Part shown: positions 1-64,000 of the stretch, piece after piece
Position numbering within the stretch: position 1 is the stretch's first letter
Layout: every line of letters begins with the position of its first letter
NCBI GenBank assembly: GCA_963590725.1
Contig: CAVAQB010000092.1
Location: forward strand, 32,864 to 96,863
Length of the DNA stretch: 64,000 nucleotides
Reading direction: 5' to 3'
Origin: Anaeroplasmataceae bacterium
Lineage (GTDB): Bacteria; Bacillota_I; Bacilli_A; Acholeplasmatales; Anaeroplasmataceae
Notes under the pieces: model-generated
Told to the model about the DNA's origin: nothing
What the model saw: only the letters and a program-made list of their open reading frames with translations
Databases searched by the model: none
Program-made: the position numbers and the translations under genes

Positions 1-2
1 CA

Positions 3-3000
3 GAACAACAAGAAGGTACTACTATTGATAAAATACCTGAAAATCGGTTAGCTAAATTAAAAGAAATTTGGGAAAAAAGTAATCCGTCAGAACAAGTACA
101 TATAGCTGCAGGTGTATTCCAAAACATAATAGAAAGGTCAAGTGTTATTGTAAATCAAAATGCGAAAGCATATACAGATTTATTGTCAAATCAAGAAGTA
201 CAGGAATTACAAAGATTAGCCGCAACTGTTCAGAATAATGCGTTTTTAGGGGATGATAAATTAGCAAGTGCTACTGATAATTTAAATGGAATGGCCATAT
301 CTTTGGCTAGTGCATTTAATGTTGACGATGCTTATAAGCAAGCTATTCAGGACAGAAATAAAGCCCAAGCTGAATATGAAGAAGTTAAAAAAGAAGTAAT
401 AGAAAATCAGAAACTTACTAATGAAGATACAACAATTAGTGAAGAAAATAAAAAAAATAGATTAACTGACTTAATACAAAAACTTGAAGAAGCTAAAGTA
501 AAAAGAGATGAAGCCATTAATAAGTCAAGTGAAATATTAGTATAGACAACAGCAGAAAGAATTAAAAATGGTATAGAGCAATTTTCACAACCTTATTTAG
601 ACCAAGGCTGGGCTAATACTCAAGTAAAAAATTCTTTATTAGCAATGATTAATTTTGCACATTAGTATTATGAAAAATTAAAATTAGAGCAATCGACTAA
701 AATTGGAGAAATAGAAAAAGATAAAAATCTTAGTAAAAATGAAGCTCTCGAACTAAAAAAACCACATCAAAAATTAGTAAGCCTTTATAACAGTAATAAA
801 AAACTTCTAACTAAAATTAAAAAATAGGTAATTAAATTAACTAATTCTCCTATCGAAGCTTTATTAGATCAATTTGCAATAAGTATTGATTCTAAAATTA
901 AAGCTAGTCAAATAATAAAAATTGCTAATGAAAGTTTAGAAAAATCTTCTTCTGATTTGTCTCAATATTCTTTGGCTGAAGATACAAGACAGCAATTAAA
1001 AGAAATTTTAATTCTCATGGATTTAGTTGCTAATACTCTATAGGGAATGAAAGTTGATAATGGAGATTTAGGAAATCTTTATGGATATACTAAAACTTTA
1101 AATCAAATTGCTCATAAAATAGGATTAGAGAATTATGTAGACATGGCTCAAATAGATTCTAACGTGGCTGAAATATTTTTACAAGATTTAAACGGAATTA
1201 GGTCTAGAGTAGCGTTTATGTTAAATGTTTTAAATATTAATCAAGGTTAGAAACTCGCTGAACATAGACGTGTAGGAATAAATAAAAACTATTTATTTTA
1301 TCAAAAAATGGTTAATTTTGTAAATACCGACGATGAAGATTGGAAAGATTTAGATGAGTTAAAATCTATAGTTGATAAAGCAGGAACACTTAAAAAATAC
1401 TATAAAGAACGTAAATTAGATATACCTAGAGAATCTGAAAAAGAAATAGAAAAAGAAACATTAGCTATAGAAGATGCAATAAATGTATTTTTTACTAAAA
1501 ACATAGATAAAGTTTCAGATGTTAAAACTTTTGGTAGTTTTATACGTAAATCTATAGGTGATTTATATGCTAATCCATCAGATATTTTAAATGTTAATAC
1601 CAAAACAATGGACGATAATTCATTTTTTTGGTGGTTAGCAACTAGAGCTGCTGTATTATCTACTGACTTTCATAAAGAATTTGCTGAAATTTAGGATGAT
1701 ACAATTGCGCCTATTCCAACACAAGAATTAGCAATTTATACTAATTATGCTAGTATAATGAATAAATCTATGTTTATTCATTTTTATAATGGACTTAGAG
1801 AAGCTATAAAAGAAGATTGGAAATAGAAAAATAAAGAACAACGACTTAAAGTAATTGAAAAACAAAATAAAGATTTAAAGTAGGTGTTTGCATCTTCTGA
1901 AAACGCAGAAGATAATGCTAAAGATTATGTATTTTTAGATGTAATAGCTCCCCGTTACGCAGCAATTACTTTTACAGAAGGTATCACTGGAAGTGGTAAA
2001 ACTAATGGAGTTTTTGCTCAAACTATAAAAATGATTAAAAAAAATCATTCTGAACTATTAGATAATGTGTTTTATGTATATGCTGCTGGTGATAATACTG
2101 AAGAAGCTTAGAAAAAAGCTAGAAAACATGCTGAAGCTGGTGCTATTAATCAAGGATTAGATCCTAAACATACTACTTTTATGAGTAGAGAGGATTATAT
2201 GAAGACTATCACTAGCAATAGAGATAAAGCTGAATATAAAGGCAAAGGTCAATATACTGTTAACTAGTCTAGAGTTATTTATAATGGAGAAGATTTAATA
2301 TCTAATAGTACTTTATCAGATTAGAATATTCCAACTTTAGTCTTTGTAGATGAGGTTACAAATATTGATTAGTTGGATTTGGATGATATTAATAATCACG
2401 CTTTAAAACATGGATATTCTGTAATAACAGCAGGCGATACTACACAGTCAGGAGTTCAAGGAGTAATTAATTTAAATGATACGAAAAGTTTAGGAGTTGA
2501 TATGACGACTGAGGCTACCTTAACTTTACAATTATTTCCTACTTATTTTCCAAGGTCTCCTAAACAAGGTGTATCTATGCGAACAGCAAATTCTCAAAAA
2601 ACTAGAAATCTAGCAGCATTACAAGCTTGGGTACAAGATTCTAAACAAACTATACCTTTACATTTTTATAAAGATGATGAGAAAGGAATAATGGGAGATA
2701 CGTATTTTGATCGTGATGATTGGGAAGGGAGTGATGTTAATGAGGATGAAGAAGTAAGTCAAGATTTAAAAAATGACATACAACTTATGATAGATACACT
2801 CAAACCTGATTAGAAGATAGGCTATGTTTATGAAGATGAAAATACTAAACTTTATAAGTTTTTAATGGATAATTATAAAGATAAAATAGAGTTATTACCA
2901 GGAACTACATCTCAAGGACAAGAAGGACAATATTATATTATAGAAATGGCTTCAAATAATCTTACGTTTGTAAAAGATATGTATACTGCTATTACTCGTT

Positions 3001-6000
3001 CTTCTCAAGCTAGTATTATAGTGTCTGACGAAGGTTTTAAAGGTGATCCTATAGAGGATTCTGAAACGCACGATGAATCTTTAGCACCTGAGGCGATTAA
3101 AAAATATTCAGAAAACAGAGTAGCATTATTAACAGATTTAACTAAATCGGGTAAAGATGTTGAATATATACCATTTATAGAATCTAAAAAGAAATCTAAA
3201 AAACCAGTACAATCTCCCGAATTAAAAAATGCTAATGATGTTATTCTCAAAGAAGGACATTGGATAATATATCCTGCAAATCCTGATATAGTAGCAAAAA
3301 TAATAAGTGTTGATTCAAAAAATAAAACTATAACTACTGAGCCTAGTATTCCAAATATAGATATAGATCAAATAAATGCTATATTTGACTCAGAGGAAAA
3401 TGCAAAAGCTACTTTAAATACACAAGAAACTGTAGAAGATTGGTTAAATAAAAATTCTATAGAAAAAGGTAATAAGGTTATAGAAAAAGGTACTAATGAA
3501 GTATATACTCTTATTGATATTGTAGAAGACGAAAACAACGAAAATAAACATATAGTTAAATTAGAAAATTCAAAAGGCGATAATCGTGAAATTAGTTTTG
3601 AAGATTTTTTCAAATCTAAATGGGAAAAATATGTAGATGAGCCTCAAATTACATCTATAAAATCTCCACAAGGTAAGGATATAACTATAGGTAGTTGGAT
3701 ATTACGTAAAGATGCCCAAACAGGTACAGGCATTATAGCTCAAGTTACTAAAATCGAAGGCAATAAATTAATTACAGAAGGAGATTTTTCTGAATGTTTA
3801 GTGTCTGATGTAATAAATGTTTCAAAGAGTAAATTAGGTTCATTGAAACAACAAGAGTCATATAATAAAAATTAGAATCTGAAATCAAAAGATGAAGTTT
3901 TGGATGACGATGGATTAGTTGATGATGAAAAATTACACGAACAAATAGAAACACTAAATTCAAAAATAAATAGATTAATTGATAATAATACTCCATTTGA
4001 AAATGATGCTTGTAATATTTATTTATATAGTTTTAATACTTGTGAAACAGGTGTTGATGAAGATATTGATGGTTTTCCAATTTAGTTTGGAGATTCCGAA
4101 TTAAAAACCAATCGTATAGATAGTATTAATGGTTTAATGAAACTTAAATTAAATAATAGATATTACAATTCTAATCCAAAACATCCTGAATTATTAACGG
4201 TTTAGCAATATACTGATATTATTTGTGAATTGAGAAAAATTATTCTTAATACAAAAAATAGAGACGATATAAGTAAAAAAATTCAAGATGTTCTTAGTAA
4301 ATATTTCGTTATTGAAAAAATTTCTAGTACATTTGGACTTAGTACACATATTGATGACGGTAGATCAACATCAACAGGAGAATTTAAAAGAGCTACTAGA
4401 ACACCTGATGAAAAGTTAAAATTTATAAATAATTTAGAAAATGATCCGAACGCTCAGAAAGCATTAAAAATTAGACGTAAAACAATATCTATTATTATTG
4501 CTGAAGGGGAATAGGATATATTGGAATTACCAATTTTAACTTTCGCTAATCCTTTGACATTATTTCAACAGTAGAAACTACCTTTATCATCAAATGATTA
4601 TAATGAATTATCTAAAATATCGGACTCTTATAAATTGTTAACAGAATTATTTAAAAAATTTAAAGATAACAATAAAGGTATCAGTAAATTAATTGCATTA
4701 TATTTAGGTATTAATATGGATGAAAAGCAAGGTTTGCATAATGGAGATTCTTTTATAGAATTTTCCGATAAAAAATGGACACCTAGTAATAATTTAACTA
4801 ATATGGGAGTTTCTGTAACATCTGATAATAGAGGTATTGATTATTTTGAACAAGGTTATAATATGATTCCTGTTTATACTGATATTAGTAAAATTGCGGA
4901 AAATAAAGCATTACATATCTCTGAATAGATTTATTATGTTGAAGATGATTTTATTTTAGATAATAACGGTGAACCTATTAAATTTGAAGGTAATGATTCA
5001 CTAATTCAATCAGGTATGCCTTTTGTATTAATTACAACTGATAATGATTTGTATGATGATACAGAAATGTATAATGCTTTTATAGAAGATTTAGCAAAAA
5101 TGTCTAAAGATACAACTAAAACCGCAAGAGTTAAATTAGTATATATTGTTCCACCTAGTGTAGGATTACAAGATTATGTTGAAAGTTTAGCTAAAGTAAT
5201 TACTAATCAAAACGGTGCTGAAGATATAGGATTTATATATACAGCTTATCATATTCTTCGAAAATTATCTGAAAAAGAAACTTTGTATAATTTGCTTTCT
5301 GGAAAAGTCACATTAAATAATGAAAAGAATTATATCAAAGCGATTAGTGATATGATTGAAGAATCTAAATCAAAAAATGAAGAAGAGTTAAAAAAATGGT
5401 TGAACGAAACTATAAATCATATTACGGTAGGTGTAAGTAAAAATAATAAACAAGGTTAGAGATTTGAAATATTCAAGCGTTTTCTACTCGATTTATATTA
5501 TCCATCGATGTCTAACGAAGGAAAAAAATCAAAAAATTCAGCAGGAAAACTAAATTAGGAAAACGCAAATTATTTAAACGATTTAGCTAAAAACATACCT
5601 ATTAGATATAGAGCAGCTAAAGATCCAAATGCAACAGATATAGGAATATTCCATCCAATTAAAAGCACAGGATATTTTTATAAAAATAATGCAGGTCAAA
5701 AAATTCCATTTTCTATTAACGCTGCCATTAATACTAATTAGTATATAGCGGATGTATCTAAATTATTAGATGATATATTAAATGTTAAAAAACATAAAAA
5801 CGATATGAGTTATTATATTAAACGTCATATTGTAGCTAAACCTAAAACAAATAATTCTTTAAATTCAGTTAAGACATTTGTAGAGAATGAAATAGGAATA
5901 AATGTAGATAGTTGTAAATCTATAGATGAAATAGTAAATACAATTAACAATAGTAGTAAATATATAGCTTTTAAGAATAAATATGATAATCGTATTACAG

Positions 6001-6506
6001 TATTTAATGAATGTGATTTAGATATAATATCTTTTGAAGATTTAAAAGGTAATTCAACTAACACTATTTCAAAAATAGCTAAAGGTAAATCAGTTAAATT
6101 AATTGCTGTAACAAAAGATGGTACTAAATTAGATGCGATATGTTCTATGAGTAAAGAAGGAAAACTTGAATTAGAAATAATACATCCTGATGATTCTTCT
6201 AATACTGGAATACAAATAACTGAAGAGATGTTTAACCAAATTCAAAATGCATTTAATGATGATAGTAATCCTAGAGCTAAATATATTGGTCGTACTGTAT
6301 TTTTTGACATCATATCAAACGGTGATGCAGATGTTGTACAAAAAGCAATTCAAGAGAAAAGTGAAAAACTTATAGACATGCTCGATGGTGTAATTGCACC
6401 TAATGTAGTACAAATAATGAAAGATATACATGATAGTAAACAAGAATAGAAAACAGCTTGTGAAAGGTCATCTACTATATTAAGTAGAGTAACACAATCT
6501 AAATGA
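3..6506 (+). CDS. Giant late/virion-type protein, 5' end outside the window (more than 2,160 codons). Contains a RecD/Dda-like SF1 helicase core and requires TAG read-through.
   Basis: One frame is open from base 3 to TGA 6504-6506 apart from about 23 in-frame TAG. ORF-track pieces 183..545 through 5805..6449 all share this frame. Motifs: Walker A GITGSGKT (1980-2003), Walker B VFVDEV (2340-2357), GDTTQ (2433-2447), TSQGQE (2907-2924), YTAITRS (2982-3002). Confidence 0.8.
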
Positions 6507-6543
6507 TTCAGATTAAATATTTAATTTTATAAACATATATTAT

Positions 6544-9500
6544 ATGGCAAAAATATGTACTGTAACCAACGAAGTCATTAATAAAATAGTAAATGAAATA
6601 AGTGAAAAACGACTAAGCGGTATACTTAACGGTGCTTCTAACGCTACAATTCTAAATGAAACAACAGCTTATTTAGCTAGTCTTAATTCACAATATAGAA
6701 TGACAGCAAAGGCCATTAAATTGCTCAAAACAAAACTTGATACTGTAGGTATAACAGCAGATGAAAGTACGTTCCCAACAAGAAATATGGAATCAATTAT
6801 TTCAGATGGAGGTAAGGTTGAGATTCCTACTGTTAATAACGATAATAGTACCACAAAACTTGAAGAATCAGAACGTAATGTATTAATAAAAGATGTTAAA
6901 AGTGACTTTTTAGTAAAAGCTTACGGTACAGCTACTGAAGTGCGCCAGGCTGCAGAACATTCTGCAGCCGTTGCACTTTTCAATAAAGTAGTTATAGACC
7001 GAGAAAACGGACGAAAAGTAGAAACCGAACATGATATAAATGATAATTTAAGACATTATCAGCAACAATTATTATGGACTATTAAAGAATATATAACAGA
7101 ACGAAACAAAAAAATTGGAGTAGATAATAGTATATGGGATGATATAACAATGTATAAAGAAGATAATGGAGTTTTAACTTATACAAAAAAAGTACACGAT
7201 TTAGAATCAGAAATATTAAAAGCATTATCTCATGATAATTTTCCAGATGAACTTCTAAATTTTTATTTTGAATCACCTGAAGGTAGTTATGAAAGAAAAG
7301 CATTAGACGCATATAATGCTTGGCAAATATTATCTCATTTTGATACTTTTGTACAACTACGTTATGGTAAATCTCTAGAAATCTCTAATTTCGGAGATAT
7401 GTTTTTTACTGGATAGGACAAATACAAAAAAGCAGATAAAGGAGCTAATAATAAAACCACTTGGCGTACAACTGAAGAAATTATTTTATCTGATGAAATA
7501 GATAAAATAGTTCAAGAAATGGTTACAAGTACACCTTTATATTCATATGGTTCTCCAATTCCTATGACAAATGCGTATTTAAGCTTTAATGCGTTTTGTC
7601 AAGTTATAGGTAAACTGAAAGATATAGGATGGAAGTCTGGAGATTTAGTATTTGATTTTAATAGTGCTAATCAAGTTATACGTGAAAAATCACAATTATC
7701 TAGCAGAAGTATGCGAGTTCTACAAGGAGAATCTATACAAAGTGTTATAAATAGAATAAGAGAAAATCCTTCTAAATATCTATCTGCTATACTTGAAGCA
7801 ATGTCTAATACATATTGGTATAACTAGTTAGCTCAAAAAGGATTTTTAACTGATTTTAATGACGACGAAAAAGATGTTATTTATACTATACATAAAGGTT
7901 TAACTGGTGATTATAATGAAAATTCAATTGCAAGTATTGACTATTCTTTATATGGACAAATTGCACAATCTGTAGATTCTATATTTACTGTAAAATTTTT
8001 ACAATATTATACAGGATTAGACGATGTGACTAAAGTTAGAAGTATGTCTGACGATAGATTAGATGGAATTATTCGTAATATAAAACAAAGTATTATTACT
8101 CAAAATAGTAAACTTAATCCTAATCATTGTATAATTCATGAAGATGGTACAGCAACTATTAGAGGTAATATAAAGATTATTCCTAATTTAGCTAATAAAA
8201 AATTACAATCTATTACTATAAAAATCCCAAATACTGAAATTGAAGCAACTATACAGAAAAATGGAGATGTTACATATAAAAGAAGTGGTAAAATTTTTAA
8301 AAGTTTTTCTAAATCTCCTACTCAAAATTTTTCACAATTGTGTGATTTTGTAACAGAAATAACAGGATAGAACATCAATCAAAATATAATTGAATTAGTA
8401 TGCAAAAGAACAACATCTGGAACAATTGATGCTAACAATTTTGGAGAATCTGAGAAAAAATTAGTAGATTTAGCTTGCAGAAGTGTATTTTTATCTTATA
8501 TATCAAATACAGAATTTGGAGGAATAAAAAGTAAAAGTAATTTATCTAAAAAAATTAAAGGATTTTTCGGAAACACATCTGTTAAGATTAATACAAATAT
8601 GCGAGAAATAGACTTGGTTCACAATAAAGATATTTCTACTATTGAACGATTAGCTAATGCAATAGCTATACAAAGAGGTTTATACGCTTCATCTGTAATA
8701 AAATCGGGAGACGGTAGTTCTTATTCTGTACAATCTTTAAGTCGTTTGATTGGTTCATTAAGACAACAATGGGAATTGCAAAATAAAAAAGACGATTCAG
8801 CAAGTAAAGGATTATTAATCTTAGACCCTGATGCATTTAAAGGTATTTATACAGCTCGTGAATATTATGATTTAACTAGAAGCACCGATCATACTGATTT
8901 TTCAGTTAAAGAATTTGGTTCTGCTATGTTTGTACAAGATTTCATAGGTGGTTTATGTGATAATAGTGATGATTTCAATCCTTTATTAGGAAATGGTAAA
9001 ATAGCTATTCTCCCATCTGTAAACTCTGATAAGAACACAATCGGACGAATTATAATAGACACTACTAAAACTGTAAATATAAATGGTGAAGATATTCAAA
9101 TTCGTAATTTAACCATTGATTAGTTAGAAACATTTATATGTAAAGAATTAGGTCAACTTTATAGTAATATATTATATAGAACTGATGCTGATTTCGATAA
9201 ACTATTTACTTGGATAAATCAAACGAAAGGATTGAATATTAAAAGTAAAAAAGCTAGATTAACTTTAGATAACACATCAGGTCTTTCTAAATATAATAAC
9301 GAAGCATTTTTTGCTGAATTTAATGAAGCATTTAAATTAAGAGAAACATATATAGACCTAGATGGAACCGATATTAATTTATCTTGGGATGAAATAGTGG
9401 CTAATAATCCAGATGCTGAGTCTTATGAATTCTTAGGAGTTACTTATAAAAAAGGACAGAAACCTAAAAAACTTTATGAATCAGCAAAAATATTAAATTC

Positions 9501-12500
9501 TTTTATAAAAGAATATAATTTAGCACATAGAAATAATCCTATATCTTTTACAGACCAAGTACATTTTATAGAAAATAAGGATGGAAGCATTGGAGTTAAT
9601 AGTGTATTACAAGGTTATCAATCACGTTTTAAAAATCCAACAGAATTAAATGAATTCTTTTATAGGAAAAGCACTGATGTTTTAGGTACTTTATTAAGAA
9701 ATAATTTTAGAGTAGACTTAGCAAATGATTCTAAACAAGCAACTTATATAAAACATTATTTCAAAGATAATCCAGAGTGGATTAATAAAGATAACGGTGA
9801 AATGGTTTTAGGTAAATTACGCATTTAGAATGATACTGAAACAGAAGTAGAAGTAGAAGTAGACATTATAGGTCAAAACCATTTAAACAATTTTTATTAT
9901 TAGTTATCTCATGATGAAGTAGAAACTAAAGGTGAAGTAATTACAAGGTTAAGTCCACTTAGTAAGATTAAACAAGCAGAAGCTGAACTTGAAGAAACTA
10001 TAAATAAACATAAAGACAAAGAAGGATTTGAATATACTTTAGCTAGAGAAAAACGTAGATTAGACGAATTAAAAAGACTACGAGAAGGAATAATAAAAAA
10101 AGAAATTTTATATAATCCTCAATTAATAGCTGATTTACATGAATTTGGAGTTGAATTTGAATTAAATCCTTTACTTAATCAATATAATCATTTAGATTAT
10201 TTGTTCTCACAAGAATTTATGATTTCTACTGTAGGTTCTTTGATAGCACATCCCGCTAAAGGAGCTTTGAATAATAGTCTTGAAGCATAGGAAGCAGCAC
10301 GTTTTAACGCACAACATAAACGTAATGTATCTTACACAGCAGCAATGCAAGAATTTACATTGGGTTTAATGGATGGAATACCTTCCGATTATAATATTGC
10401 TGTAGTTAAAGATGTATTTGATTTAGTTGGAAATGTTACTGGTAATGAAGATTCAGTAAAACCCTATGATGGTGCAACATTCGTAAATCCATTTATTGTT
10501 TATTTGGAAAACGCTTCATTAGGTGCAGCTAAAGCGGGTATTACTAAGAAACAATTTGTACATTTTTATGATGAACATACTGCTACAGGTGGTATTATCA
10601 AAACTTGTGGTTTTGGTATTACTAATGATTGGATGCGCAATTCTCCTAGACTTTAGAAGTTAATGCGTAAAATGACTAATGGAACTTGGATTGATTCTAA
10701 AAATTAGCCAGTGGATTTAGACATCACACATGCTTATGATGATTCAGAAATAGGATATGACGATATATATTTTAGAAAAAATGGACAATATTATCATATA
10801 ACATCTATTAAAAAAGTTGGAATTAATGCTTATGATATAAAAGGTACTGTAGTTGACGTAACAAATAAGTCTGGGCAATTACAAGCTAAATACAAAGAAG
10901 AATCAGATGAAGTAAATTTAAATTCTTTATTTGGAGGAGATGAAAAAACTCCTGTTATTATTGATAACAACTATAAGTTATGGGAAGTTTTTGGAGGTAA
11001 GAACTCACTCATTTTAGATAAAACTGAATTAATTCCTTCTGAAACATCTATTACTAACGTAGTTAAAACTATGAATAGTGTAGGTATTACTCAAGAAGAT
11101 GCTAGTAATGTTAGAACTCAAGATGATATTTATCAACCTCTTAAACATTCTGATATACATTATGTAGCAACAGAAGGAGCTGTAAAACAAGGAGCTGCTA
11201 ATATAAATACATCTGATTTATACGATGGAGATAAACCTCTTAACTTTATGAGAATTCATATGTACCAAGCAGGTATTCAGTTGGATAAAGAACATCACGC
11301 TGATAATAGTGAACTTTCTTTGATGACGCAAGTAGTTAATGCTTGCGCACATCTTGGATATAGTTTAGAGGAATCTTTAAGTATGTTCAATGCTCTACGT
11401 AGTATTACTGATACTGATACAGCTGTATTACTTGATCCAATTAAAGATTATTTATCATCTGATAATGAAATAAGTAAAGAAATTAATTATAAAAAAGCTA
11501 AAGAAGCTATTGTAAATACTGTATTAAAAGCAATATCTAAACAAACATTACAAGATAATGATTTATTACGAGTATTTGCAGACGATTTGATAACTACATT
11601 GAAAGAAGGTGGAGTACTAAAGTATGATGATTTCAAAGATACATTACCTGTTGATAACCCTGGAATTTATTCCAAATTCATGTCTTCTATATCTGTATTT
11701 TTAACTAAAACAGGTATTAAAATGAAAATTCCAGGAATTCTTTCAGTATTGACTCCCTCTTATGGAATAATGTTAACTTATCAAATACCTGTAGTAAAAA
11801 AGGATAAATCTATAGAATGGCATACTTGTAAATGGGAATAGGTTGAATCTTATGCGGAACAAGCAGGTATGTCTGTAGAAGAATATCTAAATACTATACA
11901 AATTAACGCACCTAAAGTAAAAAGTACTAAAGTTGAAAATAACGAAATAAATTTAAATATAAGTAATTTCCGATTAGGTAGAAGTTATTTTATGAGAATT
12001 GGAGGTAAAGATAAAGTTATTAAAATTGATAGTGCTAAGAAATATAAAGCTTGGAAACAAAGAATCTTAACCGATGCTACTATAACCTCAGTTGTAGAGG
12101 ATATAAGAAAAGGTAGAGAACTTGGAACTTACGATGTAGAATTTGAAGGAATAATAGATTCAGAAACATCTTTACATTCATTATATGATTTAGACTCTAT
12201 TTAGAATTTATATGATTTAAAAGATGCAATAGATAGTAAAGATAAAAATGTTCTTATAAACTTTGTTGCTAGGTTAGGTTATTCTGATTTTATAGATATT
12301 GAAAAAGAAACAGTTGATGTTAAAGGTGTTGAAAAAGCTTTACGTAAATTAGTACGTCGAGATTTAGCTGTTTTTTCTAAAGATGGTGGAAAATTCTTTG
12401 AAGATTTAAAAGCTAAAGAAGTATTTGTTAAGATAAATGGGGAAAATGTTTTGGTAAATCGTTCTACAATAAAGAAGACTGCTTATGAAATGGTTTTACC

Positions 12501-15500
12501 TAAAATATTCATAGAAGAATTTGGATTAGAAACTAATGACCAATTAGATGAAATAGAACATGACCCTATGTTCTTTAGTAAACGATTGGTATAGAAATTT
12601 ACTAAAGAAATTGACCCATTTCATTATGATATAGCTTTAAAAAATATTAGTGGTAAACATTGGTATTTAGCTGAAAAAATTGCTGTTAGTACAGCTAAGA
12701 TATTCCAAAAATTGGAAATTTAGAAATTCGTAGAAGATAATAAATTGTACTGGATTGATAAAAACGGAAATCAAATATGTGAATTATATAGTGATAAAGA
12801 TGAAGTTTACAGAGATCAAGAAGGTAATTATATAATAGTTCCAGGAGAGGATGAATCTAAAGGTATTTCTCAAGATGAAGGATTTGTGCATTATCTAAAT
12901 CATTTAAACTATTCTACTGTACAAATAAGTGGAAGTGAGCATGTAGATGATTAGCTGTTTGAAATATATCTTGATTTAATTAAACAAAGTAACAATCGTA
13001 CTGCAAGACGATATGTTAAATATATAACAGCAGAAAATGTTACAGGAAATGATTATACAACTGATGGTCATACTGATTAGGATTTAGAAGCTCAAGCAGC
13101 TGCGGATAATATGAGAGCAATGAGAGAAAGAAATAATTAGTTCTCATTATATAAAGAAAGTGATTTAGATTCTTCTGAAAATCCTATAACTAAAATGCTT
13201 GTTGAACTTGGACATGAAATACATTCATCGTTTATAAAGTCACTAGAAATAGTAGCTTCAAGAACACCATCACAGTCAATGCAGTCTTTTATGCCAATGC
13301 GTATAGCAGCATTTGATAATCCTAATTTAAATACTGCATACGTTAGTACAATGCAAATTTGGTTGCAAGGTTCTGACTATGATGTTGATGCCGTTTCTGT
13401 TGCAGCTTTTGCCATAGATAAAAGTGGCAAGCTTCCTTTATGGTCACCTTATGCTAATATAAGTACACTTTTTTCTTTAAATCAATCAATGGAATTACCT
13501 TTCCCTACTGGTAAAACTATGAATGTCATAGACTATAAGTTAAATCAGTTGAAAGATGAAGAAAGAAATGAAAAAGAAGCAATAATAAAAGAAATCTATA
13601 CAAAATATTTAAGATCTGGTTTATTTGTATTTGCTCGTAAAAATGATAGTTTTGTTTTAAAGTTTAATAATGAATCTAATAACTTACCTGCAATTAAAAC
13701 ATTTTTAGAAGAAATAAATGCAAATGGATTACCTCTTCCTTTTTAGAATTTTGAAAAAGAAATTCTCAACTAGGAAATTCTTGAAAAATTATTCCCCGAT
13801 GTTGTAGATTTTAGTACTTTAGATTTTACTAAATTAAATATATTTGATGATATATAGAAATTGGTAAATAATCATAACTTATATTTAACTAAATTACCTA
13901 AATCTAAAGTAGACCAAATATCTAAGAATAAGTAGATGTATGATATGTATAATATCAGCAATGACCCTATTAATTTGATTCAAGCTCAAGCTCCTGTGGA
14001 TGTAATGACAGGTCCTTTAAAGGAACAAGGTGATAAACAGCAAGCCAATAAATTACTTGGAAACAGAACTCCAGGAAATGTATTTAATAAAGCAGAATCT
14101 ATTGAAGATAATCAAGTTGGTAAAGATGGTATCGGTATTTGTGCTGTTGGTTTAAAAGGATTTTTTGGAGCAACTACTTATGCAAATATGCTTGCTAAAT
14201 ACGGGGAAAATGATGAACTCTCTCGTTTAGTTTTAGGTAAAGAGGGAATTAAAATACATGTTCCTGGACAAATAGAGCCTAAAGTATTCAAATATATGGC
14301 TAATATCAATCCTCAACTTAGTATGTTGGATGGAAGTAACACTGAAAAAATTCTTTATGAAGCTTTAACTAATAATAATTCTGATACTGATGCTGCATTG
14401 ATTCTATCAGCTTTACTTAGTTTGGCTACTGATAATGCCAAAGAGCTACAGTTGAGTAAATTGAATGCTGGAACTAAAACTATTGGAATGTATATTTATG
14501 GTACAGCTATAGGTATGGAATTTCAAGACTTAGTTAAAATTATGACTTCTGATGTAGCTTTGATGATTACAGATTTAACTAAAGGTAATGTATTTACTAA
14601 TGAAAAAGGTTTATTCTCCTTAGATAGTGTATTTAGTTATTTAGAAAATGGTCCAATGTCTTTATTAACCAAATACGCTAATCCTATTATTCATGACGGT
14701 ACTGTTTATACAAGCATATTATAGCAAGTGGGTAATTTTTTAAATAAGAAGATGGAAAATAAATATGGTAAAGATTCAAGAAATTTAACTTTAAATCAAG
14801 TTTTAGGAAAAATAGCTTGGATTGGTCAAACTAATAAACAGATGCAAGAAGAATGGAATAAATTAAATAAGAAAGGTAAGAGTGAATATAAAAATAATTT
14901 TTATGAATTCCGAGTTGCTAAACTAAAAGCTGAGCGTAATGAAAAAATAAAATTATTGAATGATATGAAAGCTAAAAGTAAGCTTAAATATTCAACAATT
15001 TTCGGAAGAGCATCTACTGAATACGCATCAGAACAAGATATGCAAAAATTCAACTAGTGTATAAGTAGACTTCAAGATTATGTCAGACAAGTATATGTTG
15101 TGAAAAATCATATGTCAACATATAGGTCTATTAAAACGTTGGCTGAAGGCGGTGAAGAATTTAGAGTATTAGGTCAAATTTTAGGTTTGAACCAAGGATT
15201 AAAAACTAAGCCTGAAGAATTATTGTAGAAAGTATATAGTATTCAAAATATAATCCAAGATAGATATAACGTAGAATAGAAAAAACAAAAAAGGGATTAT
15301 ATAAGAAATGCCTTACATGATACATCTTTAAGTAAAAAGATAAACATTCATAAAAATACAACTTGGAAAATGTTTGATTTATTCAAATTCTGTACAGATG
15401 ATGAATATAAAGCAGCTTAGACTAAAAAATATGATACAATAAAACACAGCATTAATATATTAGATGTAGCAGCTACTGTACCTCATTTTGCAGGATATTT

Positions 15501-16830
15501 ACAAACCTTAGCATTAGCCCATGAAGCTTGTAAAACAATAAGCTCTAAATATCGCACAATTGATAAATTAGCTGGAAATTATGAAGAAGGAAAATATGAC
15601 GGATATGCTAACAGATTGAAAGTAAAAAACTCACAAGATTTACAATATCTGTTTAAAGGACTTGGTAATTTTTATTCTGATTATATAAGACGTGCTTGGA
15701 TGATTGATAATGGTATTACTTTGGATATTCCTGAAGGAACAAAAATATTAGTTAATGGTAATTTGAAAGATTCAGAAACTATATTACAATTAGGAACCAG
15801 AGACGGTGATGCTTCATTTAAATATTTAATGGATTCTGTAATAATTCCTACTATTAAATAGGGTAAATTATCAGCATCTCCTAATATTCATACATTACAA
15901 TCATTATTAAAAAATAAATTTATATAGAATTTAACAACGAGTTTAATTACTAATACTCCTACTAAAAACCCTATAGTTCTTTATACTTTACCTATAAACA
16001 TGATGCCATCTTCTGATGAAGAGTATCAAGTATTTAATACTTATAAATCAGAATTTAATAAAATTCGAGATTATAAGTGGACTTTTAATAATGGAGTTCA
16101 AATACCATTAGTAGATTTATTCTATTATTACGGATTAATTGCACATTATGGTAAACAAGGCCCTCAATCTTTAATGCCTATTTTTGAAAATTTACATAGT
16201 TTTAAAAACTATAAAATTAATGATTTTCATAAATATGAAGCGGCTTTTAATGAAGATTTAAGTAATATTGGAGAAGAATCTTTATTACCATATATATTAC
16301 CTGTTAAAAGTTTATATGATATTACTACTAAAAAAGGATATGCTAAAGATCCAGATAATATGTTGACTGTGTTGTGGGTAAAACAAAGTAAAACATCTGA
16401 AGACTATGGTGATTATGATGAAGATTTAGATGATGAATATACAAGTAAAAGAAAAAAAGTAATTAATGGATATGTTAAACAAGTCAACCCGTTATTAAAT
16501 TCTGATTATGTTAATTCTTATTCCACCATTGCTAATATATCATCTAATTTGATAGATGGTCCTAAAATCTTTACATACACTAATAAAGAAAATGGAATTA
16601 CATATAATGTAAAAATAACAGAATTTAAATTTGGAGAAAAAGAAGTTTCTGTAGAAGGATTAGATGAATCTACTATTGAATTTTTGAAAAAACATCCAGA
16701 ATTGAATAAAGCTGAAGTAACTAAAAAAGTATCTAGTGTTACAGGTCGTAATGTAACTATTAGCGAAGAATATTATAATGCCGCTATAGAACAAGCTTTA
16801 GCAGAAGAAACAAATAATTGTCCTAAATAA
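6544..16830 (+). CDS. Giant RNA polymerase-like protein (crAss-like phage virion RNAP type), 3,428 codons with about 27 in-frame TAG
   Basis: ATG 6544 to TAA 16828-16830. Fourteen ORF-track pieces (6544..7416 through 16000..16830) share one frame and are separated only by TAG. SRTPSQS followed about 35 residues later by GSDYDVDAVS (DxDxD at 13375-13389) resembles the metal-binding loop of two-barrel RNAPs. Confidence 0.7.
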
Positions 16831-16832
16831 TT

Positions 16833-17891
16833 ATGCCGTTTTGTATAAATGTTAATTCGTCAGAATATCAGATTTTAAAAAAGAAATCTGGTATTTCTGA
16901 TGAATTTAAATTAAAAACATATTGTAGACTTTTTCTAAATAAATATGGAAGGTTTCCTTATGTGGATGAAATTGTAGGTTCTAATTCAGAGCCTGCTTTA
17001 AGAGAGAAATTAGATATGTCAGAAAATGGTACAAGCGTAGATAATTTATTACAAGCTACAGGTGCTCAATCAGTACAAGAAGCTAATATAAAATTAAATG
17101 ATGAATATAGAGATTTAGAGATAGAAGTTACTCCGATTCAAGATGAAGCTTATATTGAAATAACTCATAGACCAACTATAAATAATTTTGAAGAAGAAGT
17201 TGTTGAATATGATGACACTACTAATAGTCAAGCTTTACTTACAGAAGTTATTGATAAATTAAGTAGATTATATGGAATTAATATTATTGCAACTACAACT
17301 GATGAATTAATGAGTGATGAATGGGTAGATTTAGTAAGAGATGCTAAAAATACAAGTGCATTTATATACAATGGAAATATTTATATTAATACTGATGTAG
17401 CAGATATAGACGCACCATTACATGAAATGATGCATTTATTTTTTGGATCTATTCGTTTTACAAATCCTGAATTATATACTCAATTATTATAGATTCCTCA
17501 AAATTTTGCAGACTATAATTTAATGATAAGAACTTTTAAAGATAGAACTCAAAATGACATTAATGAAGAAATATTAGTTAATGAATTTGCAAAATATTTA
17601 GTAGGAAAAGAATCCCAACTGAATGGAATTGATCTTACCACTCAACATGAAATATTTTATAATATGAATAGAGTACTAGATTCGGTTTTAATGGGACAAG
17701 ACAGTGTTAATGTTATAGATATATCAGAAATTGGAGATATGTCATTAAGAGATTTAGCTAAAAAAGTACGTTCATCTGTTTTAAATAATTCTTTTAAAGG
17801 GACTTTAGATGATAATAGTATACATCGTATAGCTATGAATACTAAATCAGATTTATTAAGAGAAGGTAAATTACAAGAATATTGCTCATGA
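16833..17891 (+). CDS. HExxH (zincin-like) metallopeptidase-motif protein, 352 codons with one in-frame TAG (17490-17492)
   Basis: ATG starts 2 nt after the upstream TAA. HEMMH lies at 17421-17435. ORF pieces 16833..17492 and 17523..17891 share a frame. TGA 17889-17891 overlaps the next ATG (ATGA). Confidence 0.65.
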
Positions 17892-20800
17892 GTTGTGTAT
17901 ATTTATTAGACGGACATCAATTTAATTCTGAACTAGAATTAGATGATTTTTTAATATCGAAAAATAGGTTTAGAAAAAGACTTGGAGACATAGTTTTTCA
18001 AGAAAATAGAAAAGTTGCATAGTTAGATACTGTAAATAAACTTGAGGAAATATTAGAAGAGACACAAAAACTAAAAGAGAAAAAAACTAAATATAATAAA
18101 AAACTTTTAAGAGAAAAATCTCTTACTGAACTTTATTTAGATACAGGACACGCTGTAATTAGTGAAGAAAGAGAATCTGTAAATTTAAAGGCACCTTATG
18201 TAGGAGTAAACGCTTTTTTAAATGGATATATTAACGAGGAAGGCAAGTTATTGTTTCCTGAATTTATTCCAGATAATTATTGGGCAGAACAATATAAAAT
18301 GTGGGGTGATGGAAATACAGATGAAGAAACTCAAGAATTTTTAAAATCTTATGGCTTATTTACTAGTACAGATCCTCATTTTAAAAATAAGGATTAGCAA
18401 GAACAAGAAAAATGGAAAAATGCTATAGAAGATAAATGGAAACATCAATCTATAATAGGTGATGTAATGCATACTGTTTTACAAATGTATTTCAAAAAAA
18501 TAAACTCAACTAAGAAAGATGGTAGTCCTAAATATTTTAAAGATTGGATAGCAGAAAATCCAGAAAAAGCATTAGCTGCTTTTAAAGAACAATTATATAA
18601 TAAAGATTTACTTCAAACTGACGGTTCAAAAATAAAAGTAAAAAATTATATTAATGATGAACAATTATAGTCAGCTCTTGAAGTTTGTAAAAAAATAGAA
18701 GAAGAACTAAATATAAAATATCCTGATGCATTATATTATCCAGAATACGAAATAACAGGAAAAACTGCAAAACCTGCGTCTAATGGAGTTGACACAATAT
18801 TAGGTTCTATTGACTTACTGGTAGTAGATGCGAACGGAGTACCTCATATTATAGATTATAAAACATCTATACATCCTTATGAAAAATTTGACGATAGTAA
18901 AAAATTAGCATATACTTATCAGTTACTTACTTATGGACGTTTAATAGGTAAATCTGGATTAAACATACATGATTCAGAATATAACGTTATTCCTATTCAA
19001 ATATCTAATTTTCAATATATATAGAATAATAAAGGTAATGGAGAATTTTCATATTCGGGATTTCATTTAAAACAAGGCGAAAATATTTTTGTAGATTTGC
19101 GTGCAGAATATGCTAATACTCGAATTAATAAAAATCTTGATGAAATTATTGATTTTCCATATACCGTAAATGTTACAGCTGATGAAATGCTTACAAATGT
19201 TAGTAAATTTCAATAGAGTTTCTGGAAAAAATATACAACATTTAAGCAATATACTATTGAAGAAGCTCAAAAAATAGCAGAAGTTAATAACGCTTTAACT
19301 CCTAATGAAAATGGAGTATTAGAATTTAAGCCGAAATATATGAAAAAAACTGAAACCATTAAAGTTGATCCAAGAATAGAAAAAAATCCTAAAACTGTAA
19401 TGGTTAAAAAAGTTCAAGAATATCTTAACAATAAACGATATAATTAGAGAGATCGTTTAGTTACTAGTACTAAAAAAGCTTTAATAGAAGCAATTAATAA
19501 GAAAAATATTAACAGTGTTACATTTACTGGGGATATTGGTGAAGATTGGTTTTCTAAAATGATGAGTCGTTATTGTAGTGGTAATTGGGAAGTTTGTGAT
19601 GGAGAATCTTTTAAACCATTAGAAGCTTTAGGTATAATTACTTTATGGAATGCTAATAATAGACAATACAATTTTGTAAAAATTTCATTACAAAATATAC
19701 AAGGTCGTTTCCGTTTTGGTTCTAGTTCTAAAACAACTTTAGGTGGAGGATTTAAAAGTGATGTTTATTTTAAATCAAATCCTGATTCTATGATGATGGA
19801 CGCTACTTACGGCAATATAGAATTAATGGAAACAATGTACGCTTTAAACAAATTATCTGATATGTTTAAGGGAGATAATGCTTGTGTAGGTGATATATTA
19901 GTTGCAGATCCTTAGTTTGGTATAGGTGTTTCAGCAGCATCCAATTATGAATTATTAAAATGCTTTAATGAATTAGTAGAATTAAATCCTGAAGCATTAG
20001 GAACTAACAATTTCAAAAATGGTACAATTCCTATGGCATCTAAAGTACAACTCGCTCGTACAATGCTTACAGATGTTAAAATTAAAGAATCTGTTAATCC
20101 TTTTGCTTTCGGATAGAAAAATGAATCCACACTGGAAACAGCTCAAAGTAGTTTGGATAAAGCGTTACTTACTCCTGAGAATGTAAACGAACAAATAGAT
20201 GCATTGCAAAAAGTAATTAATTCATTAGAAAGTACTGATAAAAACAGAGAATTAGTTAATTATACAACTAACTCTTCTATTCTTGCTAAAGAACACGTAG
20301 CTTTATATAATCAATGTATTCTTGCAATAGCTGAATTAAAAGGAATACATTTTAGACAGCAAATTCGAGACCATGCACAATTAGTTGAATCACTAAATAT
20401 ATTACGTGATGGAGTTCAAGGTACTCAAATTGACAACCCTGGCAACTTGAAATCTGAAACTCTTAACTTAATTACTAAATTAGTAACGGAAGCATATCAA
20501 AATGTTAGACAAGATATATAGAAACCCGCAAGTGAAATATTACAATATGTAGAAAATTTGAAGAAAGAAAAAAACTTCGGGTGGTTTACAGAAAATACAA
20601 CAGGAAATCAAGCAAGTTTATATACACATATGTATGAATGGAGAGATGACGATGTTTATTTTAAAAATCCTTGGGATAATAATAATGATTTACTTGCAAA
20701 CGAGAGAGAATTTCTTAAATATGCAATACCTATAATTAATAAAAATCGGTTTGGTAAAAAAGCAGATCAAATGAGATTTGATAATCCTGACAGATATTAT

Positions 20801-22783
20801 AGAATACCTATTTGTGAAGGAGATACTTCTGTTAAAGCCGCAAAAGACGGATTACTTGAAGCTTTTAAAGATAGACTTAAAGGATGGATGCCTAAACGAG
20901 CATTAGAGAATGCAAGAGCTAAAGCTGGTCAATTTTTCGATAAGGATATTGAAATTGAATATACAAAAAGTTAGAAGAATGCAGAAGATTTATTTAAAAT
21001 GACCAACATGTTTGATTGGGGCGAAGGTTCAAACCGAGCTAAATTAATAAAAAGAGGTAAATATGAATTAAATTTGGAAACTCTATTATTAAAACATTAG
21101 TTTGCTTACATTATGAAAAATAGAGTAGATGCTGTATTTCCATTAATTAAAGCTTCTATGATTCATTTAACAACTCAAGCTTTTATGAATAGAAATGCTT
21201 CAGGTTCAACATTTAAAAATGATTTAAAATACGCTGAAGATTATATTAAAAATAAAATTCGTAATGAATCTATTATTGATGAAAAATTTAGAGAAGGAGC
21301 TGTAATGATTAATAAATTTAAAACATTGGCTTCTACTTTAGTATTAGGATTCTCTCCAGTTCAATTTTTATATCAAAGTATTCAAGGTATTTGGAATGAT
21401 ATTTCTCTAATTATTCGTAAGCCTGATGGCACAGATGCATTTACTTTAAGTAATATGTTACACGCTGCAAAAATTGTTTATTCAGATTTAGCTCATATAG
21501 GAGATAAGCCTAGTATAGTTGAACTATTTAATAGATTATACGGCGTTAATGATATGGATATGAATAGTTATATTGAGCATATTAAATCTGACCAAAATGG
21601 TATTTTTAATTTTAAAAATATGGTTTGGAAATTTGCATCTAGACCAGACTATTATAATAGAATGACAATTTTCGTAGCTAAAATGATAAACGAAGGTTCC
21701 TTTGATGCACACAGTATTGATGAAAATGGTAATTTAGTTTATGATTCTTCTAAGGATGCTAGATATAGAACATATCTTATGAATGATAGATCTAATATGG
21801 ATGAATATAATAAAGCGAAAGCTTATTATATAGCAGCAGCTAAACAATTTGAAAAAGAAGGAGTACTTAATCCTGATGGAACTCCATTTAAGTTTGATGC
21901 TTCTAAACGTCAAAACTTACCTAGAGCTTATACCAATTTGGAAGCAGAATCTATGAAATCTTTAGGAGATACAATTTATGGTTACTATTCTCATGAAAAG
22001 AAATCTATGATGCAAGCAACTTTATGGGGTGCTTTATTCATGCAATTCAAAACATATTGGTCAGGTAAAAAGAATCAGTATTTAGCATCGGGTGGAATTA
22101 GACTTGAAGGTAATTGGAAACCATATACTGAAAAAGATGAACTTGGAAATGATATATATTACTATTATTAGAAAGATGAAAAAGGTAACATTCTTTATAA
22201 TGAACCTCCTGTTAAAGCAGGAGACCCAAATGCTTCTGATGCTGTAGTAATACGATGGGAAGGTAATTGGAAAGAAGGTATTGTTGCCACTATGTATCAA
22301 CTTACTAATAATATGTATCATCAAGGAATTGCTAATGGTTGGGATAGTATGTGGAATAATGAGGATTTAAACTTACGTAATACTTATCGTTCTAATATTA
22401 AACAACTTGCTTATGATACTATAATGTTCTTAATAGTTGGTAATTTATTAGGAGCTGCTTTAGGTATGGGATATGAAAAAATGAAAAAAGATGCAGATCC
22501 AACAAATTTAGGAGATGCTTTATTATTATCAGCTGTAAACATAGGTATCAAATCTATACGAAATTCTTTCTTAGATTTCAATTATATAGCATCAATTGGA
22601 GACCCTGCTGTAAGTTGGACTCCATTCTCATTTGAATATTTAGGAAATCAAGTTTCTAATGTTTGGGATGTAATAATGGGAGAATAGAATTTCTGGTTAG
22701 GATTAAGTAAGACCACTTCATTATTTAATCAATTTAAACCTGTATTCTCTACTCTTAAAGAAATCACTAAAGAAAACGGATAA
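17888..22783 (+). CDS. Large late protein (1,631 codons, about 13 in-frame TAG) with RecB/Cas4-like PD-(D/E)XK nuclease motifs near the N-terminus
   Basis: ATG 17888 to TAA 22781-22783. ORF pieces 18467.., 19559.., 20153.., 20558.., 21113.. and 22292.. share a frame. Motifs in order: GDVMHTVLQ, GSIDLLVVD...IIDYKTS (18803-18868), YTYQLLTY. A hydrophobic segment IMFLIVGNLLGAALGMGY lies near the C-terminus. Confidence 0.7.
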
Positions 22784-22792
22784 GAAAAAAAT

Positions 22793-22830
22793 AAGGGCAC
22801 CTCAGGAAAATTAATTCCCAAGGTGCCCTT
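22793..22830. terminator. Bidirectional intrinsic terminator at the convergence of the two modules
   Basis: Perfect 10-bp stem aagggcacct (22793-22802) / aggtgccctt (22821-22830), with an A-run upstream and T-rich sequence downstream. It sits between the TAA at 22783 (+) and the stop at 22835 (-). Confidence 0.8.
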
Positions 22831-22834
22831 AATA

Positions 22835-23254
22835 TTATTTTATAAGTTGTGATATTTTATCATTAATATACCAGATTGCTTTCTTTAAATCTTCTACTGT
22901 TTTATCGTTATCAGTATAACCCTCTTCAGATTTATGACCGCTGCGTAAGATGTATTTAATAGCATTACCAAGGTCAAAGTCCATGTGTCTAGTAATATCA
23001 ATTACTTCAATTCCACACTTATCTTTCAACCAAGTATAATGAGAAGGATGATTTACTTTATCATTTTTATTTAAAGCATTTTCTTCATATATACAACTAG
23101 CAAGAACTGCTGTTATTGCTTCTGGGTCATCAGATATTGATTTATCTTTATCTCTATTATGTAGAGTATGTCCTATAAGTTCAAGTCTATCACCTTTTTC
23201 TGCAAATAAACCGTAATAAATATACGGGTCTTCTCTGTTATAAATGTACATCAT
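22835..23254 (-). CDS. DUF3310-like phage protein
   Basis: The NHPSHY...IEVIDI...GNAIKYILR pattern is typical of the DUF3310 family. It is the last gene of the minus-strand array. Confidence 0.55.
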   Translation of the reverse strand: MMYIYNREDPYIYYGLFAEKGDRLELIGHTLHNRDKDKSISDDPEAITAVLASCIYEENALNKNDKVNHPSHYTWLKDKCGIEVIDITRHMDFDLGNAIKYILRSGHKSEEGYTDNDKTVEDLKKAIWYINDKISQLIK

Positions 23255-23408
23255 AATTTATAAAATTTTAATAAAACCAATAAAAATATCTCATATTTAC
23301 CGCCACAGTTTCGATGTGTTGGATTTTCTATACTAATCTAATTAATCTATCAGGTGAGATACAAAACGTCTCTACAAGTCTGAAAATGAGTTTATAAGGA
23401 TTTTGTAT

Positions 23409-24074
23409 TTAAAAGCCTATTTCAAGGCATAATGGTTTATAAGCTGGCTCATACAGTTCATTTATAAAACTAGTATTATATACTTTAGTTTTTCCTAAAT
23501 ATTCATATTCGTGATTACTAGAATGTAAATGTCCATGTACAGCGTAAGTAGGATCTTTCTTTAATATAGCATCTCTCAAAGCAATACTACCTAAATGTTC
23601 TCTATTCCAACCTTCAAAACATACATCACTAGTTCCATACGGAGCATCATGAGTCATAAGAATATCTATATGTTCTGGAATATCATTATAAAGTTCTTCA
23701 AGTCTTCCTTCATTTGCATTGTAAGCCCAATTGCCAAATTCTTTACAATATGGAGTTCCGAAAATTATAAGTCCTTTATAATTATAAGAACAATGGTCTA
23801 GAAAAGTTACCTTCTCATCTTTAGGGAAAACAATTTCATACCAATCTTCATGTCCTTCTATACACAAATCATGATTACCCGCAATAAATAATACTTTATC
23901 ACAAGGAAGTGCTTCTGCCCAAGGTTTGAATTTGGTTCTATACCATTTTCGCCCTTTATGAAAAGAAGATTGAACCTTTAAATCTACTATATCTCCACAA
24001 ATGAGTAGTAAATCACAAGGTTCAATTTCAGGTAAATTTCCGTGTAAATCAGACGTTACTATTACTTTCATCAC
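23409..24074 (-). CDS. Calcineurin-like metallophosphoesterase
   Basis: Motifs SDLHG, CGDIVD, AGNHD, THDAPYG, GHLH. Confidence 0.8.
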   Translation of the reverse strand: MMKVIVTSDLHGNLPEIEPCDLLLICGDIVDLKVQSSFHKGRKWYRTKFKPWAEALPCDKVLFIAGNHDLCIEGHEDWYEIVFPKDEKVTFLDHCSYNYKGLIIFGTPYCKEFGNWAYNANEGRLEELYNDIPEHIDILMTHDAPYGTSDVCFEGWNREHLGSIALRDAILKKDPTYAVHGHLHSSNHEYEYLGKTKVYNTSFINELYEPAYKPLCLEIGF

Positions 24075-24243
24075 CTTTATAATAAAGTGGTCCAGCTACT
24101 TGTAAACCCTTAATCTCTTTTACATCGTTTGCAATTAATTCTCTTGCTTCATCGAAAGATTTAGCTGCTATATAAATATATTTAGCATCTTTAATCTTGT
24201 CCATCAACACTGTTGCTACATACAAGGTTGTTTGTTTTCTCAT
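24049..24243 (-). CDS. Hypothetical small protein
   Basis: 64-aa ORF overlapping both neighbours; the true start may be internal (Met14). Confidence 0.4.
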   Translation of the reverse strand: MRKQTTLYVATVLMDKIKDAKYIYIAAKSFDEARELIANDVKEIKGLQVAGPLYYKGDESNSNV

Positions 24244-24748
24244 ACTTTTGTAATTTATAAATTAAATTTTTGTTATCTTCTCTTAATCTATTATTATCTT
24301 TCTTTAAGATATTATTATCTTTTTTTAAGTTTTTAATTCTATCATCAGCATTTGTCATTTTTTCTTTAAACATTGCTACTGATATAGTATAATTCTGAAT
24401 ATCTATAGGTGTTTTTTTATTTAATAATTGATACTTATGTATTACCTTATTTTGTTCTTTAATCTTTTTCTTAGCTTTATTTAAAGCTAATCTTGTATTC
24501 TTAGCTCCTAAACTTTCCATGTCTTCCATTTCAGCTATTTCAGATTCTAAAACACCTAATTTATATTCTATAGATTTAACATATTCTTTCATCTGAGAAT
24601 CATATTCTTTATATTTAGAAAGAACATATTTAAGATTACGAATCATTAAATCTCTTATATCAAGAAAGCTATCGCTATTTGATAATATTTTAGCTTTGTC
24701 ATTCTCTTCTACACACTGAGTACGCGTATCAATTTCAGGTCTTTTCAT
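24191..24748 (-). CDS. Hypothetical coiled-coil protein
   Basis: Lys/Glu/Asn-rich heptad-like sequence with a short KKDNN(I/R)L repeat. It abuts the polB stop. Confidence 0.55.
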   Translation of the reverse strand: MKRPEIDTRTQCVEENDKAKILSNSDSFLDIRDLMIRNLKYVLSKYKEYDSQMKEYVKSIEYKLGVLESEIAEMEDMESLGAKNTRLALNKAKKKIKEQNKVIHKYQLLNKKTPIDIQNYTISVAMFKEKMTNADDRIKNLKKDNNILKKDNNRLREDNKNLIYKLQKYEKTNNLVCSNSVDGQD

Positions 24749-25770
24749 TATTCAAATAATTCTAATTGTCTTGTAAATATAGCATCTACTAATTTTTGGG
24801 CCTCTGTTATATAAAACATATAATTTATTTTATATTCAGATATTGGCTTTTTAATGTATTTATTAAATACAGTAGCACTATATCCAATATTAACACCTAT
24901 TTGTCTACCGTCTTTAAATTCTTTATATAAAGTTCCTCCATTAGTTGAAACATAATAACGAGTTGTTCTATCAAGTTTATCTTCTACTATTTCTGAATTA
25001 CGAATTGTTCTAAACATTGCGTCAGCTGAAGAATTAACTTTTAATCTTAGACAGAAATCAAAAATATCATTATCATTCATTATTGTTTCCTTAATTGGAA
25101 TCCCATATACAAAATAATTTTTAACGGCTAAAGGAACAACTCTCATTGAAGGGTCTTTATGATATTCTTTATATACTTCATAATCACCTTTAAGTTTAAT
25201 ATGTTCATGTTCTGGTGTGTTGTCTTCATATACAGCCAAATAATTATTTACGTCCCTTACACACATCTTAGAATATATGGTTTCTTCAATTGTTAAACCA
25301 GTTTCTTCAGTAAGTTGTTCATTGACTGCTCTAATTTTATTTAGATCTTCTCTAGGAACATATAAAGTTTGTCCATCAGTGTTAGTTTGAATGAATTTTA
25401 ATCTAGGACACACTTTCACCCATCTTTCAGACCACATACATATGAATATTTGACCTGCAATAGTTGTCTTAAAAGTATATAAAGGGTCATAAAGAAAAGA
25501 TTTTTCTTCGTTAGACTTACCATAAGTACCATTAAGAATAAGCTTGTATCCTTCTATTAATACATTATCACGTTGATCTTTAGGCTTATGTTTTTCAGCT
25601 AATCTAGCATCAATAAAACCTACATATTGTTCATTAAACTCAGGACCTAAATGTTCAGGATAAAGACCTAATGATTTAGAAATACTAGGGTAGAGTGACC
25701 CAACGTCATAATCTACAATAACCCAGTCATCATTAGTATCCCAAATTTTAGGTGGAGCACAGCCGTGCGA
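24748..25770 (-). CDS. Family-B DNA polymerase, exon 2 (polymerase motifs A-C)
   Basis: Motif A DYDVGSLYPS, motif B KLILNGTYGKS, motif C IQTNTDGQ. The ORF track starts it at a TTG (25773) that lies at the predicted intron 3' end. Confidence 0.8.
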   Translation of the reverse strand, partial: SHGCAPPKIWDTNDDWVIVDYDVGSLYPSISKSLGLYPEHLGPEFNEQYVGFIDARLAEKHKPKDQRDNVLIEGYKLILNGTYGKSNEEKSFLYDPLYTFKTTIAGQIFICMWSERWVKVCPRLKFIQTNTDGQTLYVPREDLNKIRAVNEQLTEETGLTIEETIYSKMCVRDVNNYLAVYEDNTPEHEHIKLKGDYEVYKEYHKDPSMRVVPLAVKNYFVYGIPIKETIMNDNDIFDFCLRLKVNSSADAMFRTIRNSEIVEDKLDRTTRYYVSTNGGTLYKEFKDGRQIGVNIGYSATVFNKYIKKPISEYKINYMFYITEAQKLVDAIFTRQLELFE

Positions 25771-26887
25771 CAATTATGTTATCATAAAGGCTTTTTATCC
25801 TTTATTTCTTATAGTTTTTGAATCCTATAAGTTCGGCGTACATTTTCACCTTCAGCGTTACCTGTTAAGGGTTGTTAACTCTTGGAGATATTTTATTCTG
25901 ATTTTTCAGGTTCAATCTCTACGCTCTACGGTGCTACAGACTCTTTAGTTTCTGTAGTTACCTCGGGGTTAAACAAAATATATTTTCGTTTTAAATAATA
26001 TTTAGCATTATCGTAAAATTGATGATTTGTCCAATCTAATAATGTTTTTCCTCCAGTTATATATAATCTATAATATTCACAAGTTTTCCCTTGTATTGTA
26101 TATTCCCTGTTTTTAAAAGGCTTAAAAAAATTCTTTATTCTTTTTCCAAATTTTAAAGAATTTAAAACAAAAGAAATATCAGTTGATCCTTTGTGACCAT
26201 CTCCATCAAAAAATCCTCTAATAAAATGTCTTATTAAATTATCAGGAATTATTTCTGGAATATCAAAATCATTATCAAAAGTTTTTTTAGGATGAATATT
26301 ATAATTTTCTAATGTTTCAAACATATGTTTGGAAGTCCATCTTAAAGTAGATTGAGGTTTACGATAATACTTTACTCCAGTTTGATTATTTGATATTTTT
26401 ATTTCTTTATACGGACATATAAATTTTTGAAATAATTTAATTGTATCTATGTCATCAATCGAATTATTAATTAAAAAACGATATGAATAACTATTATTTT
26501 CTTTTTCTTCTTTAATCATACATCCGTCAGCAATAAAAAATCCTAAAAGATATGCTTTTTCTTCAGAATCTATTACATCAAAAAAAGATTCATTAATTTT
26601 ACTATTTGAATTTTTCTTAATGTCTAAATTAAATTCCTTAATCATCTCTGATAACCTTTTAGCTGGAATATCTATTATTTCTGCAATTTCTTTAATATTT
26701 TTCCCTTTTGAATTTAATTTTAATATTTCTTCAGGATAAAATTTGTTAATATATTTTTTAAATTTCATAAATGTATAAATTTAGTTAATCCGAACTTAAT
26801 ACATTTACTCCAATTTTCAAACTCCTTCCCCGATTTTTAACAATTTTTTACATTTTATTTCTAAAATGGGAAGCTACACTATTTTTA
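25771..26887 (-). mobile_element. Group I-like intron carrying a LAGLIDADG homing endonuclease, interrupting polB
   Basis: A 1,117-nt insert separates two in-frame polB halves. Exon-1 end GGAGGU can pair with GCUUCC (26869-26874 on plus), giving a U.G wobble at the splice site. A P2-like hairpin lies at 26851-26868, the insert ends in G, and it holds a free-standing HE ORF. Confidence 0.7.
25926..26768 (-). CDS. LAGLIDADG homing endonuclease (double-motif) with N-terminal HTH
   Basis: LLGFFIADGCM and FIRGFFDGDGHK motifs. It has its own ATG and terminates with TAG. Confidence 0.85.
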   Translation of the reverse strand: MKFKKYINKFYPEEILKLNSKGKNIKEIAEIIDIPAKRLSEMIKEFNLDIKKNSNSKINESFFDVIDSEEKAYLLGFFIADGCMIKEEKENNSYSYRFLINNSIDDIDTIKLFQKFICPYKEIKISNNQTGVKYYRKPQSTLRWTSKHMFETLENYNIHPKKTFDNDFDIPEIIPDNLIRHFIRGFFDGDGHKGSTDISFVLNSLKFGKRIKNFFKPFKNREYTIQGKTCEYYRLYITGGKTLLDWTNHQFYDNAKYYLKRKYILFNPEVTTETKESVAP

Positions 26888-27790
26888 ACCTCCAAGACCA
26901 AAGTCAAACTTATAATTATGAAATATTACAGATTGCTGAAACTCACCTTTCTCTCCTTTTATTGTGATATGTTTAATAGTATCTAAAAATTTATTAAATT
27001 CAGGAGATTCTATTTTGCACCATTTTGGAATACAATCTTTTAGTTTAATTCCATTTGGTCTAGGTGTTCCTCCTGATTTTTTAAGATAATAAGGATTTCC
27101 ACCAGTTTTTCTTGCATATAAGTTTAACATTAATTCTTCTCCCATAGGAACATCTCCCATATTAAGAACATTAACATTAAATTTCTTATTTAAATCTTGC
27201 CTGAGTTTAATCTTATTCTTACCTTTATAAAGAGGATAGTCAGTTTTACCTAACGTAGTTCTTAAGAATAAATATGTAGCCCAAACATCGTTTTTATTAT
27301 ATTCTAGAATACACGTTTCATCACCTTCTTTACACCAAGTAGTATGATGAATTGGCATTTCTTCTACATTTTCCATCCTCATACATACTTCAAGATCTTT
27401 TAATGATGTCATCCTAGCTTTATTGTTATAATGCCAAATTTTATAAAGGTCTATTTGTTGAATATATTTATTCTTATCGGCAATAGTACTGAATTGTTGT
27501 TCTATTATTTCTTGAGATTTATTATATATTTTTTGAGATATTTCATATCCCGATAAATTATAATATTCAGAACTATGTCTTAATAAATGATGTTCTAAAG
27601 GATAATCATATCCTTCATTATTATATCCGACTTGCAATATTTTATCTCTTCTTAAATGAGCAACTAACTCATTATATTGATTTAGCCAAGGAGATATAAC
27701 GAATTGATACCATGTATCAGAATGAGGATCGTATCCAGTATATGTAAAGACATTACTTAAACATTCTAAATCGTAAATTTCTAGAATCAT
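26888..27790 (-). CDS. Family-B DNA polymerase, exon 1 (3'-5' exonuclease domain)
   Basis: ExoI IYDLECL, ExoII GYNNEGYDYP, ExoIII YNKNDVWAT. The ORF runs into a TAA (26885-26887) that belongs to the intron. Confidence 0.8.
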
Positions 27791-28635
27791 AAAATAGTTT
27801 TTAAATCAATACGTTCTCTTAACTCTTTTAATGCCTTACTTTTTAATTGTCCTACACGTTCTTCAGTAATTCCAAATTTAGGAGCGATTTGACTTAATGT
27901 TAAAGGATCACAATCAATTCCAAAAAACATTTGAAGAATTACTTTATATCTAGGTGCTAACTTACTTAAAACTCTTCTTATAGAAGATTTAAAAGAATCT
28001 TGAATTAAATTATTATCAGCATTAGTAGCGTTAGGATTGCTTATTATATCAACTAATGAATTCTTTTCTTCATCATCAAAAGTAGTATCTACAGAAACAC
28101 AATTTACACAATAACTATATGTTTTAGATATACTTTCTTCTGATAATCCTGTGAGTTCAGATAGTTCTCCATAAGAAGGTTTACGTCCATTAATTTTTTC
28201 AAACGTTTCGGTTTGTTTCTTTAATTGACGTAATAGTTCATTATGACCATTAGTGATTCTTATAGTATTACTTTTTAATATTAAAGCATCCAAAATAGCT
28301 TGTCTAATCCACCATACAGCATAAGATATAAATCTAATATCTTTACTTCCATCAAATTTCTTTCCAGCTTTAATTAAACCATAAGTACCTTCCTGAATTA
28401 GGTCATTAAAAGATAAACCTTGTCCTCTAAATTGTTTTGCTACAGAAACAACGAATCTTAAATTACTAGTAACTAACTTATCTAATGCTTTTTTATCTCC
28501 TAGTTTTATCTTTTTTGATAATATTTTTTCTTCATCTCTATCAATTAGAGGAATTTTATTTATATCTTTAAGATATAACTTAGTAGATATATCATCAATG
28601 TTAGTTATGCTCTTAGTTATTTTAAAATTTCGCAT
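27787..28635 (-). CDS. Sigma-70 family RNA polymerase sigma factor (regions 1.2-4.2, no region 1.1)
   Basis: Region 2: NLRFVVSVAKQFRGQGLSFNDLIQEGTYGLIKAGKKFD...YAVWWIRQAILDAL. Region 4.2: LSQIAPKFGITEERVGQLKSKALKELR. Length 282 aa. Confidence 0.85.
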   Translation of the reverse strand: MRNFKITKSITNIDDISTKLYLKDINKIPLIDRDEEKILSKKIKLGDKKALDKLVTSNLRFVVSVAKQFRGQGLSFNDLIQEGTYGLIKAGKKFDGSKDIRFISYAVWWIRQAILDALILKSNTIRITNGHNELLRQLKKQTETFEKINGRKPSYGELSELTGLSEESISKTYSYCVNCVSVDTTFDDEEKNSLVDIISNPNATNADNNLIQDSFKSSIRRVLSKLAPRYKVILQMFFGIDCDPLTLSQIAPKFGITEERVGQLKSKALKELRERIDLKTIL

Positions 28636-28931
28636 AATTTAGTAGATTTCAGAAATTCTATAATATATCCAGCATAAGTGTTAGATTCTTGTTCAGAATA
28701 CTCACCACACGAATGCCATTGAAATACGTGTAGAACTTCGTGAATAAGTGTATTTAAAATCTGTTCATCTTTTAATTTAATTAAATCTTTATTATCATCT
28801 TCTACGTGAGTAGCGATTCTAATTACATCAGTAATACTGTTATAATCTCCGAAATCTTGATTGGGTAGTGTATCCACTACCTCAATCTTGATTTCTTGAG
28901 AATTAATAGTAAATTTATCAGGTATTTTCAT
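28617..28931 (-). CDS. Small HExxH protein, ImmA/IrrE-like metallopeptidase core
   Basis: LIHEVLHVFQWH motif preceded by FGDY...IRIA, a pattern typical of COG2856-type peptidases. It overlaps the sigma start by 19 nt. Confidence 0.5.
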   Translation of the reverse strand: MKIPDKFTINSQEIKIEVVDTLPNQDFGDYNSITDVIRIATHVEDDNKDLIKLKDEQILNTLIHEVLHVFQWHSCGEYSEQESNTYAGYIIEFLKSTKLCEILK

Positions 28932-28935
28932 AAAT

Positions 28936-30153
28936 TTATTCTAAATCAAATCTAAAAATTCTAAGTTTTGGCTGTGTAGGGATTCCGTCATCAGAATAAT
29001 TAAAGAAAGTACATTCGGCTTTATGTCCTTCATATTTTTCTTCAAAATTTTCTACATATTCTGCTTTAGTTTCTCTATTTCCAACTGGCATTGCTTCAAA
29101 AGTACGACCATCTTCTAATTCACAAGTAAATGTCATATCTTCTGAACCACGTTTACCAAGTTTATATCCAACTACTTTAAAGTCTTCAGATTTATATTCT
29201 TTAATTTTAATAAGATTATTACAACGAGAACCTGGCTTATAAGGTTTAGTTGGATCTGTAATAACAGCTCCTTCAAATCCTTCTTCTACCCATTTATCGT
29301 GAAGTTCTTTCATATTATCCCAACCTGTAACGTGTTGATGATAAAGTATACGTACTTCTTGTTTAATATTATCATCTATAGGTGTCATATATACAAGAAT
29401 CCCAAGTTTATGATTCATCTTTTCCATCAAGAAATTCCAACGTTCTTGTGCTGGTATATCTGGATTAGCTATATCATAACAATCATAAACCCAATATTGC
29501 AGCCATTCACAATCATAAGCATTTTTCTCCATTCTAGCTGCACCACTAATTTGCTGCAGGGTTTTACCTCTTACAAAAAGTTCTCCATCAAGTACTATTG
29601 TAGGATTAGCTTCAAAGAATTTAACCAATGGTGTATAAGTACGTATATGCTTAGTAGAATAATCATAGTGTTCACCGCCTCTAGAAGCTGTATGCACTTC
29701 TCCGTCTTTGTAATAGAATAAAGCTTTAACTCCATCGAGCTTTCTTGATATTAACCAATCTTTATCAAAGATTTTCTTATTAGTAACCTTATCTGCTTGC
29801 TTAGCAAGTTGTGGTTTAATTACTCCAGCTTGATTTGTTTTAACTTCTCCGAATAAAGAGTTAAGTTCTTCATCTGTATATTCATTAGGGTGTTTTTCTA
29901 CTTCAATATATCCTTTATCTAGATAACCTTTAACAAAACTGTTAAATTGAAGTATTGATTGTTCTCTATGAGTACGTCCTGCTTTACCAATCTTAATCCA
30001 GGTATCTGGACTTTTAGTGATTTTACCTCTTACTTGTCCATATTCTCTAGTAATAAGAAATCCATGTTCAGGTTCTTTCCAATCTTCATCCCATTCTACT
30101 ACTACAAATCGAAACTTTCCAGTTGATGCTTTTCCTAATAGATATTTTTTCAT
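28936..30153 (-). CDS. ATP-dependent DNA ligase
   Basis: Motif I KLDGVK, motif III LDGELF, motif IV EGAVIT, motif V NLIKIK. Confidence 0.85.
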   Translation of the reverse strand: MKKYLLGKASTGKFRFVVVEWDEDWKEPEHGFLITREYGQVRGKITKSPDTWIKIGKAGRTHREQSILQFNSFVKGYLDKGYIEVEKHPNEYTDEELNSLFGEVKTNQAGVIKPQLAKQADKVTNKKIFDKDWLISRKLDGVKALFYYKDGEVHTASRGGEHYDYSTKHIRTYTPLVKFFEANPTIVLDGELFVRGKTLQQISGAARMEKNAYDCEWLQYWVYDCYDIANPDIPAQERWNFLMEKMNHKLGILVYMTPIDDNIKQEVRILYHQHVTGWDNMKELHDKWVEEGFEGAVITDPTKPYKPGSRCNNLIKIKEYKSEDFKVVGYKLGKRGSEDMTFTCELEDGRTFEAMPVGNRETKAEYVENFEEKYEGHKAECTFFNYSDDGIPTQPKLRIFRFDLE

Positions 30154-30213
30154 TAGTTATTATTATTTTCATACTGATATAATCTAAAATGTTTATTATT
30201 AATCTTATTAAAC

Positions 30214-30244
30214 AAAAAAACCTCTTGTGATTTCTCACAAGAGG
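30214..30244 (-). terminator. Intrinsic terminator upstream of the ligase-sigma-polB operon
   Basis: Perfect 10-bp stem cctcttgtga/tcacaagagg (30221-30230 / 30235-30244) with a 4-nt loop. On the minus strand it is followed by a U7 run (30214-30220). Confidence 0.75.
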
Positions 30245-30568
30245 AAAAAAATTTTGACAACATAACTATTTTAGTATATAGGCCCTTTATGCTGGGATAT
30301 ACACTTTTCTTATAAAACAAGGATATATCACACCAAACTCCTTCTCAGGTATTATTTTCGTTAACAATCTGAAATTGTCACTAAGGAGTCGTCGCCACTA
30401 ACCTATGTACACACAGTGATGTGAACACACCTGGAATTATACCAATCCTCATCATCGGATTTAGACGTTGCAAGGATTTACTCAGGCAGTTAGCTTTGAT
30501 AAGTGAATAATCACACAATTCTAATGTTTATTATGTTCAAGAACTAATTCACAAAGATGAATTAAGAT
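30245..30568 (-). ncRNA. Candidate structured non-coding RNA or regulated 5' leader; function unknown
   Basis: About 320 nt with no ORF longer than 24 codons and locally higher GC. Helices include ACUCCUU/AAGGAGU and AAUCC/GGAUU. Flanked by a promoter-like element and the terminator above. Confidence 0.4.
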
Positions 30569-30574
30569 TTGATA

Positions 30575-30605
30575 TAAATATAGAATTTAATCTTTAAAAT
30601 CCAAA
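30575..30605 (-). promoter_or_regulatory. Bacteroidota-type promoter-like element (TTTG-N19-TATATTTA)
   Basis: On the minus strand, TTTG (30605-30602), a 19-nt spacer, then TATATTTA (30582-30575). One mismatch to the -33 TTTG / -7 TAnnTTTG consensus. Confidence 0.45.
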
Positions 30606-30623
30606 AAAATTTAAATTAAAATT

Positions 30624-30929
30624 CTATTTTTGATGGTTTTTAACAAGTTCCCATATATCATTTAAAGTATCAGTTGGGATTCTCTTTCCGTCTTTATCTT
30701 CCATATATAAACTAGGGTTAAAAGACTTTTCATAGAGCCACCAATCTAGAGTATCGATTCCCTCTTCATCAAATAAATGATATATATGCATACTAAATAT
30801 TTTATGTGCATAATTAATTATAGGGCTATCAAATACAGGAATTCCTAAAACTTTAGATACTTCATCTACTTGTTTATCCCATTCTTGAAAACTTGTTATA
30901 AGTTCAATAAATTCTTTTTTACTTAACAT
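30624..30929 (-). CDS. Hypothetical protein
   Basis: Intact 101-aa ORF in the co-oriented array; terminates with TAG. Confidence 0.6.
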   Translation of the reverse strand: MLSKKEFIELITSFQEWDKQVDEVSKVLGIPVFDSPIINYAHKIFSMHIYHLFDEEGIDTLDWWLYEKSFNPSLYMEDKDGKRIPTDTLNDIWELVKNHQK

Positions 30930-31062
30930 AACTTATTTCTATATGTAAATTAATAATTCTACTATGTTTATAAGGAGGAATATCATCAATCCAATCAGCA
31001 ATAAACTTATAGTCATTGGGAAACGTATAAGTCATACAAAATAAATCATCTGTATAAGACAT
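30919..31062 (-). CDS. Hypothetical small protein (47 aa)
   Basis: Read manually: MSYTDDLFCMTYTF... Its start and stop overlap the neighbouring ORFs, filling an apparent gap. Confidence 0.35.
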   Translation of the reverse strand: MSYTDDLFCMTYTFPNDYKFIADWIDDIPPYKHSRIINLHIEISYVK

Positions 31063-31063
31063 A

Positions 31064-31228
31064 TTACATTCTAGATAAAATATCAGCTAATTCAGAATCT
31101 GAACTAACTTTAAAATATTCTTTAAGTTCTTTAACTACAGATGCTTTTTGCATTCTTAATGCTGTCATTATAGTACTACCATCATTACCTTTAAAAAGAT
31201 TGATACTGTTTTTTGCTTGTGGAGTCAT
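31064..31228 (-). CDS. Hypothetical small protein (54 aa)
   Basis: Read manually: MTPQAKNSINLFKG... It starts 3 nt after the upstream stop. Confidence 0.35.
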   Translation of the reverse strand: MTPQAKNSINLFKGNDGSTIMTALRMQKASVVKELKEYFKVSSDSELADILSRM

Positions 31229-31230
31229 AA

Positions 31231-31599
31231 TTAATACCAGATTTCAAATTCAATATATTCGTCATCTTCTAACTTATTAAATTCAGGCAAGAGAGTGTTT
31301 TTAACATAATCTCTTACTTCTTTGACATCATCAAAATAGTACTCGTCATAGTCATAAGTACCAAAGAAGAATCCTTCTGTTGTAGGAAGAAGTTTTTCAG
31401 CTTTATCATGATTTTCTAACACTTCATTACAAGTATCAAGTAAATCTTCAGCATCTCCTTTATTAATTTCAACAGGAACACAATTTTCTATTGTATAACC
31501 TAGACGTTCAAAGAAACATACTAAGAAATTAACTTTTCTAAAATAACCAATTTCTTCAGATGTTTTCTTTGACCTATTAAAATATAAATCTAATCCCAT
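31231..31599 (-). CDS. Hypothetical protein
   Basis: Intact 122-aa acidic ORF in the array. Confidence 0.6.
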   Translation of the reverse strand: MGLDLYFNRSKKTSEEIGYFRKVNFLVCFFERLGYTIENCVPVEINKGDAEDLLDTCNEVLENHDKAEKLLPTTEGFFFGTYDYDEYYFDDVKEVRDYVKNTLLPEFNKLEDDEYIEFEIWY

Positions 31600-31601
31600 A
31601 A

Positions 31602-31736
31602 TTATTTATTTGTTAAATATTCTCGAGCATCTTGAGCACCTCGCATATAATCACCAATTATACACTCTATAGCATCCTGATGTTCTTCAGGATCCATTAC
31701 CATTTCATAGGCGTATTCTTTTGCCTTTTCTTTCAT
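31602..31736 (-). CDS. Hypothetical small protein (44 aa)
   Basis: Read manually: MKEKAKEYAYEMVMDPEEHQDA... It fills the 31600-31749 gap. Confidence 0.35.
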   Translation of the reverse strand: MKEKAKEYAYEMVMDPEEHQDAIECIIGDYMRGAQDAREYLTNK

Positions 31737-31749
31737 TTTTCTATAAAAC

Positions 31750-32100
31750 TCATTCATAAGAATTGTAAGTAATTGTAGCTTTACCTTCTTTAAATTCTGT
31801 TCTCTTTACTACTGAAACAACACGTGGGTCACCATAAGGATATTTATCCAATCTATCATCATCTGCGAACATAGGTATTCCTTCAACAAGAAACCAATCC
31901 TCATCTTCAACTACTCCTTCCCAAGGTATCCAATCTCCATCGTCTAAATCCATTGATATAGAATCCTCTTTCATAGAAGCATATAGTATATCATTGTATA
32001 CTGTAGGTTTAGTGGTATATATACGGTCTATAAAATCACCCTTATCCCATTCAAAAACTATTGTTGCGTAAATCACAATTAAAATTCTTCTATATAACAA
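31750..32100 (-). CDS. Hypothetical protein
   Basis: Intact 116-aa ORF in the array. Confidence 0.6.
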   Translation of the reverse strand: MLYRRILIVIYATIVFEWDKGDFIDRIYTTKPTVYNDILYASMKEDSISMDLDDGDWIPWEGVVEDEDWFLVEGIPMFADDDRLDKYPYGDPRVVSVVKRTEFKEGKATITYNSYE

Positions 32101-32219
32101 TTTGGAAATTTCATGTAAGCATCATCAAATGCTGCATCTCTTTCATGTTCTTTACTCTCATCATACCTATTAGAATAGGTTTCTCTGTGTCCGTCTGGAT
32201 AATGTATTATAAATGTCAT
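32079..32219 (-). CDS. Hypothetical small protein (46 aa)
   Basis: Read manually: MTFIIHYPDGHRETYSNRYDE... It fills the gap between dut and 31750..32100. Confidence 0.35.
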   Translation of the reverse strand: MTFIIHYPDGHRETYSNRYDESKEHERDAAFDDAYMKFPNCYIEEF

Positions 32220-32236
32220 AATTGTTTATTTATAAA

Positions 32237-32743
32237 TTATAGGTTTCCTGTACTTCCAAATCCACCTGTTCTTTCTGTTTCATTCAGTGATTCTACTTTT
32301 TCCCATTCAAGTTTATGTACTGGTTCAAGAAGAGCTTGACATACACGTTCCCCGTCTTCAATAAAGACATCTTCTGTACCAAGATTAATAACAGGAACAC
32401 ACCATTCATTACGATAGTCTTCATCAATAAGTCCTACAGCATTGATAAGAGTTACTCCTTTCTTAATAGAAAGTCCACTTCTAGGTCTAAGTGATACTTG
32501 ATAACCTTCAGGAATAGCAGTAAAGATACCAGTTGGCAACAATGCTCTACCCATTGGAGCTATACGAACCATAGGAACTGAGTGTCCTTCTCCTGACCAA
32601 ATAACTTCAGCATCACCATAAGCTTTAATAGGATTATCTGGAGTTACTCTACTAAGATCTACACGAATATCAAGACCTGCTGCACCTTTAGTTTCATACT
32701 GTGGAAGTTTGTTGTTGCTAATGTTAATTACTTTTACTTTCAT
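32237..32743 (-). CDS. dut: dUTP diphosphatase (trimeric dUTPase)
   Basis: The five dUTPase motifs: AAGLDI, RPRSG, GLIDEDYRNEW, RVCQ, GGFGSTG. Confidence 0.9.
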   Translation of the reverse strand: MKVKVINISNNKLPQYETKGAAGLDIRVDLSRVTPDNPIKAYGDAEVIWSGEGHSVPMVRIAPMGRALLPTGIFTAIPEGYQVSLRPRSGLSIKKGVTLINAVGLIDEDYRNEWCVPVINLGTEDVFIEDGERVCQALLEPVHKLEWEKVESLNETERTGGFGSTGNL

Positions 32744-33077
32744 TGTCGTTAAAATTTAAATGATTAATAAATTCAGTTAATTTATCTATAGTACATCCGT
32801 TATCTTCTGAATAAAAAGCTTTCATATATTTGTTATTATCTAATAATAACATAAAAGGGGTCATTCTTGCAGAATAACCACCTTTTATTTTATAAGCTTT
32901 TTTCTTTTCTTTATAATGAGTCTCATCATAAGTTACAATATTTAAGTCAGGATATAAATTCTTAACTTTATTTGGAAACTCATGACAAGAATCATTATAA
33001 CAAATATACAAAATTAAATCATGATTCATAATACCACTTACCACCATCATAGGTATGGAATGCACAATATAAGTCAC
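32724..33077 (-). CDS. Hypothetical protein (possible thioredoxin-fold)
   Basis: Intact ORF. A more likely start is ATG 33029 (MNHDLILYI...), which reduces overlap with the upstream gene. No firm motif. Confidence 0.5.
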   Translation of the reverse strand: MTYIVHSIPMMVVSGIMNHDLILYICYNDSCHEFPNKVKNLYPDLNIVTYDETHYKEKKKAYKIKGGYSARMTPFMLLLDNNKYMKAFYSEDNGCTIDKLTEFINHLNFNDNESKSN

Positions 33078-33318
33078 CCCATTCTACTGATAAACAAGTC
33101 ATATCTACATCATCTTTATCTGGAAGTATATCTACTAAATCTTCCATATCATCTTCAGGAAAATCCCATTTAGATTCAAAATAAACAATCATACTATTAT
33201 CGGCATTATCATCTATCATACAATGAGGAAATCTATCATTAAAGAATCCTGTAATTTTAGATATGTTGTTTATGTTTTCACTATAAACATGAAGTTCGTT
33301 ATCACAAATATTAGCCAT
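33019..33318 (-). CDS. Hypothetical protein
   Basis: Intact 99-aa acidic ORF. Confidence 0.55.
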   Translation of the reverse strand: MANICDNELHVYSENINNISKITGFFNDRFPHCMIDDNADNSMIVYFESKWDFPEDDMEDLVDILPDKDDVDMTCLSVEWGDLYCAFHTYDGGKWYYES

Positions 33319-33859
33319 TTTTAAATTTATTAATTCCGTTTTTATTTAAAGACATTGCTACAATAGGGATTACTATTGTAGAAGGTTCATATACATCTTC
33401 ATTAGGGTTATCTCCATAATCAGTAATTTCTTTATATATTTTAGATATAGTAGTCCATACTGAATATGATTTTTTTAAAGATTTTTTATAATACAAATAA
33501 TCTAATAAATATTCCCAATAATACATATCTCCATTACATTTAGTATTAAATTCGTCATAATACCATATATGCCAATTAACACTAAATCCAAATCTTTTGA
33601 AGAAACATACCCAAATATAAGGACTACATTCATGTCTTGGAGAATTATATTTATCCTTCCATCGAACATCACAAATATCTATATCCACTATATTAGCAAT
33701 ATTCTTTAAACTAGCATAAGGACAATTATAAATAGGATTACTGAAAAAATGTATAAGTGCTTTCGGTCTTTTAAAATACTTTCTAGCTTTCCACCAAGTT
33801 TTTAGTGGATTTTCTATACATATATTAATCCATTTATTAAAATGATTATTCCACCACAT
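33311..33859 (-). CDS. Hypothetical protein
   Basis: Intact 182-aa Trp/Tyr-rich ORF. Confidence 0.6.
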   Translation of the reverse strand: MWWNNHFNKWINICIENPLKTWWKARKYFKRPKALIHFFSNPIYNCPYASLKNIANIVDIDICDVRWKDKYNSPRHECSPYIWVCFFKRFGFSVNWHIWYYDEFNTKCNGDMYYWEYLLDYLYYKKSLKKSYSVWTTISKIYKEITDYGDNPNEDVYEPSTIVIPIVAMSLNKNGINKFKNG

Positions 33860-34694
33860 ACATTGTGTCTTTAATTTTATTAGCTAAATCTTGCATCATG
33901 GGGTGAGCAGCAGTACTACATCTAAGTTTAAAGAAATCTTCCCAGTCACTTTCAAATGCAGTATGTATTAACTCAGTCTTAGTATCTAAAGGTAGTACAC
34001 TTCTAGCTTGCTGAGGTTTCCATCCTTGCTTTAGTAATAGAAAATAACTAGCTTCTGCATTTTGCATAGCTGCACTCCATTCCAAATCTCCTAATGAAGG
34101 ACCTTCTTGCTCTTCATTAGGACAATGTGTATTTACCCAATTAGGTATAATGAAAGTAATCTCATTACCAAATTTATCTTTAGAATAGTTACAATATCTA
34201 GTACTTTCTTCACATATACTATGACACCTGTGTCTATTAAGCTCTCTACTTATACCTATAGATGTAGTAATATGTACTGAAATTCTTTTCTTATGATACT
34301 CTGTAGGCTCACTAAGAAATTGCAAATCATTTTCCCAATCGTGTTCTTTTATTACTCTATAATTAGTTGTAATATAGTAACCATTAGTTTCTGTTGACAC
34401 ACCTTTTTCAAACCTTAGTACTACTTTAGAATAAGGATTCCTATCATACTCACAAACATGATAATAATCAGTTTTATCACAATTTCCAGGAATAAATAGA
34501 TATACAGTGCCATGTTCAAAAGGACTAAAATGTCCCTTACTACTAATCATATCTATAAACTTCTTATAAGAGTCATCAGTAATTCTATCTTCACTCTTAT
34601 AACAGAGTCTTGCAGCTTTCTCTATTTGTTTATAAATACCTATTTTTCCAGCATCTTGATACCAGATTTCAGCAGATTGTTGTATTAATTTCAT
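33846..34694 (-). CDS. thyX: Flavin-dependent thymidylate synthase
   Basis: ThyX signature RHRxxS present as LNRHRCHSICEESTRY. Length 282 aa. Confidence 0.85.
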   Translation of the reverse strand: MKLIQQSAEIWYQDAGKIGIYKQIEKAARLCYKSEDRITDDSYKKFIDMISSKGHFSPFEHGTVYLFIPGNCDKTDYYHVCEYDRNPYSKVVLRFEKGVSTETNGYYITTNYRVIKEHDWENDLQFLSEPTEYHKKRISVHITTSIGISRELNRHRCHSICEESTRYCNYSKDKFGNEITFIIPNWVNTHCPNEEQEGPSLGDLEWSAAMQNAEASYFLLLKQGWKPQQARSVLPLDTKTELIHTAFESDWEDFFKLRCSTAAHPMMQDLANKIKDTMYVVE

Positions 34695-35248
34695 TCCGAA
34701 TAAATTAAAATATTTTCATCAGTAATATTTATATAAGGTAGTTTACGAATAATACATTCTTGCGTAAACCTATTTGCTATAGGATAATTAAAATAATCTA
34801 CAATAATATCTACACCTTCATCATTAGAAATAGATTTATAATTAAATGCTTCTTTAGATGCGTATTTAAAAACATCTAAATATTTATTTATTATAGGCCA
34901 TTCGTGAGTTTTCAGATGTAATACCTTATATTTAAAATCTTCTACAGATGCAAGTAAAGCATGTTCTTCTACAGGAATCCAATAAACCCCTTTTTCTATA
35001 CTTTTGGCTACATCTTGAATCAATCTAGTTTGAAACAATGTAGTTCCTCTAGGATTAATCCAAAAATAAGCATTACTAGCTAAAGCTTTACATATAGCTA
35101 TAATTTCTGTTTTTATAGAATTAAGGTCTTCTTTTGAATACACTTGATACCATTTACTTACTTCTTTACTTCTTATTTCAATTAGAAGAAATTGATTATC
35201 TTTTAATTGATCAAAATAAGAACTTATTATATTAAAATTATCTGTCAT
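34691..35248 (-). CDS. Hypothetical protein
   Basis: Intact 185-aa ORF with ATGA overlaps to both neighbours. Confidence 0.6.
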   Translation of the reverse strand: MTDNFNIISSYFDQLKDNQFLLIEIRSKEVSKWYQVYSKEDLNSIKTEIIAICKALASNAYFWINPRGTTLFQTRLIQDVAKSIEKGVYWIPVEEHALLASVEDFKYKVLHLKTHEWPIINKYLDVFKYASKEAFNYKSISNDEGVDIIVDYFNYPIANRFTQECIIRKLPYINITDENILIYSE

Positions 35249-35442
35249 ATTAAAAATAAAGCAGTTAAAATTCCGATAAGTCCGTCTATTACTAATATCG
35301 TAATTAACTTGTTTAAAAATTCTTCTGGATTACTATTCAAAGCTTCTTTTAAATCATTCACTAATTCTGATTTTTCGGAACTAAAAGCAATACTTATTTT
35401 AGTAAGTCCTAGAATTAGTAATATTACTCCTATTAGTCGCAT
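35245..35442 (-). CDS. Small membrane protein (two hydrophobic helices)
   Basis: MRLIGVILLILGL... and ...LVIDGLIGILTALFLI hydrophobic segments. Confidence 0.5.
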   Translation of the reverse strand: MRLIGVILLILGLTKISIAFSSEKSELVNDLKEALNSNPEEFLNKLITILVIDGLIGILTALFLI

Positions 35443-35729
35443 TTTTTAATAAATCCTTTTACATTATCCCATATTAAATCGCCATTTCTTTTAAAGATTT
35501 CTATTGTAGCATCTCCTCCGTTTTGCTCAGGTTCTAATCCTTCTTCGCACTCACTTAAACTTTCCACATCGTAAGGATACAAATCATCTCCCCATAGACC
35601 ATTTTTGTTTATTGATTCTACTATTTTATGAATAGCTTCTTCTTCGCTTTCACAATCATCTACTATGAATGAATGTCTAAGCCAAGTAGTTACTTTTTCA
35701 TCAACTTTTACTAAAAATGAATTTTTCAT
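35433..35729 (-). CDS. Hypothetical protein
   Basis: Intact 98-aa acidic ORF. Confidence 0.55.
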   Translation of the reverse strand: MKNSFLVKVDEKVTTWLRHSFIVDDCESEEEAIHKIVESINKNGLWGDDLYPYDVESLSECEEGLEPEQNGGDATIEIFKRNGDLIWDNVKGFIKKCD

Positions 35730-36396
35730 ATTCTTCTATTTTTTTGGTTTCAGTATCAATTACAAAACATTTTCTACAATCTAAGCAAGCATAATCCTCT
35801 TTAATTATAGGCTTATCTATTAATTGGGTATGACCAAATACTTGAAAATAATCTGAAATATGGGGTTGTTCATCATATTCTCTTAAATCTCCAAATATAC
35901 AACTTCCTACAAAATTCTTTTTAAATGATGTTCCTCCTCTATAAGGAGATATATCATCGAAAGCTTCATTATCTATATCCATGAAATCTAAGTCATACCA
36001 ATGTGAAATTGCGTGGTCTTCTAACCAAGCAGGTAAAATTCCAGAATGTGAGAATATTACATGGTCATCAGTATGATAAATAAGTTGAGGTTTTAATTTT
36101 GTAAGTAAGTCTTGTACTTTATAATAGTTTCGTACATCTCGTCTACATATAAAATTACCTCTACTATTTTCCATATAACCAGCATCGTGATTTCCTAGTA
36201 AACAAATACATCTATTTCTATTATTTTTTACAAAATCTACTAATTCCTCTAGATTTTCTAATGATTTTTTAATAGAAACTTGCATAGGATACGGGTCATG
36301 ATAATCCCCTAAAAAGACAATTAAACCCTGCCATTGCTGACAGGGTTCTTTCCAAAAATCACGCCCGTGTATATCAGGAACACAAAGTATTTTCAT
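35701..36396 (-). CDS. Metallophosphoesterase (Ser/Thr phosphatase-like)
   Basis: Motifs PDIHGR, LGDYHDPY, LGNHD, FSHSG, FGHT. Confidence 0.8.
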   Translation of the reverse strand: MKILCVPDIHGRDFWKEPCQQWQGLIVFLGDYHDPYPMQVSIKKSLENLEELVDFVKNNRNRCICLLGNHDAGYMENSRGNFICRRDVRNYYKVQDLLTKLKPQLIYHTDDHVIFSHSGILPAWLEDHAISHWYDLDFMDIDNEAFDDISPYRGGTSFKKNFVGSCIFGDLREYDEQPHISDYFQVFGHTQLIDKPIIKEDYACLDCRKCFVIDTETKKIEEYEKFIFSKS

Positions 36397-36671
36397 TTAA
36401 AGTCTATAAATTTAAAACAATCTGCTAAATCTTGATTTAATAAATCTTTACACGATTCTAGCAGATTTTCTTTTAACACGCTAAAGTCTTGATAATCCAT
36501 ATTATTAAATAAATACCAAGCAGAAGCTTCTTCATCATACATTAAATAACTAACAGGTTTACTTTGTTTATATGCTATAACAAGTCCTCTTTTATATGGA
36601 TCAATTAGATTAATATCAATATTTATATCATCTAATGTCGGGAATGTAATTATTTTCATAGTTGTTTCCAT
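36393..36671 (-). CDS. Hypothetical protein
   Basis: Intact 92-aa ORF in the array. Confidence 0.55.
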   Translation of the reverse strand: METTMKIITFPTLDDINIDINLIDPYKRGLVIAYKQSKPVSYLMYDEEASAWYLFNNMDYQDFSVLKENLLESCKDLLNQDLADCFKFIDFK

Positions 36672-36678
36672 AATTTTT

Positions 36679-37302
36679 TTATTTTAAAGTATCAATAAAT
36701 TCTTTTTCTGTAATGTTAATATATTCGTCATTTACTCCACCATATATTACATCGTATATATCAAACTCTTTAATTTTAAAATCTGGTCTACCATGTTTTT
36801 TCCAATATTTTTCTACTTTATCTTTATTAGATGTAGGACTACACCCTATAAATAAAGTCATATTAAAATTATTTAATTCTCTACTGTGACCTTTAAAAAA
36901 ACTTTGAATCTTTTCGATGTATTTAAGTACAGTATCAAAATCCTCAGGGGTTTTAAGATGTTTTTCAAGAGGATCTACTCTTTTAAATCCTCTATAACCT
37001 GGACGTTTATCAGTTGCGGGTTTATAATCATCTTCCATACCTCCTTCTTTTAGTTGCTTATAAATAAGCTTAAATGTATCATCCCAATCATCAATAATAC
37101 CGTAAGCTTCAGCATAAATATCTCTAATAGAATTAAAATTCTCTTGAGATAGATAATGCATATCAAATAAAGGATTTTCTTTATCATCTTTAAATCCTTC
37201 TTCTACTAATTGTTTTAAATCAATAGATGGTTGTGACCATTTAAACATTTCACAAATACAGTCCTCGACTGCTTTTGTTAAAATTTCATTTCTATTAATC
37301 AT
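36679..37302 (-). CDS. Hypothetical protein
   Basis: Intact 207-aa ORF in the array. Confidence 0.6.
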   Translation of the reverse strand: MINRNEILTKAVEDCICEMFKWSQPSIDLKQLVEEGFKDDKENPLFDMHYLSQENFNSIRDIYAEAYGIIDDWDDTFKLIYKQLKEGGMEDDYKPATDKRPGYRGFKRVDPLEKHLKTPEDFDTVLKYIEKIQSFFKGHSRELNNFNMTLFIGCSPTSNKDKVEKYWKKHGRPDFKIKEFDIYDVIYGGVNDEYINITEKEFIDTLK

Positions 37303-37585
37303 TTTTTCTAGTAATTAGTTCAATTACATCTTTAGGATGTTCTTCTTTAAAATATTTTTCAGCTTCAATATAAGAATAAGCATGACACCATTCCTTATAA
37401 TCATCTATTCTTTCTCCATCTTTCATAACAGAATAGTAACAAATATAAGTATGCGGTTTATCTTCTTTTTTCTTTCTTTTAGGTTTATCTTCTTTAACAT
37501 AATGTTTCTTTCCAGAATCATCTATAAAGAATTTACCACCTTTAGTTCCTACTTGTATAGGATAATCTTTACCTTTATACATCAT
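37295..37585 (-). CDS. Hypothetical protein
   Basis: Intact 96-aa basic ORF. Confidence 0.55.
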   Translation of the reverse strand: MMYKGKDYPIQVGTKGGKFFIDDSGKKHYVKEDKPKRKKKEDKPHTYICYYSVMKDGERIDDYKEWCHAYSYIEAEKYFKEEHPKDVIELITRKND

Positions 37586-37865
37586 AATCTTTAAGAATTT
37601 TTCTAATCATTTTTACAGAATGTGTTACATCTACATCACACCACCAAGGAACATAATCATAGGCAAACATTACAATTCTATGAATAGCATCTGAATTTGG
37701 AATATTTCTATTCCAGCCATCTATATACGCTTGTTTGATTGCTTCTTTAGTAGGTTCTATAGATTCAGCATATTTTTCAGCTTCTTTATTAATAAAATTA
37801 CTATCTTCTTTTCTTATTTTATCGTAATAAGCTGTTATTTTATTCATCTCTTTTTCTACTTCCAT
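37575..37865 (-). CDS. Hypothetical protein
   Basis: Intact 96-aa ORF. Its start overlaps the nrdG TAG stop. Confidence 0.55.
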   Translation of the reverse strand: MEVEKEMNKITAYYDKIRKEDSNFINKEAEKYAESIEPTKEAIKQAYIDGWNRNIPNSDAIHRIVMFAYDYVPWWCDVDVTHSVKMIRKILKDYDV

Positions 37866-38347
37866 AATATAACATTGTTCTTTTCTAATGATTTTTTAAC
37901 ATCAATAACTCGTTGATTTTGACTACCTACCCAAGGTTTATTTGGAGATTTTAAAGATTCTATAAATGGTCTATCACAAACTACATCTACATATTCCATT
38001 ATATAGTAATCTTTAATTGTATTCCAATCAAATCCTGTATAAATCCAAACAGTTTTACCATATTTCTTAGCAATTTTTGCAAGTTCTAAAGATTCTGCGA
38101 TGTTATGTACATCTAAAGGATCTCCTCCACTTAATGTTATACCTGCTATATAAGGTTGTTGTAATTTATATACTAATCTTTGTCTGAAAATGATAGTTTG
38201 ATTACGAGTTTTTTCTGTATCTTCTTTAAATTCCCAAGTTTCAGGACTAAAACATCCTTTACAATGGTGAGGACACCCTTGAAGAAATACTACTTCACGA
38301 ATGCCCTCACCATTTAATATATCGTCATCGTACAACTGAATTATCAT
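37856..38347 (-). CDS. nrdG: Anaerobic ribonucleotide reductase activating protein (radical SAM)
   Basis: CxxxCxxC cluster GCPHHCKGCFSPETW. Close to nrdD, separated only by the 38325..38555 membrane-protein ORF. Terminates with TAG. Confidence 0.85.
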   Translation of the reverse strand: MIIQLYDDDILNGEGIREVVFLQGCPHHCKGCFSPETWEFKEDTEKTRNQTIIFRQRLVYKLQQPYIAGITLSGGDPLDVHNIAESLELAKIAKKYGKTVWIYTGFDWNTIKDYYIMEYVDVVCDRPFIESLKSPNKPWVGSQNQRVIDVKKSLEKNNVILWK

Positions 38348-38555
38348 ACCATTTCTTAATTATTTCATAAAGCATTACAAGTAAACAGAAACCGTTACTT
38401 GCAATTAATGGAATATTCTTAGTAAGAATACCATTAATCATCCAACATAAATTACCAATACTTACTAAATATTTAACAGTATCGGCATTTTTCATCAACA
38501 TACCACTACCTCTAAAGATAGTAGCAATCCATCCTATAAATTCAGCTATAATCAT
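38325..38555 (-). CDS. SemiSWEET/PQ-loop-like small membrane protein
   Basis: 76 aa with three hydrophobic segments. LCWMINGILTKNIPLIASNGFCLLV resembles the W..YG......P....N TM2-TM3 signature of bacterial SemiSWEETs. The PQ motif itself is absent. Confidence 0.45.
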   Translation of the reverse strand: MIIAEFIGWIATIFRGSGMLMKNADTVKYLVSIGNLCWMINGILTKNIPLIASNGFCLLVMLYEIIKKWYDNSVVR

Positions 38556-40693
38556 AGATTCTTACGTAATTTAAATTCTTTTGTTTTTCCAGTATTAAAC
38601 TTAGTTGGACCAAGTAGAGTTTTAGAGTACCCTAAATAACCATTCATTCTCCTAATTCCAATAGTATTTAAACTTCCACACTTAGGACATCTGTAATTTT
38701 CATCATCAGGAAGTGTATCATCTCCAACCCAATGATTTCCACAATCAATACATCTATTTTGTGCGTGATTTACAGATTGATAATTACCTAAAAGCATTGC
38801 GTGTCTAATTAAAGCTTTAACACCTTCCAACATTTCATCACCTATAGCTGGAATTTTAATGTGACAAATAGCACCACCTTTAGAATAAAGGAAATATTTA
38901 TTTTCAAATACCATTTTTTCTATAGGTGTTACATCAGCATCTACATTAATATGAAATGAATTAGTAAAGAATCCTTTATCAGTAACTCCTTCTATTTCTC
39001 CATATTTAGCTATAAACTGTTCACAAGCTTTAGGAAGCCAAGATTCTCCAGGAGTACCATATATTGCATATAATACAGAATCTTCTTTCTTAAATCTATT
39101 AATAACTTCATTAAAATGAGTCATTACAGATAAAGCAAATGAATCATCTGCAATATAATCTACACCATTATATAGTTTTTGTAATTCAGCTAATCCGCCA
39201 TAACCAAAACTAATAGTAGAATGTTTCAATACAGGTTCTATAGAATCATTTGGCCCAACATAACCACCATCAAATCCACCTTCCATGAAAGCAAGAGGAT
39301 TACTAGCACCTTTAAGTTTACCTTTAAGATATTCTATAGTTCTTAAATGAATTTGTCTACACATTTCCAAATAATAATCAAATACTTCATAGAAATCTTT
39401 ATTTTCTATTTTAGATTTTTGATATATCATTGGAAGATTTAGAGAAATTACTCCTAAATTACAACGATTTATAAGTAATTCACCTTTATTATTATAATCT
39501 GGAGATAGAAAAGCTCTACACCCCATTGGAGCAATAATTTTACCTGTTTTCTTATACATTTCTCCCACATAACCTGCATCTAAACTTAAGAAATCAGGAT
39601 ACATTGTGTCTTTAGAACATTTAGCAGCCAAATTGAAAACATCTTCACAAATACAACCTTTACCGTGAATTTTTTCACTATAAGTAAAGATTAGTTTAGG
39701 AAATAACACAGGAGTTTTACCTCCAGGTTTACCTTGACCTTTCATTCTGGTTTCTAAAATAGTTGTAGCTATGAGTTTAGACCATCTATCAATTCCGTGT
39801 CCAAAACTAAATGACAAAAATGGAAAATCACCTCTACAACTACTTACACTATTAAATGTATGTTCAATTCCTTGATAACCTTGTTGAACTTCACGTTTAA
39901 CCTTATTATATGCATAATGATCAGCTTTTCGTTCATCTACACAACAACCTGCATCTTCTATTATTTTGGAATATTCTTCAATATAATAGTTATAAGACTT
40001 TATACAATAATAAGACAAATCTTCATCAACTTGTGGCCAAGTAAGTCCTCCATATTGATTACCAGCAGTAACTGAAATGATGTCAGATGCTACAGCAATA
40101 GCAGCAGCTACACTTCCAGGCTCAGTATAATCAATATTTTCAAGTCGGAATCCTCCTCGCATAATTCTTCCTACATTTAAAAGACAACAATTATAGCTTT
40201 TATATCTATCCTTCATATCATGAGGATAAATAAAACCATCTCTAACAGCTTGTCTTTCTTCATTATTTAGGAAAAATCTCATATAAGATTCTCGTAAAAA
40301 TTCACCATAAGCCAATACTGACTTAGTTGAAACTAATTGTGAATTACAATTAGCATTTGATTTATCAATTAAAGTATCAAGTTCAGTCTGTTTGTTAATA
40401 ACAGCTTCCCATATAGCACGTGCATCTTCTTTATAATTTCTATAATTCCGATAAGATTCAGCTACTGAAGGATAACCACATATATCAAGTGCAAGTTCTA
40501 CTAAATTATGTAAATCTTTAACAGGTGTATCTTGTTTTAATGTGGCTTTAACTTTATCTGCAACTATAGCACAATCTTCATCACTAAGTTCTACAAAAAC
40601 TCTATCTGCACTTTTACGAATTGCAGAATAAATCCTTGAGGGGCTAAAGTCCTCAAGGATTCCACATTTATTTATAATTTTATACATTACCAA
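38552..40693 (-). CDS. nrdD: Anaerobic (class III) ribonucleoside-triphosphate reductase
   Basis: 713 aa. C-terminal Zn ribbon CIDCG...CPKCGS followed by the glycyl-radical motif RRMNGYLGY. Confidence 0.9.
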   Translation of the reverse strand: MVMYKIINKCGILEDFSPSRIYSAIRKSADRVFVELSDEDCAIVADKVKATLKQDTPVKDLHNLVELALDICGYPSVAESYRNYRNYKEDARAIWEAVINKQTELDTLIDKSNANCNSQLVSTKSVLAYGEFLRESYMRFFLNNEERQAVRDGFIYPHDMKDRYKSYNCCLLNVGRIMRGGFRLENIDYTEPGSVAAAIAVASDIISVTAGNQYGGLTWPQVDEDLSYYCIKSYNYYIEEYSKIIEDAGCCVDERKADHYAYNKVKREVQQGYQGIEHTFNSVSSCRGDFPFLSFSFGHGIDRWSKLIATTILETRMKGQGKPGGKTPVLFPKLIFTYSEKIHGKGCICEDVFNLAAKCSKDTMYPDFLSLDAGYVGEMYKKTGKIIAPMGCRAFLSPDYNNKGELLINRCNLGVISLNLPMIYQKSKIENKDFYEVFDYYLEMCRQIHLRTIEYLKGKLKGASNPLAFMEGGFDGGYVGPNDSIEPVLKHSTISFGYGGLAELQKLYNGVDYIADDSFALSVMTHFNEVINRFKKEDSVLYAIYGTPGESWLPKACEQFIAKYGEIEGVTDKGFFTNSFHINVDADVTPIEKMVFENKYFLYSKGGAICHIKIPAIGDEMLEGVKALIRHAMLLGNYQSVNHAQNRCIDCGNHWVGDDTLPDDENYRCPKCGSLNTIGIRRMNGYLGYSKTLLGPTKFNTGKTKEFKLRKNL

Positions 40694-41459
40694 GAATATC
40701 CTTTATAAGCAAGGTCTTTTCTACTTTATTCATCAAATCTCTATTGTCATCTGTAATTTGCTGAGTAAATGCATTATATACAGTAAACATATCAGTAGGT
40801 CTATTTATTCCTACATAATAAGGAGATGTAGTTTGTTCAAATAAAGCTTTATAAGCATTAACTATATCAGTAGTACCAAGCTTAACCTTACCGTAACCAT
40901 TATTATAAGAACAAGCCATGCCATTACGAATCCACTGTCCTAAGGATTTATTTACAGCAGTCTCATCTGTATCAAATTCTGTATTATGGAGTTTATTCAA
41001 CCAAACTTTCAAATCATTAGTTTGCTCCATTATAGTATTAATATATCTAAAATCAATAGCTTTTTCAGACTCAATTTCTTGTATATGCAAAAATGATGGG
41101 TTAAATACACACAAATTGGTACAAGCTCTATTCAGACCACCACGATAAATCTTAACAATAGGTTTACGACAATCCAAACCATAAACCATACCTATAACTT
41201 CATCGTGATTATCAAAAGCATATTCTTCAGGAAGAACTGCTTGAATCCAAACTCTGTTATAAGTAATATCATCAAAATTTATTTCGTTGTTAATTGTTTT
41301 AGTGATTTGGTCTGGTAATGTAGCTTGTATTCTAAAATCAGATGTAAATTTAGACATCTTGTCTATAAATGGTTGAACGTAAGCTTCTGTAGGAAAGAAA
41401 TCATTGTTCTTAATACGAGTTGCCTTACCTTTGAGTAGTGATTCAAGTGTTACTTCCAT
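40680..41459 (-). CDS. DUF932/DUF3871-like phage-plasmid protein
   Basis: GGLNRACTNLCVF resembles the conserved R..C.N core of DUF932. Confidence 0.45.
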   Translation of the reverse strand: MEVTLESLLKGKATRIKNNDFFPTEAYVQPFIDKMSKFTSDFRIQATLPDQITKTINNEINFDDITYNRVWIQAVLPEEYAFDNHDEVIGMVYGLDCRKPIVKIYRGGLNRACTNLCVFNPSFLHIQEIESEKAIDFRYINTIMEQTNDLKVWLNKLHNTEFDTDETAVNKSLGQWIRNGMACSYNNGYGKVKLGTTDIVNAYKALFEQTTSPYYVGINRPTDMFTVYNAFTQQITDDNRDLMNKVEKTLLIKDILGNV

Positions 41460-41461
41460 AA

Positions 41462-41845
41462 TTATTCAGCTATTTTATAAATTATATGATATGTGTTATC
41501 TAAATATTCTATGTCATCTACAACATCTTTAGTACAATCTTCTGGAGAATTAAGAACAATTACAAAATCTCCGTTTGTGTCAATACCACCATCTTTAAAA
41601 GTATATCCTTTCTTTAAGTTCTTTTTAGCAACATACTCACAGATATTTCGGTCTACAAGACTACATATATTAGCCGCAATAGTAGTATCTGTTCTAAATT
41701 CCCATTTATTTGGAATTTTATACATTTGTTCTGTAGGAACTCCACAATCTTCATAATGGGTTTTCATCAATTTCTCAATGTTCTTATAAGAATCAACATT
41801 AAGAGCTTTAGCACAACGATTGTACAATCTTTCTAATTTTTCCAT
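41462..41845 (-). CDS. Hypothetical protein
   Basis: Intact 127-aa ORF. Confidence 0.55.
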   Translation of the reverse strand: MEKLERLYNRCAKALNVDSYKNIEKLMKTHYEDCGVPTEQMYKIPNKWEFRTDTTIAANICSLVDRNICEYVAKKNLKKGYTFKDGGIDTNGDFVIVLNSPEDCTKDVVDDIEYLDNTYHIIYKIAE

Positions 41846-41846
41846 T

Positions 41847-42461
41847 TTAAATACAATTTCTATAGATGTTTAGTAATATTTTATCTATTTCAGCTGGTGT
41901 AGGAACATCACAAGTATGAATCTTAATATGATTTAAAGCTGTTCTAATATCCTTACAAGCTTTACTAGGAGATTTTTCTTGTAGTAAATTCAACCAAGTT
42001 TCTTTATTTTCATCTATATAGTCTTTATTTTCATCTACAATAATATAATCAAAATAATTTACAGAATTTAGGATTATTACTTTACAACTCTGTGTACATT
42101 GGATAAAATAAAGTAATGCTTGTGCAACTTGATCCGCATAAGCTACTCTATTCCGAGTAATATCACGTTTACATTCTTGGATTCCATAAAATCCCACGAT
42201 ATTTCCTTCATAACGAAATCTTAAGAACCCATCTGTGATACCTCTATTAAACTTTTTCTTTAAAGCATCTACTTTGCCACTAGTTGCTCTTAATAGTGAA
42301 TTACAATATACTGATTCTATAACACTTTCAAGCTCTACATTGCCTGATTCATCATAAAAATCCTTGTAGATGTCTGAACCTTTTACGGAGTTAAAATCTA
42401 CATTACGAGTTATTGTTTCTATATTACGCATATTCCAATAAAAAAGGTAGAACTTTTTCAA
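41847..42461 (-). CDS. Hypothetical protein (weak PD-(D/E)XK-like D...ECK pattern); start probably at 42431
   Basis: The first 10 codons overlap the terminator hairpin/T-run at 42440-42469, so ATG 42431 (MRNIETI...) is more plausible. GIQECKRD motif. Confidence 0.55.
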   Translation of the reverse strand: MKKFYLFYWNMRNIETITRNVDFNSVKGSDIYKDFYDESGNVELESVIESVYCNSLLRATSGKVDALKKKFNRGITDGFLRFRYEGNIVGFYGIQECKRDITRNRVAYADQVAQALLYFIQCTQSCKVIILNSVNYFDYIIVDENKDYIDENKETWLNLLQEKSPSKACKDIRTALNHIKIHTCDVPTPAEIDKILLNIYRNCI

Positions 42462-42469
42462 GTCCTACC
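42440..42469 (-). terminator. Intrinsic terminator after the 42516..43115 gene
   Basis: On the minus strand: ggtaggact-tgaaaa-agttctacc (9-bp stem, one mismatch) followed by a T6 run. Confidence 0.65.
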
Positions 42470-42515
42470 TCAAGTTAATATCCAATTTATAAGTTATGAA
42501 AAAAATAATCTTTAA

Positions 42516-43115
42516 TTAAGCTTTAATTCCAAATATCATGTAAGTTCCTGGTTTTGTCTTTTCAGTTGGAGTATAAACATACTCAGCAGCAATAGCCTGT
42601 GCAGGGTCACGAGTTTCCTTTACATACTTCAAAAGTACATTCTCTGTAATACCCTTCTTGCCATACAACTCCTTAATAAGAGCACTTGCATCAGACTTGC
42701 GTACACGCTTTACAGAATCGGGATCCTCAGAAGCTGCTTTAACTTCAGCCAAAGTAATCTTACCATAAAGTGTACCTGATGTCTTACCAATAACATGAAG
42801 ATTGGTATCCCATTCACGCTTACCACCCTCATTCTTTACATTAACTCTCTTAAACGGCTTTGTACGCTTGTTAGTAATAGCTGCATCCAAAACAACAATA
42901 TAACCTGTACCAGGAGCATTCTTACTATTATCAGCAAGATAATTCAAGCACCAATCCTTAATTGCAGCCTCTGTTACAGCACCTGTCTGCTTCGTTTTCC
43001 AATTCTTAAAACTCTGTGTTGCATTCTTTCCAATAAAGAAAGGTGCCATCTTTACTGCGTCATCATAACTAGCTGCTACCAACTCACTCTTTTCAAAATT
43101 CAAAAATTGTGTCAT
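42516..43115 (-). CDS. Hypothetical protein, probably highly expressed (own promoter and terminator, higher GC)
   Basis: 199-aa Lys-rich ORF, visibly more GC-rich than its neighbours and bracketed by the promoter-like element at 43196-43226 and the terminator at 42440-42469. Confidence 0.7.
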   Translation of the reverse strand: MTQFLNFEKSELVAASYDDAVKMAPFFIGKNATQSFKNWKTKQTGAVTEAAIKDWCLNYLADNSKNAPGTGYIVVLDAAITNKRTKPFKRVNVKNEGGKREWDTNLHVIGKTSGTLYGKITLAEVKAASEDPDSVKRVRKSDASALIKELYGKKGITENVLLKYVKETRDPAQAIAAEYVYTPTEKTKPGTYMIFGIKA

Positions 43116-43195
43116 AATTCAAATAATTTTTAAGTCATTAATTCATATTTACATTAACAAAATCTAAATCAACCTCCTTGCTGAAGGTTGTGATA

Positions 43196-43226
43196 CAAAT
43201 ATACATCTAAATTTTCTTACTCCAAA
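43196..43226 (-). promoter_or_regulatory. Bacteroidota-type promoter (TTTG-N19-TATATTTG)
   Basis: On the minus strand, TTTG (43226-43223), a 19-nt spacer, then TATATTTG (43203-43196). This is an exact match to the -33 TTTG / -7 TAnnTTTG consensus. A CAACCU/AGGUUG hairpin (43170-43190) follows in the 5' UTR. Confidence 0.55.
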
Positions 43227-43255
43227 GCCTTTTTCAAAAAAATTTTAATAACTTT

Positions 43256-43630
43256 TTAAAACGGCATATAAGAATCTAAAATATTCTTTATAACTGGAAC
43301 CATTTCTTTATCTTGCATATCAAAAGTAATAAATTCTGTACAGCCATAAGAAAAATCATTACAAACAATAGCCAGAGCTTTAATAAATGAATCTGGAAGT
43401 CCTTTTCCATCAGCAAGCTTGGCTATCACTCGATAATGTGTAACATCGGGTTTTTTGAGCTTTAATTTATGAGTTAAATGACATATAAGAGAAATTAATG
43501 CCATTTTATTTTTAAAGCTACAATTAAGATGACCTAAAGAGAAATAATCATTATATGTTCTCTCTAGTTTATTATAAGGAATATCTTCCATATTATAAGG
43601 ATTGAAAATATTCCTCAACTTGGATTGCAT
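43256..43630 (-). CDS. Hypothetical protein
   Basis: Intact 124-aa ORF. Confidence 0.55.
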   Translation of the reverse strand: MQSKLRNIFNPYNMEDIPYNKLERTYNDYFSLGHLNCSFKNKMALISLICHLTHKLKLKKPDVTHYRVIAKLADGKGLPDSFIKALAIVCNDFSYGCTEFITFDMQDKEMVPVIKNILDSYMPF

Positions 43631-44672
43631 CTTTGAAATATAAAGTTACAGCTGCACGTCTAAGTAGCTCCTTAAATTCATTGTTTCCTAATTTAAATAG
43701 TTCAGGAGTCATAGGAGTTACTTTAGTAGCATATGTTGTATAATTTCCAGTCGGAGGTACTGTTGATACCCATAGGAAATTAGAGCATACTTTAAATTTC
43801 TTTGGAAATCCATAAAATTGTTTAGCACATAAAGATAATAAGAAACAATACATAGTCATTTCTCTATAATAATGATATTTAAGTATTTGTTCATCACTAT
43901 TATTAAGAGTTCTACCTATTGTTTTAACATCATTTACAGTAATTACATTATTCTCTTTATCTATAGTATAATTATCCAATTTACTCTTTAATCGTATTGT
44001 AAATTCAGGTAAATCAGGACATTTAACTACAGCATCTAAAAGAATGGCTTGTTCACATTCTGAAATAGGGTCTTCCAATAATCCTGTAGGATGTAACAAA
44101 TTCTGTACTTTCTTATTATTCTTTAATGCTGAAATACAACCTTTAGCTTTATCTAGATTTTTAGAGTCCAAATATGTAGAAACATTCGGGTTACTCTTTA
44201 AGAACTCTTCTAATTTAGAAAGATATTCTTTAATAGAAGGCAAGATTTCATGAATTTTACTTTCTTTAGGATTTCCTTTGTAGTAATCTACTATATTACA
44301 TGCTTCTAGAAACTCATCTTTAGTAAAATCAGCTAATTTACCTCCTTTACGCATACTGGCAAGTTCATCAGCAATAAAACCAACTTTAGCACTAGGTCTA
44401 CTTAAATCGGGACATAATGAAAATAATTCTGGTTGTAATGTTTGTTCATGTACTATAGTACCTAATGACAAACTATCACTAAATATACGATTACCTTTAA
44501 ATCCAGCTAAAAATTTCTCAGGAGAACCACCATTGTTAGGGTCTATGAATCCCAAACGTGAATTACTGATATAATCAGAATATTCAGTTGAAAAATATTC
44601 AGCATCAGATATTTTTTGCAATCTTAAAGTATCCAATAGAGGAGTAATTTTAATATCTTCTATTAAGTTCAT
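43593..44672 (-). CDS. RecB-family PD-(D/E)XK exonuclease
   Basis: Ordered motifs GTIVHEQ, KSKLDNY, VNDVKTI, QILKYHYY (GxxxH / D / DxK / QxxxY). Confidence 0.65.
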   Translation of the reverse strand: MNLIEDIKITPLLDTLRLQKISDAEYFSTEYSDYISNSRLGFIDPNNGGSPEKFLAGFKGNRIFSDSLSLGTIVHEQTLQPELFSLCPDLSRPSAKVGFIADELASMRKGGKLADFTKDEFLEACNIVDYYKGNPKESKIHEILPSIKEYLSKLEEFLKSNPNVSTYLDSKNLDKAKGCISALKNNKKVQNLLHPTGLLEDPISECEQAILLDAVVKCPDLPEFTIRLKSKLDNYTIDKENNVITVNDVKTIGRTLNNSDEQILKYHYYREMTMYCFLLSLCAKQFYGFPKKFKVCSNFLWVSTVPPTGNYTTYATKVTPMTPELFKLGNNEFKELLRRAAVTLYFKDAIQVEEYFQSL

Positions 44673-45168
44673 ATTGTTTATACATATTTTCTATTTCTTC
44701 ATAATCTAGAGAGTATATTCTAAAAGGTGTATTATACTCTTTATTTTGTTCTGAATCTATAAGTAGACAAGGTATTCCTTTACTGTTAAGGTCTTCGAAT
44801 ATATGAATAGAATCATCTATAAACACATCAACACGACCTCTTAATGTAGCAGCTTTACTACAATTATAACCTGGAATTTGATATAAAGGACTATTAGGTA
44901 ATCCTCTTTCTTTTAAATATCTTTTAGTCCACTTTTTATTATTAATTCTACAACTGCAATAAAGTTTAGGAACAAAATTAGGTCTCCTTAAAATAGGGAG
45001 ACCTAACCAAAATTCACGTTCGTGAATTAAAATGTTATTGACGTTTCTAGTAATAGCCCAATCTTTATTTGGGAATTTACTAAAACGTTCTAAATAACCT
45101 TTAGAAAAACCAGCAATTGTATCGTCTATGTCTAAACCTATTCTTAGTTTAGAATTCGTCTTTATCAT
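44650..45168 (-). CDS. HAD-superfamily 5'(3')-deoxyribonucleotidase-like hydrolase
   Basis: N-terminal DxDxT motif (GLDIDDTIAG) and distal FIDDS. Confidence 0.65.
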   Translation of the reverse strand: MIKTNSKLRIGLDIDDTIAGFSKGYLERFSKFPNKDWAITRNVNNILIHEREFWLGLPILRRPNFVPKLYCSCRINNKKWTKRYLKERGLPNSPLYQIPGYNCSKAATLRGRVDVFIDDSIHIFEDLNSKGIPCLLIDSEQNKEYNTPFRIYSLDYEEIENMYKQYELNRRY

Positions 45169-45364
45169 ATATGTTACCTAAATAAATATCTTTATAAGTA
45201 GCTTTTTTAACAAAATCATTCCAAGTACCTGTCACAGGTATATCTTCATAATTTTCTCTTATTTGTTCTTCAATCTTATCTTGTGCTTCTACATAATTTG
45301 AAGCATTTACTGATAGAATATACACATCTGTATAATCATCAACAGGACAAAGAAATGTACTCAT
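45149..45364 (-). CDS. Hypothetical protein
   Basis: Intact 71-aa acidic ORF. Confidence 0.5.
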   Translation of the reverse strand: MSTFLCPVDDYTDVYILSVNASNYVEAQDKIEEQIRENYEDIPVTGTWNDFVKKATYKDIYLGNIYDKDEF

Positions 45365-45897
45365 TTTGCTATCAATTTATAAAATAGTTCGACTGGAATT
45401 ATTGCAACTGTACCTTTACTAATAGAACCTTCTTCTGCTGATTTTTTCCATAATAAACAGAAAGGCTTTGATGTATCGGTACAAGCATCTCTAATTGTAT
45501 AATAATTTGGTAAATTTTGTGTATGTTTACATTGAATATTAACAGGTAGTTCACCTAAAGTATCAATTATATCTAGTTTATTATTATCAGCAGCTTTACT
45601 TTCTCCTGCCGATCTTACACAACCTTCATAACCAATATCTTTTAGATTCTTAACTACTTCAAATTCAAATCCTTTACCTTTATTTTTACTCTTTTTTGCT
45701 TGAAAGTGTCTTTTGGTATGTTCATCTAACCATTCAAATAAGGTCTTATCTTTACCTCCACACCCTTTCTTATTACATCTAATTTTGATGGTTGCAATAG
45801 ACAATCCTGTTTTTTCTGAAGCTTCTTCAATACTTTTAAATGATTCTTTATGACCATCCTTGAAAGTAGCTTCACACGCTGTATTTAATTCAGCCAC
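45361..45897 (-). CDS. Hjc-like Holliday junction resolvase with N-terminal HTH-like domain
   Basis: GFEFE...x30...KLDIID...IQCK matches the E/D/ExK archaeal-type resolvase pattern. Confidence 0.5.
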   Translation of the reverse strand: MAELNTACEATFKDGHKESFKSIEEASEKTGLSIATIKIRCNKKGCGGKDKTLFEWLDEHTKRHFQAKKSKNKGKGFEFEVVKNLKDIGYEGCVRSAGESKAADNNKLDIIDTLGELPVNIQCKHTQNLPNYYTIRDACTDTSKPFCLLWKKSAEEGSISKGTVAIIPVELFYKLIAK

Positions 45898-46889
45898 CTA
45901 TTTTTTAAACATTGTATTTGATTTTTAAGAAACTGCTTGAATTTTTGTTCACCTAAAATTTTCCTAGTATCAGATACATCTTTAGCTATATTTCTTGGGA
46001 TCCAACAATAAAACAATTCAGGGTGTTGTTTTTTTATTTTTCTCATATTAGAAATTCCAGCTAAATCATTATCATATAATACTACAATATATTTAAACCT
46101 CTCTTTTAAAGAAGATAAAACAGAATCACTTACAAACAAATTTTCAGAATTAGGAGCTATAGCAGGAATACCTACAGAATACAAAGTCATACAATCCTTC
46201 ATAGATTTAGTTATAACACACACTTTACCCGTTTTAGGTAATTGTTCATAACCTTGTATCTTTTTTGCATCCCAATTACTTAAAAATCTATATTCTTTTC
46301 TTTGTGGAAAATAAATTCTCCATAATTCTATTTTATCTTTAAACCCTCCAAAATAACCATACATCATATTACTTTTACTAGATTTACTAAAATGATTTCC
46401 ATTAAGCCAAACATTCTTACAAGAAAACACTTTAAATTTCTTTAATATTTTTTCTGTAATACCATATTTAGCCCACCATTTTAATTCGTCTTCTGAAAAA
46501 TTTTGTATTTCAGCTTGAATTATCGCTTGGAAGGATTCTTTAAATTCAGGAACTATCTTAATAGGTTTTTTATTTATGTTTCCATTTTGAATATATCCAA
46601 AATCAGAAGCAATTATTCGTAAAGCTGTATAATAATTACAACTATATTTAAACATTACTACTTTAATAAAATCGCCATAGAAAGCACCTGAAAAATCCTT
46701 AAATATTAAATCCCCATTCCTGTTCTTATAAAAAGAACAGGTAGGGGTTTTATCACTTCTAAGAGGAGATTTAAATAATCCTTTTTTAACGGGAATACCT
46801 AGATAATAACTCATATAGGTTTCCGCATTACATTTAGATAATAAAAATTCCTTAGTAATTTCTGGTTCTATATTAAAATTTAATTTCAT
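45885..46889 (-). CDS. DnaG-like (TOPRIM) DNA primase
   Basis: Degenerate Zn-finger region SDKTPTCSFYKNRNG...FKDFSG and TOPRIM acidic motif VVLYDNDLAG. Confidence 0.7.
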   Translation of the reverse strand: MKLNFNIEPEITKEFLLSKCNAETYMSYYLGIPVKKGLFKSPLRSDKTPTCSFYKNRNGDLIFKDFSGAFYGDFIKVVMFKYSCNYYTALRIIASDFGYIQNGNINKKPIKIVPEFKESFQAIIQAEIQNFSEDELKWWAKYGITEKILKKFKVFSCKNVWLNGNHFSKSSKSNMMYGYFGGFKDKIELWRIYFPQRKEYRFLSNWDAKKIQGYEQLPKTGKVCVITKSMKDCMTLYSVGIPAIAPNSENLFVSDSVLSSLKERFKYIVVLYDNDLAGISNMRKIKKQHPELFYCWIPRNIAKDVSDTRKILGEQKFKQFLKNQIQCLKNRWLN

Positions 46890-46901
46890 CTTAAAATTAG
46901 T

Positions 46902-46921
46902 TAGTATCTACATAGATACTA
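46902..46921. repeat. 20-bp perfect palindrome upstream of the primase start
   Basis: TAGTATCTA-CA-TAGATACTA, 13-32 nt upstream of ATG 46889. The 2-nt centre argues for a protein-binding site rather than an RNA hairpin. Confidence 0.6.
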
Positions 46922-46972
46922 TATTTTAAAGAGAACTCAAATTAATTTCAAACCATCAATTAAATTTATTAT

Positions 46973-47659
46973 TTAAAGATCATTCAAAATATCATCGTCG
47001 ATGTCATCAGCTACTGCAGACTGAGTTGCGACGGTCTCAGCCATCTTAGTAGGTTTAGCTGACTCGAGTTCTTTCTTCTTATTAAGTTCCCATGCAGAAA
47101 GAGTTACCTTATCACCCAAGAACTGGTCTCGGATAAATACAGTATTAGTCTGACTATTAATTGCCAAGAAATTTGGAATTGCAGCAAAAGTACGACCGTT
47201 GTTATTACGAGCACCCAACTTAAACTTCAGTGTTGTTGTAGGATTGCCGATACATTTCTTAAATGCTTCAATAAACTGGTCAAAAGTACTAAGTTTAGGC
47301 AATACTGCAACAAATTTATCATAGCCTGCGGGATTATAGTTACGAATTACATATTTAAAGAACTCAACAGTTCTTTCAAAATCTGATGGAAGAATTGATT
47401 CATGTCCATTAGAATTAGTAACAGTTCTACGTTCCAAGCTCTTCTGAGTTGGTGCAAATATACTTTCTTTGTAAGTACCTTCACTACAAGAGAACTTTAT
47501 ATCATATCTTGTCCAATTATTACCATTTGCTGATGTTCCAGTTACAGGACCATCAATTCCGTCAAACTTTACATTGTCATAGATTGTGTAAGGACGAAGA
47601 TAGTTAGAAGAACTTACTGTTGTTTCTGCTGCGAATGAACCAAAATTAAAATTTTCCAT
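46973..47659 (-). CDS. Putative single-stranded DNA-binding protein (acidic C-terminal tail)
   Basis: C-terminal tail VADDIDDDILNDL, higher GC, and a position between the primase and the recombination ATPase. Confidence 0.5.
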   Translation of the reverse strand: MENFNFGSFAAETTVSSSNYLRPYTIYDNVKFDGIDGPVTGTSANGNNWTRYDIKFSCSEGTYKESIFAPTQKSLERRTVTNSNGHESILPSDFERTVEFFKYVIRNYNPAGYDKFVAVLPKLSTFDQFIEAFKKCIGNPTTTLKFKLGARNNNGRTFAAIPNFLAINSQTNTVFIRDQFLGDKVTLSAWELNKKKELESAKPTKMAETVATQSAVADDIDDDILNDL

Positions 47660-47664
47660 AATTT

Positions 47665-48243
47665 TTAAATATTAAAATTAAAGTTTGTTATTTCTGTTAT
47701 ATTATCTGAATTATCTCCAAGCAAATCTGCCAAATCTGAATCATCTACGATGTCAACAGATTCACCATCATCTATTACTTCTACTGTATCATCTATTACT
47801 TCTACAGGAGCTTTATTGCCTTTAAGACAAAATACTCCTTCTTTTGTGGGATGTGCTTCTAAAATGAATTCTGTTCCATATTCAGAAAGTTCTTTATTAG
47901 CAATTCCACGAAAACTTACCGTATTCTTTTTAGTAAGTTTATTACCACCTTTAGTACCAAAAGTGGTATTAATACCAATAATAGGTATTATTACTTTACC
48001 TTGCTGCTCAAATTTAATTTCAAGCCTATCATCTGCAACTGCTCTTAATAGATCAACTGCTGATTGAGTAAGAACATACTTATTAGATTCAAGCACAAGT
48101 TTTGGACCTTCATCTTTAATAGGTTCCTCTTTCTTTTTGGTTACTTTTTTACCAAAATCTTTTATTTCACCTGTAGTTGGGTCTATTGCTTCCCAACTAC
48201 AAGTATCTGTGTTGTAATACAACTCGAATTTAATCCTCGCCAT
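47665..48243 (-). CDS. Hypothetical protein with strongly acidic C-terminal region
   Basis: VEVIDDTVEVIDDGESVDIVDDSDLADLLGD repeat-like acidic tail. Confidence 0.55.
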   Translation of the reverse strand: MARIKFELYYNTDTCSWEAIDPTTGEIKDFGKKVTKKKEEPIKDEGPKLVLESNKYVLTQSAVDLLRAVADDRLEIKFEQQGKVIIPIIGINTTFGTKGGNKLTKKNTVSFRGIANKELSEYGTEFILEAHPTKEGVFCLKGNKAPVEVIDDTVEVIDDGESVDIVDDSDLADLLGDNSDNITEITNFNFNI

Positions 48244-48928
48244 TATACTCTTTAATAGTTTTAATTACAGCATTTAAATCATTATCTATAAGCAACTCAT
48301 CAAACAATCCCATAGGTGTTTTAGCTGTACAAGTTCCATCGGAATTAGTTTTGAATTTGTAAGCTGGATTACCATCGTCATCACGAGTTACTTCAGTGAA
48401 GAAAACATAAGTAAACAAACCCTCCAAAGTAATAACATTATCAATCATTTTACCTTGAGTCTTGATTTTATAATAAGGATTAAGCTTGTCACCTGTGTTC
48501 TCACTGTGAGTGAGAATAACTACATACAAATCATCACGCAAATTCATTGCATCTTTAATTACTTGATATGCATGCTGTGCCATCTGCGTAAACTTATCAT
48601 AACCTTTATCAGCAGCACGATCCATTGCTTCAAAACCCATCACATATTGATAATCGTCAATAATAACGGTTTTAATTTCAGGAAGTCTAGTATCAATAAG
48701 TTTTAACATTTTTCCAATGTTATCAACATTAGAAGCAGTGTAAAAATTACCTGATATAACTTTCGTAATTTTATCTATTGTTACTGAAGGATACATCTTT
48801 TTAGCTCCTTTGATACCAGGACGCTTTCCTGTTGTAGAAATAATAAATGTTTCGTTTGGATTAAGATTTCTAATACTTGTGGTCTTTCCACTACCACTTT
48901 CTCCTACTACTGCTATAAGTTCAGCCAT
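48230..48928 (-). CDS. AAA_24/Sak4-like recombination ATPase
   Basis: N-terminal Walker A VVGESGSGKTTS and Walker B-like TVIIDDYQ. Confidence 0.7.
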   Translation of the reverse strand: MAELIAVVGESGSGKTTSIRNLNPNETFIISTTGKRPGIKGAKKMYPSVTIDKITKVISGNFYTASNVDNIGKMLKLIDTRLPEIKTVIIDDYQYVMGFEAMDRAADKGYDKFTQMAQHAYQVIKDAMNLRDDLYVVILTHSENTGDKLNPYYKIKTQGKMIDNVITLEGLFTYVFFTEVTRDDDGNPAYKFKTNSDGTCTAKTPMGLFDELLIDNDLNAVIKTIKEYNGED

Positions 48929-50001
48929 TATATTACAAAATTTAAAGGTTTATTAGTATTATCATCTGTTTTTTCTTGCCATAGCCAATCTGTATTTGTA
49001 TATTTTTCGTAATTATAAATATCATCAGGTTTAGGAAGTTCTGTAAACCAACCTATTTTACCATAAAATGCACAACCTACTTCAACATCAGATTCACCAT
49101 ATCTATTCTTTAATACAGTAATTGCTCTAAAGTTACTTTCTAGTTGTGAAATATCGTATTTTCGATAAGTTCTCAATTTTTCCCTGTAAGGAGAAAAGAT
49201 TGAAAGAATAATTTCACTATCTTGAGCAGGTGCTCCTGTATCTTTCATATCATTGATAGTTAAATTATTCATTCCTTCCTTTCTTCTATCCATTGATGAT
49301 GATTCTCTATTAGCTTGCATTATCACTAATGGGCTAATTTTACACCTATTTCTAAGTGTTACTAAATAAGAAGAAATAATATCCATTTCCTGTTTCAAAC
49401 TATGTCCGTCTACAGGTTGAACTAAAGATAAATGGTCAATTACAACTAAAGTAATAACTTCTTCATCTTTTGGAACATAAATTTTACGATGTCCTTCTTC
49501 TTTAAACTCTCCTGCCATTTCCATTTCTTTTAATAAAGATGCATAAAGAGTTTTAGAATTAAGACCTTTATCATATACCGTAATAATTTCTTCCATTTGT
49601 TTTAACCAAGGTAGACATTGTTTAACTATTTCATAGTTTTCATCAGAAAGAATATAATCTTTCTTCCGAGATAACAACTCTTTAGTAGATAACTCTATGT
49701 GATATTTTTCAAATATATAAAGACTAAGGAGTTTAGCAAATAACATTTCAGAGTTCATCTCTAAACTATAATATATTACTTTAAACTTCTTATCATTTAG
49801 ATGTTCCATAGCTGGTCTATAAATGAATGAATATAAAGCTAGAGTAGTTTTACCTATTCCGCTAGGGGAGAATACTAAAGTATATGTTCCCTGTGTTACT
49901 CCATCAATTATAGATTCCAACTTTGGTAATCCTAATGAATAACCTTTATTTCGACCTTCTCTACCTAGAGTTATTTGATGCATTAAAGTATTTGCAATCA
50001 T
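48928..50001 (-). CDS. DnaB-like (SF4) replicative helicase
   Basis: Walker A SPSGIGKTT, Walker B LVVIDHLSLV, and a RecA-fold C-terminal region. Confidence 0.75.
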   Translation of the reverse strand: MIANTLMHQITLGREGRNKGYSLGLPKLESIIDGVTQGTYTLVFSPSGIGKTTLALYSFIYRPAMEHLNDKKFKVIYYSLEMNSEMLFAKLLSLYIFEKYHIELSTKELLSRKKDYILSDENYEIVKQCLPWLKQMEEIITVYDKGLNSKTLYASLLKEMEMAGEFKEEGHRKIYVPKDEEVITLVVIDHLSLVQPVDGHSLKQEMDIISSYLVTLRNRCKISPLVIMQANRESSSMDRRKEGMNNLTINDMKDTGAPAQDSEIILSIFSPYREKLRTYRKYDISQLESNFRAITVLKNRYGESDVEVGCAFYGKIGWFTELPKPDDIYNYEKYTNTDWLWQEKTDDNTNKPLNFVI

Positions 50002-50606
50002 ATCATCTTCACATTGTCTAATTTAACATTACCTTCATCACGAAGTGTTTGTAAATCAAGCCAACTGTGGTCACATATAAAATTTGCTAATGATTTATTC
50101 AAGTCAACATTATTATCTTTAGCCCAATCAAGTAAATTAATAATTTCTCTATGAGTATCTGGATTCCATTTAATAATTTTTCCGTACTTACGCCAGGCAT
50201 CTTCTAAATCATTAAATTTACGAGAAACATTACGTAATCCAACTAAATTACCATTTATTGTAGCAAATTGTGGATAATGCATAAATAATTCTTCACCCAT
50301 ATCTCCTGAAGCTTTAAATATATTTTTCTTAAAGTTCTTATTGAACTCTATATCATATATATCTAATTTCTCTCCTTTATTTGGAATTTTATAAGATTTA
50401 AGAATAATACCTTTATTTTGTAAAGATACTAAATTATCTCTTAAACTTCCTCTTACTTCTTCAGAAATATTAAGATAACGTCTAAGATATTCATCTTCAC
50501 TCTCTTGCGCTAATAATAACAATCTAACTATATAAAATTCTTGAGGTGTCAGTTGGTAATGTTCCATTACCGACAACTCATTATCAATATCAAAATTTAA
50601 AGACAT
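49998..50606 (-). CDS. Hypothetical protein (possible replication initiator/loader)
   Basis: 202-aa ORF translationally coupled to the helicase. No firm motif. Confidence 0.5.
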   Translation of the reverse strand: MSLNFDIDNELSVMEHYQLTPQEFYIVRLLLLAQESEDEYLRRYLNISEEVRGSLRDNLVSLQNKGIILKSYKIPNKGEKLDIYDIEFNKNFKKNIFKASGDMGEELFMHYPQFATINGNLVGLRNVSRKFNDLEDAWRKYGKIIKWNPDTHREIINLLDWAKDNNVDLNKSLANFICDHSWLDLQTLRDEGNVKLDNVKMI

Positions 50607-50675
50607 TAATGTAGTTTAAAATTAATTTCTCAACTAATCTTAACTACAATCATTTAATCTCTTTTCAGAGTTTTA

Positions 50676-50822
50676 CTAAATTGTATAGTCCTTTAGAAAC
50701 TCCTCTTGCAGAGCTTTATATGCTTCTTTAATTTCTTCAATGTCATACTTATTCGGGTCTAATTCTCCATTTTTTAGTAAAAACCCAAACAAGAGTAGTC
50801 TCAAATATCTTTCTTTAGTCAT
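50676..50822 (-). CDS. Hypothetical small protein (48 aa) ending in tandem TAG-TAA
   Basis: Read manually: MTKERYLRLLLFGF... TAG 50676-50678 is followed immediately by an in-frame TAA at 50673-50675. Confidence 0.4.
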   Translation of the reverse strand: MTKERYLRLLLFGFLLKNGELDPNKYDIEEIKEAYKALQEEFLKDYTI

Positions 50823-50823
50823 A

Positions 50824-52095
50824 TTAAAAACGAAATGTTAATTTAGGAATTTTCTTTTTATAAGGTGTTATTTCTTCATGATTTAATACTTGGTTTAATC
50901 CTTCTTCATCAATCACAGTATAATTAGATTTAGTATGAGATTTTCTAAACCATTCTGTTTCAGCACTATTATCAATAATAATGTTGAAAACTTCAGCATT
51001 TTTATCCCCAAACTTTCTTGCTACTCTACCCACACGTTGTTGTGCTTTAATAGTAGAAGAATCAATACCTAACATTATTGCAATTGATAAATCAGGTACA
51101 TCCAATCCTTCATTTGCTTTACTACAGCTATTTATGACTCTTATATCACCTTTTTGCAATTCTTCTAAAGTTGCACGACCTTTTTTCTTACTATCTTTTC
51201 CAGTATAAACTTTACCATATCCAATAGATTCAGCCATAGCTACGTTATTAGAAAAAGTAATAATTTTAGCATCAGGGCGAGCTTCTATAATTTTCTTAGC
51301 AATTTCTACTTTCTTAGGATGATTATTAATAAAAGCTTTTCTAGCCTGCATAGCTCTCATAAAAGATGTATAATGATATAAAATAGATTTTAATGTTGCA
51401 GATTTTTCTTCAGCACTTCCACGAGGACAAAGTTTATCTCTATAAGCTAATCTATTTCTATAATCAGTCATAGACATAGCTACTGAGAAATCAAAGTTAA
51501 AGAATCCAAAATGCTCTGTAAATTCCTTATTATACTGTTTATATTCCGCAATATTATCAACTTCTATTAATACCTCATATTCTTTATATGGAGAAATCCA
51601 ACCATTTGATAAACAATCTTGTAAAGAAACTGTATCACATACAGGACAATACTTTTTTAAAAGAATTTCTTTACCGTCAAGTCTTTCTATAGTTGCTGTT
51701 AAACCAAGTATAAACCTATAAGAAATTAAATCAAATATTCTTTGAAATGTAGATGACACAAATCTATGTATTTCATCTAATATTAACAAATTACATTCAT
51801 ATTTAACTTCTTTTAAGGCAATGGAATTAATAACATATACCTTACAATTTAAACCATATCCTAGATTATCTAGAATATTTTCCCATTGTTCTTTTAATGT
51901 TGTAGTTGGAACAACCACAATTATTTGGAATTCAGGATGTTTAGCTAGAAATCTACCAATCAAATTAGTACCAACTCTGCTTTTACCAAATCCAGTAGCT
52001 GCTACTACAGTAGCATGACCTTTAGCTTTAATCCAATTATCCAAACATTGTGCTTGTCTTTCATCTCTACTTACACATCCGAATAAATCAGCCAT
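50824..52095 (-). CDS. SF2 DEAD/DEAH-box type helicase
   Basis: Motif I ATGFGKS, II LDEIH, III TAT, VI QRVGRVAR. Confidence 0.8.
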   Translation of the reverse strand: MADLFGCVSRDERQAQCLDNWIKAKGHATVVAATGFGKSRVGTNLIGRFLAKHPEFQIIVVVPTTTLKEQWENILDNLGYGLNCKVYVINSIALKEVKYECNLLILDEIHRFVSSTFQRIFDLISYRFILGLTATIERLDGKEILLKKYCPVCDTVSLQDCLSNGWISPYKEYEVLIEVDNIAEYKQYNKEFTEHFGFFNFDFSVAMSMTDYRNRLAYRDKLCPRGSAEEKSATLKSILYHYTSFMRAMQARKAFINNHPKKVEIAKKIIEARPDAKIITFSNNVAMAESIGYGKVYTGKDSKKKGRATLEELQKGDIRVINSCSKANEGLDVPDLSIAIMLGIDSSTIKAQQRVGRVARKFGDKNAEVFNIIIDNSAETEWFRKSHTKSNYTVIDEEGLNQVLNHEEITPYKKKIPKLTFRF

Positions 52096-52994
52096 TAAAT
52101 TGTCAAATCCCAGCCTTTAAGTTTGCGGACTTGGTCAATTTGCTGAATTATAGTCTTCCACTGGTCTATATGAATATTTACTTCATCTTCCAATTGGTAA
52201 AGCAATTTATCACGCAACAATGTAAGCTGATCTGTTGTGAGTTCTGAATACAAACAAGTACGCAATTGTACTGCTGCTCTAAATTGAGTATAATTCAATT
52301 TAGCATTCTCCTCATCAATGTTAAATCTTATATTATTACGCAAACCAAGTCGTTCTTTTATTACTTTAAGTCTATTACGAATTTTACCGTTTTCATCCTT
52401 CTCCATCAAATCACGCATTTCTTGATGTGTAAACCACAATGGAAATTTAGTGATAAAATTCAATGTGATATGTTTTCTAGAGAATACGCCAAGATTATCA
52501 AGACAAGCATCAATAACCATATCTATTGGAATATCTTCAAATTCTTCTGGAATTCCACTAAGTATACTCAAAGGAAGTTTCTTAATTTGCTCCATAAGAG
52601 GTTTACCTTCTATAGGTTTAACATTATGTTTAGCTGCAATAGTTTCAGCATTAGCATTAAGGAATGTTCTCAATTCTTCCTGATACTTAAATTTAGGATA
52701 CTTATTTTTCTCCAAATGTCTTTTATAAAGTTCAGCATTACATTTCATTCTCTGCTGCTTAATAATCTTCAATAGAGTATATCTACCTGGATTATTCTTA
52801 TTTGTACTATACAGCATAGAAACACAATGATCTAAACACTTTTGAAGTTGTTCTTGTGTCATATCAATCAATCGTATTTCTTCCTGAACTTTAATATCTC
52901 CAACAGTCTTTTTCGGACCTTTCCACACGTAAGTCTTTACGTCATTCTCTTTAGCAATTTGTGCACTTGCTAGTGCTTCTCCAACTGTACTCAT
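52095..52994 (-). CDS. Hypothetical protein
   Basis: Intact 299-aa ORF. Confidence 0.6.
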   Translation of the reverse strand: MSTVGEALASAQIAKENDVKTYVWKGPKKTVGDIKVQEEIRLIDMTQEQLQKCLDHCVSMLYSTNKNNPGRYTLLKIIKQQRMKCNAELYKRHLEKNKYPKFKYQEELRTFLNANAETIAAKHNVKPIEGKPLMEQIKKLPLSILSGIPEEFEDIPIDMVIDACLDNLGVFSRKHITLNFITKFPLWFTHQEMRDLMEKDENGKIRNRLKVIKERLGLRNNIRFNIDEENAKLNYTQFRAAVQLRTCLYSELTTDQLTLLRDKLLYQLEDEVNIHIDQWKTIIQQIDQVRKLKGWDLTI

Positions 52995-53026
52995 TCTTTT
53001 TTCATATAAAATTAATTTAAAATTAT

Positions 53027-53377
53027 CTATAAAGTTATATCAATATCTTCTTCAGTTTTAACTGGAATAAACTTTATGAAATGGATGTGGTCATACTTAT
53101 GCTTTACAAAAGTACGACCATTCCACCATTCTGTTATTCCTTTTAAAACTTCTTCGCAATATAAATAGCCGCAATCTCCTAATTTAAAACTACGTTGAGA
53201 CCAATTTGGATACCTTACACACATTATATATTTAGTTCCTAGTCTTTTTATTTCATCATCTTCTAAAACTTGAAATACATAAGTAGTATATCCGTTAATT
53301 TCACGTAAATAATCTATCAAAGTGCAATATGTTGTTATTTTATGAGTATTCACAACATCCATATTTTGCAAAATCAA
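53027..53377 (-). CDS. Hypothetical protein
   Basis: Intact 116-aa ORF; TAG stop. Confidence 0.55.
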   Translation of the reverse strand: MILQNMDVVNTHKITTYCTLIDYLREINGYTTYVFQVLEDDEIKRLGTKYIMCVRYPNWSQRSFKLGDCGYLYCEEVLKGITEWWNGRTFVKHKYDHIHFIKFIPVKTEEDIDITL

Positions 53378-53490
53378 AGTTTAGATTATCCTGTCCTATA
53401 AAACAAGGATGTCTTCTACAATTATTGCAAGAACGTTGTGGAAACTTATACCTATAACCGCTCGAATCTTTTAATATTTTATCAACAGCT

Positions 53491-53877
53491 TTAGACATGA
53501 ATTAAAGTAATAATAAGTGCGTATAAAGAAATTCCACAAATAGTCCAAGTTTTTAAATGATTCCAAAATTTTGATTTTTTCAAAGCTTTTGTACTTTTTT
53601 CTATTTCCTGTTGATAACTGTTAATTTTCATATTATTTAAAGAATCCAAAGTCTCATAATTTACTATTATTTTGGAATAATCCGAAATAATATTTTGTTG
53701 TACTTTATTTTCTTTTAATAACTTATTATGCTCATTAAAAATCAAATTGGTTTGTTTTAACTGAGTCGGAGTTATCACAATTATAGAGTCTTCCACACTA
53801 ACTTTGTAAGTATTTTGTGAAATACAAGTAATCGGAATCAATAGACTAAATCCGAATAATAGAATCCTACTAAACAT
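53491..53877 (-). CDS. Putative lipoprotein with coiled coil and C-terminal TM helix
   Basis: Signal/lipobox-like LLIPITC at the N-terminus and a C-terminal hydrophobic segment WTICGISLYALIITLIHV. Confidence 0.5.
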   Translation of the reverse strand: MFSRILLFGFSLLIPITCISQNTYKVSVEDSIIVITPTQLKQTNLIFNEHNKLLKENKVQQNIISDYSKIIVNYETLDSLNNMKINSYQQEIEKSTKALKKSKFWNHLKTWTICGISLYALIITLIHV

Positions 53878-54085
53878 ATTCTAGTTTAATAACTTCTATA
53901 CTATCTCGTTTTAATTTAATAGAATCTTTATAATCCTTAATGATTATCTTTATTGTATCTGTTGTAACATCTTTCGATTTTTGTGATGTTCTACCTTGCA
54001 TAATTACATATGCTAACATTACAAGGCATATTGCAAATATAACATCACTTGTGTACTTTTTTAGATTTTTTAGTTTTTTCAACAT
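53870..54085 (-). CDS. Small single-pass membrane protein
   Basis: TM helix VIFAICLVMLAYVIM; TAG stop overlapping the next start. Confidence 0.5.
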   Translation of the reverse strand: MLKKLKNLKKYTSDVIFAICLVMLAYVIMQGRTSQKSKDVTTDTIKIIIKDYKDSIKLKRDSIEVIKLEYV

Positions 54086-54365
54086 TAGCTCTTTTCAAAT
54101 TATTTTCTTCAATAAATTTGGTAGGAGCTGCAACCCATTCTATATTAATAACTTTTAGTAACTCTTTAGTTTTACTTACTACTTTATATTTCTTTTTAAA
54201 AGTAAGTGGAGTAGGAGATGAAACATAGCGTGTATCTCCTAACTCATACCTACCTTCTTTAGTATAAAATAAATCTAAAGTAATACAATAAATAAAACTA
54301 TTAGATTTACACAATAAGTCATTAGCTTCTGTAAGGAAGCACTCCTGCTGGATAGGTTTTGCCAT
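54045..54365 (-). CDS. Hypothetical protein
   Basis: Intact 106-aa basic ORF. Confidence 0.5.
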   Translation of the reverse strand: MAKPIQQECFLTEANDLLCKSNSFIYCITLDLFYTKEGRYELGDTRYVSSPTPLTFKKKYKVVSKTKELLKVINIEWVAAPTKFIEENNLKRANVEKTKKSKKVHK

Positions 54366-54762
54366 TCCAGTGATACTTAATCACCAAACTTTTACCATTT
54401 ACTGAATATCTACTGAGAATACGCGCAATATCTCCTTGATGACATTTAGTAGAAAATGTGGTTTTATACTGGTTTCGACCCCACTTATCAACAGTCTTGA
54501 ACTTAGAATGTTTCTTTATTTGAATAATAAGTTTATCATAAACATCAAGAGGTGTGGGTGGAACTATTCTATGACCAAAGTTGTCATGACGTCTACGATA
54601 CTTACGTAACAACGCTTTTTCTTTATCAGTCTTCTCCCACACTTCTGGATCTCTTGGTTCTGCTTGAGGTTGTCTAATACCCAAAGCTACCATCAACTCA
54701 TTATCATACACATCTACGGGTTCAATTGTTCTCTGTACCATTTTTCCAATTTTTAAATTCAT
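54322..54762 (-). CDS. Hypothetical protein
   Basis: Intact 146-aa basic ORF. Confidence 0.55.
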   Translation of the reverse strand: MNLKIGKMVQRTIEPVDVYDNELMVALGIRQPQAEPRDPEVWEKTDKEKALLRKYRRRHDNFGHRIVPPTPLDVYDKLIIQIKKHSKFKTVDKWGRNQYKTTFSTKCHQGDIARILSRYSVNGKSLVIKYHWNGKTYPAGVLPYRS

Positions 54763-55021
54763 TAATTGTAAATTCTACTATATTACAAACAGTTTCTCTT
54801 TGTGATTTAGTCAAATTTGAACGTTTCTCTAATATATACAAATACTCTAATAATATATATCTAGCATCACATTCACCTGCTCTATTATTAATACTATATA
54901 GTACATTTTTTACAGGTCTTATCTTTTGAATGTTAGTTAATGTATCATTGAGTAATTGCATAAATTTAATATCTCCTGATAAATCTAAAATATCATTCAT
55001 TGACAGCTTCCCATTCGTCAA
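54722..55021 (-). CDS. Hypothetical protein
   Basis: Intact 99-aa ORF. Confidence 0.5.
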   Translation of the reverse strand: MTNGKLSMNDILDLSGDIKFMQLLNDTLTNIQKIRPVKNVLYSINNRAGECDARYILLEYLYILEKRSNLTKSQRETVCNIVEFTINEFKNWKNGTENN

Positions 55022-55322
55022 TGACGAACTCTAATTTAAGAAAATCACCATCAAAATGACATACAAATCCACCACAAGAAACTCCAGCTGGAGTATAATC
55101 TTTAGACTTTATAACTCCTGTCATATAACAGTTTATAACTTGTTCTAGTAATTCTGCTGCTCGTTTTTTAAGTTCTTCAACACTAGGAACTCTAAAATTT
55201 CCATCTGAATGTATCCATTCCCAATCTAGAACTTTCATTACATGATAAACTTTATCGAAATTGAAATTCTCCATTATGTTATCAATCAATTTTTGATACT
55301 CTCTTAGAATGTTAAGTTTCAT
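54993..55322 (-). CDS. Hypothetical protein
   Basis: Intact 109-aa ORF. Confidence 0.55.
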   Translation of the reverse strand: MKLNILREYQKLIDNIMENFNFDKVYHVMKVLDWEWIHSDGNFRVPSVEELKKRAAELLEQVINCYMTGVIKSKDYTPAGVSCGGFVCHFDGDFLKLEFVIDEWEAVNE

Positions 55323-55446
55323 TACGCTTTCCTTCCTGTTCTTTGATTAACACTTCCTGGCCTTGTAAGACCACGTTTTACATTCTCACTAAGTGAATCA
55401 AACCACTTTTGAGCGGCTTTAAGATTCTCAACTTTTTTCTTGTACT

Positions 55447-55866
55447 TCATAAGCATTGTGATGATTTAACTGCTAATTTATCTGCCATTTCATTATATTT
55501 ATCTCCTGTATGTCCGTGTACCCATTTAAAGGATATATTATTACAATAAGAAGATGCTTGTTCATAGGCTTTATCGTATATTTCCCATAAATCTACATTT
55601 TTCTTACGTTTCCAACCTTTTGTAGCACAACCGATAACATATTGTGAATCTGATATTATAGTAATACTATTTACCTTCTTTTTAACGGAACGTAATGCTA
55701 TTATAACTGCACGCATTTCCATTCTATTATTAGTAGTATTATTGTATTTTTTAGAATACTGTAATATCACTTTATCATCTTTTAAACAAATAACACCTAC
55801 TCCTCCAGCATTTCTGCTAGAAGAATAAGCACCATCCGTATAGAATACTAAATTAGACATAAGCAA
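55447..55866 (-). CDS. rnhA: Ribonuclease HI
   Basis: Catalytic pattern FYTDGAY, NNRMEMRAV, SDSQYV, HGHTG..YNEMADKLA. Confidence 0.85.
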   Translation of the reverse strand: MLMSNLVFYTDGAYSSSRNAGGVGVICLKDDKVILQYSKKYNNTTNNRMEMRAVIIALRSVKKKVNSITIISDSQYVIGCATKGWKRKKNVDLWEIYDKAYEQASSYCNNISFKWVHGHTGDKYNEMADKLAVKSSQCL

Positions 55867-56116
55867 TTAATTGTAAAGTATTATCTTTAATTTTCCACAA
55901 AGTATTTACTGACAATTCTTCACAATAAATATCTAACATAGCTCGAATTAATTTTTCTTTAAGTGGAATTGGAAGTTGCAAATAAACTTGAACTGCTATT
56001 TGCCCTTTTTTAGGGTCTCTCATACAAAATTGTAAGATTTCTTCAGTTGCTTCTTTATTTGTAAGTTTATGTTGAATAAACTTATTTCCAAATTTAATTA
56101 ATTGTTCTTTTGTCAT
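55853..56116 (-). CDS. Hypothetical protein
   Basis: Intact 87-aa ORF. Confidence 0.5.
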   Translation of the reverse strand: MTKEQLIKFGNKFIQHKLTNKEATEEILQFCMRDPKKGQIAVQVYLQLPIPLKEKLIRAMLDIYCEELSVNTLWKIKDNTLQLIAYV

Positions 56117-56925
56117 CGTTTAATGTTCCACATTGGAGTTTCACCACCACCTACAAGGACATCAATATTAGCACCTTGCTTATTTGCAATAGTTTCAATC
56201 CATTTCAAACTAATAAATTGATTTGGACTAAGATTCATCGCATTCATATAAGCTTTATCAGCTTCAGCTCTCTTTTTCTCAGCTTCAGCTCTTGCTGATT
56301 CCGCATTTGCTTTTTGTTCCATTGAGCGTTTCTGCTGAATATATTGTGCTGTTTTATTCATCTCCTCTAATTGATCTTGATTAGGTTTAGCTGCGCCTGT
56401 TGTAATGGAAAGAATCTTAATAGGAAATTCTTTATCTTTAGAAAGTTTAGCAACATAAACTGTTACATCTTTTATTAAAGCTTTATCAATTTCATTAAGA
56501 ACTTCACGGTTACTAATCAAATCAAATGGATTATACATTGATACATATTCACGAGTCTTATTTCTGTAATACACTTGAATATTATTGGCGTACCAATTCT
56601 CACCGTAATTCTTTAAAAGAATAGGAGCTTTACCTTTTTCTATTTGAATATTAATATAAGTATTAAAATCCAAAGGTGTATTATCATTAGAGAAAATATC
56701 ATCAAATGCTTCATCATACCTTTGTGGGGTTATTGTAAACATTTGATATTCAGTGGAAAACCAAATCCATTTCAAACCTGTTGTAACAGATTCAGAACGG
56801 ATACCACCATGACCCCAAAACACAGGCTTATCAATTAAAACTGCCTCTTGTTCTGCTGATGGTGTTACCTTGTGACAACTAGTAAAAGTCAACAATGCAA
56901 GACTTGCTAAAAATAATTTATTCAA
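56113..56925 (-). CDS. SPFH/Band-7-like lipoprotein
   Basis: Lipobox LLTFTSC at the N-terminus, a central region with an SPFH-like pattern, and a C-terminal Ala/Glu/Lys coiled coil (ESARAEAEKKRAEADKA). Confidence 0.5.
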   Translation of the reverse strand: MNKLFLASLALLTFTSCHKVTPSAEQEAVLIDKPVFWGHGGIRSESVTTGLKWIWFSTEYQMFTITPQRYDEAFDDIFSNDNTPLDFNTYINIQIEKGKAPILLKNYGENWYANNIQVYYRNKTREYVSMYNPFDLISNREVLNEIDKALIKDVTVYVAKLSKDKEFPIKILSITTGAAKPNQDQLEEMNKTAQYIQQKRSMEQKANAESARAEAEKKRAEADKAYMNAMNLSPNQFISLKWIETIANKQGANIDVLVGGGETPMWNIKR

Positions 56926-56927
56926 TG

Positions 56928-57599
56928 TTAATCATTTTTTATATTAATACTATAATTACTAACTCCTTCTTCTACTGGACGATATATCTTATCATATTTC
57001 CAAGATACTGTTTCTAATGTCTGATATTTATCATTATTAGAAATTACTTTATAATGATTGCGATAACTTTCATATACAAGATGTTCTTTACCTTCAGCAT
57101 CAGTTATTGTTTTATAGTTATCAACATCAAAATAAGATGCTAAATCCATCCAAGGTAGTAAATCAAGTAATTCATATTCCCAAACATTAATCGCATATTT
57201 CGGAACATCTACTTTACTGATAGACCATTTAAGTTCTCCGTCCTTTTTATAGAAACTAATTCTATCAATAAGACTTAAATCTCTTTGTATTTCTCCTTCT
57301 CTATCATCTGTAATAATATCATAAGTTTTAGAGAAATCATTTAGAAATATAAGCAAAAACTCCATAGGTCTACGTTCTTTTACAGGTATAGTCCAATCTA
57401 TATCAACATTGAAAGGACCAAATCGTAGACAATCATAGATAGTATTTCTAATATCTTCAGCTGTATGTATTTTTTCTTCTTTAGATAATTTATCATAAAA
57501 GAATTTTCCCATATCCTTTGCATAAGTAGTTACATATGTATGTCTACCTATACAATATCTATAGGACGTCCACATTAAATCTTTTAAAAATTCGTTCAC
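56928..57599 (-). CDS. Hypothetical protein
   Basis: Intact 223-aa ORF. Confidence 0.6.
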   Translation of the reverse strand: MNEFLKDLMWTSYRYCIGRHTYVTTYAKDMGKFFYDKLSKEEKIHTAEDIRNTIYDCLRFGPFNVDIDWTIPVKERRPMEFLLIFLNDFSKTYDIITDDREGEIQRDLSLIDRISFYKKDGELKWSISKVDVPKYAINVWEYELLDLLPWMDLASYFDVDNYKTITDAEGKEHLVYESYRNHYKVISNNDKYQTLETVSWKYDKIYRPVEEGVSNYSINIKND

Positions 57600-57850
57600 A
57601 GTGTATCCATTAACTTTTTAACTATGTCAGTCTTATTCAGACTAAATTTCTTAAACACATCTTCTTCTTTTACAAAATGTGTTTCTCCAGGGATTGCATA
57701 CCAAATATCTCCCATAACTGGCATTCCAAAATGTTTTCCAAAATGAGAATCTATCTTAATTCCAGTTACTTCAGTTTCTTTAATACCTTGACCCGTAAGA
57801 TAATACAATTTAGTACCAATATCTAATTTTGTTGTTACGTTTATTTGCAT
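57596..57850 (-). CDS. Hypothetical protein
   Basis: Intact 84-aa ORF. Confidence 0.5.
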   Translation of the reverse strand: MQINVTTKLDIGTKLYYLTGQGIKETEVTGIKIDSHFGKHFGMPVMGDIWYAIPGETHFVKEEDVFKKFSLNKTDIVKKLMDTL

Positions 57851-57852
57851 AA

Positions 57853-58089
57853 TTAATCAAAAGTTTCTACTACTTTTTTGTCTATTACTTCAGTTCTATG
57901 ATTCTTAACCCAAGCTTCAGCTTGTTCTAAAGTATCAAAACACACAAGAAAAAGAATATCTGTACAAATATCTCTTTCGGATACTTTAAACCAAAATGGA
58001 GTTGGAATACCCCATAGAGTATTTTCTTCTACTTGATATTCCGTTTTTCCATTTCGTAAAGTATATTTAACGATTCGGTATTTTTTCAT
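57853..58089 (-). CDS. Hypothetical protein
   Basis: Intact 78-aa ORF. Confidence 0.5.
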   Translation of the reverse strand: MKKYRIVKYTLRNGKTEYQVEENTLWGIPTPFWFKVSERDICTDILFLVCFDTLEQAEAWVKNHRTEVIDKKVVETFD

Positions 58090-58477
58090 ATATAATTTTA
58101 AATTCTTTAATTGGATATACTTTTATAGATACAATTTCAAAATCATAATCCATAGGAACACGAGGTACAAAATTTGAGTCAAATTTTACTGCACTACAAG
58201 CTATATTCATATTATCGTATACCCAATGTTTCCATTTAGTTGAATCATTCTTAGTCCATTCGTTATCTTTATACTCATGTACATAAGAAGTTAGATTATT
58301 TATAAGAACTTTATAAGTAACATTGTCTACATGATTAATCTCTTTATATGCAGCTTTACATAATTTCAAAGCGTCAAAACGAAACCAAACATCATGTACT
58401 GTAGACATATCACCTATGGTATTACACATAATAGGTTCTTCATCATAATCTACTAATACTTCAATTAGATATTTCAT
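58067..58477 (-). CDS. Hypothetical protein
   Basis: Intact 136-aa ORF. Confidence 0.55.
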   Translation of the reverse strand: MKYLIEVLVDYDEEPIMCNTIGDMSTVHDVWFRFDALKLCKAAYKEINHVDNVTYKVLINNLTSYVHEYKDNEWTKNDSTKWKHWVYDNMNIACSAVKFDSNFVPRVPMDYDFEIVSIKVYPIKEFKIIYEKIPNR

Positions 58478-58734
58478 TCTACTTCTATACTATATTTATT
58501 ATTATATGAATCACATTGTTCACAATAACCTAAATCCTCAACATCACCAACTGCCTCAACAAATTGTTCTACAAAATTATGTTTAATAGAATCTGTAAAT
58601 AATTTGCATTGCAGTATTTTCATACATACTTTAGTTTGTTCTTCAGATGTTAATTCGATGAATTCTTTACCATCAACTTCTAAAGAATAATTACAACCGT
58701 CAATTAGTACTAGTTTCATTGTTAATTCTATCAA
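58474..58734 (-). CDS. Hypothetical protein
   Basis: Intact 86-aa acidic ORF. Confidence 0.5.
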   Translation of the reverse strand: MIELTMKLVLIDGCNYSLEVDGKEFIELTSEEQTKVCMKILQCKLFTDSIKHNFVEQFVEAVGDVEDLGYCEQCDSYNNKYSIEVE

Positions 58735-59083
58735 ATATATTAGTTACTATAATTTCTAAAGGAAATGAATCAATTGTATGTGCAAAATTTGCTTCTGTCT
58801 CTTCTTTACTTAGAACTGAATAATTCGTTCGTTGTAGATGAAATTCAGAATCGTTATATTCTACATAAGGCCCATAAAAGGTTATATATTTACCTTGTAC
58901 AGTGTAACTTGTAGGTTTAAAATAACACTTATACCAGTGTGTAACATAAAAATACCACTTATGTAAATAAGATTCAGCTAAATTACTCAATTCAGCTACT
59001 TGTTCTTTTTCAAGTGTTTCAATTTCCTCTTTAAGTTTAGCAATTTGAGCTTCTTTTTCTTGAATTTTTTTTGATATTTCCAT
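58700..59083 (-). CDS. Hypothetical protein
   Basis: Intact 127-aa ORF with an N-terminal coiled coil. Confidence 0.55.
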   Translation of the reverse strand: MEISKKIQEKEAQIAKLKEEIETLEKEQVAELSNLAESYLHKWYFYVTHWYKCYFKPTSYTVQGKYITFYGPYVEYNDSEFHLQRTNYSVLSKEETEANFAHTIDSFPLEIIVTNIFDRINNETSTN

Positions 59084-59084
59084 A

Positions 59085-59732
59085 TTATTTTATAATAAAT
59101 TTAAATCTTTTTAAACCATTACCTTTCCGACAGTACAAGAAAACTCTACTTTCTTTGGGTAAATCCCATTTCTTTATCCATCTATGGAGTTTTCTTTTAC
59201 ATAAATGTCCATCATGGTATTTTATCCATCCATCTCCAAAACCATAATAAGCCTCATAATAATATCTCCATTTATCTTCTCGCTCAAAATAATCCATATG
59301 AGCGTTACCAAAGATAATCTCAATCTCCCAATGTTGCTGCTTACTCTTTATTTTGTTATTTTCAAAGGCTTTTATTTTATAATGAGGATTCTTAACCCCA
59401 TTTCTTCGGAATGTATCATACTCCGACTTTCTATTCTTAACACTTTGAACAAACCCTTCATCGTAGACCTCATTCATTCTGTCTTGAACAAATTGAATTG
59501 GACAATACCTTATGAGATATAAATCAAAAATATTATCAGTATTCCAAATTGGAATTTCTTCAACATTCTTTAATCGTCTAGATACTTCTTCTTCAGATTC
59601 TGGAATTAAATAATCCATTGGAGTTATCTTATTTCCATAATCGTCAGTAATTGTACCTACACTTTTACACCAGTTATACAATTCTTTATATTGTTCTACT
59701 GATGTGATATAAGTTTTATCAATTCCTGCCAT
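59085..59732 (-). CDS. Hypothetical protein
   Basis: Intact 215-aa ORF. Confidence 0.6.
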   Translation of the reverse strand: MAGIDKTYITSVEQYKELYNWCKSVGTITDDYGNKITPMDYLIPESEEEVSRRLKNVEEIPIWNTDNIFDLYLIRYCPIQFVQDRMNEVYDEGFVQSVKNRKSEYDTFRRNGVKNPHYKIKAFENNKIKSKQQHWEIEIIFGNAHMDYFEREDKWRYYYEAYYGFGDGWIKYHDGHLCKRKLHRWIKKWDLPKESRVFLYCRKGNGLKRFKFIIK

Positions 59733-60192
59733 TTATATACTTAGTGTTAATATTATCTTTTATATCTACTGAACCATACTTATCTTGGATTAATTTCTTT
59801 TGTAATCTTAATTCTGACTCAAGTTCTTTACTATAATCATTTTCATCATACTCGACATATAGACTTTGCCAATTCTCAGGGCCAAGGTCTTGTATAACCA
59901 TAAATCTAATAGTTTCTTGTATATGTTCTCCAAAATCAAGATATGCTATTCTCATTTCTCCTGCTGGGCCTTGTATTTTACAATAGAGTTCTTCATAATT
60001 TCTCTTAGTAAAGTATGATAAATCTCCATTTCTATCTAATACAGGTTTAGCTTCAAAATAAGGAATAAACAATTCTGTTAATACACAATCATCATAAATA
60101 AATCCAAGACTTTTAGGGACTTTAAGAATATATTTAACAAAAGGATAGTAGTTATTAAAAATTTCTATAAATTCTTCATCAGGATTCTTCAT
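59719..60192 (-). CDS. Hypothetical protein
   Basis: Intact 157-aa ORF. Confidence 0.55.
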   Translation of the reverse strand: MKNPDEEFIEIFNNYYPFVKYILKVPKSLGFIYDDCVLTELFIPYFEAKPVLDRNGDLSYFTKRNYEELYCKIQGPAGEMRIAYLDFGEHIQETIRFMVIQDLGPENWQSLYVEYDENDYSKELESELRLQKKLIQDKYGSVDIKDNINTKYINGRN

Positions 60193-60538
60193 TACTTACA
60201 TTTTCTAATTGTTCTAACTTAGTTACTCTATCCAAGATTTCTTGATGCTTATCTTCTAGACGTTGCATCCTTTTATTAAGTAGATGAATCATATCCAGAA
60301 GGTCTTTCTCATTGTTTAAAAGACTTACATACTGATTAGTGAGTTTTCTTTCAGATTTATCCCATTTATCGGTACTTTCTTTAATTAGTTCAGTAACCTT
60401 ATAATTAGAAGTAAGACATTCTGTATATTTCTTTTCTAAGTCTTTTATATATAGAGGTTTCTCTATATAAGCTATGTACATAAAGTACATAGTTATTATA
60501 CAGAAAAACCCTATTAATAAGTATTCTATTGTTATCAT
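60179..60538 (-). CDS. Single-pass membrane protein with coiled coil
   Basis: N-terminal TM LLIGFFCIITMYFMYIAYI followed by a heptad-rich tail. Confidence 0.55.
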   Translation of the reverse strand: MITIEYLLIGFFCIITMYFMYIAYIEKPLYIKDLEKKYTECLTSNYKVTELIKESTDKWDKSERKLTNQYVSLLNNEKDLLDMIHLLNKRMQRLEDKHQEILDRVTKLEQLENVSNEES

Positions 60539-60709
60539 TCTTTAAGTTTATTAAGATATTTTACTTCTATTAATTCTTTTGTCATGGTCTTATTCCATTT
60601 AGAACATAGAAGGCTCCTTTACAATAAGCATCAATGAAAACTTCTCTTTCTTGAGGTGCAGCATATATACTACTACAAGCTTCTGCCATCAGTCTTATTT
60701 GTTTTTCAG

Positions 60710-61198
60710 TCATCCTTTATACTCTATTTTATCTTGGTCAATCATAGAAAGAGCGTCAAGTACTCTATAAGCTGGAATTGTAGCAGTGCCATCTAAAACA
60801 TTACAGTATTGTTCTAAGAATCTCCATATTTTCTTAGCATCAGAGTCTGTTACATATTTTAGTCTTGATTTTACACTTTCAACTGCATTTAACTCAGGCC
60901 TAGTGATAGTTAAATCTGACTTTTCTTCTAAGAACATTACTTGCAGTTGTTTAATAGAAGGAATAAGAACGTTATTATATGATTGAACTACTTTAGTTAA
61001 ATCTTCTTTGATTTTCTCTATTTCTTCTTTTTGCAATTTAATACGATCTCCTAGAGTATCTTCTGTAGAAAGAATTTGAAGACGAAGATTACTTTCATCT
61101 CTGATTTCTTTATTTTTTAACTCATTATAGTTATGTTTTATATTATGAAAAACTATAAATAAGATAACAAGTAATATTATAAATGCTATTATTTCCAT
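60710..61198 (-). CDS. Single-pass membrane protein with coiled coil
   Basis: N-terminal TM IIAFIILLVILFIVF followed by a heptad-rich region. Confidence 0.55.
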   Translation of the reverse strand: MEIIAFIILLVILFIVFHNIKHNYNELKNKEIRDESNLRLQILSTEDTLGDRIKLQKEEIEKIKEDLTKVVQSYNNVLIPSIKQLQVMFLEEKSDLTITRPELNAVESVKSRLKYVTDSDAKKIWRFLEQYCNVLDGTATIPAYRVLDALSMIDQDKIEYKG

Positions 61199-61200
61199 AG

Positions 61201-61449
61201 TTATTCTTTAATTCCAAAAGGTTCTTCATCCATAAAAGTAAACCATCGAAGAGCATTAGTGAATAAACAAAAATCCATATAACCGTTAGAACCAGCTGTA
61301 TAGATACAATCATCTTCTATAACAAATATATGATAGAAAGACTCTTCATCTTTAATCCGACCAAAAGGTTCGTGCTTCTTCATTTCCTCAAAGCACTCTT
61401 CTTTAGAATTAAAAGGTCGATATAATTTTTTAACTTCTTCTCTTGTCAT
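61201..61449 (-). CDS. Hypothetical protein
   Basis: Intact 82-aa ORF. Confidence 0.5.
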   Translation of the reverse strand: MTREEVKKLYRPFNSKEECFEEMKKHEPFGRIKDEESFYHIFVIEDDCIYTAGSNGYMDFCLFTNALRWFTFMDEEPFGIKE

Positions 61450-61559
61450 TTCTTTTATAATTCAATAAATAATTCCATATTCTTTAGGGTTAGTACTTCG
61501 TATAGCCATTATTTCACTTAAGTCCTTTACAGTAAATAGAGGACAAGTATAGCTTCTCA

Positions 61560-61826
61560 TCATTGCTCTTCAGATTTAGGAAACTTTTCTGTAAACATTT
61601 TTGCTAGAGCTTGCTGATTACCTTCTATGTTATCCATTCTCTTCTCCTCAAGCTTAATAAGGTCAAGTAATTTTTTACATTGCTCTAGAGCTTCTTGATG
61701 ATGTCTAAGCTCACTCATAGCTATTTCTTGACATCTTAGAGAAAGATTCATAACATTTTTGATTGTACGCATATTCATTATACAAATAATTACACAAGCT
61801 AACATTATAATTACTATATTCATCAT
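61560..61826 (-). CDS. Single-pass membrane protein with coiled coil
   Basis: N-terminal TM NIVIIMLACVIICIM followed by a helical tail. Confidence 0.5.
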   Translation of the reverse strand: MMNIVIIMLACVIICIMNMRTIKNVMNLSLRCQEIAMSELRHHQEALEQCKKLLDLIKLEEKRMDNIEGNQQALAKMFTEKFPKSEEQ

Positions 61827-62230
61827 ATTGTTTCTTTAAGTCGTTCTATACTTTTTTGACTAAAATTTTCTGTAACCTTTGTCAGTGTTTCAAAAAAATG
61901 CTCTTTACTTATTTCCTTGATTCTACCAGATTCTAAATAAACCTTATATAAATCGGAACTTAGTGTTATTTGTCCAAGTAAATCAAAGGTAAAATAATAG
62001 TCATCTATATCATCTGAAAAACTATAATTAAATGTTCTACCTTGAAGAAATACATCACCATTGCGAACAGAAACAGAAGTTACATAAATATAACCAAAGT
62101 CTTCTATATGTAGATACTTACCTATCCAAGACTTTTCTTCTAATTGAACATAAAGTCTCTTTTTTTTGAGAAATTTGATTTGTTCAGAAAGCTCTTCAAT
62201 ATTCTCATCTATCTCCTTTATTGTTGTCAT
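61823..62230 (-). CDS. Hypothetical protein
   Basis: Intact 135-aa ORF. Confidence 0.55.
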   Translation of the reverse strand: MTTIKEIDENIEELSEQIKFLKKKRLYVQLEEKSWIGKYLHIEDFGYIYVTSVSVRNGDVFLQGRTFNYSFSDDIDDYYFTFDLLGQITLSSDLYKVYLESGRIKEISKEHFFETLTKVTENFSQKSIERLKETI

Positions 62231-62307
62231 TTTTCAAATATTTATCATATAAACACACTGCCTCAAATGCTATTTCATAAGCACATCATTTACCATATTT
62301 ATATAGA

Positions 62308-62601
62308 TTATAGTTCTTCTTTAATCTTAAACGTTAGGGTGTTCATGAGTCTATCTAGATTAAACAATGTCTCCTCAATAAAGAAGAAAGTTCGGCAATT
62401 ATTTTCTTTAATCCATTCTGTAAATCTCTCTGAGAAATCAGAGTAATCTTCACTATTAATAACTTCCTTGAATTTATTTAGAAGAACTTCCCTTAATTTT
62501 TCAAATGTAAGAGCATAACTACAATAGTATTGTTGTGTTATGTTACATAAAATTGTAGGAAGATGTTTCTCTATAGTTTGATTAAATTCATTTATATTCA
62601 T
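62308..62601 (-). CDS. Hypothetical protein
   Basis: Intact 97-aa ORF. Confidence 0.5.
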   Translation of the reverse strand: MNINEFNQTIEKHLPTILCNITQQYYCSYALTFEKLREVLLNKFKEVINSEDYSDFSERFTEWIKENNCRTFFFIEETLFNLDRLMNTLTFKIKEEL

Positions 62602-62993
62602 AATTTTATATCATCATCACATCCCAATGCCCATAAAATATGTTGTAATTGATGGACATACTTAATTTCTTTTTTACTTATATCTTCATTAGGATAATAG
62701 TCTGGACACGTATATAATTTACTGTCAACAAGATTATCACAAGTGCGCAAATATGCAGGTGAATCGTTAAAATAATAAATATATTCGTCACTACCTTTGC
62801 TCACTTCTGTCCAACCATTCTTAAGAAGAATGTCACCAGTAAGAGGAATAGGTTCTAAATATTTTTCCAAAGCACTGTTATCAACAGTAGCGTCAGGATA
62901 ATGAATTAAACATTCTCCATAGATGTTTATGCTAACAATCTTGGCTACTTTGCCATTATATTGTACCCAATCACCAAGTTTAAAATCTGTCAT
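62598..62993 (-). CDS. Hypothetical protein
   Basis: Intact 131-aa ORF. Confidence 0.55.
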   Translation of the reverse strand: MTDFKLGDWVQYNGKVAKIVSINIYGECLIHYPDATVDNSALEKYLEPIPLTGDILLKNGWTEVSKGSDEYIYYFNDSPAYLRTCDNLVDSKLYTCPDYYPNEDISKKEIKYVHQLQHILWALGCDDDIKL

Positions 62994-63387
62994 AATACTT
63001 CAAGTTTATTATTTTGATTATGCATATCTACTAGAAAATACAATAGTTGTTCACAAGATGTGCCAAAGCAATCACATTCATGCATTTTAGCTGCTGAACA
63101 ACTATTAATACAGAAAGCATTAGCTAACGCTTTCATTTCTTTTACTTCTGCCATATAATCTTAATTATTATAATTAATCAAATCTCTACAGGTTCATAAC
63201 TTACAAAAATATTAGATTCTTCTATTTCTATAGTATTTACACTTTTAAAGAATATATTTCGTTGTATAAATTCTCTGGAACAAACCAAAGGTTTTTATTA
63301 GCATCAAAGCCAATTTCTTCATATCTTGGATGTCCCATAAAGTCTTGAACTTCTGGCCAAGAAACTGATATATATTTATTCATTATA

Positions 63388-63576
63388 CTAAATTTTTACA
63401 GGTTCATTATCCCAACTCAGCTCTTTATCAATTAACTTTTTTATAGAGCCTTTAGGGAGAATAACAAAATCACTGTTATCTATACGAGGGTCATTAAGCC
63501 ATTCTTCTTCACCTCTTTTAGGAGGGTAACTAAAAATAACCTCACTACCATCCTTATCTACTACTAAGTATGCCAT
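63388..63576 (-). CDS. Hypothetical small protein
   Basis: 62-aa ORF directly downstream of the structured spacer; TAG stop. Confidence 0.5.
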   Translation of the reverse strand: MAYLVVDKDGSEVIFSYPPKRGEEEWLNDPRIDNSDFVILPKGSIKKLIDKELSWDNEPVKI

Positions 63577-63783
63577 ATTATAAATTTATTTAACGGAATA
63601 AATTTAACTGATGTGCTGTTACGCTAAAGAAACAAATGATTTATCCCCACCGCTTATAACATAGCTATTAACTCTATGTTACATAACCGTGAAGGGTGTT
63701 AACCCAGAGATTTCATTCAACCCTCAGGAAATGTTTCACTCTTTAAAAGATGGCTGCTTCTAAGCCTACTTTTCAGTTAAATA
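63577..63783 (-). other. Structured non-coding spacer with a block similar to the polB intron
   Basis: 207 nt without an ORF. It has a long imperfect hairpin at 63648-63691 (perfect 8-bp core 63657-63664 / 63674-63681). Block 63686-63728 resembles 25860-25919 of the polB intron. Confidence 0.35.
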
Positions 63784-64000
63784 TTATTCTTTATAATCAT
63801 CAGTGGTACCAATTAGTTTAGCTGTTTCTTCATTATAAGGGAGACATTCACTATAACCAGCACCGCCTAAACCAGTATACGGATAATCATCTTCAATAGC
63901 ATAATGAGAGAACATATCAGCTATCCAAATATGATTTTCATACCTACATACTATTTTATCAAAAGGTTTGAAATCACAATGAGGAGATGGAATTTGATAA
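63784..64000 (-). CDS. Hypothetical protein, N-terminus outside the window
   Basis: Open frame from the window edge (codons from 63999) to TAA 63784-63786: ...YPYTGLGGAGYSECLPYNEETAKLIGTTDDYKE. Confidence 0.5.
   Translation of the reverse strand, partial: YQIPSPHCDFKPFDKIVCRYENHIWIADMFSHYAIEDDYPYTGLGGAGYSECLPYNEETAKLIGTTDDYKE

Follow-up and report, generated by a model that had tools for sequence, protein, structure and literature searches.

Glutamine at TAG in late genes of a crAss-like gut phage with a large genome, probably with a phage-supplied amber suppressor

We analyzed a stretch of 64,000 nucleotides, referred to below as the window, in which two gene modules converge. Four long reading frames, here called gA to gD, occupy the plus strand, and a dense replication module fills the minus strand:

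3..6506, plus strand: gA, the last 2,167 codons (C-terminal part) of a giant protein of 3,091 aa that has an SF1-type P-loop NTPase region
6544..16830, plus strand: gB, a 3,428-aa giant protein, with GSDYDVD at 13369-13389
16833..17891, plus strand: gC, 352 aa, carrying an HExxH motif (HEMMH at 17421-17435)
17888..22783, plus strand: gD, a giant protein of 1,631 aa whose PD-(D/E)XK nuclease domain spans aa 187-357 (nt 18446-18958)
22792..22831, no strand assigned: a G+C-rich 17-bp hairpin with an A-run and a T-run on its flanks, within the 51 nt that separate the convergent modules
22835..64000, minus strand: a replication and nucleotide-metabolism (early/middle) module of about 75 standard-code ORFs

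The frames of the four plus-strand genes are exactly those given by the initial annotation, except that the first holds only part of its gene: the full-length gA protein (P0064, 3,091 aa) starts upstream of the window. Walker A and Walker B motifs of gA lie at 1980-2006 and 2337-2357, respectively. A match to AAA_30 (aa 723-816, E=0.006, under the Pfam cut-off) covers the TAG codons at aa 755, 774, and 790. The assignment of gA to the SF1 helicases is thus weak in the window itself and leans on its homologues, which carry PF13245/PF13604. In gB, the G-S-D-x-D-x-D motif is invariant throughout the family alignment, and the region containing it belongs to one frame that is continuous over 27 TAGs. 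Neither sequence nor family-profile searches of gB against the solved structures in the PDB gave a match; the motif, the gene context, and the published description of related phages (PMC7886860) point to gB as the putative virion RNA polymerase of a crAss-type transcription block. No family match to gC was found in Pfam or PHROG, and gA and gB likewise have no match in PHROGs. The stop codon of gC (TGA) overlaps the start of gD (ATGA). The nuclease domain of gD was identified by PDDEXK_1 (PF12705) with an E value of 1.8e-8, a match that passes the Pfam cut-off, and gD also matches phrog_69. This domain contains the TAG at aa 261, in line with the earlier claim that recognizable motif sets run across TAG codons. 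A public protein, P0001, is identical to gD with all 13 TAGs given as Q. The hairpin that follows gD is likely a bidirectional intrinsic terminator.

We then counted the stop codons codon by codon. In-frame TAG occurs 23 times in gA (TGA stop at 6504), 27 times in gB (TAA stop at 16828), once in gC (TGA stop at 17889), and 13 times in gD (TAA stop at 22781), which reproduces exactly both the counts and the gene ends reported initially. Altogether, the 7,578 codons of the four genes hold 64 in-frame TAGs and not a single in-frame TAA or TGA; none had been overlooked. By comparison, TAA occurs 332 and 663 times and TGA 89 and 456 times in the two off-frames of these genes, and the absence of both from the coding frames is far beyond chance.

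Such interruptions could in principle reflect pseudogenes, assembly artefacts, or separate short genes that share a frame by chance. The standard code does split the plus-strand 22.8 kb into 68 fragments, and in one relative the JGI/IMG annotation shows just short "hypothetical protein" fragments over these genes. Against this, and in addition to the stop counts, pairwise alignments showed that similarity to the homologues spans the full length of the proteins, TAG sites included, and standard-code homologues are full-length proteins that read on past these sites instead of ending there. Indeed, gD is uninterrupted under the standard code in 29 IMG/VR relatives, and gB is uninterrupted in most of 29 standard-code relatives (about 2,970 codons present per locus). 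The same TAG-only pattern recurs in assemblies made independently (ENA, Logan, and IMG/VR), and 44 loci are broken by TAG alone. TAG positions are mostly unshared between relatives (14 of 61 in common) and hence do not mark the borders of domains or genes. Pseudogenisation had already been judged a poor fit, and this is borne out by the full-length homologues, the lack of other in-frame stops, and the 14 TAG positions held in common with independently assembled relatives. We consider this reading refuted by the stop counts, the homologues, the unshared TAGs, and the independent assemblies, and we grant it practically no probability. As for TAG as a terminator, gD ends in it in 17 of the 29 standard-code relatives and in none of the 43 recoded ones.

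To assign a meaning to TAG, we compared the window at the codon level with its closest recoded relative (L074/L078, 71% amino acid identity overall). Among 61 aligned TAGs of the window, 23 are paired with CAA or CAG, 14 with TAG, and 24 with other codons; the partner is thus glutamine or TAG at 37 of 61 sites (binomial p=1.7e-20 against a background of 3.8% glutamine). The sole in-frame TAG of gC, at 17490, faces CAA in L074. The reverse comparison gave the same picture, the relative's TAGs facing Q at 23 and TAG at 14 of 60 sites. Glutamine had been proposed as the most likely meaning, and CAA/CAG is the most frequent partner by a wide margin whichever way the comparison is made. Roughly 20% of the glutamine positions in gA to gD are written TAG (64/324).

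That TAG stands for another amino acid (Tyr, Leu, Ser, Trp, or Pyl), or is ambiguous, is a reading to which the 24 of 61 sites facing a residue other than glutamine in the nearest relative could lend support. These partners, however, are mostly D, S, K, E, and N. Ordinary glutamine codons show this spectrum of substitutions too, and 72% of those in the window face glutamine or TAG in the relative. Glutamine accounts for 23 of the 47 non-TAG partners, and every other residue for at most 5. Seen from the other side, TAGs of the relative face 8.95% of the glutamine positions of the window and no more than 0.9% of the positions of any other residue. Glutamine content also balances: in gD, glutamine (3.31%) plus TAG (0.80%) adds up to 4.11%, compared with 4.07% and 4.56% glutamine in the two nearest unrecoded relatives. 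ARAGORN labels CUA tRNAs "Pyl" by default, a label that speaks for this reading, but the sole CUA tRNA that we found in relatives (see below) is a near copy of a tRNA-Gln. More distant standard-code homologues of gD (40% identity or less) were uninformative at the TAG columns, which are variable sites in a set dominated by one clade. Overall, a residue other than glutamine is very improbable, and the codon comparisons indicate that TAG in the four late genes is a sense codon, predicted to be read as glutamine (genetic code 15).

The minus strand is written differently. Its 75 ORFs cover 92% of 22835..64000 and contain no in-frame TAG in 12,513 codons (P ~1e-46 at the plus-strand rate). They end in TAA (43), TGA (26), or TAG (6), and the six TAG stops, at 25926, 30624, 37856, 53027, 53870, and 63388, are where the initial annotation had placed them. 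They belong to the following ORFs:

25926..26768, minus strand: LAGLIDADG endonuclease ORF, inside an interrupted DNA polymerase gene
30624..30929, minus strand: 101-aa ORF
37856..38347, minus strand: NrdG-like activase, 163 aa
53027..53362, minus strand: 111-aa ORF
54085-53870 and 63576-63388, minus strand: two further ORFs

Three of these six stops were confirmed as true ends by the ends of orthologues or by domain completeness. The orthologue of the 101-aa ORF in the closest relative stops at the same residue, with TAA, and by this comparison the TAG is a genuine terminator. The Fer4_12 profile was matched over positions 1-137 of 137 in the NrdG-like protein, which is therefore complete at its TAG; the next in-frame stop lies 3 codons beyond. 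For the 111-aa ORF, we compared the ends of 80 homologues that reach the C terminus, most of which stop within 1 to 2 codons of the position of its TAG, with TAG, TAA, or TGA. The replication genes are written to function under the host's standard code, with TAG as an ordinary but rare stop. The initial annotation had concluded that the two modules appear to be decoded under different rules. What holds is that the early block lacks in-frame TAG and stops at TAG; since the early genes fit either code except at these six stops, where read-through would add just 3 to 44 residues, the different rules are really a deduction about timing.

The gene content of the minus strand (DUF3310, two metallophosphatases, the interrupted DNA polymerase, a sigma-70-family gene, ATP-dependent DNA ligase, dUTPase, ThyX, NrdG, NrdD, a Toprim primase with a weak match [E=5e-4], an AAA_24 ATPase, DnaB, an SF2 helicase, and RNase H) fits the replication set of crAss-like phages, with its DnaG-type primase, DnaB, SNF2/SF2 helicase, AAA ATPase, ThyX, dUTPase, and RNR. 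No group I intron was detected by Rfam inside the interrupted polymerase gene. The order of the plus-strand genes (helicase-like, DxDxD, HExxH, PD-(D/E)XK) fits the crAss-like transcription block, and, as in crAss-like phages, the PD-(D/E)XK domain is present in a giant protein of that block, gD. We regard the plus strand as the probable end of the late block, that is, the "transcription block" of giant proteins, and the minus strand as the replication block. The source contig of P0001 and P0064 measures 157,910 bp, inside the 145-192 kb class, and contigs of relatives reach 197 kb. In L078, whose gA is 60% identical, a PF25731 (crAss_MUZ) gene lies directly upstream of the gA orthologue, as do further late genes interrupted by TAG only; these features are seen in the relative and not in the window. 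Taken together, the window probably represents part of a large (~158 kb) zeta-like crAss-like gut phage, with the TerL, MCP, and portal genes outside the window. Megablast of positions 1-22783 against the phage collection gave no match, and tblastn of gD and gB returned only three distant, unannotated gut-phage records, one of which (MT835470) is not recoded, has no tRNA, and was uninformative.

We next searched for the decoding machinery. In agreement with the initial annotation, ARAGORN and Rfam, the latter at gathering and permissive thresholds, found no tRNA of any kind in the 64-kb window, nor was a release factor or aminoacyl-tRNA synthetase family found among the scanned ORFs. Of the 33 minus-strand ORFs of at least 137 aa, 30 were scanned, and the remaining three, of 209-215 aa, are too short for either protein. 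In 47 loci, the 10 kb on either side of gD contained no tRNA, and none was found in L078. Relatives carry tRNA arrays upstream of the SF2 helicase, and these contain a single CUA tRNA (L114/L177), which is near-identical to, and in the same position as, the tRNA-Gln(CUG) of sister phages (L141/L109). To judge from this pair, a conversion of tRNA-Gln(CUG) to CUA occurred in the related phage L114/L177. A pattern scan found this CUA tRNA in no other IMG/VR contig, and a metagenome scan with the ORF at the right edge of the window retrieved just distant phages, without CUA tRNAs. Additional Rfam tRNA matches were rejected as suppressors; they proved to be an armless tRNA-like element, a tRNA resembling tRNA-Arg, and a third whose 5-nt anticodon loop is degenerate.

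We propose, with a probability of about 0.88, a late-gene-restricted recoding of TAG to glutamine in a crAss-like phage, with a phage-supplied amber suppressor and temporal gating of late proteins. Recoding itself is confined to the late block. With no tRNA in the window, the suppressor step is inferred for the window phage: the suppressor would be a tRNA-Gln with its anticodon changed to CUA, carried outside the window and accumulating during infection, possibly aided by interference with RF1. The code switch would separate early from late infection, and since full-length late proteins would be made only after it, virion and cargo proteins would be gated in time. By analogy with the studied crAss-like phages, the giant proteins of the transcription block would be made late and packaged into the virion.

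TAG could also be read as sense without a canonical phage tRNA(CUA), by a host suppressor, by a near-cognate tRNA-Gln together with RF1 inhibition, or by a divergent tRNA. This would fit the lack of tRNAs in the window as well as seven TAG-recoded relatives in which arrays within 10 kb of a marker gene, scanned with ARAGORN and Rfam, hold a tRNA-Gln(UUG) and no canonical CUA tRNA; in L180, an odd tRNA-like element adjoins the tRNA-Gln. It would also fit the zeta group, in which recoding and detectable suppressors agree imperfectly (PMC7886860). However, each genome is visible only in part, published amber-suppressing zeta phages carry CTA tRNAs (PMC12386605), and L114/L177 has a CUA tRNA that derives from tRNA-Gln. 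Furthermore, 27 TAGs in a single protein demand a high efficiency at each site. Near-cognate reading is not expected to provide such efficiency. We therefore regard decoding without a canonical tRNA(CUA) as improbable. At similarly low odds, a lineage of low TAG density such as this one may decode UAG by a tRNA-like element, a host suppressor, or a phage tRNA-Gln combined with RF1 antagonism.

The E. coli supE (glnV) amber suppressor is a tRNA-Gln with a CUG-to-CUA change in the anticodon, the same one-base route to a glutamine-inserting suppressor as between L114 and L141/L109. Unlike supE, a cellular laboratory suppressor of partial efficiency, the change would here serve a programmed reading of late genes throughout the genome. 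Borges and colleagues reportedly put forward in 2022 a model of lytic-gene regulation in which late TAG is glutamine and early genes can be read in the code of the host.

Late-gene-restricted TAG-to-glutamine recoding has already been published for such phages (PMC7886860, PMC12386605, PMC9523058). The window phage resembles the zeta group of Yutin et al. 2021 (PMC7886860) in its size class (145-192 kb), in having in-frame TAG only, with glutamine as its meaning, and in that recoding stays within the late part, where the putative transcription block has giant proteins with DxDxD and PD-(D/E)XK; in that study, TAG-to-glutamine recoding affects mostly late genes, and the transcription block is drawn with in-frame stops. 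In both, lineages that keep the standard code are interleaved with recoded ones, the suppressor sometimes goes undetected, and homing-endonuclease insertions and DNA-polymerase replacement occur. We found no difference in kind, only a low TAG density in gD (13 TAGs, versus 15-58 in the 43 recoded relatives counted). The zeta phages of the Lera type (proposed Echekviridae, PMC12386605) likewise oppose a replication block, which in most members includes tRNAs, to a structural/packaging block, and have RNA polymerase, helicase, and structural genes interrupted by suppressed stop codons. Lera itself differs, as far as its description goes, in recoding TGA to Trp and using TAG solely as a stop. In the human-gut crAss-like phages of Peters et al. 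2022 (PMC9523058), TAG is likewise glutamine in structural proteins made late, and the early genes fit the host code; metaproteomics supports code 15 late in infection there, in phages other than that of the window.

For annotation, these data imply that gA to gD need code 15, as the standard code leaves 22.8 kb of conserved late genes in 68 meaningless fragments. The locus is probably one more example of a phage code switch that separates early from late protein synthesis, and it introduces no new principle. It bears on where the machinery that decodes UAG resides in lineages without a detected suppressor tRNA. If true, decoding without a canonical tRNA(CUA) would offer a handle on the mismatch between recoding and suppressors in zeta-type phages.

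Codon-by-codon counting over the four plus-strand late genes gave the following TAG numbers.

Plus-strand frames with in-frame TAG codons
3..6506, plus strand: gA, 23 in-frame TAG, final stop TGA at 6504
6544..16830, plus strand: gB, 27 in-frame TAG, final stop TAA at 16828
16833..17891, plus strand: gC, 1 in-frame TAG, final stop TGA at 17889
17888..22783, plus strand: gD, 13 in-frame TAG, final stop TAA at 22781

These numbers are exactly those of the initial annotation, which had also stated that in-frame TAA and TGA are absent, and indeed we found none in 7,578 codons. The off-frames of gA to gD contain 332 and 663 TAA and 89 and 456 TGA codons (G+C content of the window, 28.6%). Frames that are open except for TAG can therefore be attributed neither to chance nor to decay, in line with the earlier view that pseudogenization does not fit. 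The frame at 3..6506 is incomplete: its 2,167 codons are the C-terminal part of a 3,091-amino-acid (aa) protein, the full length of which is the public protein P0064.

A homology search with gD recovered 39 full-length homologues of 1,511 to 1,721 aa. The best match, the public protein P0001, is identical to the window gD with glutamine at all 13 TAG codons, and a public pipeline had therefore already translated the 157,910-bp NCBI contig with code 15 (TAG read as glutamine). Among the DNA of 73 relatives from IMG/VR, gD had no in-frame stop in 29 and was interrupted by TAG alone in 44, the 43 full-length ones carrying 15 to 58 TAGs each. In most standard-code relatives, gB is uninterrupted over the about 2,970 codons covered per locus. 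Homologues of gD and gB thus continue through the TAG positions instead of ending there. Domains run across TAG codons as well: gD matches Pfam PDDEXK_1 at aa 187 to 357 (E = 1.8e-8) with a TAG at aa 261, and a weak AAA_30 match in gA crosses three TAGs around Walker B. The TAG count of the window gD is the lowest among the recoded gDs examined (13, versus 15 to 58 with a median of 35 in the related loci L002 to L073), and TAG makes up about 20% of its glutamine-plus-TAG positions, versus a median of 42% in recoded relatives.

The amino acid meaning of TAG was not revealed by distant gD homologues, while close ones did reveal it. These were L074 and L078, related phage loci from independent ENA assemblies (84% identity in gD, 62 to 70% in gA and gB). 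When 61 window TAGs were aligned to them, 23 faced CAA or CAG, 14 faced TAG, and any other residue was found at most 5 times; the reverse comparison (60 TAGs of L074 and L078 against the window) gave 23 glutamines and 14 TAGs. Against a glutamine background of 3.8%, this corresponds to a binomial p of 1.7e-20. Ordinary glutamine codons of the window face glutamine or TAG at 72% of sites and its TAG codons at 61%, and the substitution spectra of both are alike (E, K, S, D). The composition of gD agrees: glutamine (3.31%) and TAG (0.80%) add up to 4.11%, and the nearest two unrecoded relatives contain 4.07% and 4.56% glutamine. Glutamine, initially proposed as the likeliest meaning, is therefore well supported.

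On the minus strand (22835..64000), 75 standard-code ORFs give 92% coverage with no in-frame TAG in 12,513 codons; the few upstream ORF extensions containing TAG lie within intergenic or overlapping sequence. TAG is the stop codon of six ORFs on this strand, as claimed before, and three of these ends were confirmed by orthologue ends or domain completeness.

Minus-strand ORFs with confirmed TAG stops
ends 30624, minus strand: 101-aa ORF; the L074 orthologue finishes at the identical residue with TAA
ends 37856, minus strand: NrdG; complete Fer4_12 profile inside the protein
ends 53027, minus strand: 111-aa ORF; 80 homologues reach the C terminus, most finishing at most 1 to 2 codons away with any of the three stops

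If the six stops were read through, the proteins would be longer by 3, 44, 4, 3, 9, and 10 residues. A 71-aa ORF (53870-54085, minus strand) ends with a tandem TAG TAG (TTTAGTAGG) overlapping the start of the next gene, and the next TAA is 44 codons downstream. L078 shows the same split, as six of the eight genes on the late strand of this locus (muzzle gene to gB, with gA included) have 4 to 29 in-frame TAGs apiece and are otherwise free of in-frame stops. gD itself stops with TAG in 17 of 29 standard-code relatives versus none of 43 recoded ones. The change of coding strand near 22.8 kb is visible in the GC skew. A perfect 17-bp G+C-rich hairpin (22792-22831), bordered by an A-run at one end and a T-run at the other, lies in the 51-nucleotide gap between the convergent stops of gD and the DUF3310 gene and is probably a bidirectional terminator.

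The minus-strand replication block encodes a Toprim primase, DnaB, an SF2 helicase, an AAA_24 ATPase, NrdD, NrdG, ThyX, dUTPase, an ATP-dependent DNA ligase, RNase H, a DNA polymerase, a sigma-70-family protein, and metallophosphatases. On the plus strand, gA homologues bear the SF1-type domains PF13245 and PF13604, the GSDxDxD motif of gB is invariant throughout its family, gC has an HExxH motif, and gD has a PD-(D/E)XK domain. Directly upstream of this block in L078, a product matches PF25731, the crAss muzzle protein. In gene set, in genome size, and in having recoded lineages interleaved with unrecoded ones, the phage and its relatives agree with what has been published on the large zeta-type crAss-like phages and their transcription gene block (PMC7886860). 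Since gB gave no sequence or profile match to solved structures, we only infer that it is a putative RNA polymerase; these polymerases have been called extremely divergent (PMC7886860). In the nearest standard-code relative (L076 and L077, 4951-5655), the gB homologue is split in two ORFs by an insertion encoding a LAGLIDADG_2 endonuclease, unlike the uninterrupted window gB, and the gB frame of L001 has a break at the equivalent position.

In the DNA polymerase gene (phrog_1252; 24748-27790, minus strand), the coding sequence is interrupted exactly at profile position 333/335. The 5' ORF of 301 aa (27790-26885) is followed by an insertion of about 1.1 kb with a LAGLIDADG endonuclease ORF (26768-25926) and by a 341-codon frame, open from 25773 and lacking an ATG before 25437. 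The arrangement resembles an intron carrying a homing endonuclease; Rfam detected no group I intron in this gene. At the equivalent place, the closest relative L074 has a Pfam DNA_pol_A polymerase (16276-19988), for which tblastn found no match in the whole window, while the flanks (the sigma factor gene and a 178-aa ORF) are conserved. Judging from these sequences, one polymerase appears to have replaced the other between these closely related phages; such replacements have been reported for crAss-like phages. The sigma-70-family gene (27787-28635, minus strand) is complete, with regions 1.2, 2, 3, and 4 all above Pfam cutoffs, is 84% identical in L074, and has homologues in 14 of the related loci; the word "sigma" is absent from the main text of two published zeta-group descriptions. 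Its product may guide the host RNA polymerase to phage promoters of the middle or late class.

According to the published model, a phage-encoded suppressor tRNA would make late genes with TAG readable (PMC7886860, PMC12386605); a possible trigger has been put forward (PMC10879173), and protein-level evidence comes from other crAss-like phages (PMC9523058). As initially noted, the window holds no suppressor tRNA, release factor, or aminoacyl-tRNA synthetase gene: neither ARAGORN nor Rfam (E up to 1) found any tRNA, the 30 largest minus-strand ORFs include neither protein family, and the remaining ORFs (at most 215 aa) are too short for either. Relatives have tRNA arrays on the replication strand, a few kilobases upstream of the SF2 helicase gene. 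Seven TAG-recoded relatives, with 20 kb examined in each, have tRNA-Gln(UUG) and no canonical CUA tRNA, in agreement with the imperfect match between recoding and detectable suppressors published for the zeta group (PMC7886860). With these two absences, we only infer the suppressor step in the phage of the window, and we regard decoding of UAG without a canonical phage tRNA(CUA) as quite improbable.

One relative (L114/L177, 1770-1840) does encode a CUA-anticodon tRNA, at the same position as, and near-identical to, the tRNA-Gln(CUG) of three sister contigs (L141, 2567-2639; L109/L112, 3837-3909). It differs by G36 to A, changes in both anticodon-stem strands, and a 2-nucleotide D-loop deletion, and a pattern scan found it in no other IMG/VR contig. 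The pair is a direct example of how a single-base change can turn tRNA-Gln into an amber suppressor. Related arrays also contain odd tRNA-like genes (L180, 7984-8053; L221, 772-844; L181, 9551-9625; L274, 320-404), one right after tRNA-Gln(UUG) with a degenerate 5-nucleotide anticodon loop and others with 8- or 6-nucleotide loops, and a UUA (ochre) anticodon is present in a tRNA of one distant phage. ARAGORN predicted tmRNA genes with tag peptides in or near tRNA arrays (L166, 6604-6915; L167 and L168, 6606-6923; L169, 6650-6964; L274, 15220-15549), which is curious in relatives of stop-codon-reading phages.

Overall, these data confirm that code 15 is restricted to late genes in this crAss-like phage and bear out the initial interpretation of TAG as a glutamine codon in the plus-strand module. 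The phenomenon is already known from the literature, including in-frame stops in the transcription block. Since 14 of the 61 window TAG positions are common to the closest relative, the recoding is older than their split.

Follow-up and report, generated by a model that had tools for sequence, protein, structure and literature searches.

A group I intron with a LAGLIDADG endonuclease gene in the polB gene of a crAss-like phage

Group I introns were reported in the PolB, MCP and primase genes of Delta/Zeta crAss-like phages, in which inteins are also common (Yutin et al., 2021, PMC7886860). Introns of the Lactobacillus phage JCL1032 are proven to be self-splicing according to Riipinen and Alatossava (2004), as cited in PMC6669764, and the JCL1032 tape-measure (TMP) intron is listed as a catalytic-core homologue of term-IVS1 (Tourasse and Kolsto, 2008, PMC2504315). 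The window, by which we mean the whole 64-kb stretch of DNA analysed, comes from the same kind of phage as those of Yutin et al. (relatives of 157-185 kb, TAG recoding, a giant RNAP), and it shares with them the interrupted host gene, polB, and the carriage of LAGLIDADG genes. Whereas the earlier introns were called from the protein domains of their endonucleases, we describe here the RNA fold, the exact boundaries and the family assignment of one such intron.

One polB gene in two halves

In the window a polB-type polymerase is encoded by two adjacent open reading frames on the minus strand, between which an insert of 1,117 nt is located:

26885 to 27790, minus strand, N-half open reading frame, 301 aa
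26888 to 27790, minus strand, polB exon 1 (Exo I-III region), last residues ...FDFGLGG, final base U26888 at the 5' splice site
24748 to 25773, minus strand, C-half open reading frame, 341 aa, TTG start
24748 to 25770, minus strand, polB exon 2 (motifs A, B and C), first residues SHGCAPP

Both halves belong to a single gene whose junction is exact, as had been proposed from the sequence alone. On the PHROG 1252 profile ('DNA polymerase') the N-half covers positions 56-333 and the C-half positions 335-653, and because they abut they represent adjoining parts of a single protein. With 26888 joined to 25770, the sequence reads ...FDFGLGG-SHGCAPPKIW... in a register identical to that of all nine uninterrupted homologues (70-90% identical), which read GLGG-SHGC at the junction without insertion or deletion, and a 179-aa query spanning the junction is matched as a single piece by 477 phage records. 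The predicted spliced junction reads ...CTTGGAGGT (exon 1) followed by TCGCACGGC... (exon 2), and the correct polB product would be a 641-aa polymerase. Gene callers, as the sequence-only reading had anticipated, give two polymerase fragments and a spurious TTG start: the protein database lists the N-half as a product of 301 aa, and the TTG of the C-half (25773-25771) consists of the final three bases of the intron.

The assignment to family B stands on the exonuclease motifs (YDLE, NNEGYDYPL and YNKNDV) and the polymerase motifs A (DYDVGSLYPS), B (KLILNGTYGKS) and C (QTNTDG), all of which are kept in the homologues, on the PHROG 1252 match and on the annotation of homologues as family B. The Pfam PolB models remain below threshold on both halves; P0001 is likewise without a Pfam match, while the relative P0013 passes DNA_pol_B_2 (27 bits, cutoff 25.8). 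In the PDB, no sequence matched the spliced polymerase at E<=1.

Among close relatives, intron-less and intron-bearing polB alleles coexist. The codon at the splice site is GGT in the intron-bearing allele as opposed to GGG or GGC in the intron-less ones, so that the former has the U that the 5' splice site requires. Intron-less target alleles are found at L005 and L006, the latter reading ...GGACTTGGGGGC followed by TCGCATGGT... across the insertion site.

Boundaries, fold and endonuclease gene of the intron

The following features were assigned within and at the edges of the insert:

25771 to 26887, minus strand, group I (IA-type) intron, 1,117 nt
26869 to 26893, minus strand, P1, exon GGAGGU (26893-26888) with internal guide GCUUCC (26874-26869)
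26851 to 26868, minus strand, P2 hairpin CAUUUUA-GAAA-UAAAAUG
26826 to 26843, minus strand, 5' core module with the P3 5' strand UUGUUA (26843-38), J3/4 AAAAU (26837-33), the P4 5' strand CGGGG (26832-28) and J4/5 AA
25926 to 26768, minus strand, double-motif LAGLIDADG homing endonuclease gene, 280 aa, in loop L5
25771 to 25976, minus strand, contiguous 3' ribozyme core (R1 match and family covariation), comprising the elements below
25968-64, minus strand, P4'; about 25957-25934, P6
25924-20, minus strand, P7 5' strand GCGUA; 25840-36, P7 3' strand UACGC
25919-15 and 25889-85, minus strand, P7.1 GAGAU/AUCUC; 25910-25898, inner hairpin
25877-72, minus strand, P3'; 25870-25849, P8; 25847-41, J8/7 GAAAAUG
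25831-25 and 25814-08, minus strand, P9
25805-25799 and 25790-84, minus strand, P9.1 with loop AUAAAAAG
25783-71, minus strand, 3' tail GAUAACAUAAUUG

The first bases of the intron, UAA, form the stop codon of the exon-1 reading frame, and its last base is the terminal G25771. P1 places a U26888.G26874 wobble at the splice site and is lengthened by 2 bp into the intron in minimum free energy (MFE) folding; P1 and P2, the latter with the core pairing CAUUUU 26868-63/AAAAUG 26856-51, are both predicted by unconstrained MFE folding of the ORF-deleted core. P3 pairs UUGUUA 26843-38 with UAACAA 25877-72. Every core helix is intact in the window intron, which also shows an IA trait, the extra P7.1 between P7 and P3'. 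Two features count against the intron reading: P5 is weak and interrupted by the 843-nt ORF, and reading the sequence gives a P10 of 4 bp only, outside the strict canonical register. The sequence also shows a possible bulged A just before P7 GCGUA.

To place the fold within a family we used R1, a covariance model built in this analysis from related phage elements. It matches 25976-25771 at 147 bits (E~6e-45), with the final G of the model aligned to G25771. Over 62000-64000, by contrast, R1 run with filters off reaches 4.2 bits at best, so that the stretch 63577-63783, considered as a second copy, is rejected. Covariation was assessed on 117 distinct sequences and 50 pairs against shuffles and slid partners: 93.3% of the cells are paired, where shuffled sequences reach 62.1% and slid partners 32-44%, compensatory variation on both sides is seen in 47 of the 50 pairs, the P3/P7 pseudoknot included, and the covariation score is 0.623 vs 0.153, with the observed values reached in none of 500 shuffles. 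The family covariation shows the canonical order P3-P4-P5-P6-P7-P3'-P8-P7'-P9 with the P3/P7 pseudoknot; in P7 the two leading pairs hardly vary (G-C in 101 and C-G in 96 of 102 cells), and next to the possible bulged A they may form the guanosine-binding site.

The 5' elements can be followed in polB introns of related phages at the same site. Compensatory changes of exon and guide in P1 occur in L122, L123 and L124, the U.G pair is invariant in four same-site introns, and P2 keeps its GAAA loop while the stem varies. L122 compensates over long range across the ~900-nt ORF in both P3 (UUAUUA/UAAUAA) and P4 (CGGAA/UUCCG), and the L122 and L124 introns also end in G right before SHGC. Of 16 other split cores, 7 have the split P3/P4 5' module upstream, compared to 0 of 16 controls. 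Because P1, P3 and P4 covary at the same site and the 3' core matches R1 at the E-value given above, the observed features exceed chance. The intron RNA falls into a group I family that is backed by covariation and counts introns with experimentally proven self-splicing among its members. The sequence-only reading had located P1 with its U.G at the cleavage site, the P2-like hairpin and the end at G25771 correctly, and its tentative P3, UUGUUAA (26843-26837) with UUAACAA (25878-25872), is confirmed by the covariation; the sequence evidence confirms its observation and supports its interpretation.

The ORF that it had described as free-standing and double-motif holds up as well. The 280-aa product passes Pfam LAGLIDADG_3 in two stretches (37 bits, cutoff 22.5), contains both motifs (LLGFFIADGC and IRGFFDGDGH), each with its acidic end residue, and aligns weakly to an I-DmoI/I-CreI chimera at both. 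P4', P6 and J6/7 share sequence with the final ~14 codons of the ORF, and a UAG inside J6/7 serves as its stop codon. A Bacteroidota-type promoter, TTTG-N19-TAnnTTnG, at 26821-26791 upstream of this ORF was considered and rejected, as the pattern is no commoner in the window than expected by chance (4 found vs 2.1 expected).

Detection and size of the intron lineage

Rfam at gathering score gave no RF00028 match anywhere in the window; within 25650-27000, a search relaxed to E<=10 gave noise only, with neither an RF00028 nor a group II match. The sequence-only reading had named the lack of a covariance-model hit among the grounds for rejecting an intron; this reasoning fails, as RF00028 indeed finds nothing, yet the lineage-specific R1 matches strongly. 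RF00028 misses all 20+ related copies (19 loci), and on four related loci and the ORF-less phiCD211 copy Rfam left the family undetected and found only unrelated neighbouring introns. The sole member passing is the JCL1032 TMP intron (59.4 bits, gathering score 50), in which RF00028 and R1 assign the same nucleotides to P3, P4, P5, P6, P7, P3', P8 and P9. Since at least 20 related copies are missed and only this one passes, the miss in the window reflects the coverage of the model together with the core-splitting ORF; the lineage as a whole is missed because P7, J6/7 and J8/7 are divergent.

The lineage is marked by P7 GCRUA/UAYGC in place of GACUA/UAGUC and by having just one P7.1, the loop of which reads UGAA...AAUAUAAU, and further by the P9.1 GGAUAAAAAGCC loop and the GAUAACA tail. 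The R1-type lineage model finds at least 119 copies in at least 98 loci. We lean towards regarding these as one group IA lineage, very large and distinct in sequence, which nearly always escapes the Rfam model and has moved between Firmicutes phages and Bacteroidota crAss-like phages. If true, the annotation of phage genomes would systematically fall short on group I introns, and a curated model would be warranted for the lineage; with RF00028 blind to it, intron counts from phage and virome data are too low. That phages whose hosts belong to distant phyla have nearly the same ribozyme core, and that the polB lineage is saturated with homing sites, is not new in kind. In the polB of this phage clade at least five sites are occupied, each in a catalytic motif, and these would, if the lineage is as we propose, offer a natural system for homing-site competition.

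Splicing, homing and comparison with described introns

The reading we hold with considerable confidence is that polB carries the 1,117-nt IA-type intron within one pre-mRNA, from which it is spliced out, and that the endonuclease drives its homing. In this mechanism polB would be transcribed as a single pre-mRNA with the intron inside; the canonical core would fold, with P1 presenting U26888 in its U.G pair with guide G26874 and P3-P9 forming the P3/P7 pseudoknot. An external guanosine would then attack after U26888, and the freed 3'-OH of exon 1 would attack after the terminal G25771, joining ...GGA GGU to UCG CAC..., so that the joined exons would encode the full-length polymerase through ...FDFGLGG-SHGC.... 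During co-infection the LAGLIDADG protein may cut intron-less polB alleles at the conserved site, and repair would copy the intron in. Splicing in the crAss-like phage, its GTP dependence and the activity of the endonuclease are predictions from sequence.

An unlikely variant is that the RNA has the group I fold but needs the help of a protein, be it the LAGLIDADG protein as maturase or a host chaperone, to splice efficiently in vivo, in which case the intron would not be fully autonomous. The weak P5 split by the 843-nt ORF is in line with this, as is the LAGLIDADG maturase activity documented for a group I intron of the bacterium Thermotoga (PMC3984707); however, the ORF-less members L021 and phiCD211 keep intact cores without an encoded protein, and the JCL1032 introns of the same family are self-splicing as reported in the passage of PMC6669764 cited above.

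Some genes of T4-like phages are split into separate polypeptides by homing endonuclease genes. A decayed intron or an effectively free-standing endonuclease gene, with polB translated as two polypeptides, is nevertheless very improbable here. It could draw on the TTG with which the C-half ORF opens, but this codon is intron sequence; all core helices are intact, the 147 bits are close to the 145 of the proven JCL1032 terL intron, same-site relatives preserve P1, P3 and P4 through compensatory changes, and the break falls to the nucleotide at U...G boundaries that restore the native sequence. No Shine-Dalgarno sequence precedes exon 2; this is a weak argument against independent translation because the host is probably a member of the Bacteroidota, which do not need a Shine-Dalgarno sequence for translation. 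An intein, as is common in crAss-like phages, a read-through of a recoded stop codon or a group II intron can be dismissed on frames, stop codons and size: exon 1 is directly followed by TAA, not TAG, the exon 1, endonuclease and exon 2 frames all differ (offsets 119, 1117 and 998 nt), and for group II the 119 nt before the ORF are too few for domains I-III and no group II Rfam match was found.

With the intron reading retained, the JCL1032 terL and tape-measure introns belong to the same RNA family by R1 (145 and 92 bits vs 147 in the window), and in the terL intron the last G of the model restores the Walker A sequence GRKNG-KTT. Helix order, the U.G at the 5' splice site and a 3' tail of the form GGAUAAAAAGCC-N5-GAUAACA-N-G are common to these introns and the window. 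The host genes and phages differ, with polB of a crAss-like phage on one side and terL and tape-measure genes of a Lactobacillus delbrueckii siphovirus on the other; a LAGLIDADG gene in L5 is a feature of the window intron, unlike the JCL1032 introns, and the P7 of the JCL1032 TMP intron is the canonical GACUA/UAGUC, compared to GCGUA/UACGC in the window. Through the JCL1032 TMP intron the window is tied to TMP-IVS3 and term-IVS1 (IA1-class introns of Bacillus cereus-group prophages), with related cores fitted to different homing sites through changes in P1; these carry GIY-YIG, HNH or no gene, whereas the window intron carries LAGLIDADG. An IA1 label for the window may be suggested by analogy along this literature link from JCL1032 TMP to term-IVS1 and TMP-IVS3. 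The T4 td intron (I-TevI, subgroup IA2) is likewise mobile, of group IA and located in a phage gene of nucleotide or DNA metabolism; its endonuclease ORF, too, lies in a loop outside the core, and additional P7.x helices stand between P7 and P3'. The td type, however, is picked up by RF00028 and possesses a P7.2 beside its P7.1 (cf. the IA2-like intron of L004), while the window lineage has the single P7.1 with its characteristic loop and another endonuclease family, located in L5. The window intron is thus an ordinary new example of a type already known in phages, crAss-like polB introns having been reported in 2021.

The split polB gene and its phage setting

The window corresponds to the replication module of a large crAss-like phage and carries genes for NrdD, Thy1, a Toprim primase, DnaB, a DEAD-box helicase, a ligase, a sigma factor and polB. 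The length of its own contig (157.9 kb; relatives, 157-185 kb) and a weak DNA match to cr116_1 support this assignment. polB comes last in an apparent operon of ligase, HExxH protein, sigma-70-like factor and polB (27787-30153, minus strand), and the order ligase, sigma factor, polB recurs in two of the phage loci compared (L006 and L124). A reading of the sequence alone had proposed that polB is split by a group I-like intron with a LAGLIDADG ORF, and three ORFs are present where it placed them:

26885..27790, minus strand: polB N-half ORF, 301 aa
25926..26768, minus strand: endonuclease ORF, 280 aa
24748..25773, minus strand: polB C-half ORF, 341 aa, TTG start

The first and third ORFs cover contiguous ranges of the PHROG 1252 'DNA polymerase' profile (56-333 and 335-653 of 663 positions), which makes them neighbouring halves of a single protein, as had been claimed. 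Uninterrupted homologues agree: 477 phage records match a 179-aa junction-spanning query in one piece, and a large protein collection holds many polB relatives of ~642 aa at 70-90% identity. The insert between the end of exon 1 (26888) and the start of exon 2 (25770) is 1,117 nt long. TAA directly follows exon 1, and no two of exon 1, the endonuclease ORF and exon 2 share a reading frame, which excludes both an intein and stop-codon read-through. Ending the intron at G25771 restores FDFGLGG-SHGC in frame, and 9/9 aligned uninterrupted relatives carry ...YKFDFGLGG^SHGC... (caret, junction) in the identical register without a junction indel. At the DNA level intron-less alleles read GGG^TCT (L005) or GGC^TCG (L006, L007), and the window GGT^TCG; among these, the U required at a group I 5' splice site is found only in the interrupted allele.

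Among the polB homologues P0121-P0235, where the window's insertion site is residue 301, fragments end at at least five recurrent points, all of them in conserved motifs: GLGG^SHG (at least 10 clusters), DYDVG^ in motif A, KLILNG^ in motif B, QTNT^ in motif C, and RDVN^. This suggests that polB of this phage lineage has at least five hotspots for intron or endonuclease insertion.

An intron family and its covariance model

Rfam returned no group I match for the whole window at the gathering score, and none for the insert alone even at E<=10. BLAST finds non-coding sequence 67-87% identical to the insert's final 196 nt (25966-25771) in 59 phage records, among them Clostridioides, Clostridium, Staphylococcus, Streptococcus, Bacillus and Enterocloster phages and a crAss-like phage. 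The matched stretch runs to 25771, precisely the 3' splice site that had been proposed, and its counterparts typically lie within split genes, 3' of a homing endonuclease ORF. A motif scan of viral contigs found at least 112 further loci. Compact, ORF-less copies read guide sequence-P2-P3-AAAAU-P4-AA-P5-AA-P4'-P6-J6/7, followed by P7-P7.1-P3'-P8-GAAAAUG-P7'-P9-P9.1-GAUAACA-N-G. One family copy (L021) lies within a DnaE-like gene; its excision restores GISDHG^NMIKAL, and exon CGGU forms a U.G pair with guide UUGCCG.

A covariance model built from nine compact copies (R1) has a single match in the window, 25976-25771 on the minus strand (147 bits, E~6e-45), with its final position aligned to G25771, and finds at least 119 copies across 98 sources. 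When these copies were aligned with P7 added as a pseudoknot, standard pairs filled 93.3% of cells, versus 62.1% in shuffles and 32-44% with partners slid by 1-3 columns; both-sided changes occur in 47/50 pairs, the covariation score is 0.623 versus 0.153, and 0/500 shuffles reached the observed pairing or covariation values. Because this alignment was fitted to the model, an alignment-free check was made on 22 unique cores extracted by anchors. In all 22, P7 is either GCAUA/UAUGC or GCGUA/UACGC, never mixed, and P7.1 occurs as 17 different sequences, all 5/5 paired.

The Rfam group I intron model RF00028, at its gathering score, detects none of 20+ family copies (19 loci). The missing match, which had been put forward as grounds for rejecting an intron, is thus a property of that model and not counter-evidence, and R1 does match the window. 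It is close to certain that the insert is a structural member of the group I introns. R1 finds no match in the GIY-YIG endonuclease insert that follows ...CVRDVSN in the syntenic L006 (7476-8930), whose polB is uninterrupted at the window's site; that insert is therefore a different type of element.

The split core and the endonuclease ORF

The endonuclease ORF sits within loop L5, which separates P3-5', J3/4 and P4-5' from their downstream partners by ~900 nt. The layout recurs: 7/16 other split cores have a P3-J3/4-P4-AA module of exact complementarity 736-921 nt upstream, versus 0/16 in downstream and reverse-complement controls. The strongest test of the predicted split core is provided by three related phages (L122, L123, L124) whose introns occupy the window's polB site.

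Pairings in the same-site polB introns
Window: P1 GGAGGU with GCUUCC; P3 UUGUUA with UAACAA; P4 CGGGG with CCCCG
L122: P1 GGGGGU with GCUCCC; P3 UUAUUA with UAAUAA; P4 CGGAA with UUCCG
L123: P1 GGUGGU with GCCACC; P3 and P4, 3' part outside contig
L124: P1 GGAGGU with GCCUCC; P3 UUGUUA with UAACAA; P4 CGGGG with CCCCG

The splice-site U.G is conserved in 4/4, which bears out the proposed P1, and the once tentative P3 is compensated in L122. P2 keeps a constant GAAA loop on a variable stem; this hairpin, also proposed earlier, is recovered with P1, P4, P6, P7.1, P9 and P9.1 in an unconstrained MFE fold of the ORF-deleted window core. Every same-site intron with an available 3' end restores GG^SHGC.

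PHROG 4645 'endonuclease' and Pfam LAGLIDADG_3 both match the middle ORF, the latter in two stretches (37 bits, cutoff 22.5); LLGFFIADGC and IRGFFDGDGH are readable in it, consistent with the double motif ascribed to it. Endonuclease ORFs of different family introns, in the window (25926-25970) and four other loci (L073, L066, L105, L113), read through P4'-P6 or P2-P6 and end at one shared, conserved UAG/UAA inside J6/7 (C-G-UAG/UAA-A-GC), so the core supplies their C-terminus and stop codon. In the window this stop is TAG (25926-25928), and read-through would add ~11 residues before TAA. Upstream of the ORF, L5 contains a Bacteroidota-promoter-like motif, TTTG-N19-TAAGTTCG (26791-26821, minus strand), with similar motifs in L122 and L123; the pattern is not enriched across the window (4 found, 2.1 expected). 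An 8-bp hairpin, AAAUGUAU...AUACAUUU (26769-26806, minus strand), ends directly before the endonuclease ATG and could limit translation from unspliced RNA. In the L124 intron (4662-5390) the LAGLIDADG gene is broken into ORFs of 91 and 132 aa alongside an intact ribozyme core (137.6 bits), consistent with decay of the endonuclease in the course of the homing cycle.

Probable splicing and relation to known introns

Taken together, the insert is very probably a mobile group I intron, spliced from polB pre-mRNA and spread by LAGLIDADG homing. Splicing would follow the standard two-step guanosine-initiated pathway, and homing would carry the intron into the conserved GLGG^SHG site. We infer splicing in the window phage from an intact core that scores like a proven member, from the compensated pairings and from the need for a working polymerase. 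It appears improbable that splicing of the polB intron is protein-assisted, and very unlikely indeed that the element is a relic that no longer splices and leaves the polymerase in two pieces.

R1 matches both published introns of Lactobacillus phage JCL1032, in terL (2491-2696, 145 bits) and in the tape-measure gene (TMP; 12105-12386, 92 bits), each within a gene annotated as two joined pieces. In terL, KTTLESG directly follows R1's last G and the Walker A motif GRKNG^KTT is restored. These introns are described as self-splicing (Riipinen & Alatossava, 2004), a result that PMC6669764 cites as proven. RF00028 also detects the TMP intron (59.4 bits, gathering score 50), and the two models assign identical nucleotides to P3, P4, P5, P6, P3', P8 and P9; canonical GACUA/UAGUC aligns with the P7 strands of R1, and GAAGAUA with its J8/7. 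By this agreement, the helix names used for the window are canonical. The TMP intron is core-homologous to B. cereus term-IVS1 (Tourasse & Kolsto, PMC2504315). The tape-measure gene of phiCD211 (L003, ~2810-3386) carries two different group I introns ~24 nt apart, an ORF-less family copy (R1, 203 bits) and a canonical RF00028-type intron (41.7 bits); the record annotates only the second.

Group I introns are dense in Delta/Zeta crAss-like phages, PolB included, by calls that rest on endonuclease domains (Yutin et al., 2021; PMC7886860). Group I introns in crAss-like PolB are already known, and the window's intron adds one more; of mild general use is the point that it belongs to a very widespread phage IA lineage that the Rfam group I model fails to cover.

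Follow-up and report, generated by a model that had tools for sequence, protein, structure and literature searches.

The interval 30214-30605 on the minus strand of the window (the whole 64,000-nt stretch of DNA analyzed here) is a real, non-coding and structured element. Together with copies in other large gut-type phages, it makes up an RNA family that matches none of the 4,227 families in Rfam 15. We think it somewhat more probable than its denial that the interval forms an autonomous transcription unit whose product is a structured, ~350-nt non-coding RNA, most likely a trans-acting accessory cassette or 'RNA moron'. A sequence-only reading of this DNA had offered three interpretations – a stand-alone phage non-coding RNA, a conditional-termination leader, or a DNA-level element such as an origin – and the first of these is the best supported, because strong covariation is found in three unrelated contexts and every copy comes with a promoter-like box of its own and an unrelated terminator.

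The locus and its candidate transcription signals

The element occupies a 470-nt gap between a 101-amino acid ORF (30624-30929) and the DNA ligase gene (28936-30153), all on the minus strand. Both flanking genes are intact and align end to end with those of relatives that lack the element, which argues that it is not a gene-interrupting intron. Positions 30214-30623 had been described as the largest ORF-free stretch of the window, but stretches of 501-575 nt without an ORF are present in the plus-strand block. The reported local GC enrichment was borne out (0.35-0.41 within 30300-30500 vs 0.16-0.28 in the flanks), and the interval has a minimum free energy (MFE) z-score of -3.07.

The sequence-only reading had put the longest ORF of the interval at 24 codons, overlooking a TTG-initiated ORF of 45 codons at 30381-30518 that is itself not conserved in relatives. 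It had also named a conserved small protein as a finding that would speak against its reading; we checked for one and found no conserved ORF among the family copies. The longest complete ORFs of the copies span 40-63 codons in differing frames, and lineages are separated by indels of 1-2 nt. We rejected a small protein, including one from an antisense ORF of 29-30 codons (30421-30510, plus strand), because starts and frames vary, its middle part is a covarying hairpin (H5) and the indels are not multiples of three.

The Bacteroidota-type promoter-like pattern at the upstream end (TTTG-N19-box) occurs 13 times in the window against 12.3 expected, which is chance. It gains weight only because its position is conserved in relatives. 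Loci L014 and L015 carry a perfect TTTG-N19-TATGTTTG at the same place, L064 (TATATTTG) and L071 (TATTTTTG) carry -7 boxes, and in every lineage a TAnnTTTG-like -7 box precedes the first hairpin at a conserved distance (12-25 nt), with a -33 element that is weak in several. The position given in the sequence-only reading was confirmed. The Bacteroides promoter consensus is TAnnTTTG/TTTG (PMC7366714), and in B. thetaiotaomicron a transcription start combined with an intrinsic terminator is a hallmark of canonical intergenic sRNAs (PMC7366714). The RNA is predicted to start at ~30569 +/- 3.

At the downstream end we confirmed the perfect 10-bp hairpin followed by U7, with a GAAA loop, 60 nt before the ligase ATG. 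Terminator-like sites number six in the 7-kb region, with 1.5 expected. A strong hairpin with a U-run is found 25-55 nt past the core in six of six lineages, with unrelated sequences (-12.8 to -21.1 kcal/mol), and the linker from core to terminator is not conserved among lineages. As the sequence-only reading had reported, there is no convincing promoter between the terminator and the ligase ATG (30154-30213). The coordinates of the unit and of its parts are collected in Table 1.

Table 1. Parts of the candidate transcription unit, with positions in the window.
Feature	Position	Strand	Description
Candidate transcription unit, whole	30214-30605	minus	promoter-like box, core and terminator, in that order
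Promoter-like element	30575-30605	minus	-33 TTTG 30605-30602, 19-nt spacer, -7 box TATATTTA 30582-30575
Family core, ~300 nt	30571-30271	minus	full-length covariance-model match (model R1)
5' domain	30518-30562	minus	Ha 30562-30558/30539-30535; Hb 30544-30540/30522-30518
Hairpin H2, UGUGUG/CACUUA	30500-30517	minus	100% paired; 2/5 pairs double-changed
Central domain	30397-30494	minus	H3 30494-30488/30403-30397, enclosing H4, H5, Hx and H6
H4	30487-30484/30432-30429	minus	3/4 pairs double-changed
Hairpin H5	30477-30445	minus	loop in the window copy 30462-30457
Small hairpin Hx	30428-30416	minus	2/3 pairs double-changed
Hairpin H6	30416-30403	minus	3/5 pairs double-changed
3' domain	30336-30397	minus	junction, H7, H8 and A-rich strand
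H7	30390-30383/30343-30336	minus	2 pairs double-changed; encloses H8 and the A-rich strand
Hairpin H8	30378-30364	minus	5/6 pairs double-changed
A-rich strand AACGAAAAUAAUACCUGAG	30362-30344	minus	enclosed by H7
H9 with hypervariable tip	30335-30323/30302-30293	minus	within 30281-30335
Tail GCAUAAAGGGCC	30292-30281	minus	pairs with the H5 loop as PK1 in other copies
Intrinsic terminator	30214-30244	minus	CCUCUUGUGA-GAAA-UCACAAGAGG, then U7; 10 pairs, 5 G-C, -15.2 kcal/mol
A/U-rich spacer, terminator to ligase ATG (30153)	30154-30213	minus	holds the second ATAATAAACATT copy

A family of covarying RNAs in large phages

Gapped DNA-pattern scans identified 12 further copies, giving 13 in all from six lineages, on viral contigs of up to 187 kb; the carrier phages are large (91-187 kb). 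The distant copies were found only by two-block gapped patterns; exact-word scans with single invariant blocks across viral contigs, metagenome contigs and GTDB genomes returned only chance matches, as judged by eye and with nhmmer. The covariance model R1 matched the window copy over its full length (258.6 bits, E = 6e-76) and the other 12 copies at 323-364 bits, and nhmmer scores were 237.9 for the window copy vs 292-332 for the others. The covariance model found exactly one copy per locus, and neither it nor nhmmer detected a second copy in the window or in the other loci.

The Rfam scan proposed in the sequence-only reading placed the element in no known family. At the gathering threshold, Rfam 15 gave no match on the whole window or on the element in five related loci; at E <= 10, the window and canonical copies gave only terminator-driven chance matches (PyrR, L10_leader, Yfr11). 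ARAGORN identified no tRNA or tmRNA, blastn of the window copy and of a canonical copy against GenBank phages yielded no match, and we found no description of the RNA family in the literature. Blocks of 23 nt are invariant between the window copy and those of L014 and L015, while identity at the synonymous positions of the genes on either side is only 67-81%, which points to selection. Judging from sequence, the carrier phages most probably infect Bacteroidales; the sigma factor shares 49% identity with Muribaculaceae/Sodaliphilus RpoD, and a Shine-Dalgarno-like 4-mer is present in only 1 of 64 genes.

The covariation analysis that had been suggested revealed strong covariation in relatives. 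In a MAFFT alignment (A4) of nine distinct sequences from the six lineages, a 15-helix model had 94.8% of cells paired, and 28 of its 76 pairs changed on both sides. That count was reached by none of 500 shuffles and slid controls gave 3-5, though kinship among sequences inflates shuffle tests and the slid controls are a partial answer to this. Comparison of the window copy with its closest relative alone gave seven compensatory and five pair-preserving changes, with three breaks. G-U pairs are invariant at five positions, which fixes the strand. Covariation thus supports the strand, the secondary structure and a long-range pseudoknot.

Within the 5' domain, Ha (95.6% paired, two pairs double-changed) and Hb (100% paired, one pair double-changed) interlock as an H-type pseudoknot whose connecting strand is A-rich (CAUAAUAAACAUU). 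One pair of the adjoining hairpin H2 occurs as CG, GC and UA. H3, which encloses the other helices of the central domain, is invariant, and the junction that follows it (30397-30391) is invariantly UGGCGAC in the clade of the window and L014 and reads UAGCGAC in L063-L065. The ACUCCUU/AAGGAGU helix noticed in the sequence-only reading is H7, which covaries in relatives and becomes ACCUCUU/AAGAGGU in L066. The long-range pseudoknot, PK1, pairs the H5 loop with the 3' tail; four of its six pairs are double-changed, and its variants include AACCCU/GGGGUU, GACCCC/GGGGUC, GGCCCU/GGGGCC, AAUCCU/AGGAUU and AACUCC/GGAGUU. A further pairing, PK2, joins GCUGG to a CCAGC loop in other copies. A 5'-3' closing helix proposed by RNAalifold (UCUUUG/CAUAGGGGG) was set aside, as Ha and PK1 show true double changes.

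Genomic contexts of the family

Copies were observed in three contexts. The element lies upstream of the ligase gene in the window, L014, L015, L060, L063, L064 and L065; upstream of NrdD (Pfam NRDD and ATP-cone) in L066; and within a group I intron of a ferritin gene in L070-L075. Five lineages thus carry it upstream of ligase or NrdD and the sixth inside an intron. Every copy shares the orientation of the DNA-metabolism genes that it closely precedes. Among relatives whose ligases are 67-86% identical, more than 20 have an upstream gene that overlaps or abuts the ligase start, leaving no gap and no element.

Removal of the ferritin intron restores an ORF of 190-192 amino acids and extends the Pfam Ferritin match from positions 6-126 to 6-134 of 142. 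The 3' part of this intron aligns with the polB intron of the window and with the dUTPase intron of L001. The cargo slot lies directly 5' of AGAATAAAATAT; a LAGLIDADG endonuclease gene is found there in the polB intron of the window, and the RNA in the ferritin intron.

The element itself is not a group I intron. It gave no RF00028 match even at E <= 10, and the order of its helices (H3-5', H4, H5, H4', Hx, H6, H3-3', H7-5', H8, H7-3') is not a group I topology. Two blocks had been reported to match the 5' part of the polB intron, and we attribute this kinship to chance: 74 of the element's 11-mers recur in the window vs 67 for shuffled copies, and nhmmer found no intron match for the element. 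An intron homologous to the polB intron does carry the RNA as cargo, though the polB sequence match is itself a chance one.

The neighbors of the copies are the 101-amino acid protein, ligase, NrdD or intron halves. Searches with Pfam or PHROGs identified no partner protein near any copy or among ~37 proteins of the window. No IscB, TnpB, reverse transcriptase or Cas gene adjoins a copy or is present among those proteins, and no tandem array was seen.

Candidate roles and relation to known systems

In the stand-alone reading, a host-type RNA polymerase with a host or phage RpoD-like sigma factor would initiate near 30569 at a promoter of the TTTG/TAnnTTTG type. The transcript would fold compactly into the 5' H-type pseudoknot, a central five-helix domain and the 3' domain, and in canonical members the pairing of the H5 loop with the 3' tail would close the fold. 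The strong intrinsic terminator at 30214 would stop most transcripts, while a read-through fraction would feed the ligase-sigma-polymerase genes. The cassette would be accessory and horizontally exchanged, having settled in at least three places of the DNA-metabolism module, including a group I intron cargo slot. Use of the promoter, a discrete transcript and action in trans are what we infer from this arrangement; our best guess is that, early in infection, the RNA acts by binding or sequestering a protein of the host or the phage.

One rival places the function in cis. The element could be a leader – a riboswitch-like sensor, a factor-dependent attenuator or a put/EAR-like antiterminator – that gates polymerase past the terminator into DNA-metabolism genes (ligase-sigma-polymerase here, NrdD in L066), and we regard this as rather unlikely. 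In its favor, the element is in every case on the coding strand of the replication or nucleotide-metabolism genes that it directly precedes, its complex pseudoknotted fold resembles those of large riboswitches, and the lack of a convincing promoter before the ligase leaves read-through as a way to reach it. In L064 and L065, where the U-tract ends only 11 nt from the ligase ATG, the ligase must be reached by read-through, which speaks for the conditional-termination reading. A conserved antiterminator, which such a leader might use, was rejected. The tail and H9 3' strand of L014 are complementary to the 5' arm of the terminator (-16.8 kcal/mol; 0/500 and 8/300 shuffles), but this signal is marginal, and in the other five of six lineages (window, L063, L064, L066 and L071) the terminator arm is no more complementary to the upstream RNA than in dinucleotide shuffles. 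The unconserved core-terminator linker and the absence of any Rfam riboswitch, EAR or leader match also weaken a leader, as does the ferritin gene, in which the cassette is followed by the 3' half of the intron rather than a gene start. If the RNA proofed polymerase against terminators in cis as put does, the selected terminator would be without a task in all six lineages. A different doubt concerns the window copy alone, which may be a decaying relic of a family that functions elsewhere; we hold this to be unlikely. The window copy is the most divergent, with the lowest covariance-model and nhmmer scores of all copies. Its PK1 is reduced to 2-3 of 6 possible pairs, PK2 is absent, and a 6-nt deletion has removed hairpin Hy, which all other copies have, so that this copy may be rewired or decaying and, lacking both tertiary pairings, may not function in this phage. 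Against decay, the seven compensatory changes relative to L014 preserved the secondary helices, the promoter-like box and perfect terminator are intact, and a possible substitute contact pairs the Hx loop UCACAUC with GGUGUGA (-7.9 kcal/mol).

The remaining rivals concern how the element spreads and whether it acts as RNA. A protein-free selfish or 'homing' RNA that drives its own copying into empty sites – or, in a milder form, a new class of phage RNA that acts in trans to hijack or disable a host factor and passes between phages as an accessory gene made of RNA only – strikes us as improbable, although self-copying would explain why the element uses the same niches as homing endonuclease genes, namely an intron cargo loop and an overlapping-gene junction. 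The related proposal of an RNA-only mobile cassette, in which a ribozyme, or a guide for a nuclease whose gene lies elsewhere, spreads into empty cognate sites in such niches, seems to us quite improbable. The ferritin intron slot is exactly the LAGLIDADG slot of the homologous polB intron, the ligase-locus copies are lodged, like free-standing homing endonuclease genes, between two genes that overlap where the element is missing, and the distribution is patchy among close relatives and covers three insertion contexts. Of the features expected of a homing endonuclease-type element, the intron slot or intergenic niche and the patchiness were thus observed; an encoded nuclease was not, as there is no ORF. 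No nuclease, reverse transcriptase, TnpB or IscB gene lies beside any copy or among the scanned window proteins, and no ribozyme family matches. Terminal repeats or a target duplication are also lacking except for one AT-rich 12-mer, ATAATAAACATT (copies at 30534-30523 and 30199-30188), which we rejected as a target-site duplication because the motif is at chance frequency in the window and empty sites have no such target. Around three relocations suffice for the observed contexts, and ordinary recombination could give those. A DNA-level element, in which hairpins and repeats act in DNA as a replication origin or a packaging or recombination site, is extremely improbable. The element does lie inside the replication module, with AT-rich flanks and inverted repeats. 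Yet the GGATATA(T)CAC-type repeats that had suggested an origin are the two arms of H9 and hairpin H2 rather than iterons; such repeats are helix arms kept by compensatory changes, and the strand-fixing G-U pairs would be A-C mismatches on the other strand. The long-range pseudoknot covaries, cumulative GC skew is monotonic through the region with no turn, and other phages carry the same element within an intron or 5' of NrdD.

The stand-alone RNA reading invites comparison with phage morons, which lambdoid phage genomics revealed as independent promoter-gene-terminator units between conserved genes. Like morons, the element has its own promoter-like box and terminator, lies between genes that are contiguous in relatives and is present or absent among close relatives; unlike them, its cargo is a large structured RNA rather than a protein gene, and the same cargo is also found in a group I intron. 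Twin-ribozyme group I introns carry as cargo the lariat-capping ribozyme GIR1, which is group I-derived and serves the mRNA of a downstream endonuclease. They share with the ferritin intron a second structured RNA in a peripheral loop, but the RNA described here is not followed by an ORF, its helices are not in a group I-like order, and it has its own promoter-like box and terminator. We know of no earlier phage group I intron whose cargo, in place of a homing endonuclease, is a non-coding RNA gene equipped with transcription signals; if our reading is correct, this would be the first.

Riboswitch or attenuator leaders, and the HK022 put/EAR elements, share the order of promoter, structured RNA, terminator and operon, on the coding strand and 5' of functionally related genes. 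The element differs from them in having no conserved terminator/antiterminator competition and no family match, and in occurring also where no gene start follows. ROOL and GOLLD (Rfam; cryo-EM in PMC12286853) are large ornate non-coding RNAs associated with phages or prophages. Our family resembles these in being complex, pseudoknotted, strongly covarying and phage-linked, and in lacking both an assigned function and a neighboring partner protein; it has no sequence or structure match to them, is ~300 nt long vs 580-800 nt, and has no tRNA neighborhood. Bacteroides intergenic sRNAs (e.g., GibS; PMC7366714) are similar in that a TAnnTTTG-type box and an intrinsic terminator bound a putative non-coding transcript, but the phage-borne RNA described here is ~three times longer and almost fully paired with pseudoknots, in contrast to their long single-stranded seed region.

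If the stand-alone reading is right, these copies would constitute a new family of large pseudoknotted RNAs, without an Rfam relative, in abundant uncultured large gut Bacteroidales phages. The 300-nt core, with its 28 covarying pairs and supported pseudoknot, offers a well-defined case in which to study the function of large orphan phage RNAs, and otherwise similar phages with and without the RNA are natural pairs for comparative and genetic tests. For annotation, the family is a warning that 'empty' intergenic gaps and ORF-less intron loops of such phages can hold RNA genes.

A structured RNA upstream of the phage DNA ligase

A sequence-only reading had described a promoter-like element, structured non-coding sequence and a strong terminator in the 470-nt gap between a 101-aa ORF and the gene for the ATP-dependent DNA ligase. 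We found this core observation to be right. The gap contains no conserved ORF, its strand folds better than shuffled sequences (z = -3.07), GC content reaches 0.35-0.41 mid-gap (vs 0.16-0.28 in the flanks), and a perfect 10-bp hairpin followed by U7 occupies 30244-30214. The TTTG-N19-TATATTTA element is located at 30605-30575 as described, but the frequency of this pattern in the window is at chance (13 vs 12.3 expected). Several further details require revision: the gap is not the largest ORF-free stretch of the window, as longer ones are present in the plus-strand block; a 45-codon TTG ORF overlaps the region, whose longest ORF had been put at 24 codons; the reported match to the DNA polymerase (polB) intron is at chance level (74 shared 11-mers vs 67 for shuffles); and the supposed GGATATA(T)CAC repeats correspond to a hairpin and both strands of one helix. 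The plus-strand gene block has further ORF-free stretches, 400-575 nt long (546-1046, 9829-10344, 12205-12744, 15058-15615, 17892-18466 and 18671-19066), without a match to the RNA family described below.

Downstream of the ligase are genes for a 104-aa protein, an RpoD-like sigma factor and DNA polymerase; upstream of the element lie genes for dUTPase, ThyX, NrdD, a primase-like protein, a DnaB-like helicase and other helicases. These flanking genes place the element within a replication and nucleotide-metabolism module. A 1.1-kb intron interrupts the polymerase, whose two parts cover positions 56-333 and 335-653 of the 663 in PHROG 1252; this intron encodes a LAGLIDADG endonuclease and gave no Rfam detection, even at E <= 1.

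Features of the window and of related viral loci (L-numbers)
Feature	Position	Strand	Remark
Group-I-type polB intron	25774-26884	minus	interrupts DNA polymerase just 5' of DxxSLYPS motif
LAGLIDADG endonuclease ORF	25926-26768	minus	within polB intron
RpoD-like sigma factor	27787-28635	minus	full protein, regions 1.2-4
ATP-dependent DNA ligase	starts 30153	minus	Pfam DNA_ligase_A_M
101-aa ORF	ends 30624	minus	5' neighbour of gap
dUTPase-gene intron	L001, about 2280-3285		homologous to window polB intron
Ferritin-gene intron	L071, 1834-2578		homologous to window polB intron
RNA copies of L063, L064, L065			between 101-aa-like gene and ligase
RNA copy of L066			upstream of anaerobic ribonucleotide reductase (Pfam NRDD + ATP-cone)
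RNA copies of L070, L071, L073, L074, L075			in intron of ferritin-like gene
Family A polymerase	L014:4755-5735; L015:4755-6200; L060:4285-5475		Pfam DNA_pol_A

An RNA family in several genomic contexts

Exact-word scans of viral, metagenome and genome collections with single invariant blocks returned chance hits only, and distant copies were found in IMG/VR by patterns of two short blocks with a variable gap. The family totals 13 copies from six lineages, one per locus; their viral contigs, when recovered at full length, reach 187 kb. No Rfam 15 family matches the window element or the canonical copies, no copy was found in GenBank phages, and we found no description of the family in the literature. 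The window element thus belongs, as a rather divergent member, to an RNA family unmatched in Rfam 15.

Covariation was tested on a plain MAFFT alignment (A4) of nine distinct sequences. Covariation supports a complex predicted fold: besides 12 nested helices it has an H-type pseudoknot at the 5' end (Ha/Hb), a long-range pseudoknot joining the H5 loop to the 3' tail (PK1) and a predicted loop-strand pairing (PK2). Alignment cells are paired in 94.8% of cases, vs 39-46% with partners slid by 1-3 columns. Both sides change in 28 of 76 pairs (3-5 in slid controls), a value reached by 0 of 500 shuffles – though six lineages are few and kinship inflates the shuffle statistics; sliding gives a fairer control. 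PK1 varies as AACCCU/GGGGUU, GACCCC/GGGGUC, GGCCCU/GGGGCC, AAUCCU/AGGAUU and AACUCC/GGAGUU in five lineages, and most pairs of H8, H4 and H6 are variable. The ACUCCUU/AAGGAGU helix of the sequence-only reading corresponds to H7 and varies at two of eight pairs. PK2 is invariant in sequence, so the covariation test does not apply to it. Five invariant G-U pairs identify the window minus strand as the one transcribed.

This family forms an accessory cassette, which has relocated among at least three sites, one of them the cargo slot of a group I intron. When 739-745 nt are removed from L071, the ferritin reading frame becomes continuous and encodes a 190-192-aa product, whose Pfam Ferritin match extends from 6-126 to 6-134 of 142. 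In its 3' part, this intron can be aligned with the window polB intron and the L001 dUTPase intron, the three having the blocks AGAATAAAATAT..CCAAGAGT, GAAAATGTACGCYGAAC and GGATAAAAAGCC..GATAACAWAATTG in common. The LAGLIDADG ORF in the window, a 253-aa ORF in L001, and the RNA cassette in L071, with a -7 box TATTTTTG and its own terminator, all end just 5' of the first common block. Because its end point is that of the LAGLIDADG ORF, the cargo slot filled by the RNA is of the endonuclease type. Phages carrying the RNA are rich in introns. A bona fide Rfam group I intron match (70 bits) is also present in L063 at 3906-4150 (minus), ~7.4 kb downstream of the RNA.

Stand-alone RNA or leader

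We lean towards a discrete stand-alone RNA acting in trans, the best supported of the readings originally offered, because of the terminator evidence and of conservation in three contexts, one of which lacks a downstream gene start. Every lineage has a strong hairpin and U-run 25-55 nt past the core, and the six terminator sequences are unrelated, except those of L063 and L066. In B. thetaiotaomicron, a transcription start and an intrinsic terminator are the signature of canonical intergenic sRNAs (PMC7366714). That the RNA is a cis-acting leader is less likely, although all copies are co-oriented with, and directly 5' of, DNA-metabolism genes, and in L064 and L065 the U-tract lies 11 nt before the ligase ATG, so that the ligase there depends on read-through. 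Fold-switched termination predicts a terminator 5' arm complementary to part of the RNA, yet such complementarity is at chance level in five of the six lineages, the exception being L014 (reached by 0 of 500 shuffles in one test and 8 of 300 in another). The core-terminator linker is not conserved, and the context without a downstream gene start also argues against a leader. With terminator-proofing of the HK022 put type, the terminators would have no function, but each lineage has one preserved by selection. An RNA-only selfish element is less probable still.

Other candidates were rejected: a group I intron (no model match, wrong helix order, complete flanking genes), a guide-RNA locus of known type (effector genes absent from the vicinity), a replication origin (by sequence criteria) and a small-protein gene. 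The L063 (~11470-11510, minus) and L066 (~1235-1280, minus) terminators are homologous, with compensatory stems CCCUAG/CUAGGG vs CCCAAA/UUUGGG, and have a UAGCU motif in common with the L014 terminator; the 3' hairpin may therefore exceed a terminator role in some lineages.

The window copy, its nearest kin and the host

The window ligase has thousands of relatives. In the loci retrieved for more than 20 of these (67-86% ligase identity), the gene upstream runs into the ligase start or directly adjoins it, leaving no gap. A gap is present in three contigs (L014, L015 and L060), which share the window sigma type (83-84% identity; next best 52%) and whose gap aligns with that of the window at 84% identity. 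Blocks of 23 nt within the element are invariant, yet synonymous sites in flanking genes are only 67-81% identical. Among 63 hand-defined pairs, the window copy differs from L014 by seven compensatory double changes, five pair-preserving single changes and three breaks. The window copy is the family outlier, scoring 258.6 bits vs 323-364 for other copies. It can form only two to three of the six PK1 pairs, has lost PK2 and lacks the 6 nt of hairpin Hy. Its Hx loop UCACAUC (30423-30417) and the GGUGUGA of the H9 5' strand (30334-30328) are complementary (-7.9 kcal/mol), which may represent a rewired tertiary contact substituting for PK2.

Among relatives without the RNA, L026 has a 127-nt pre-ligase gap (2375-2500) holding only a hairpin (CTGCTCA...TGAGCAG) followed by TTT; in some relatives the ligase can therefore be the first gene of a separate transcription unit. 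In L027-L036, a Thg1-like gene (tRNA-His guanylyltransferase family) lies directly 3' of the ligase (3726-4490). The polymerase has been swapped inside one phage clade: at 24748-27790 the window encodes a PolB-type enzyme, in its nearest relatives the polymerase is family A, and tblastn found no similarity between the two.

The window sigma factor shares 49% identity with Muribaculaceae and Sodaliphilus RpoD, about as much as with the next-closest sigma factors of other large contigs (at most 52%), and 40-44% over full length with those of ligase-locus relatives – less than with the Muribaculaceae/Sodaliphilus RpoD. Only three sequences in 5.8 billion have at least 83% identity to it. A Shine-Dalgarno-like 4-mer precedes only 1 of 64 genes. 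The sigma identity and the scarcity of these 4-mers point to a Bacteroidales host, which makes the TTTG/TAnnTTTG promoter consensus (PMC7366714) relevant.

A 12-nt perfect direct repeat, ATAATAAACATT, flanks the RNA core and terminator at 30534-30523 and 30199-30188. Its frequency in the window is that expected by chance, and empty sites lack the motif; an imperfect version is retained in L014 and L015.
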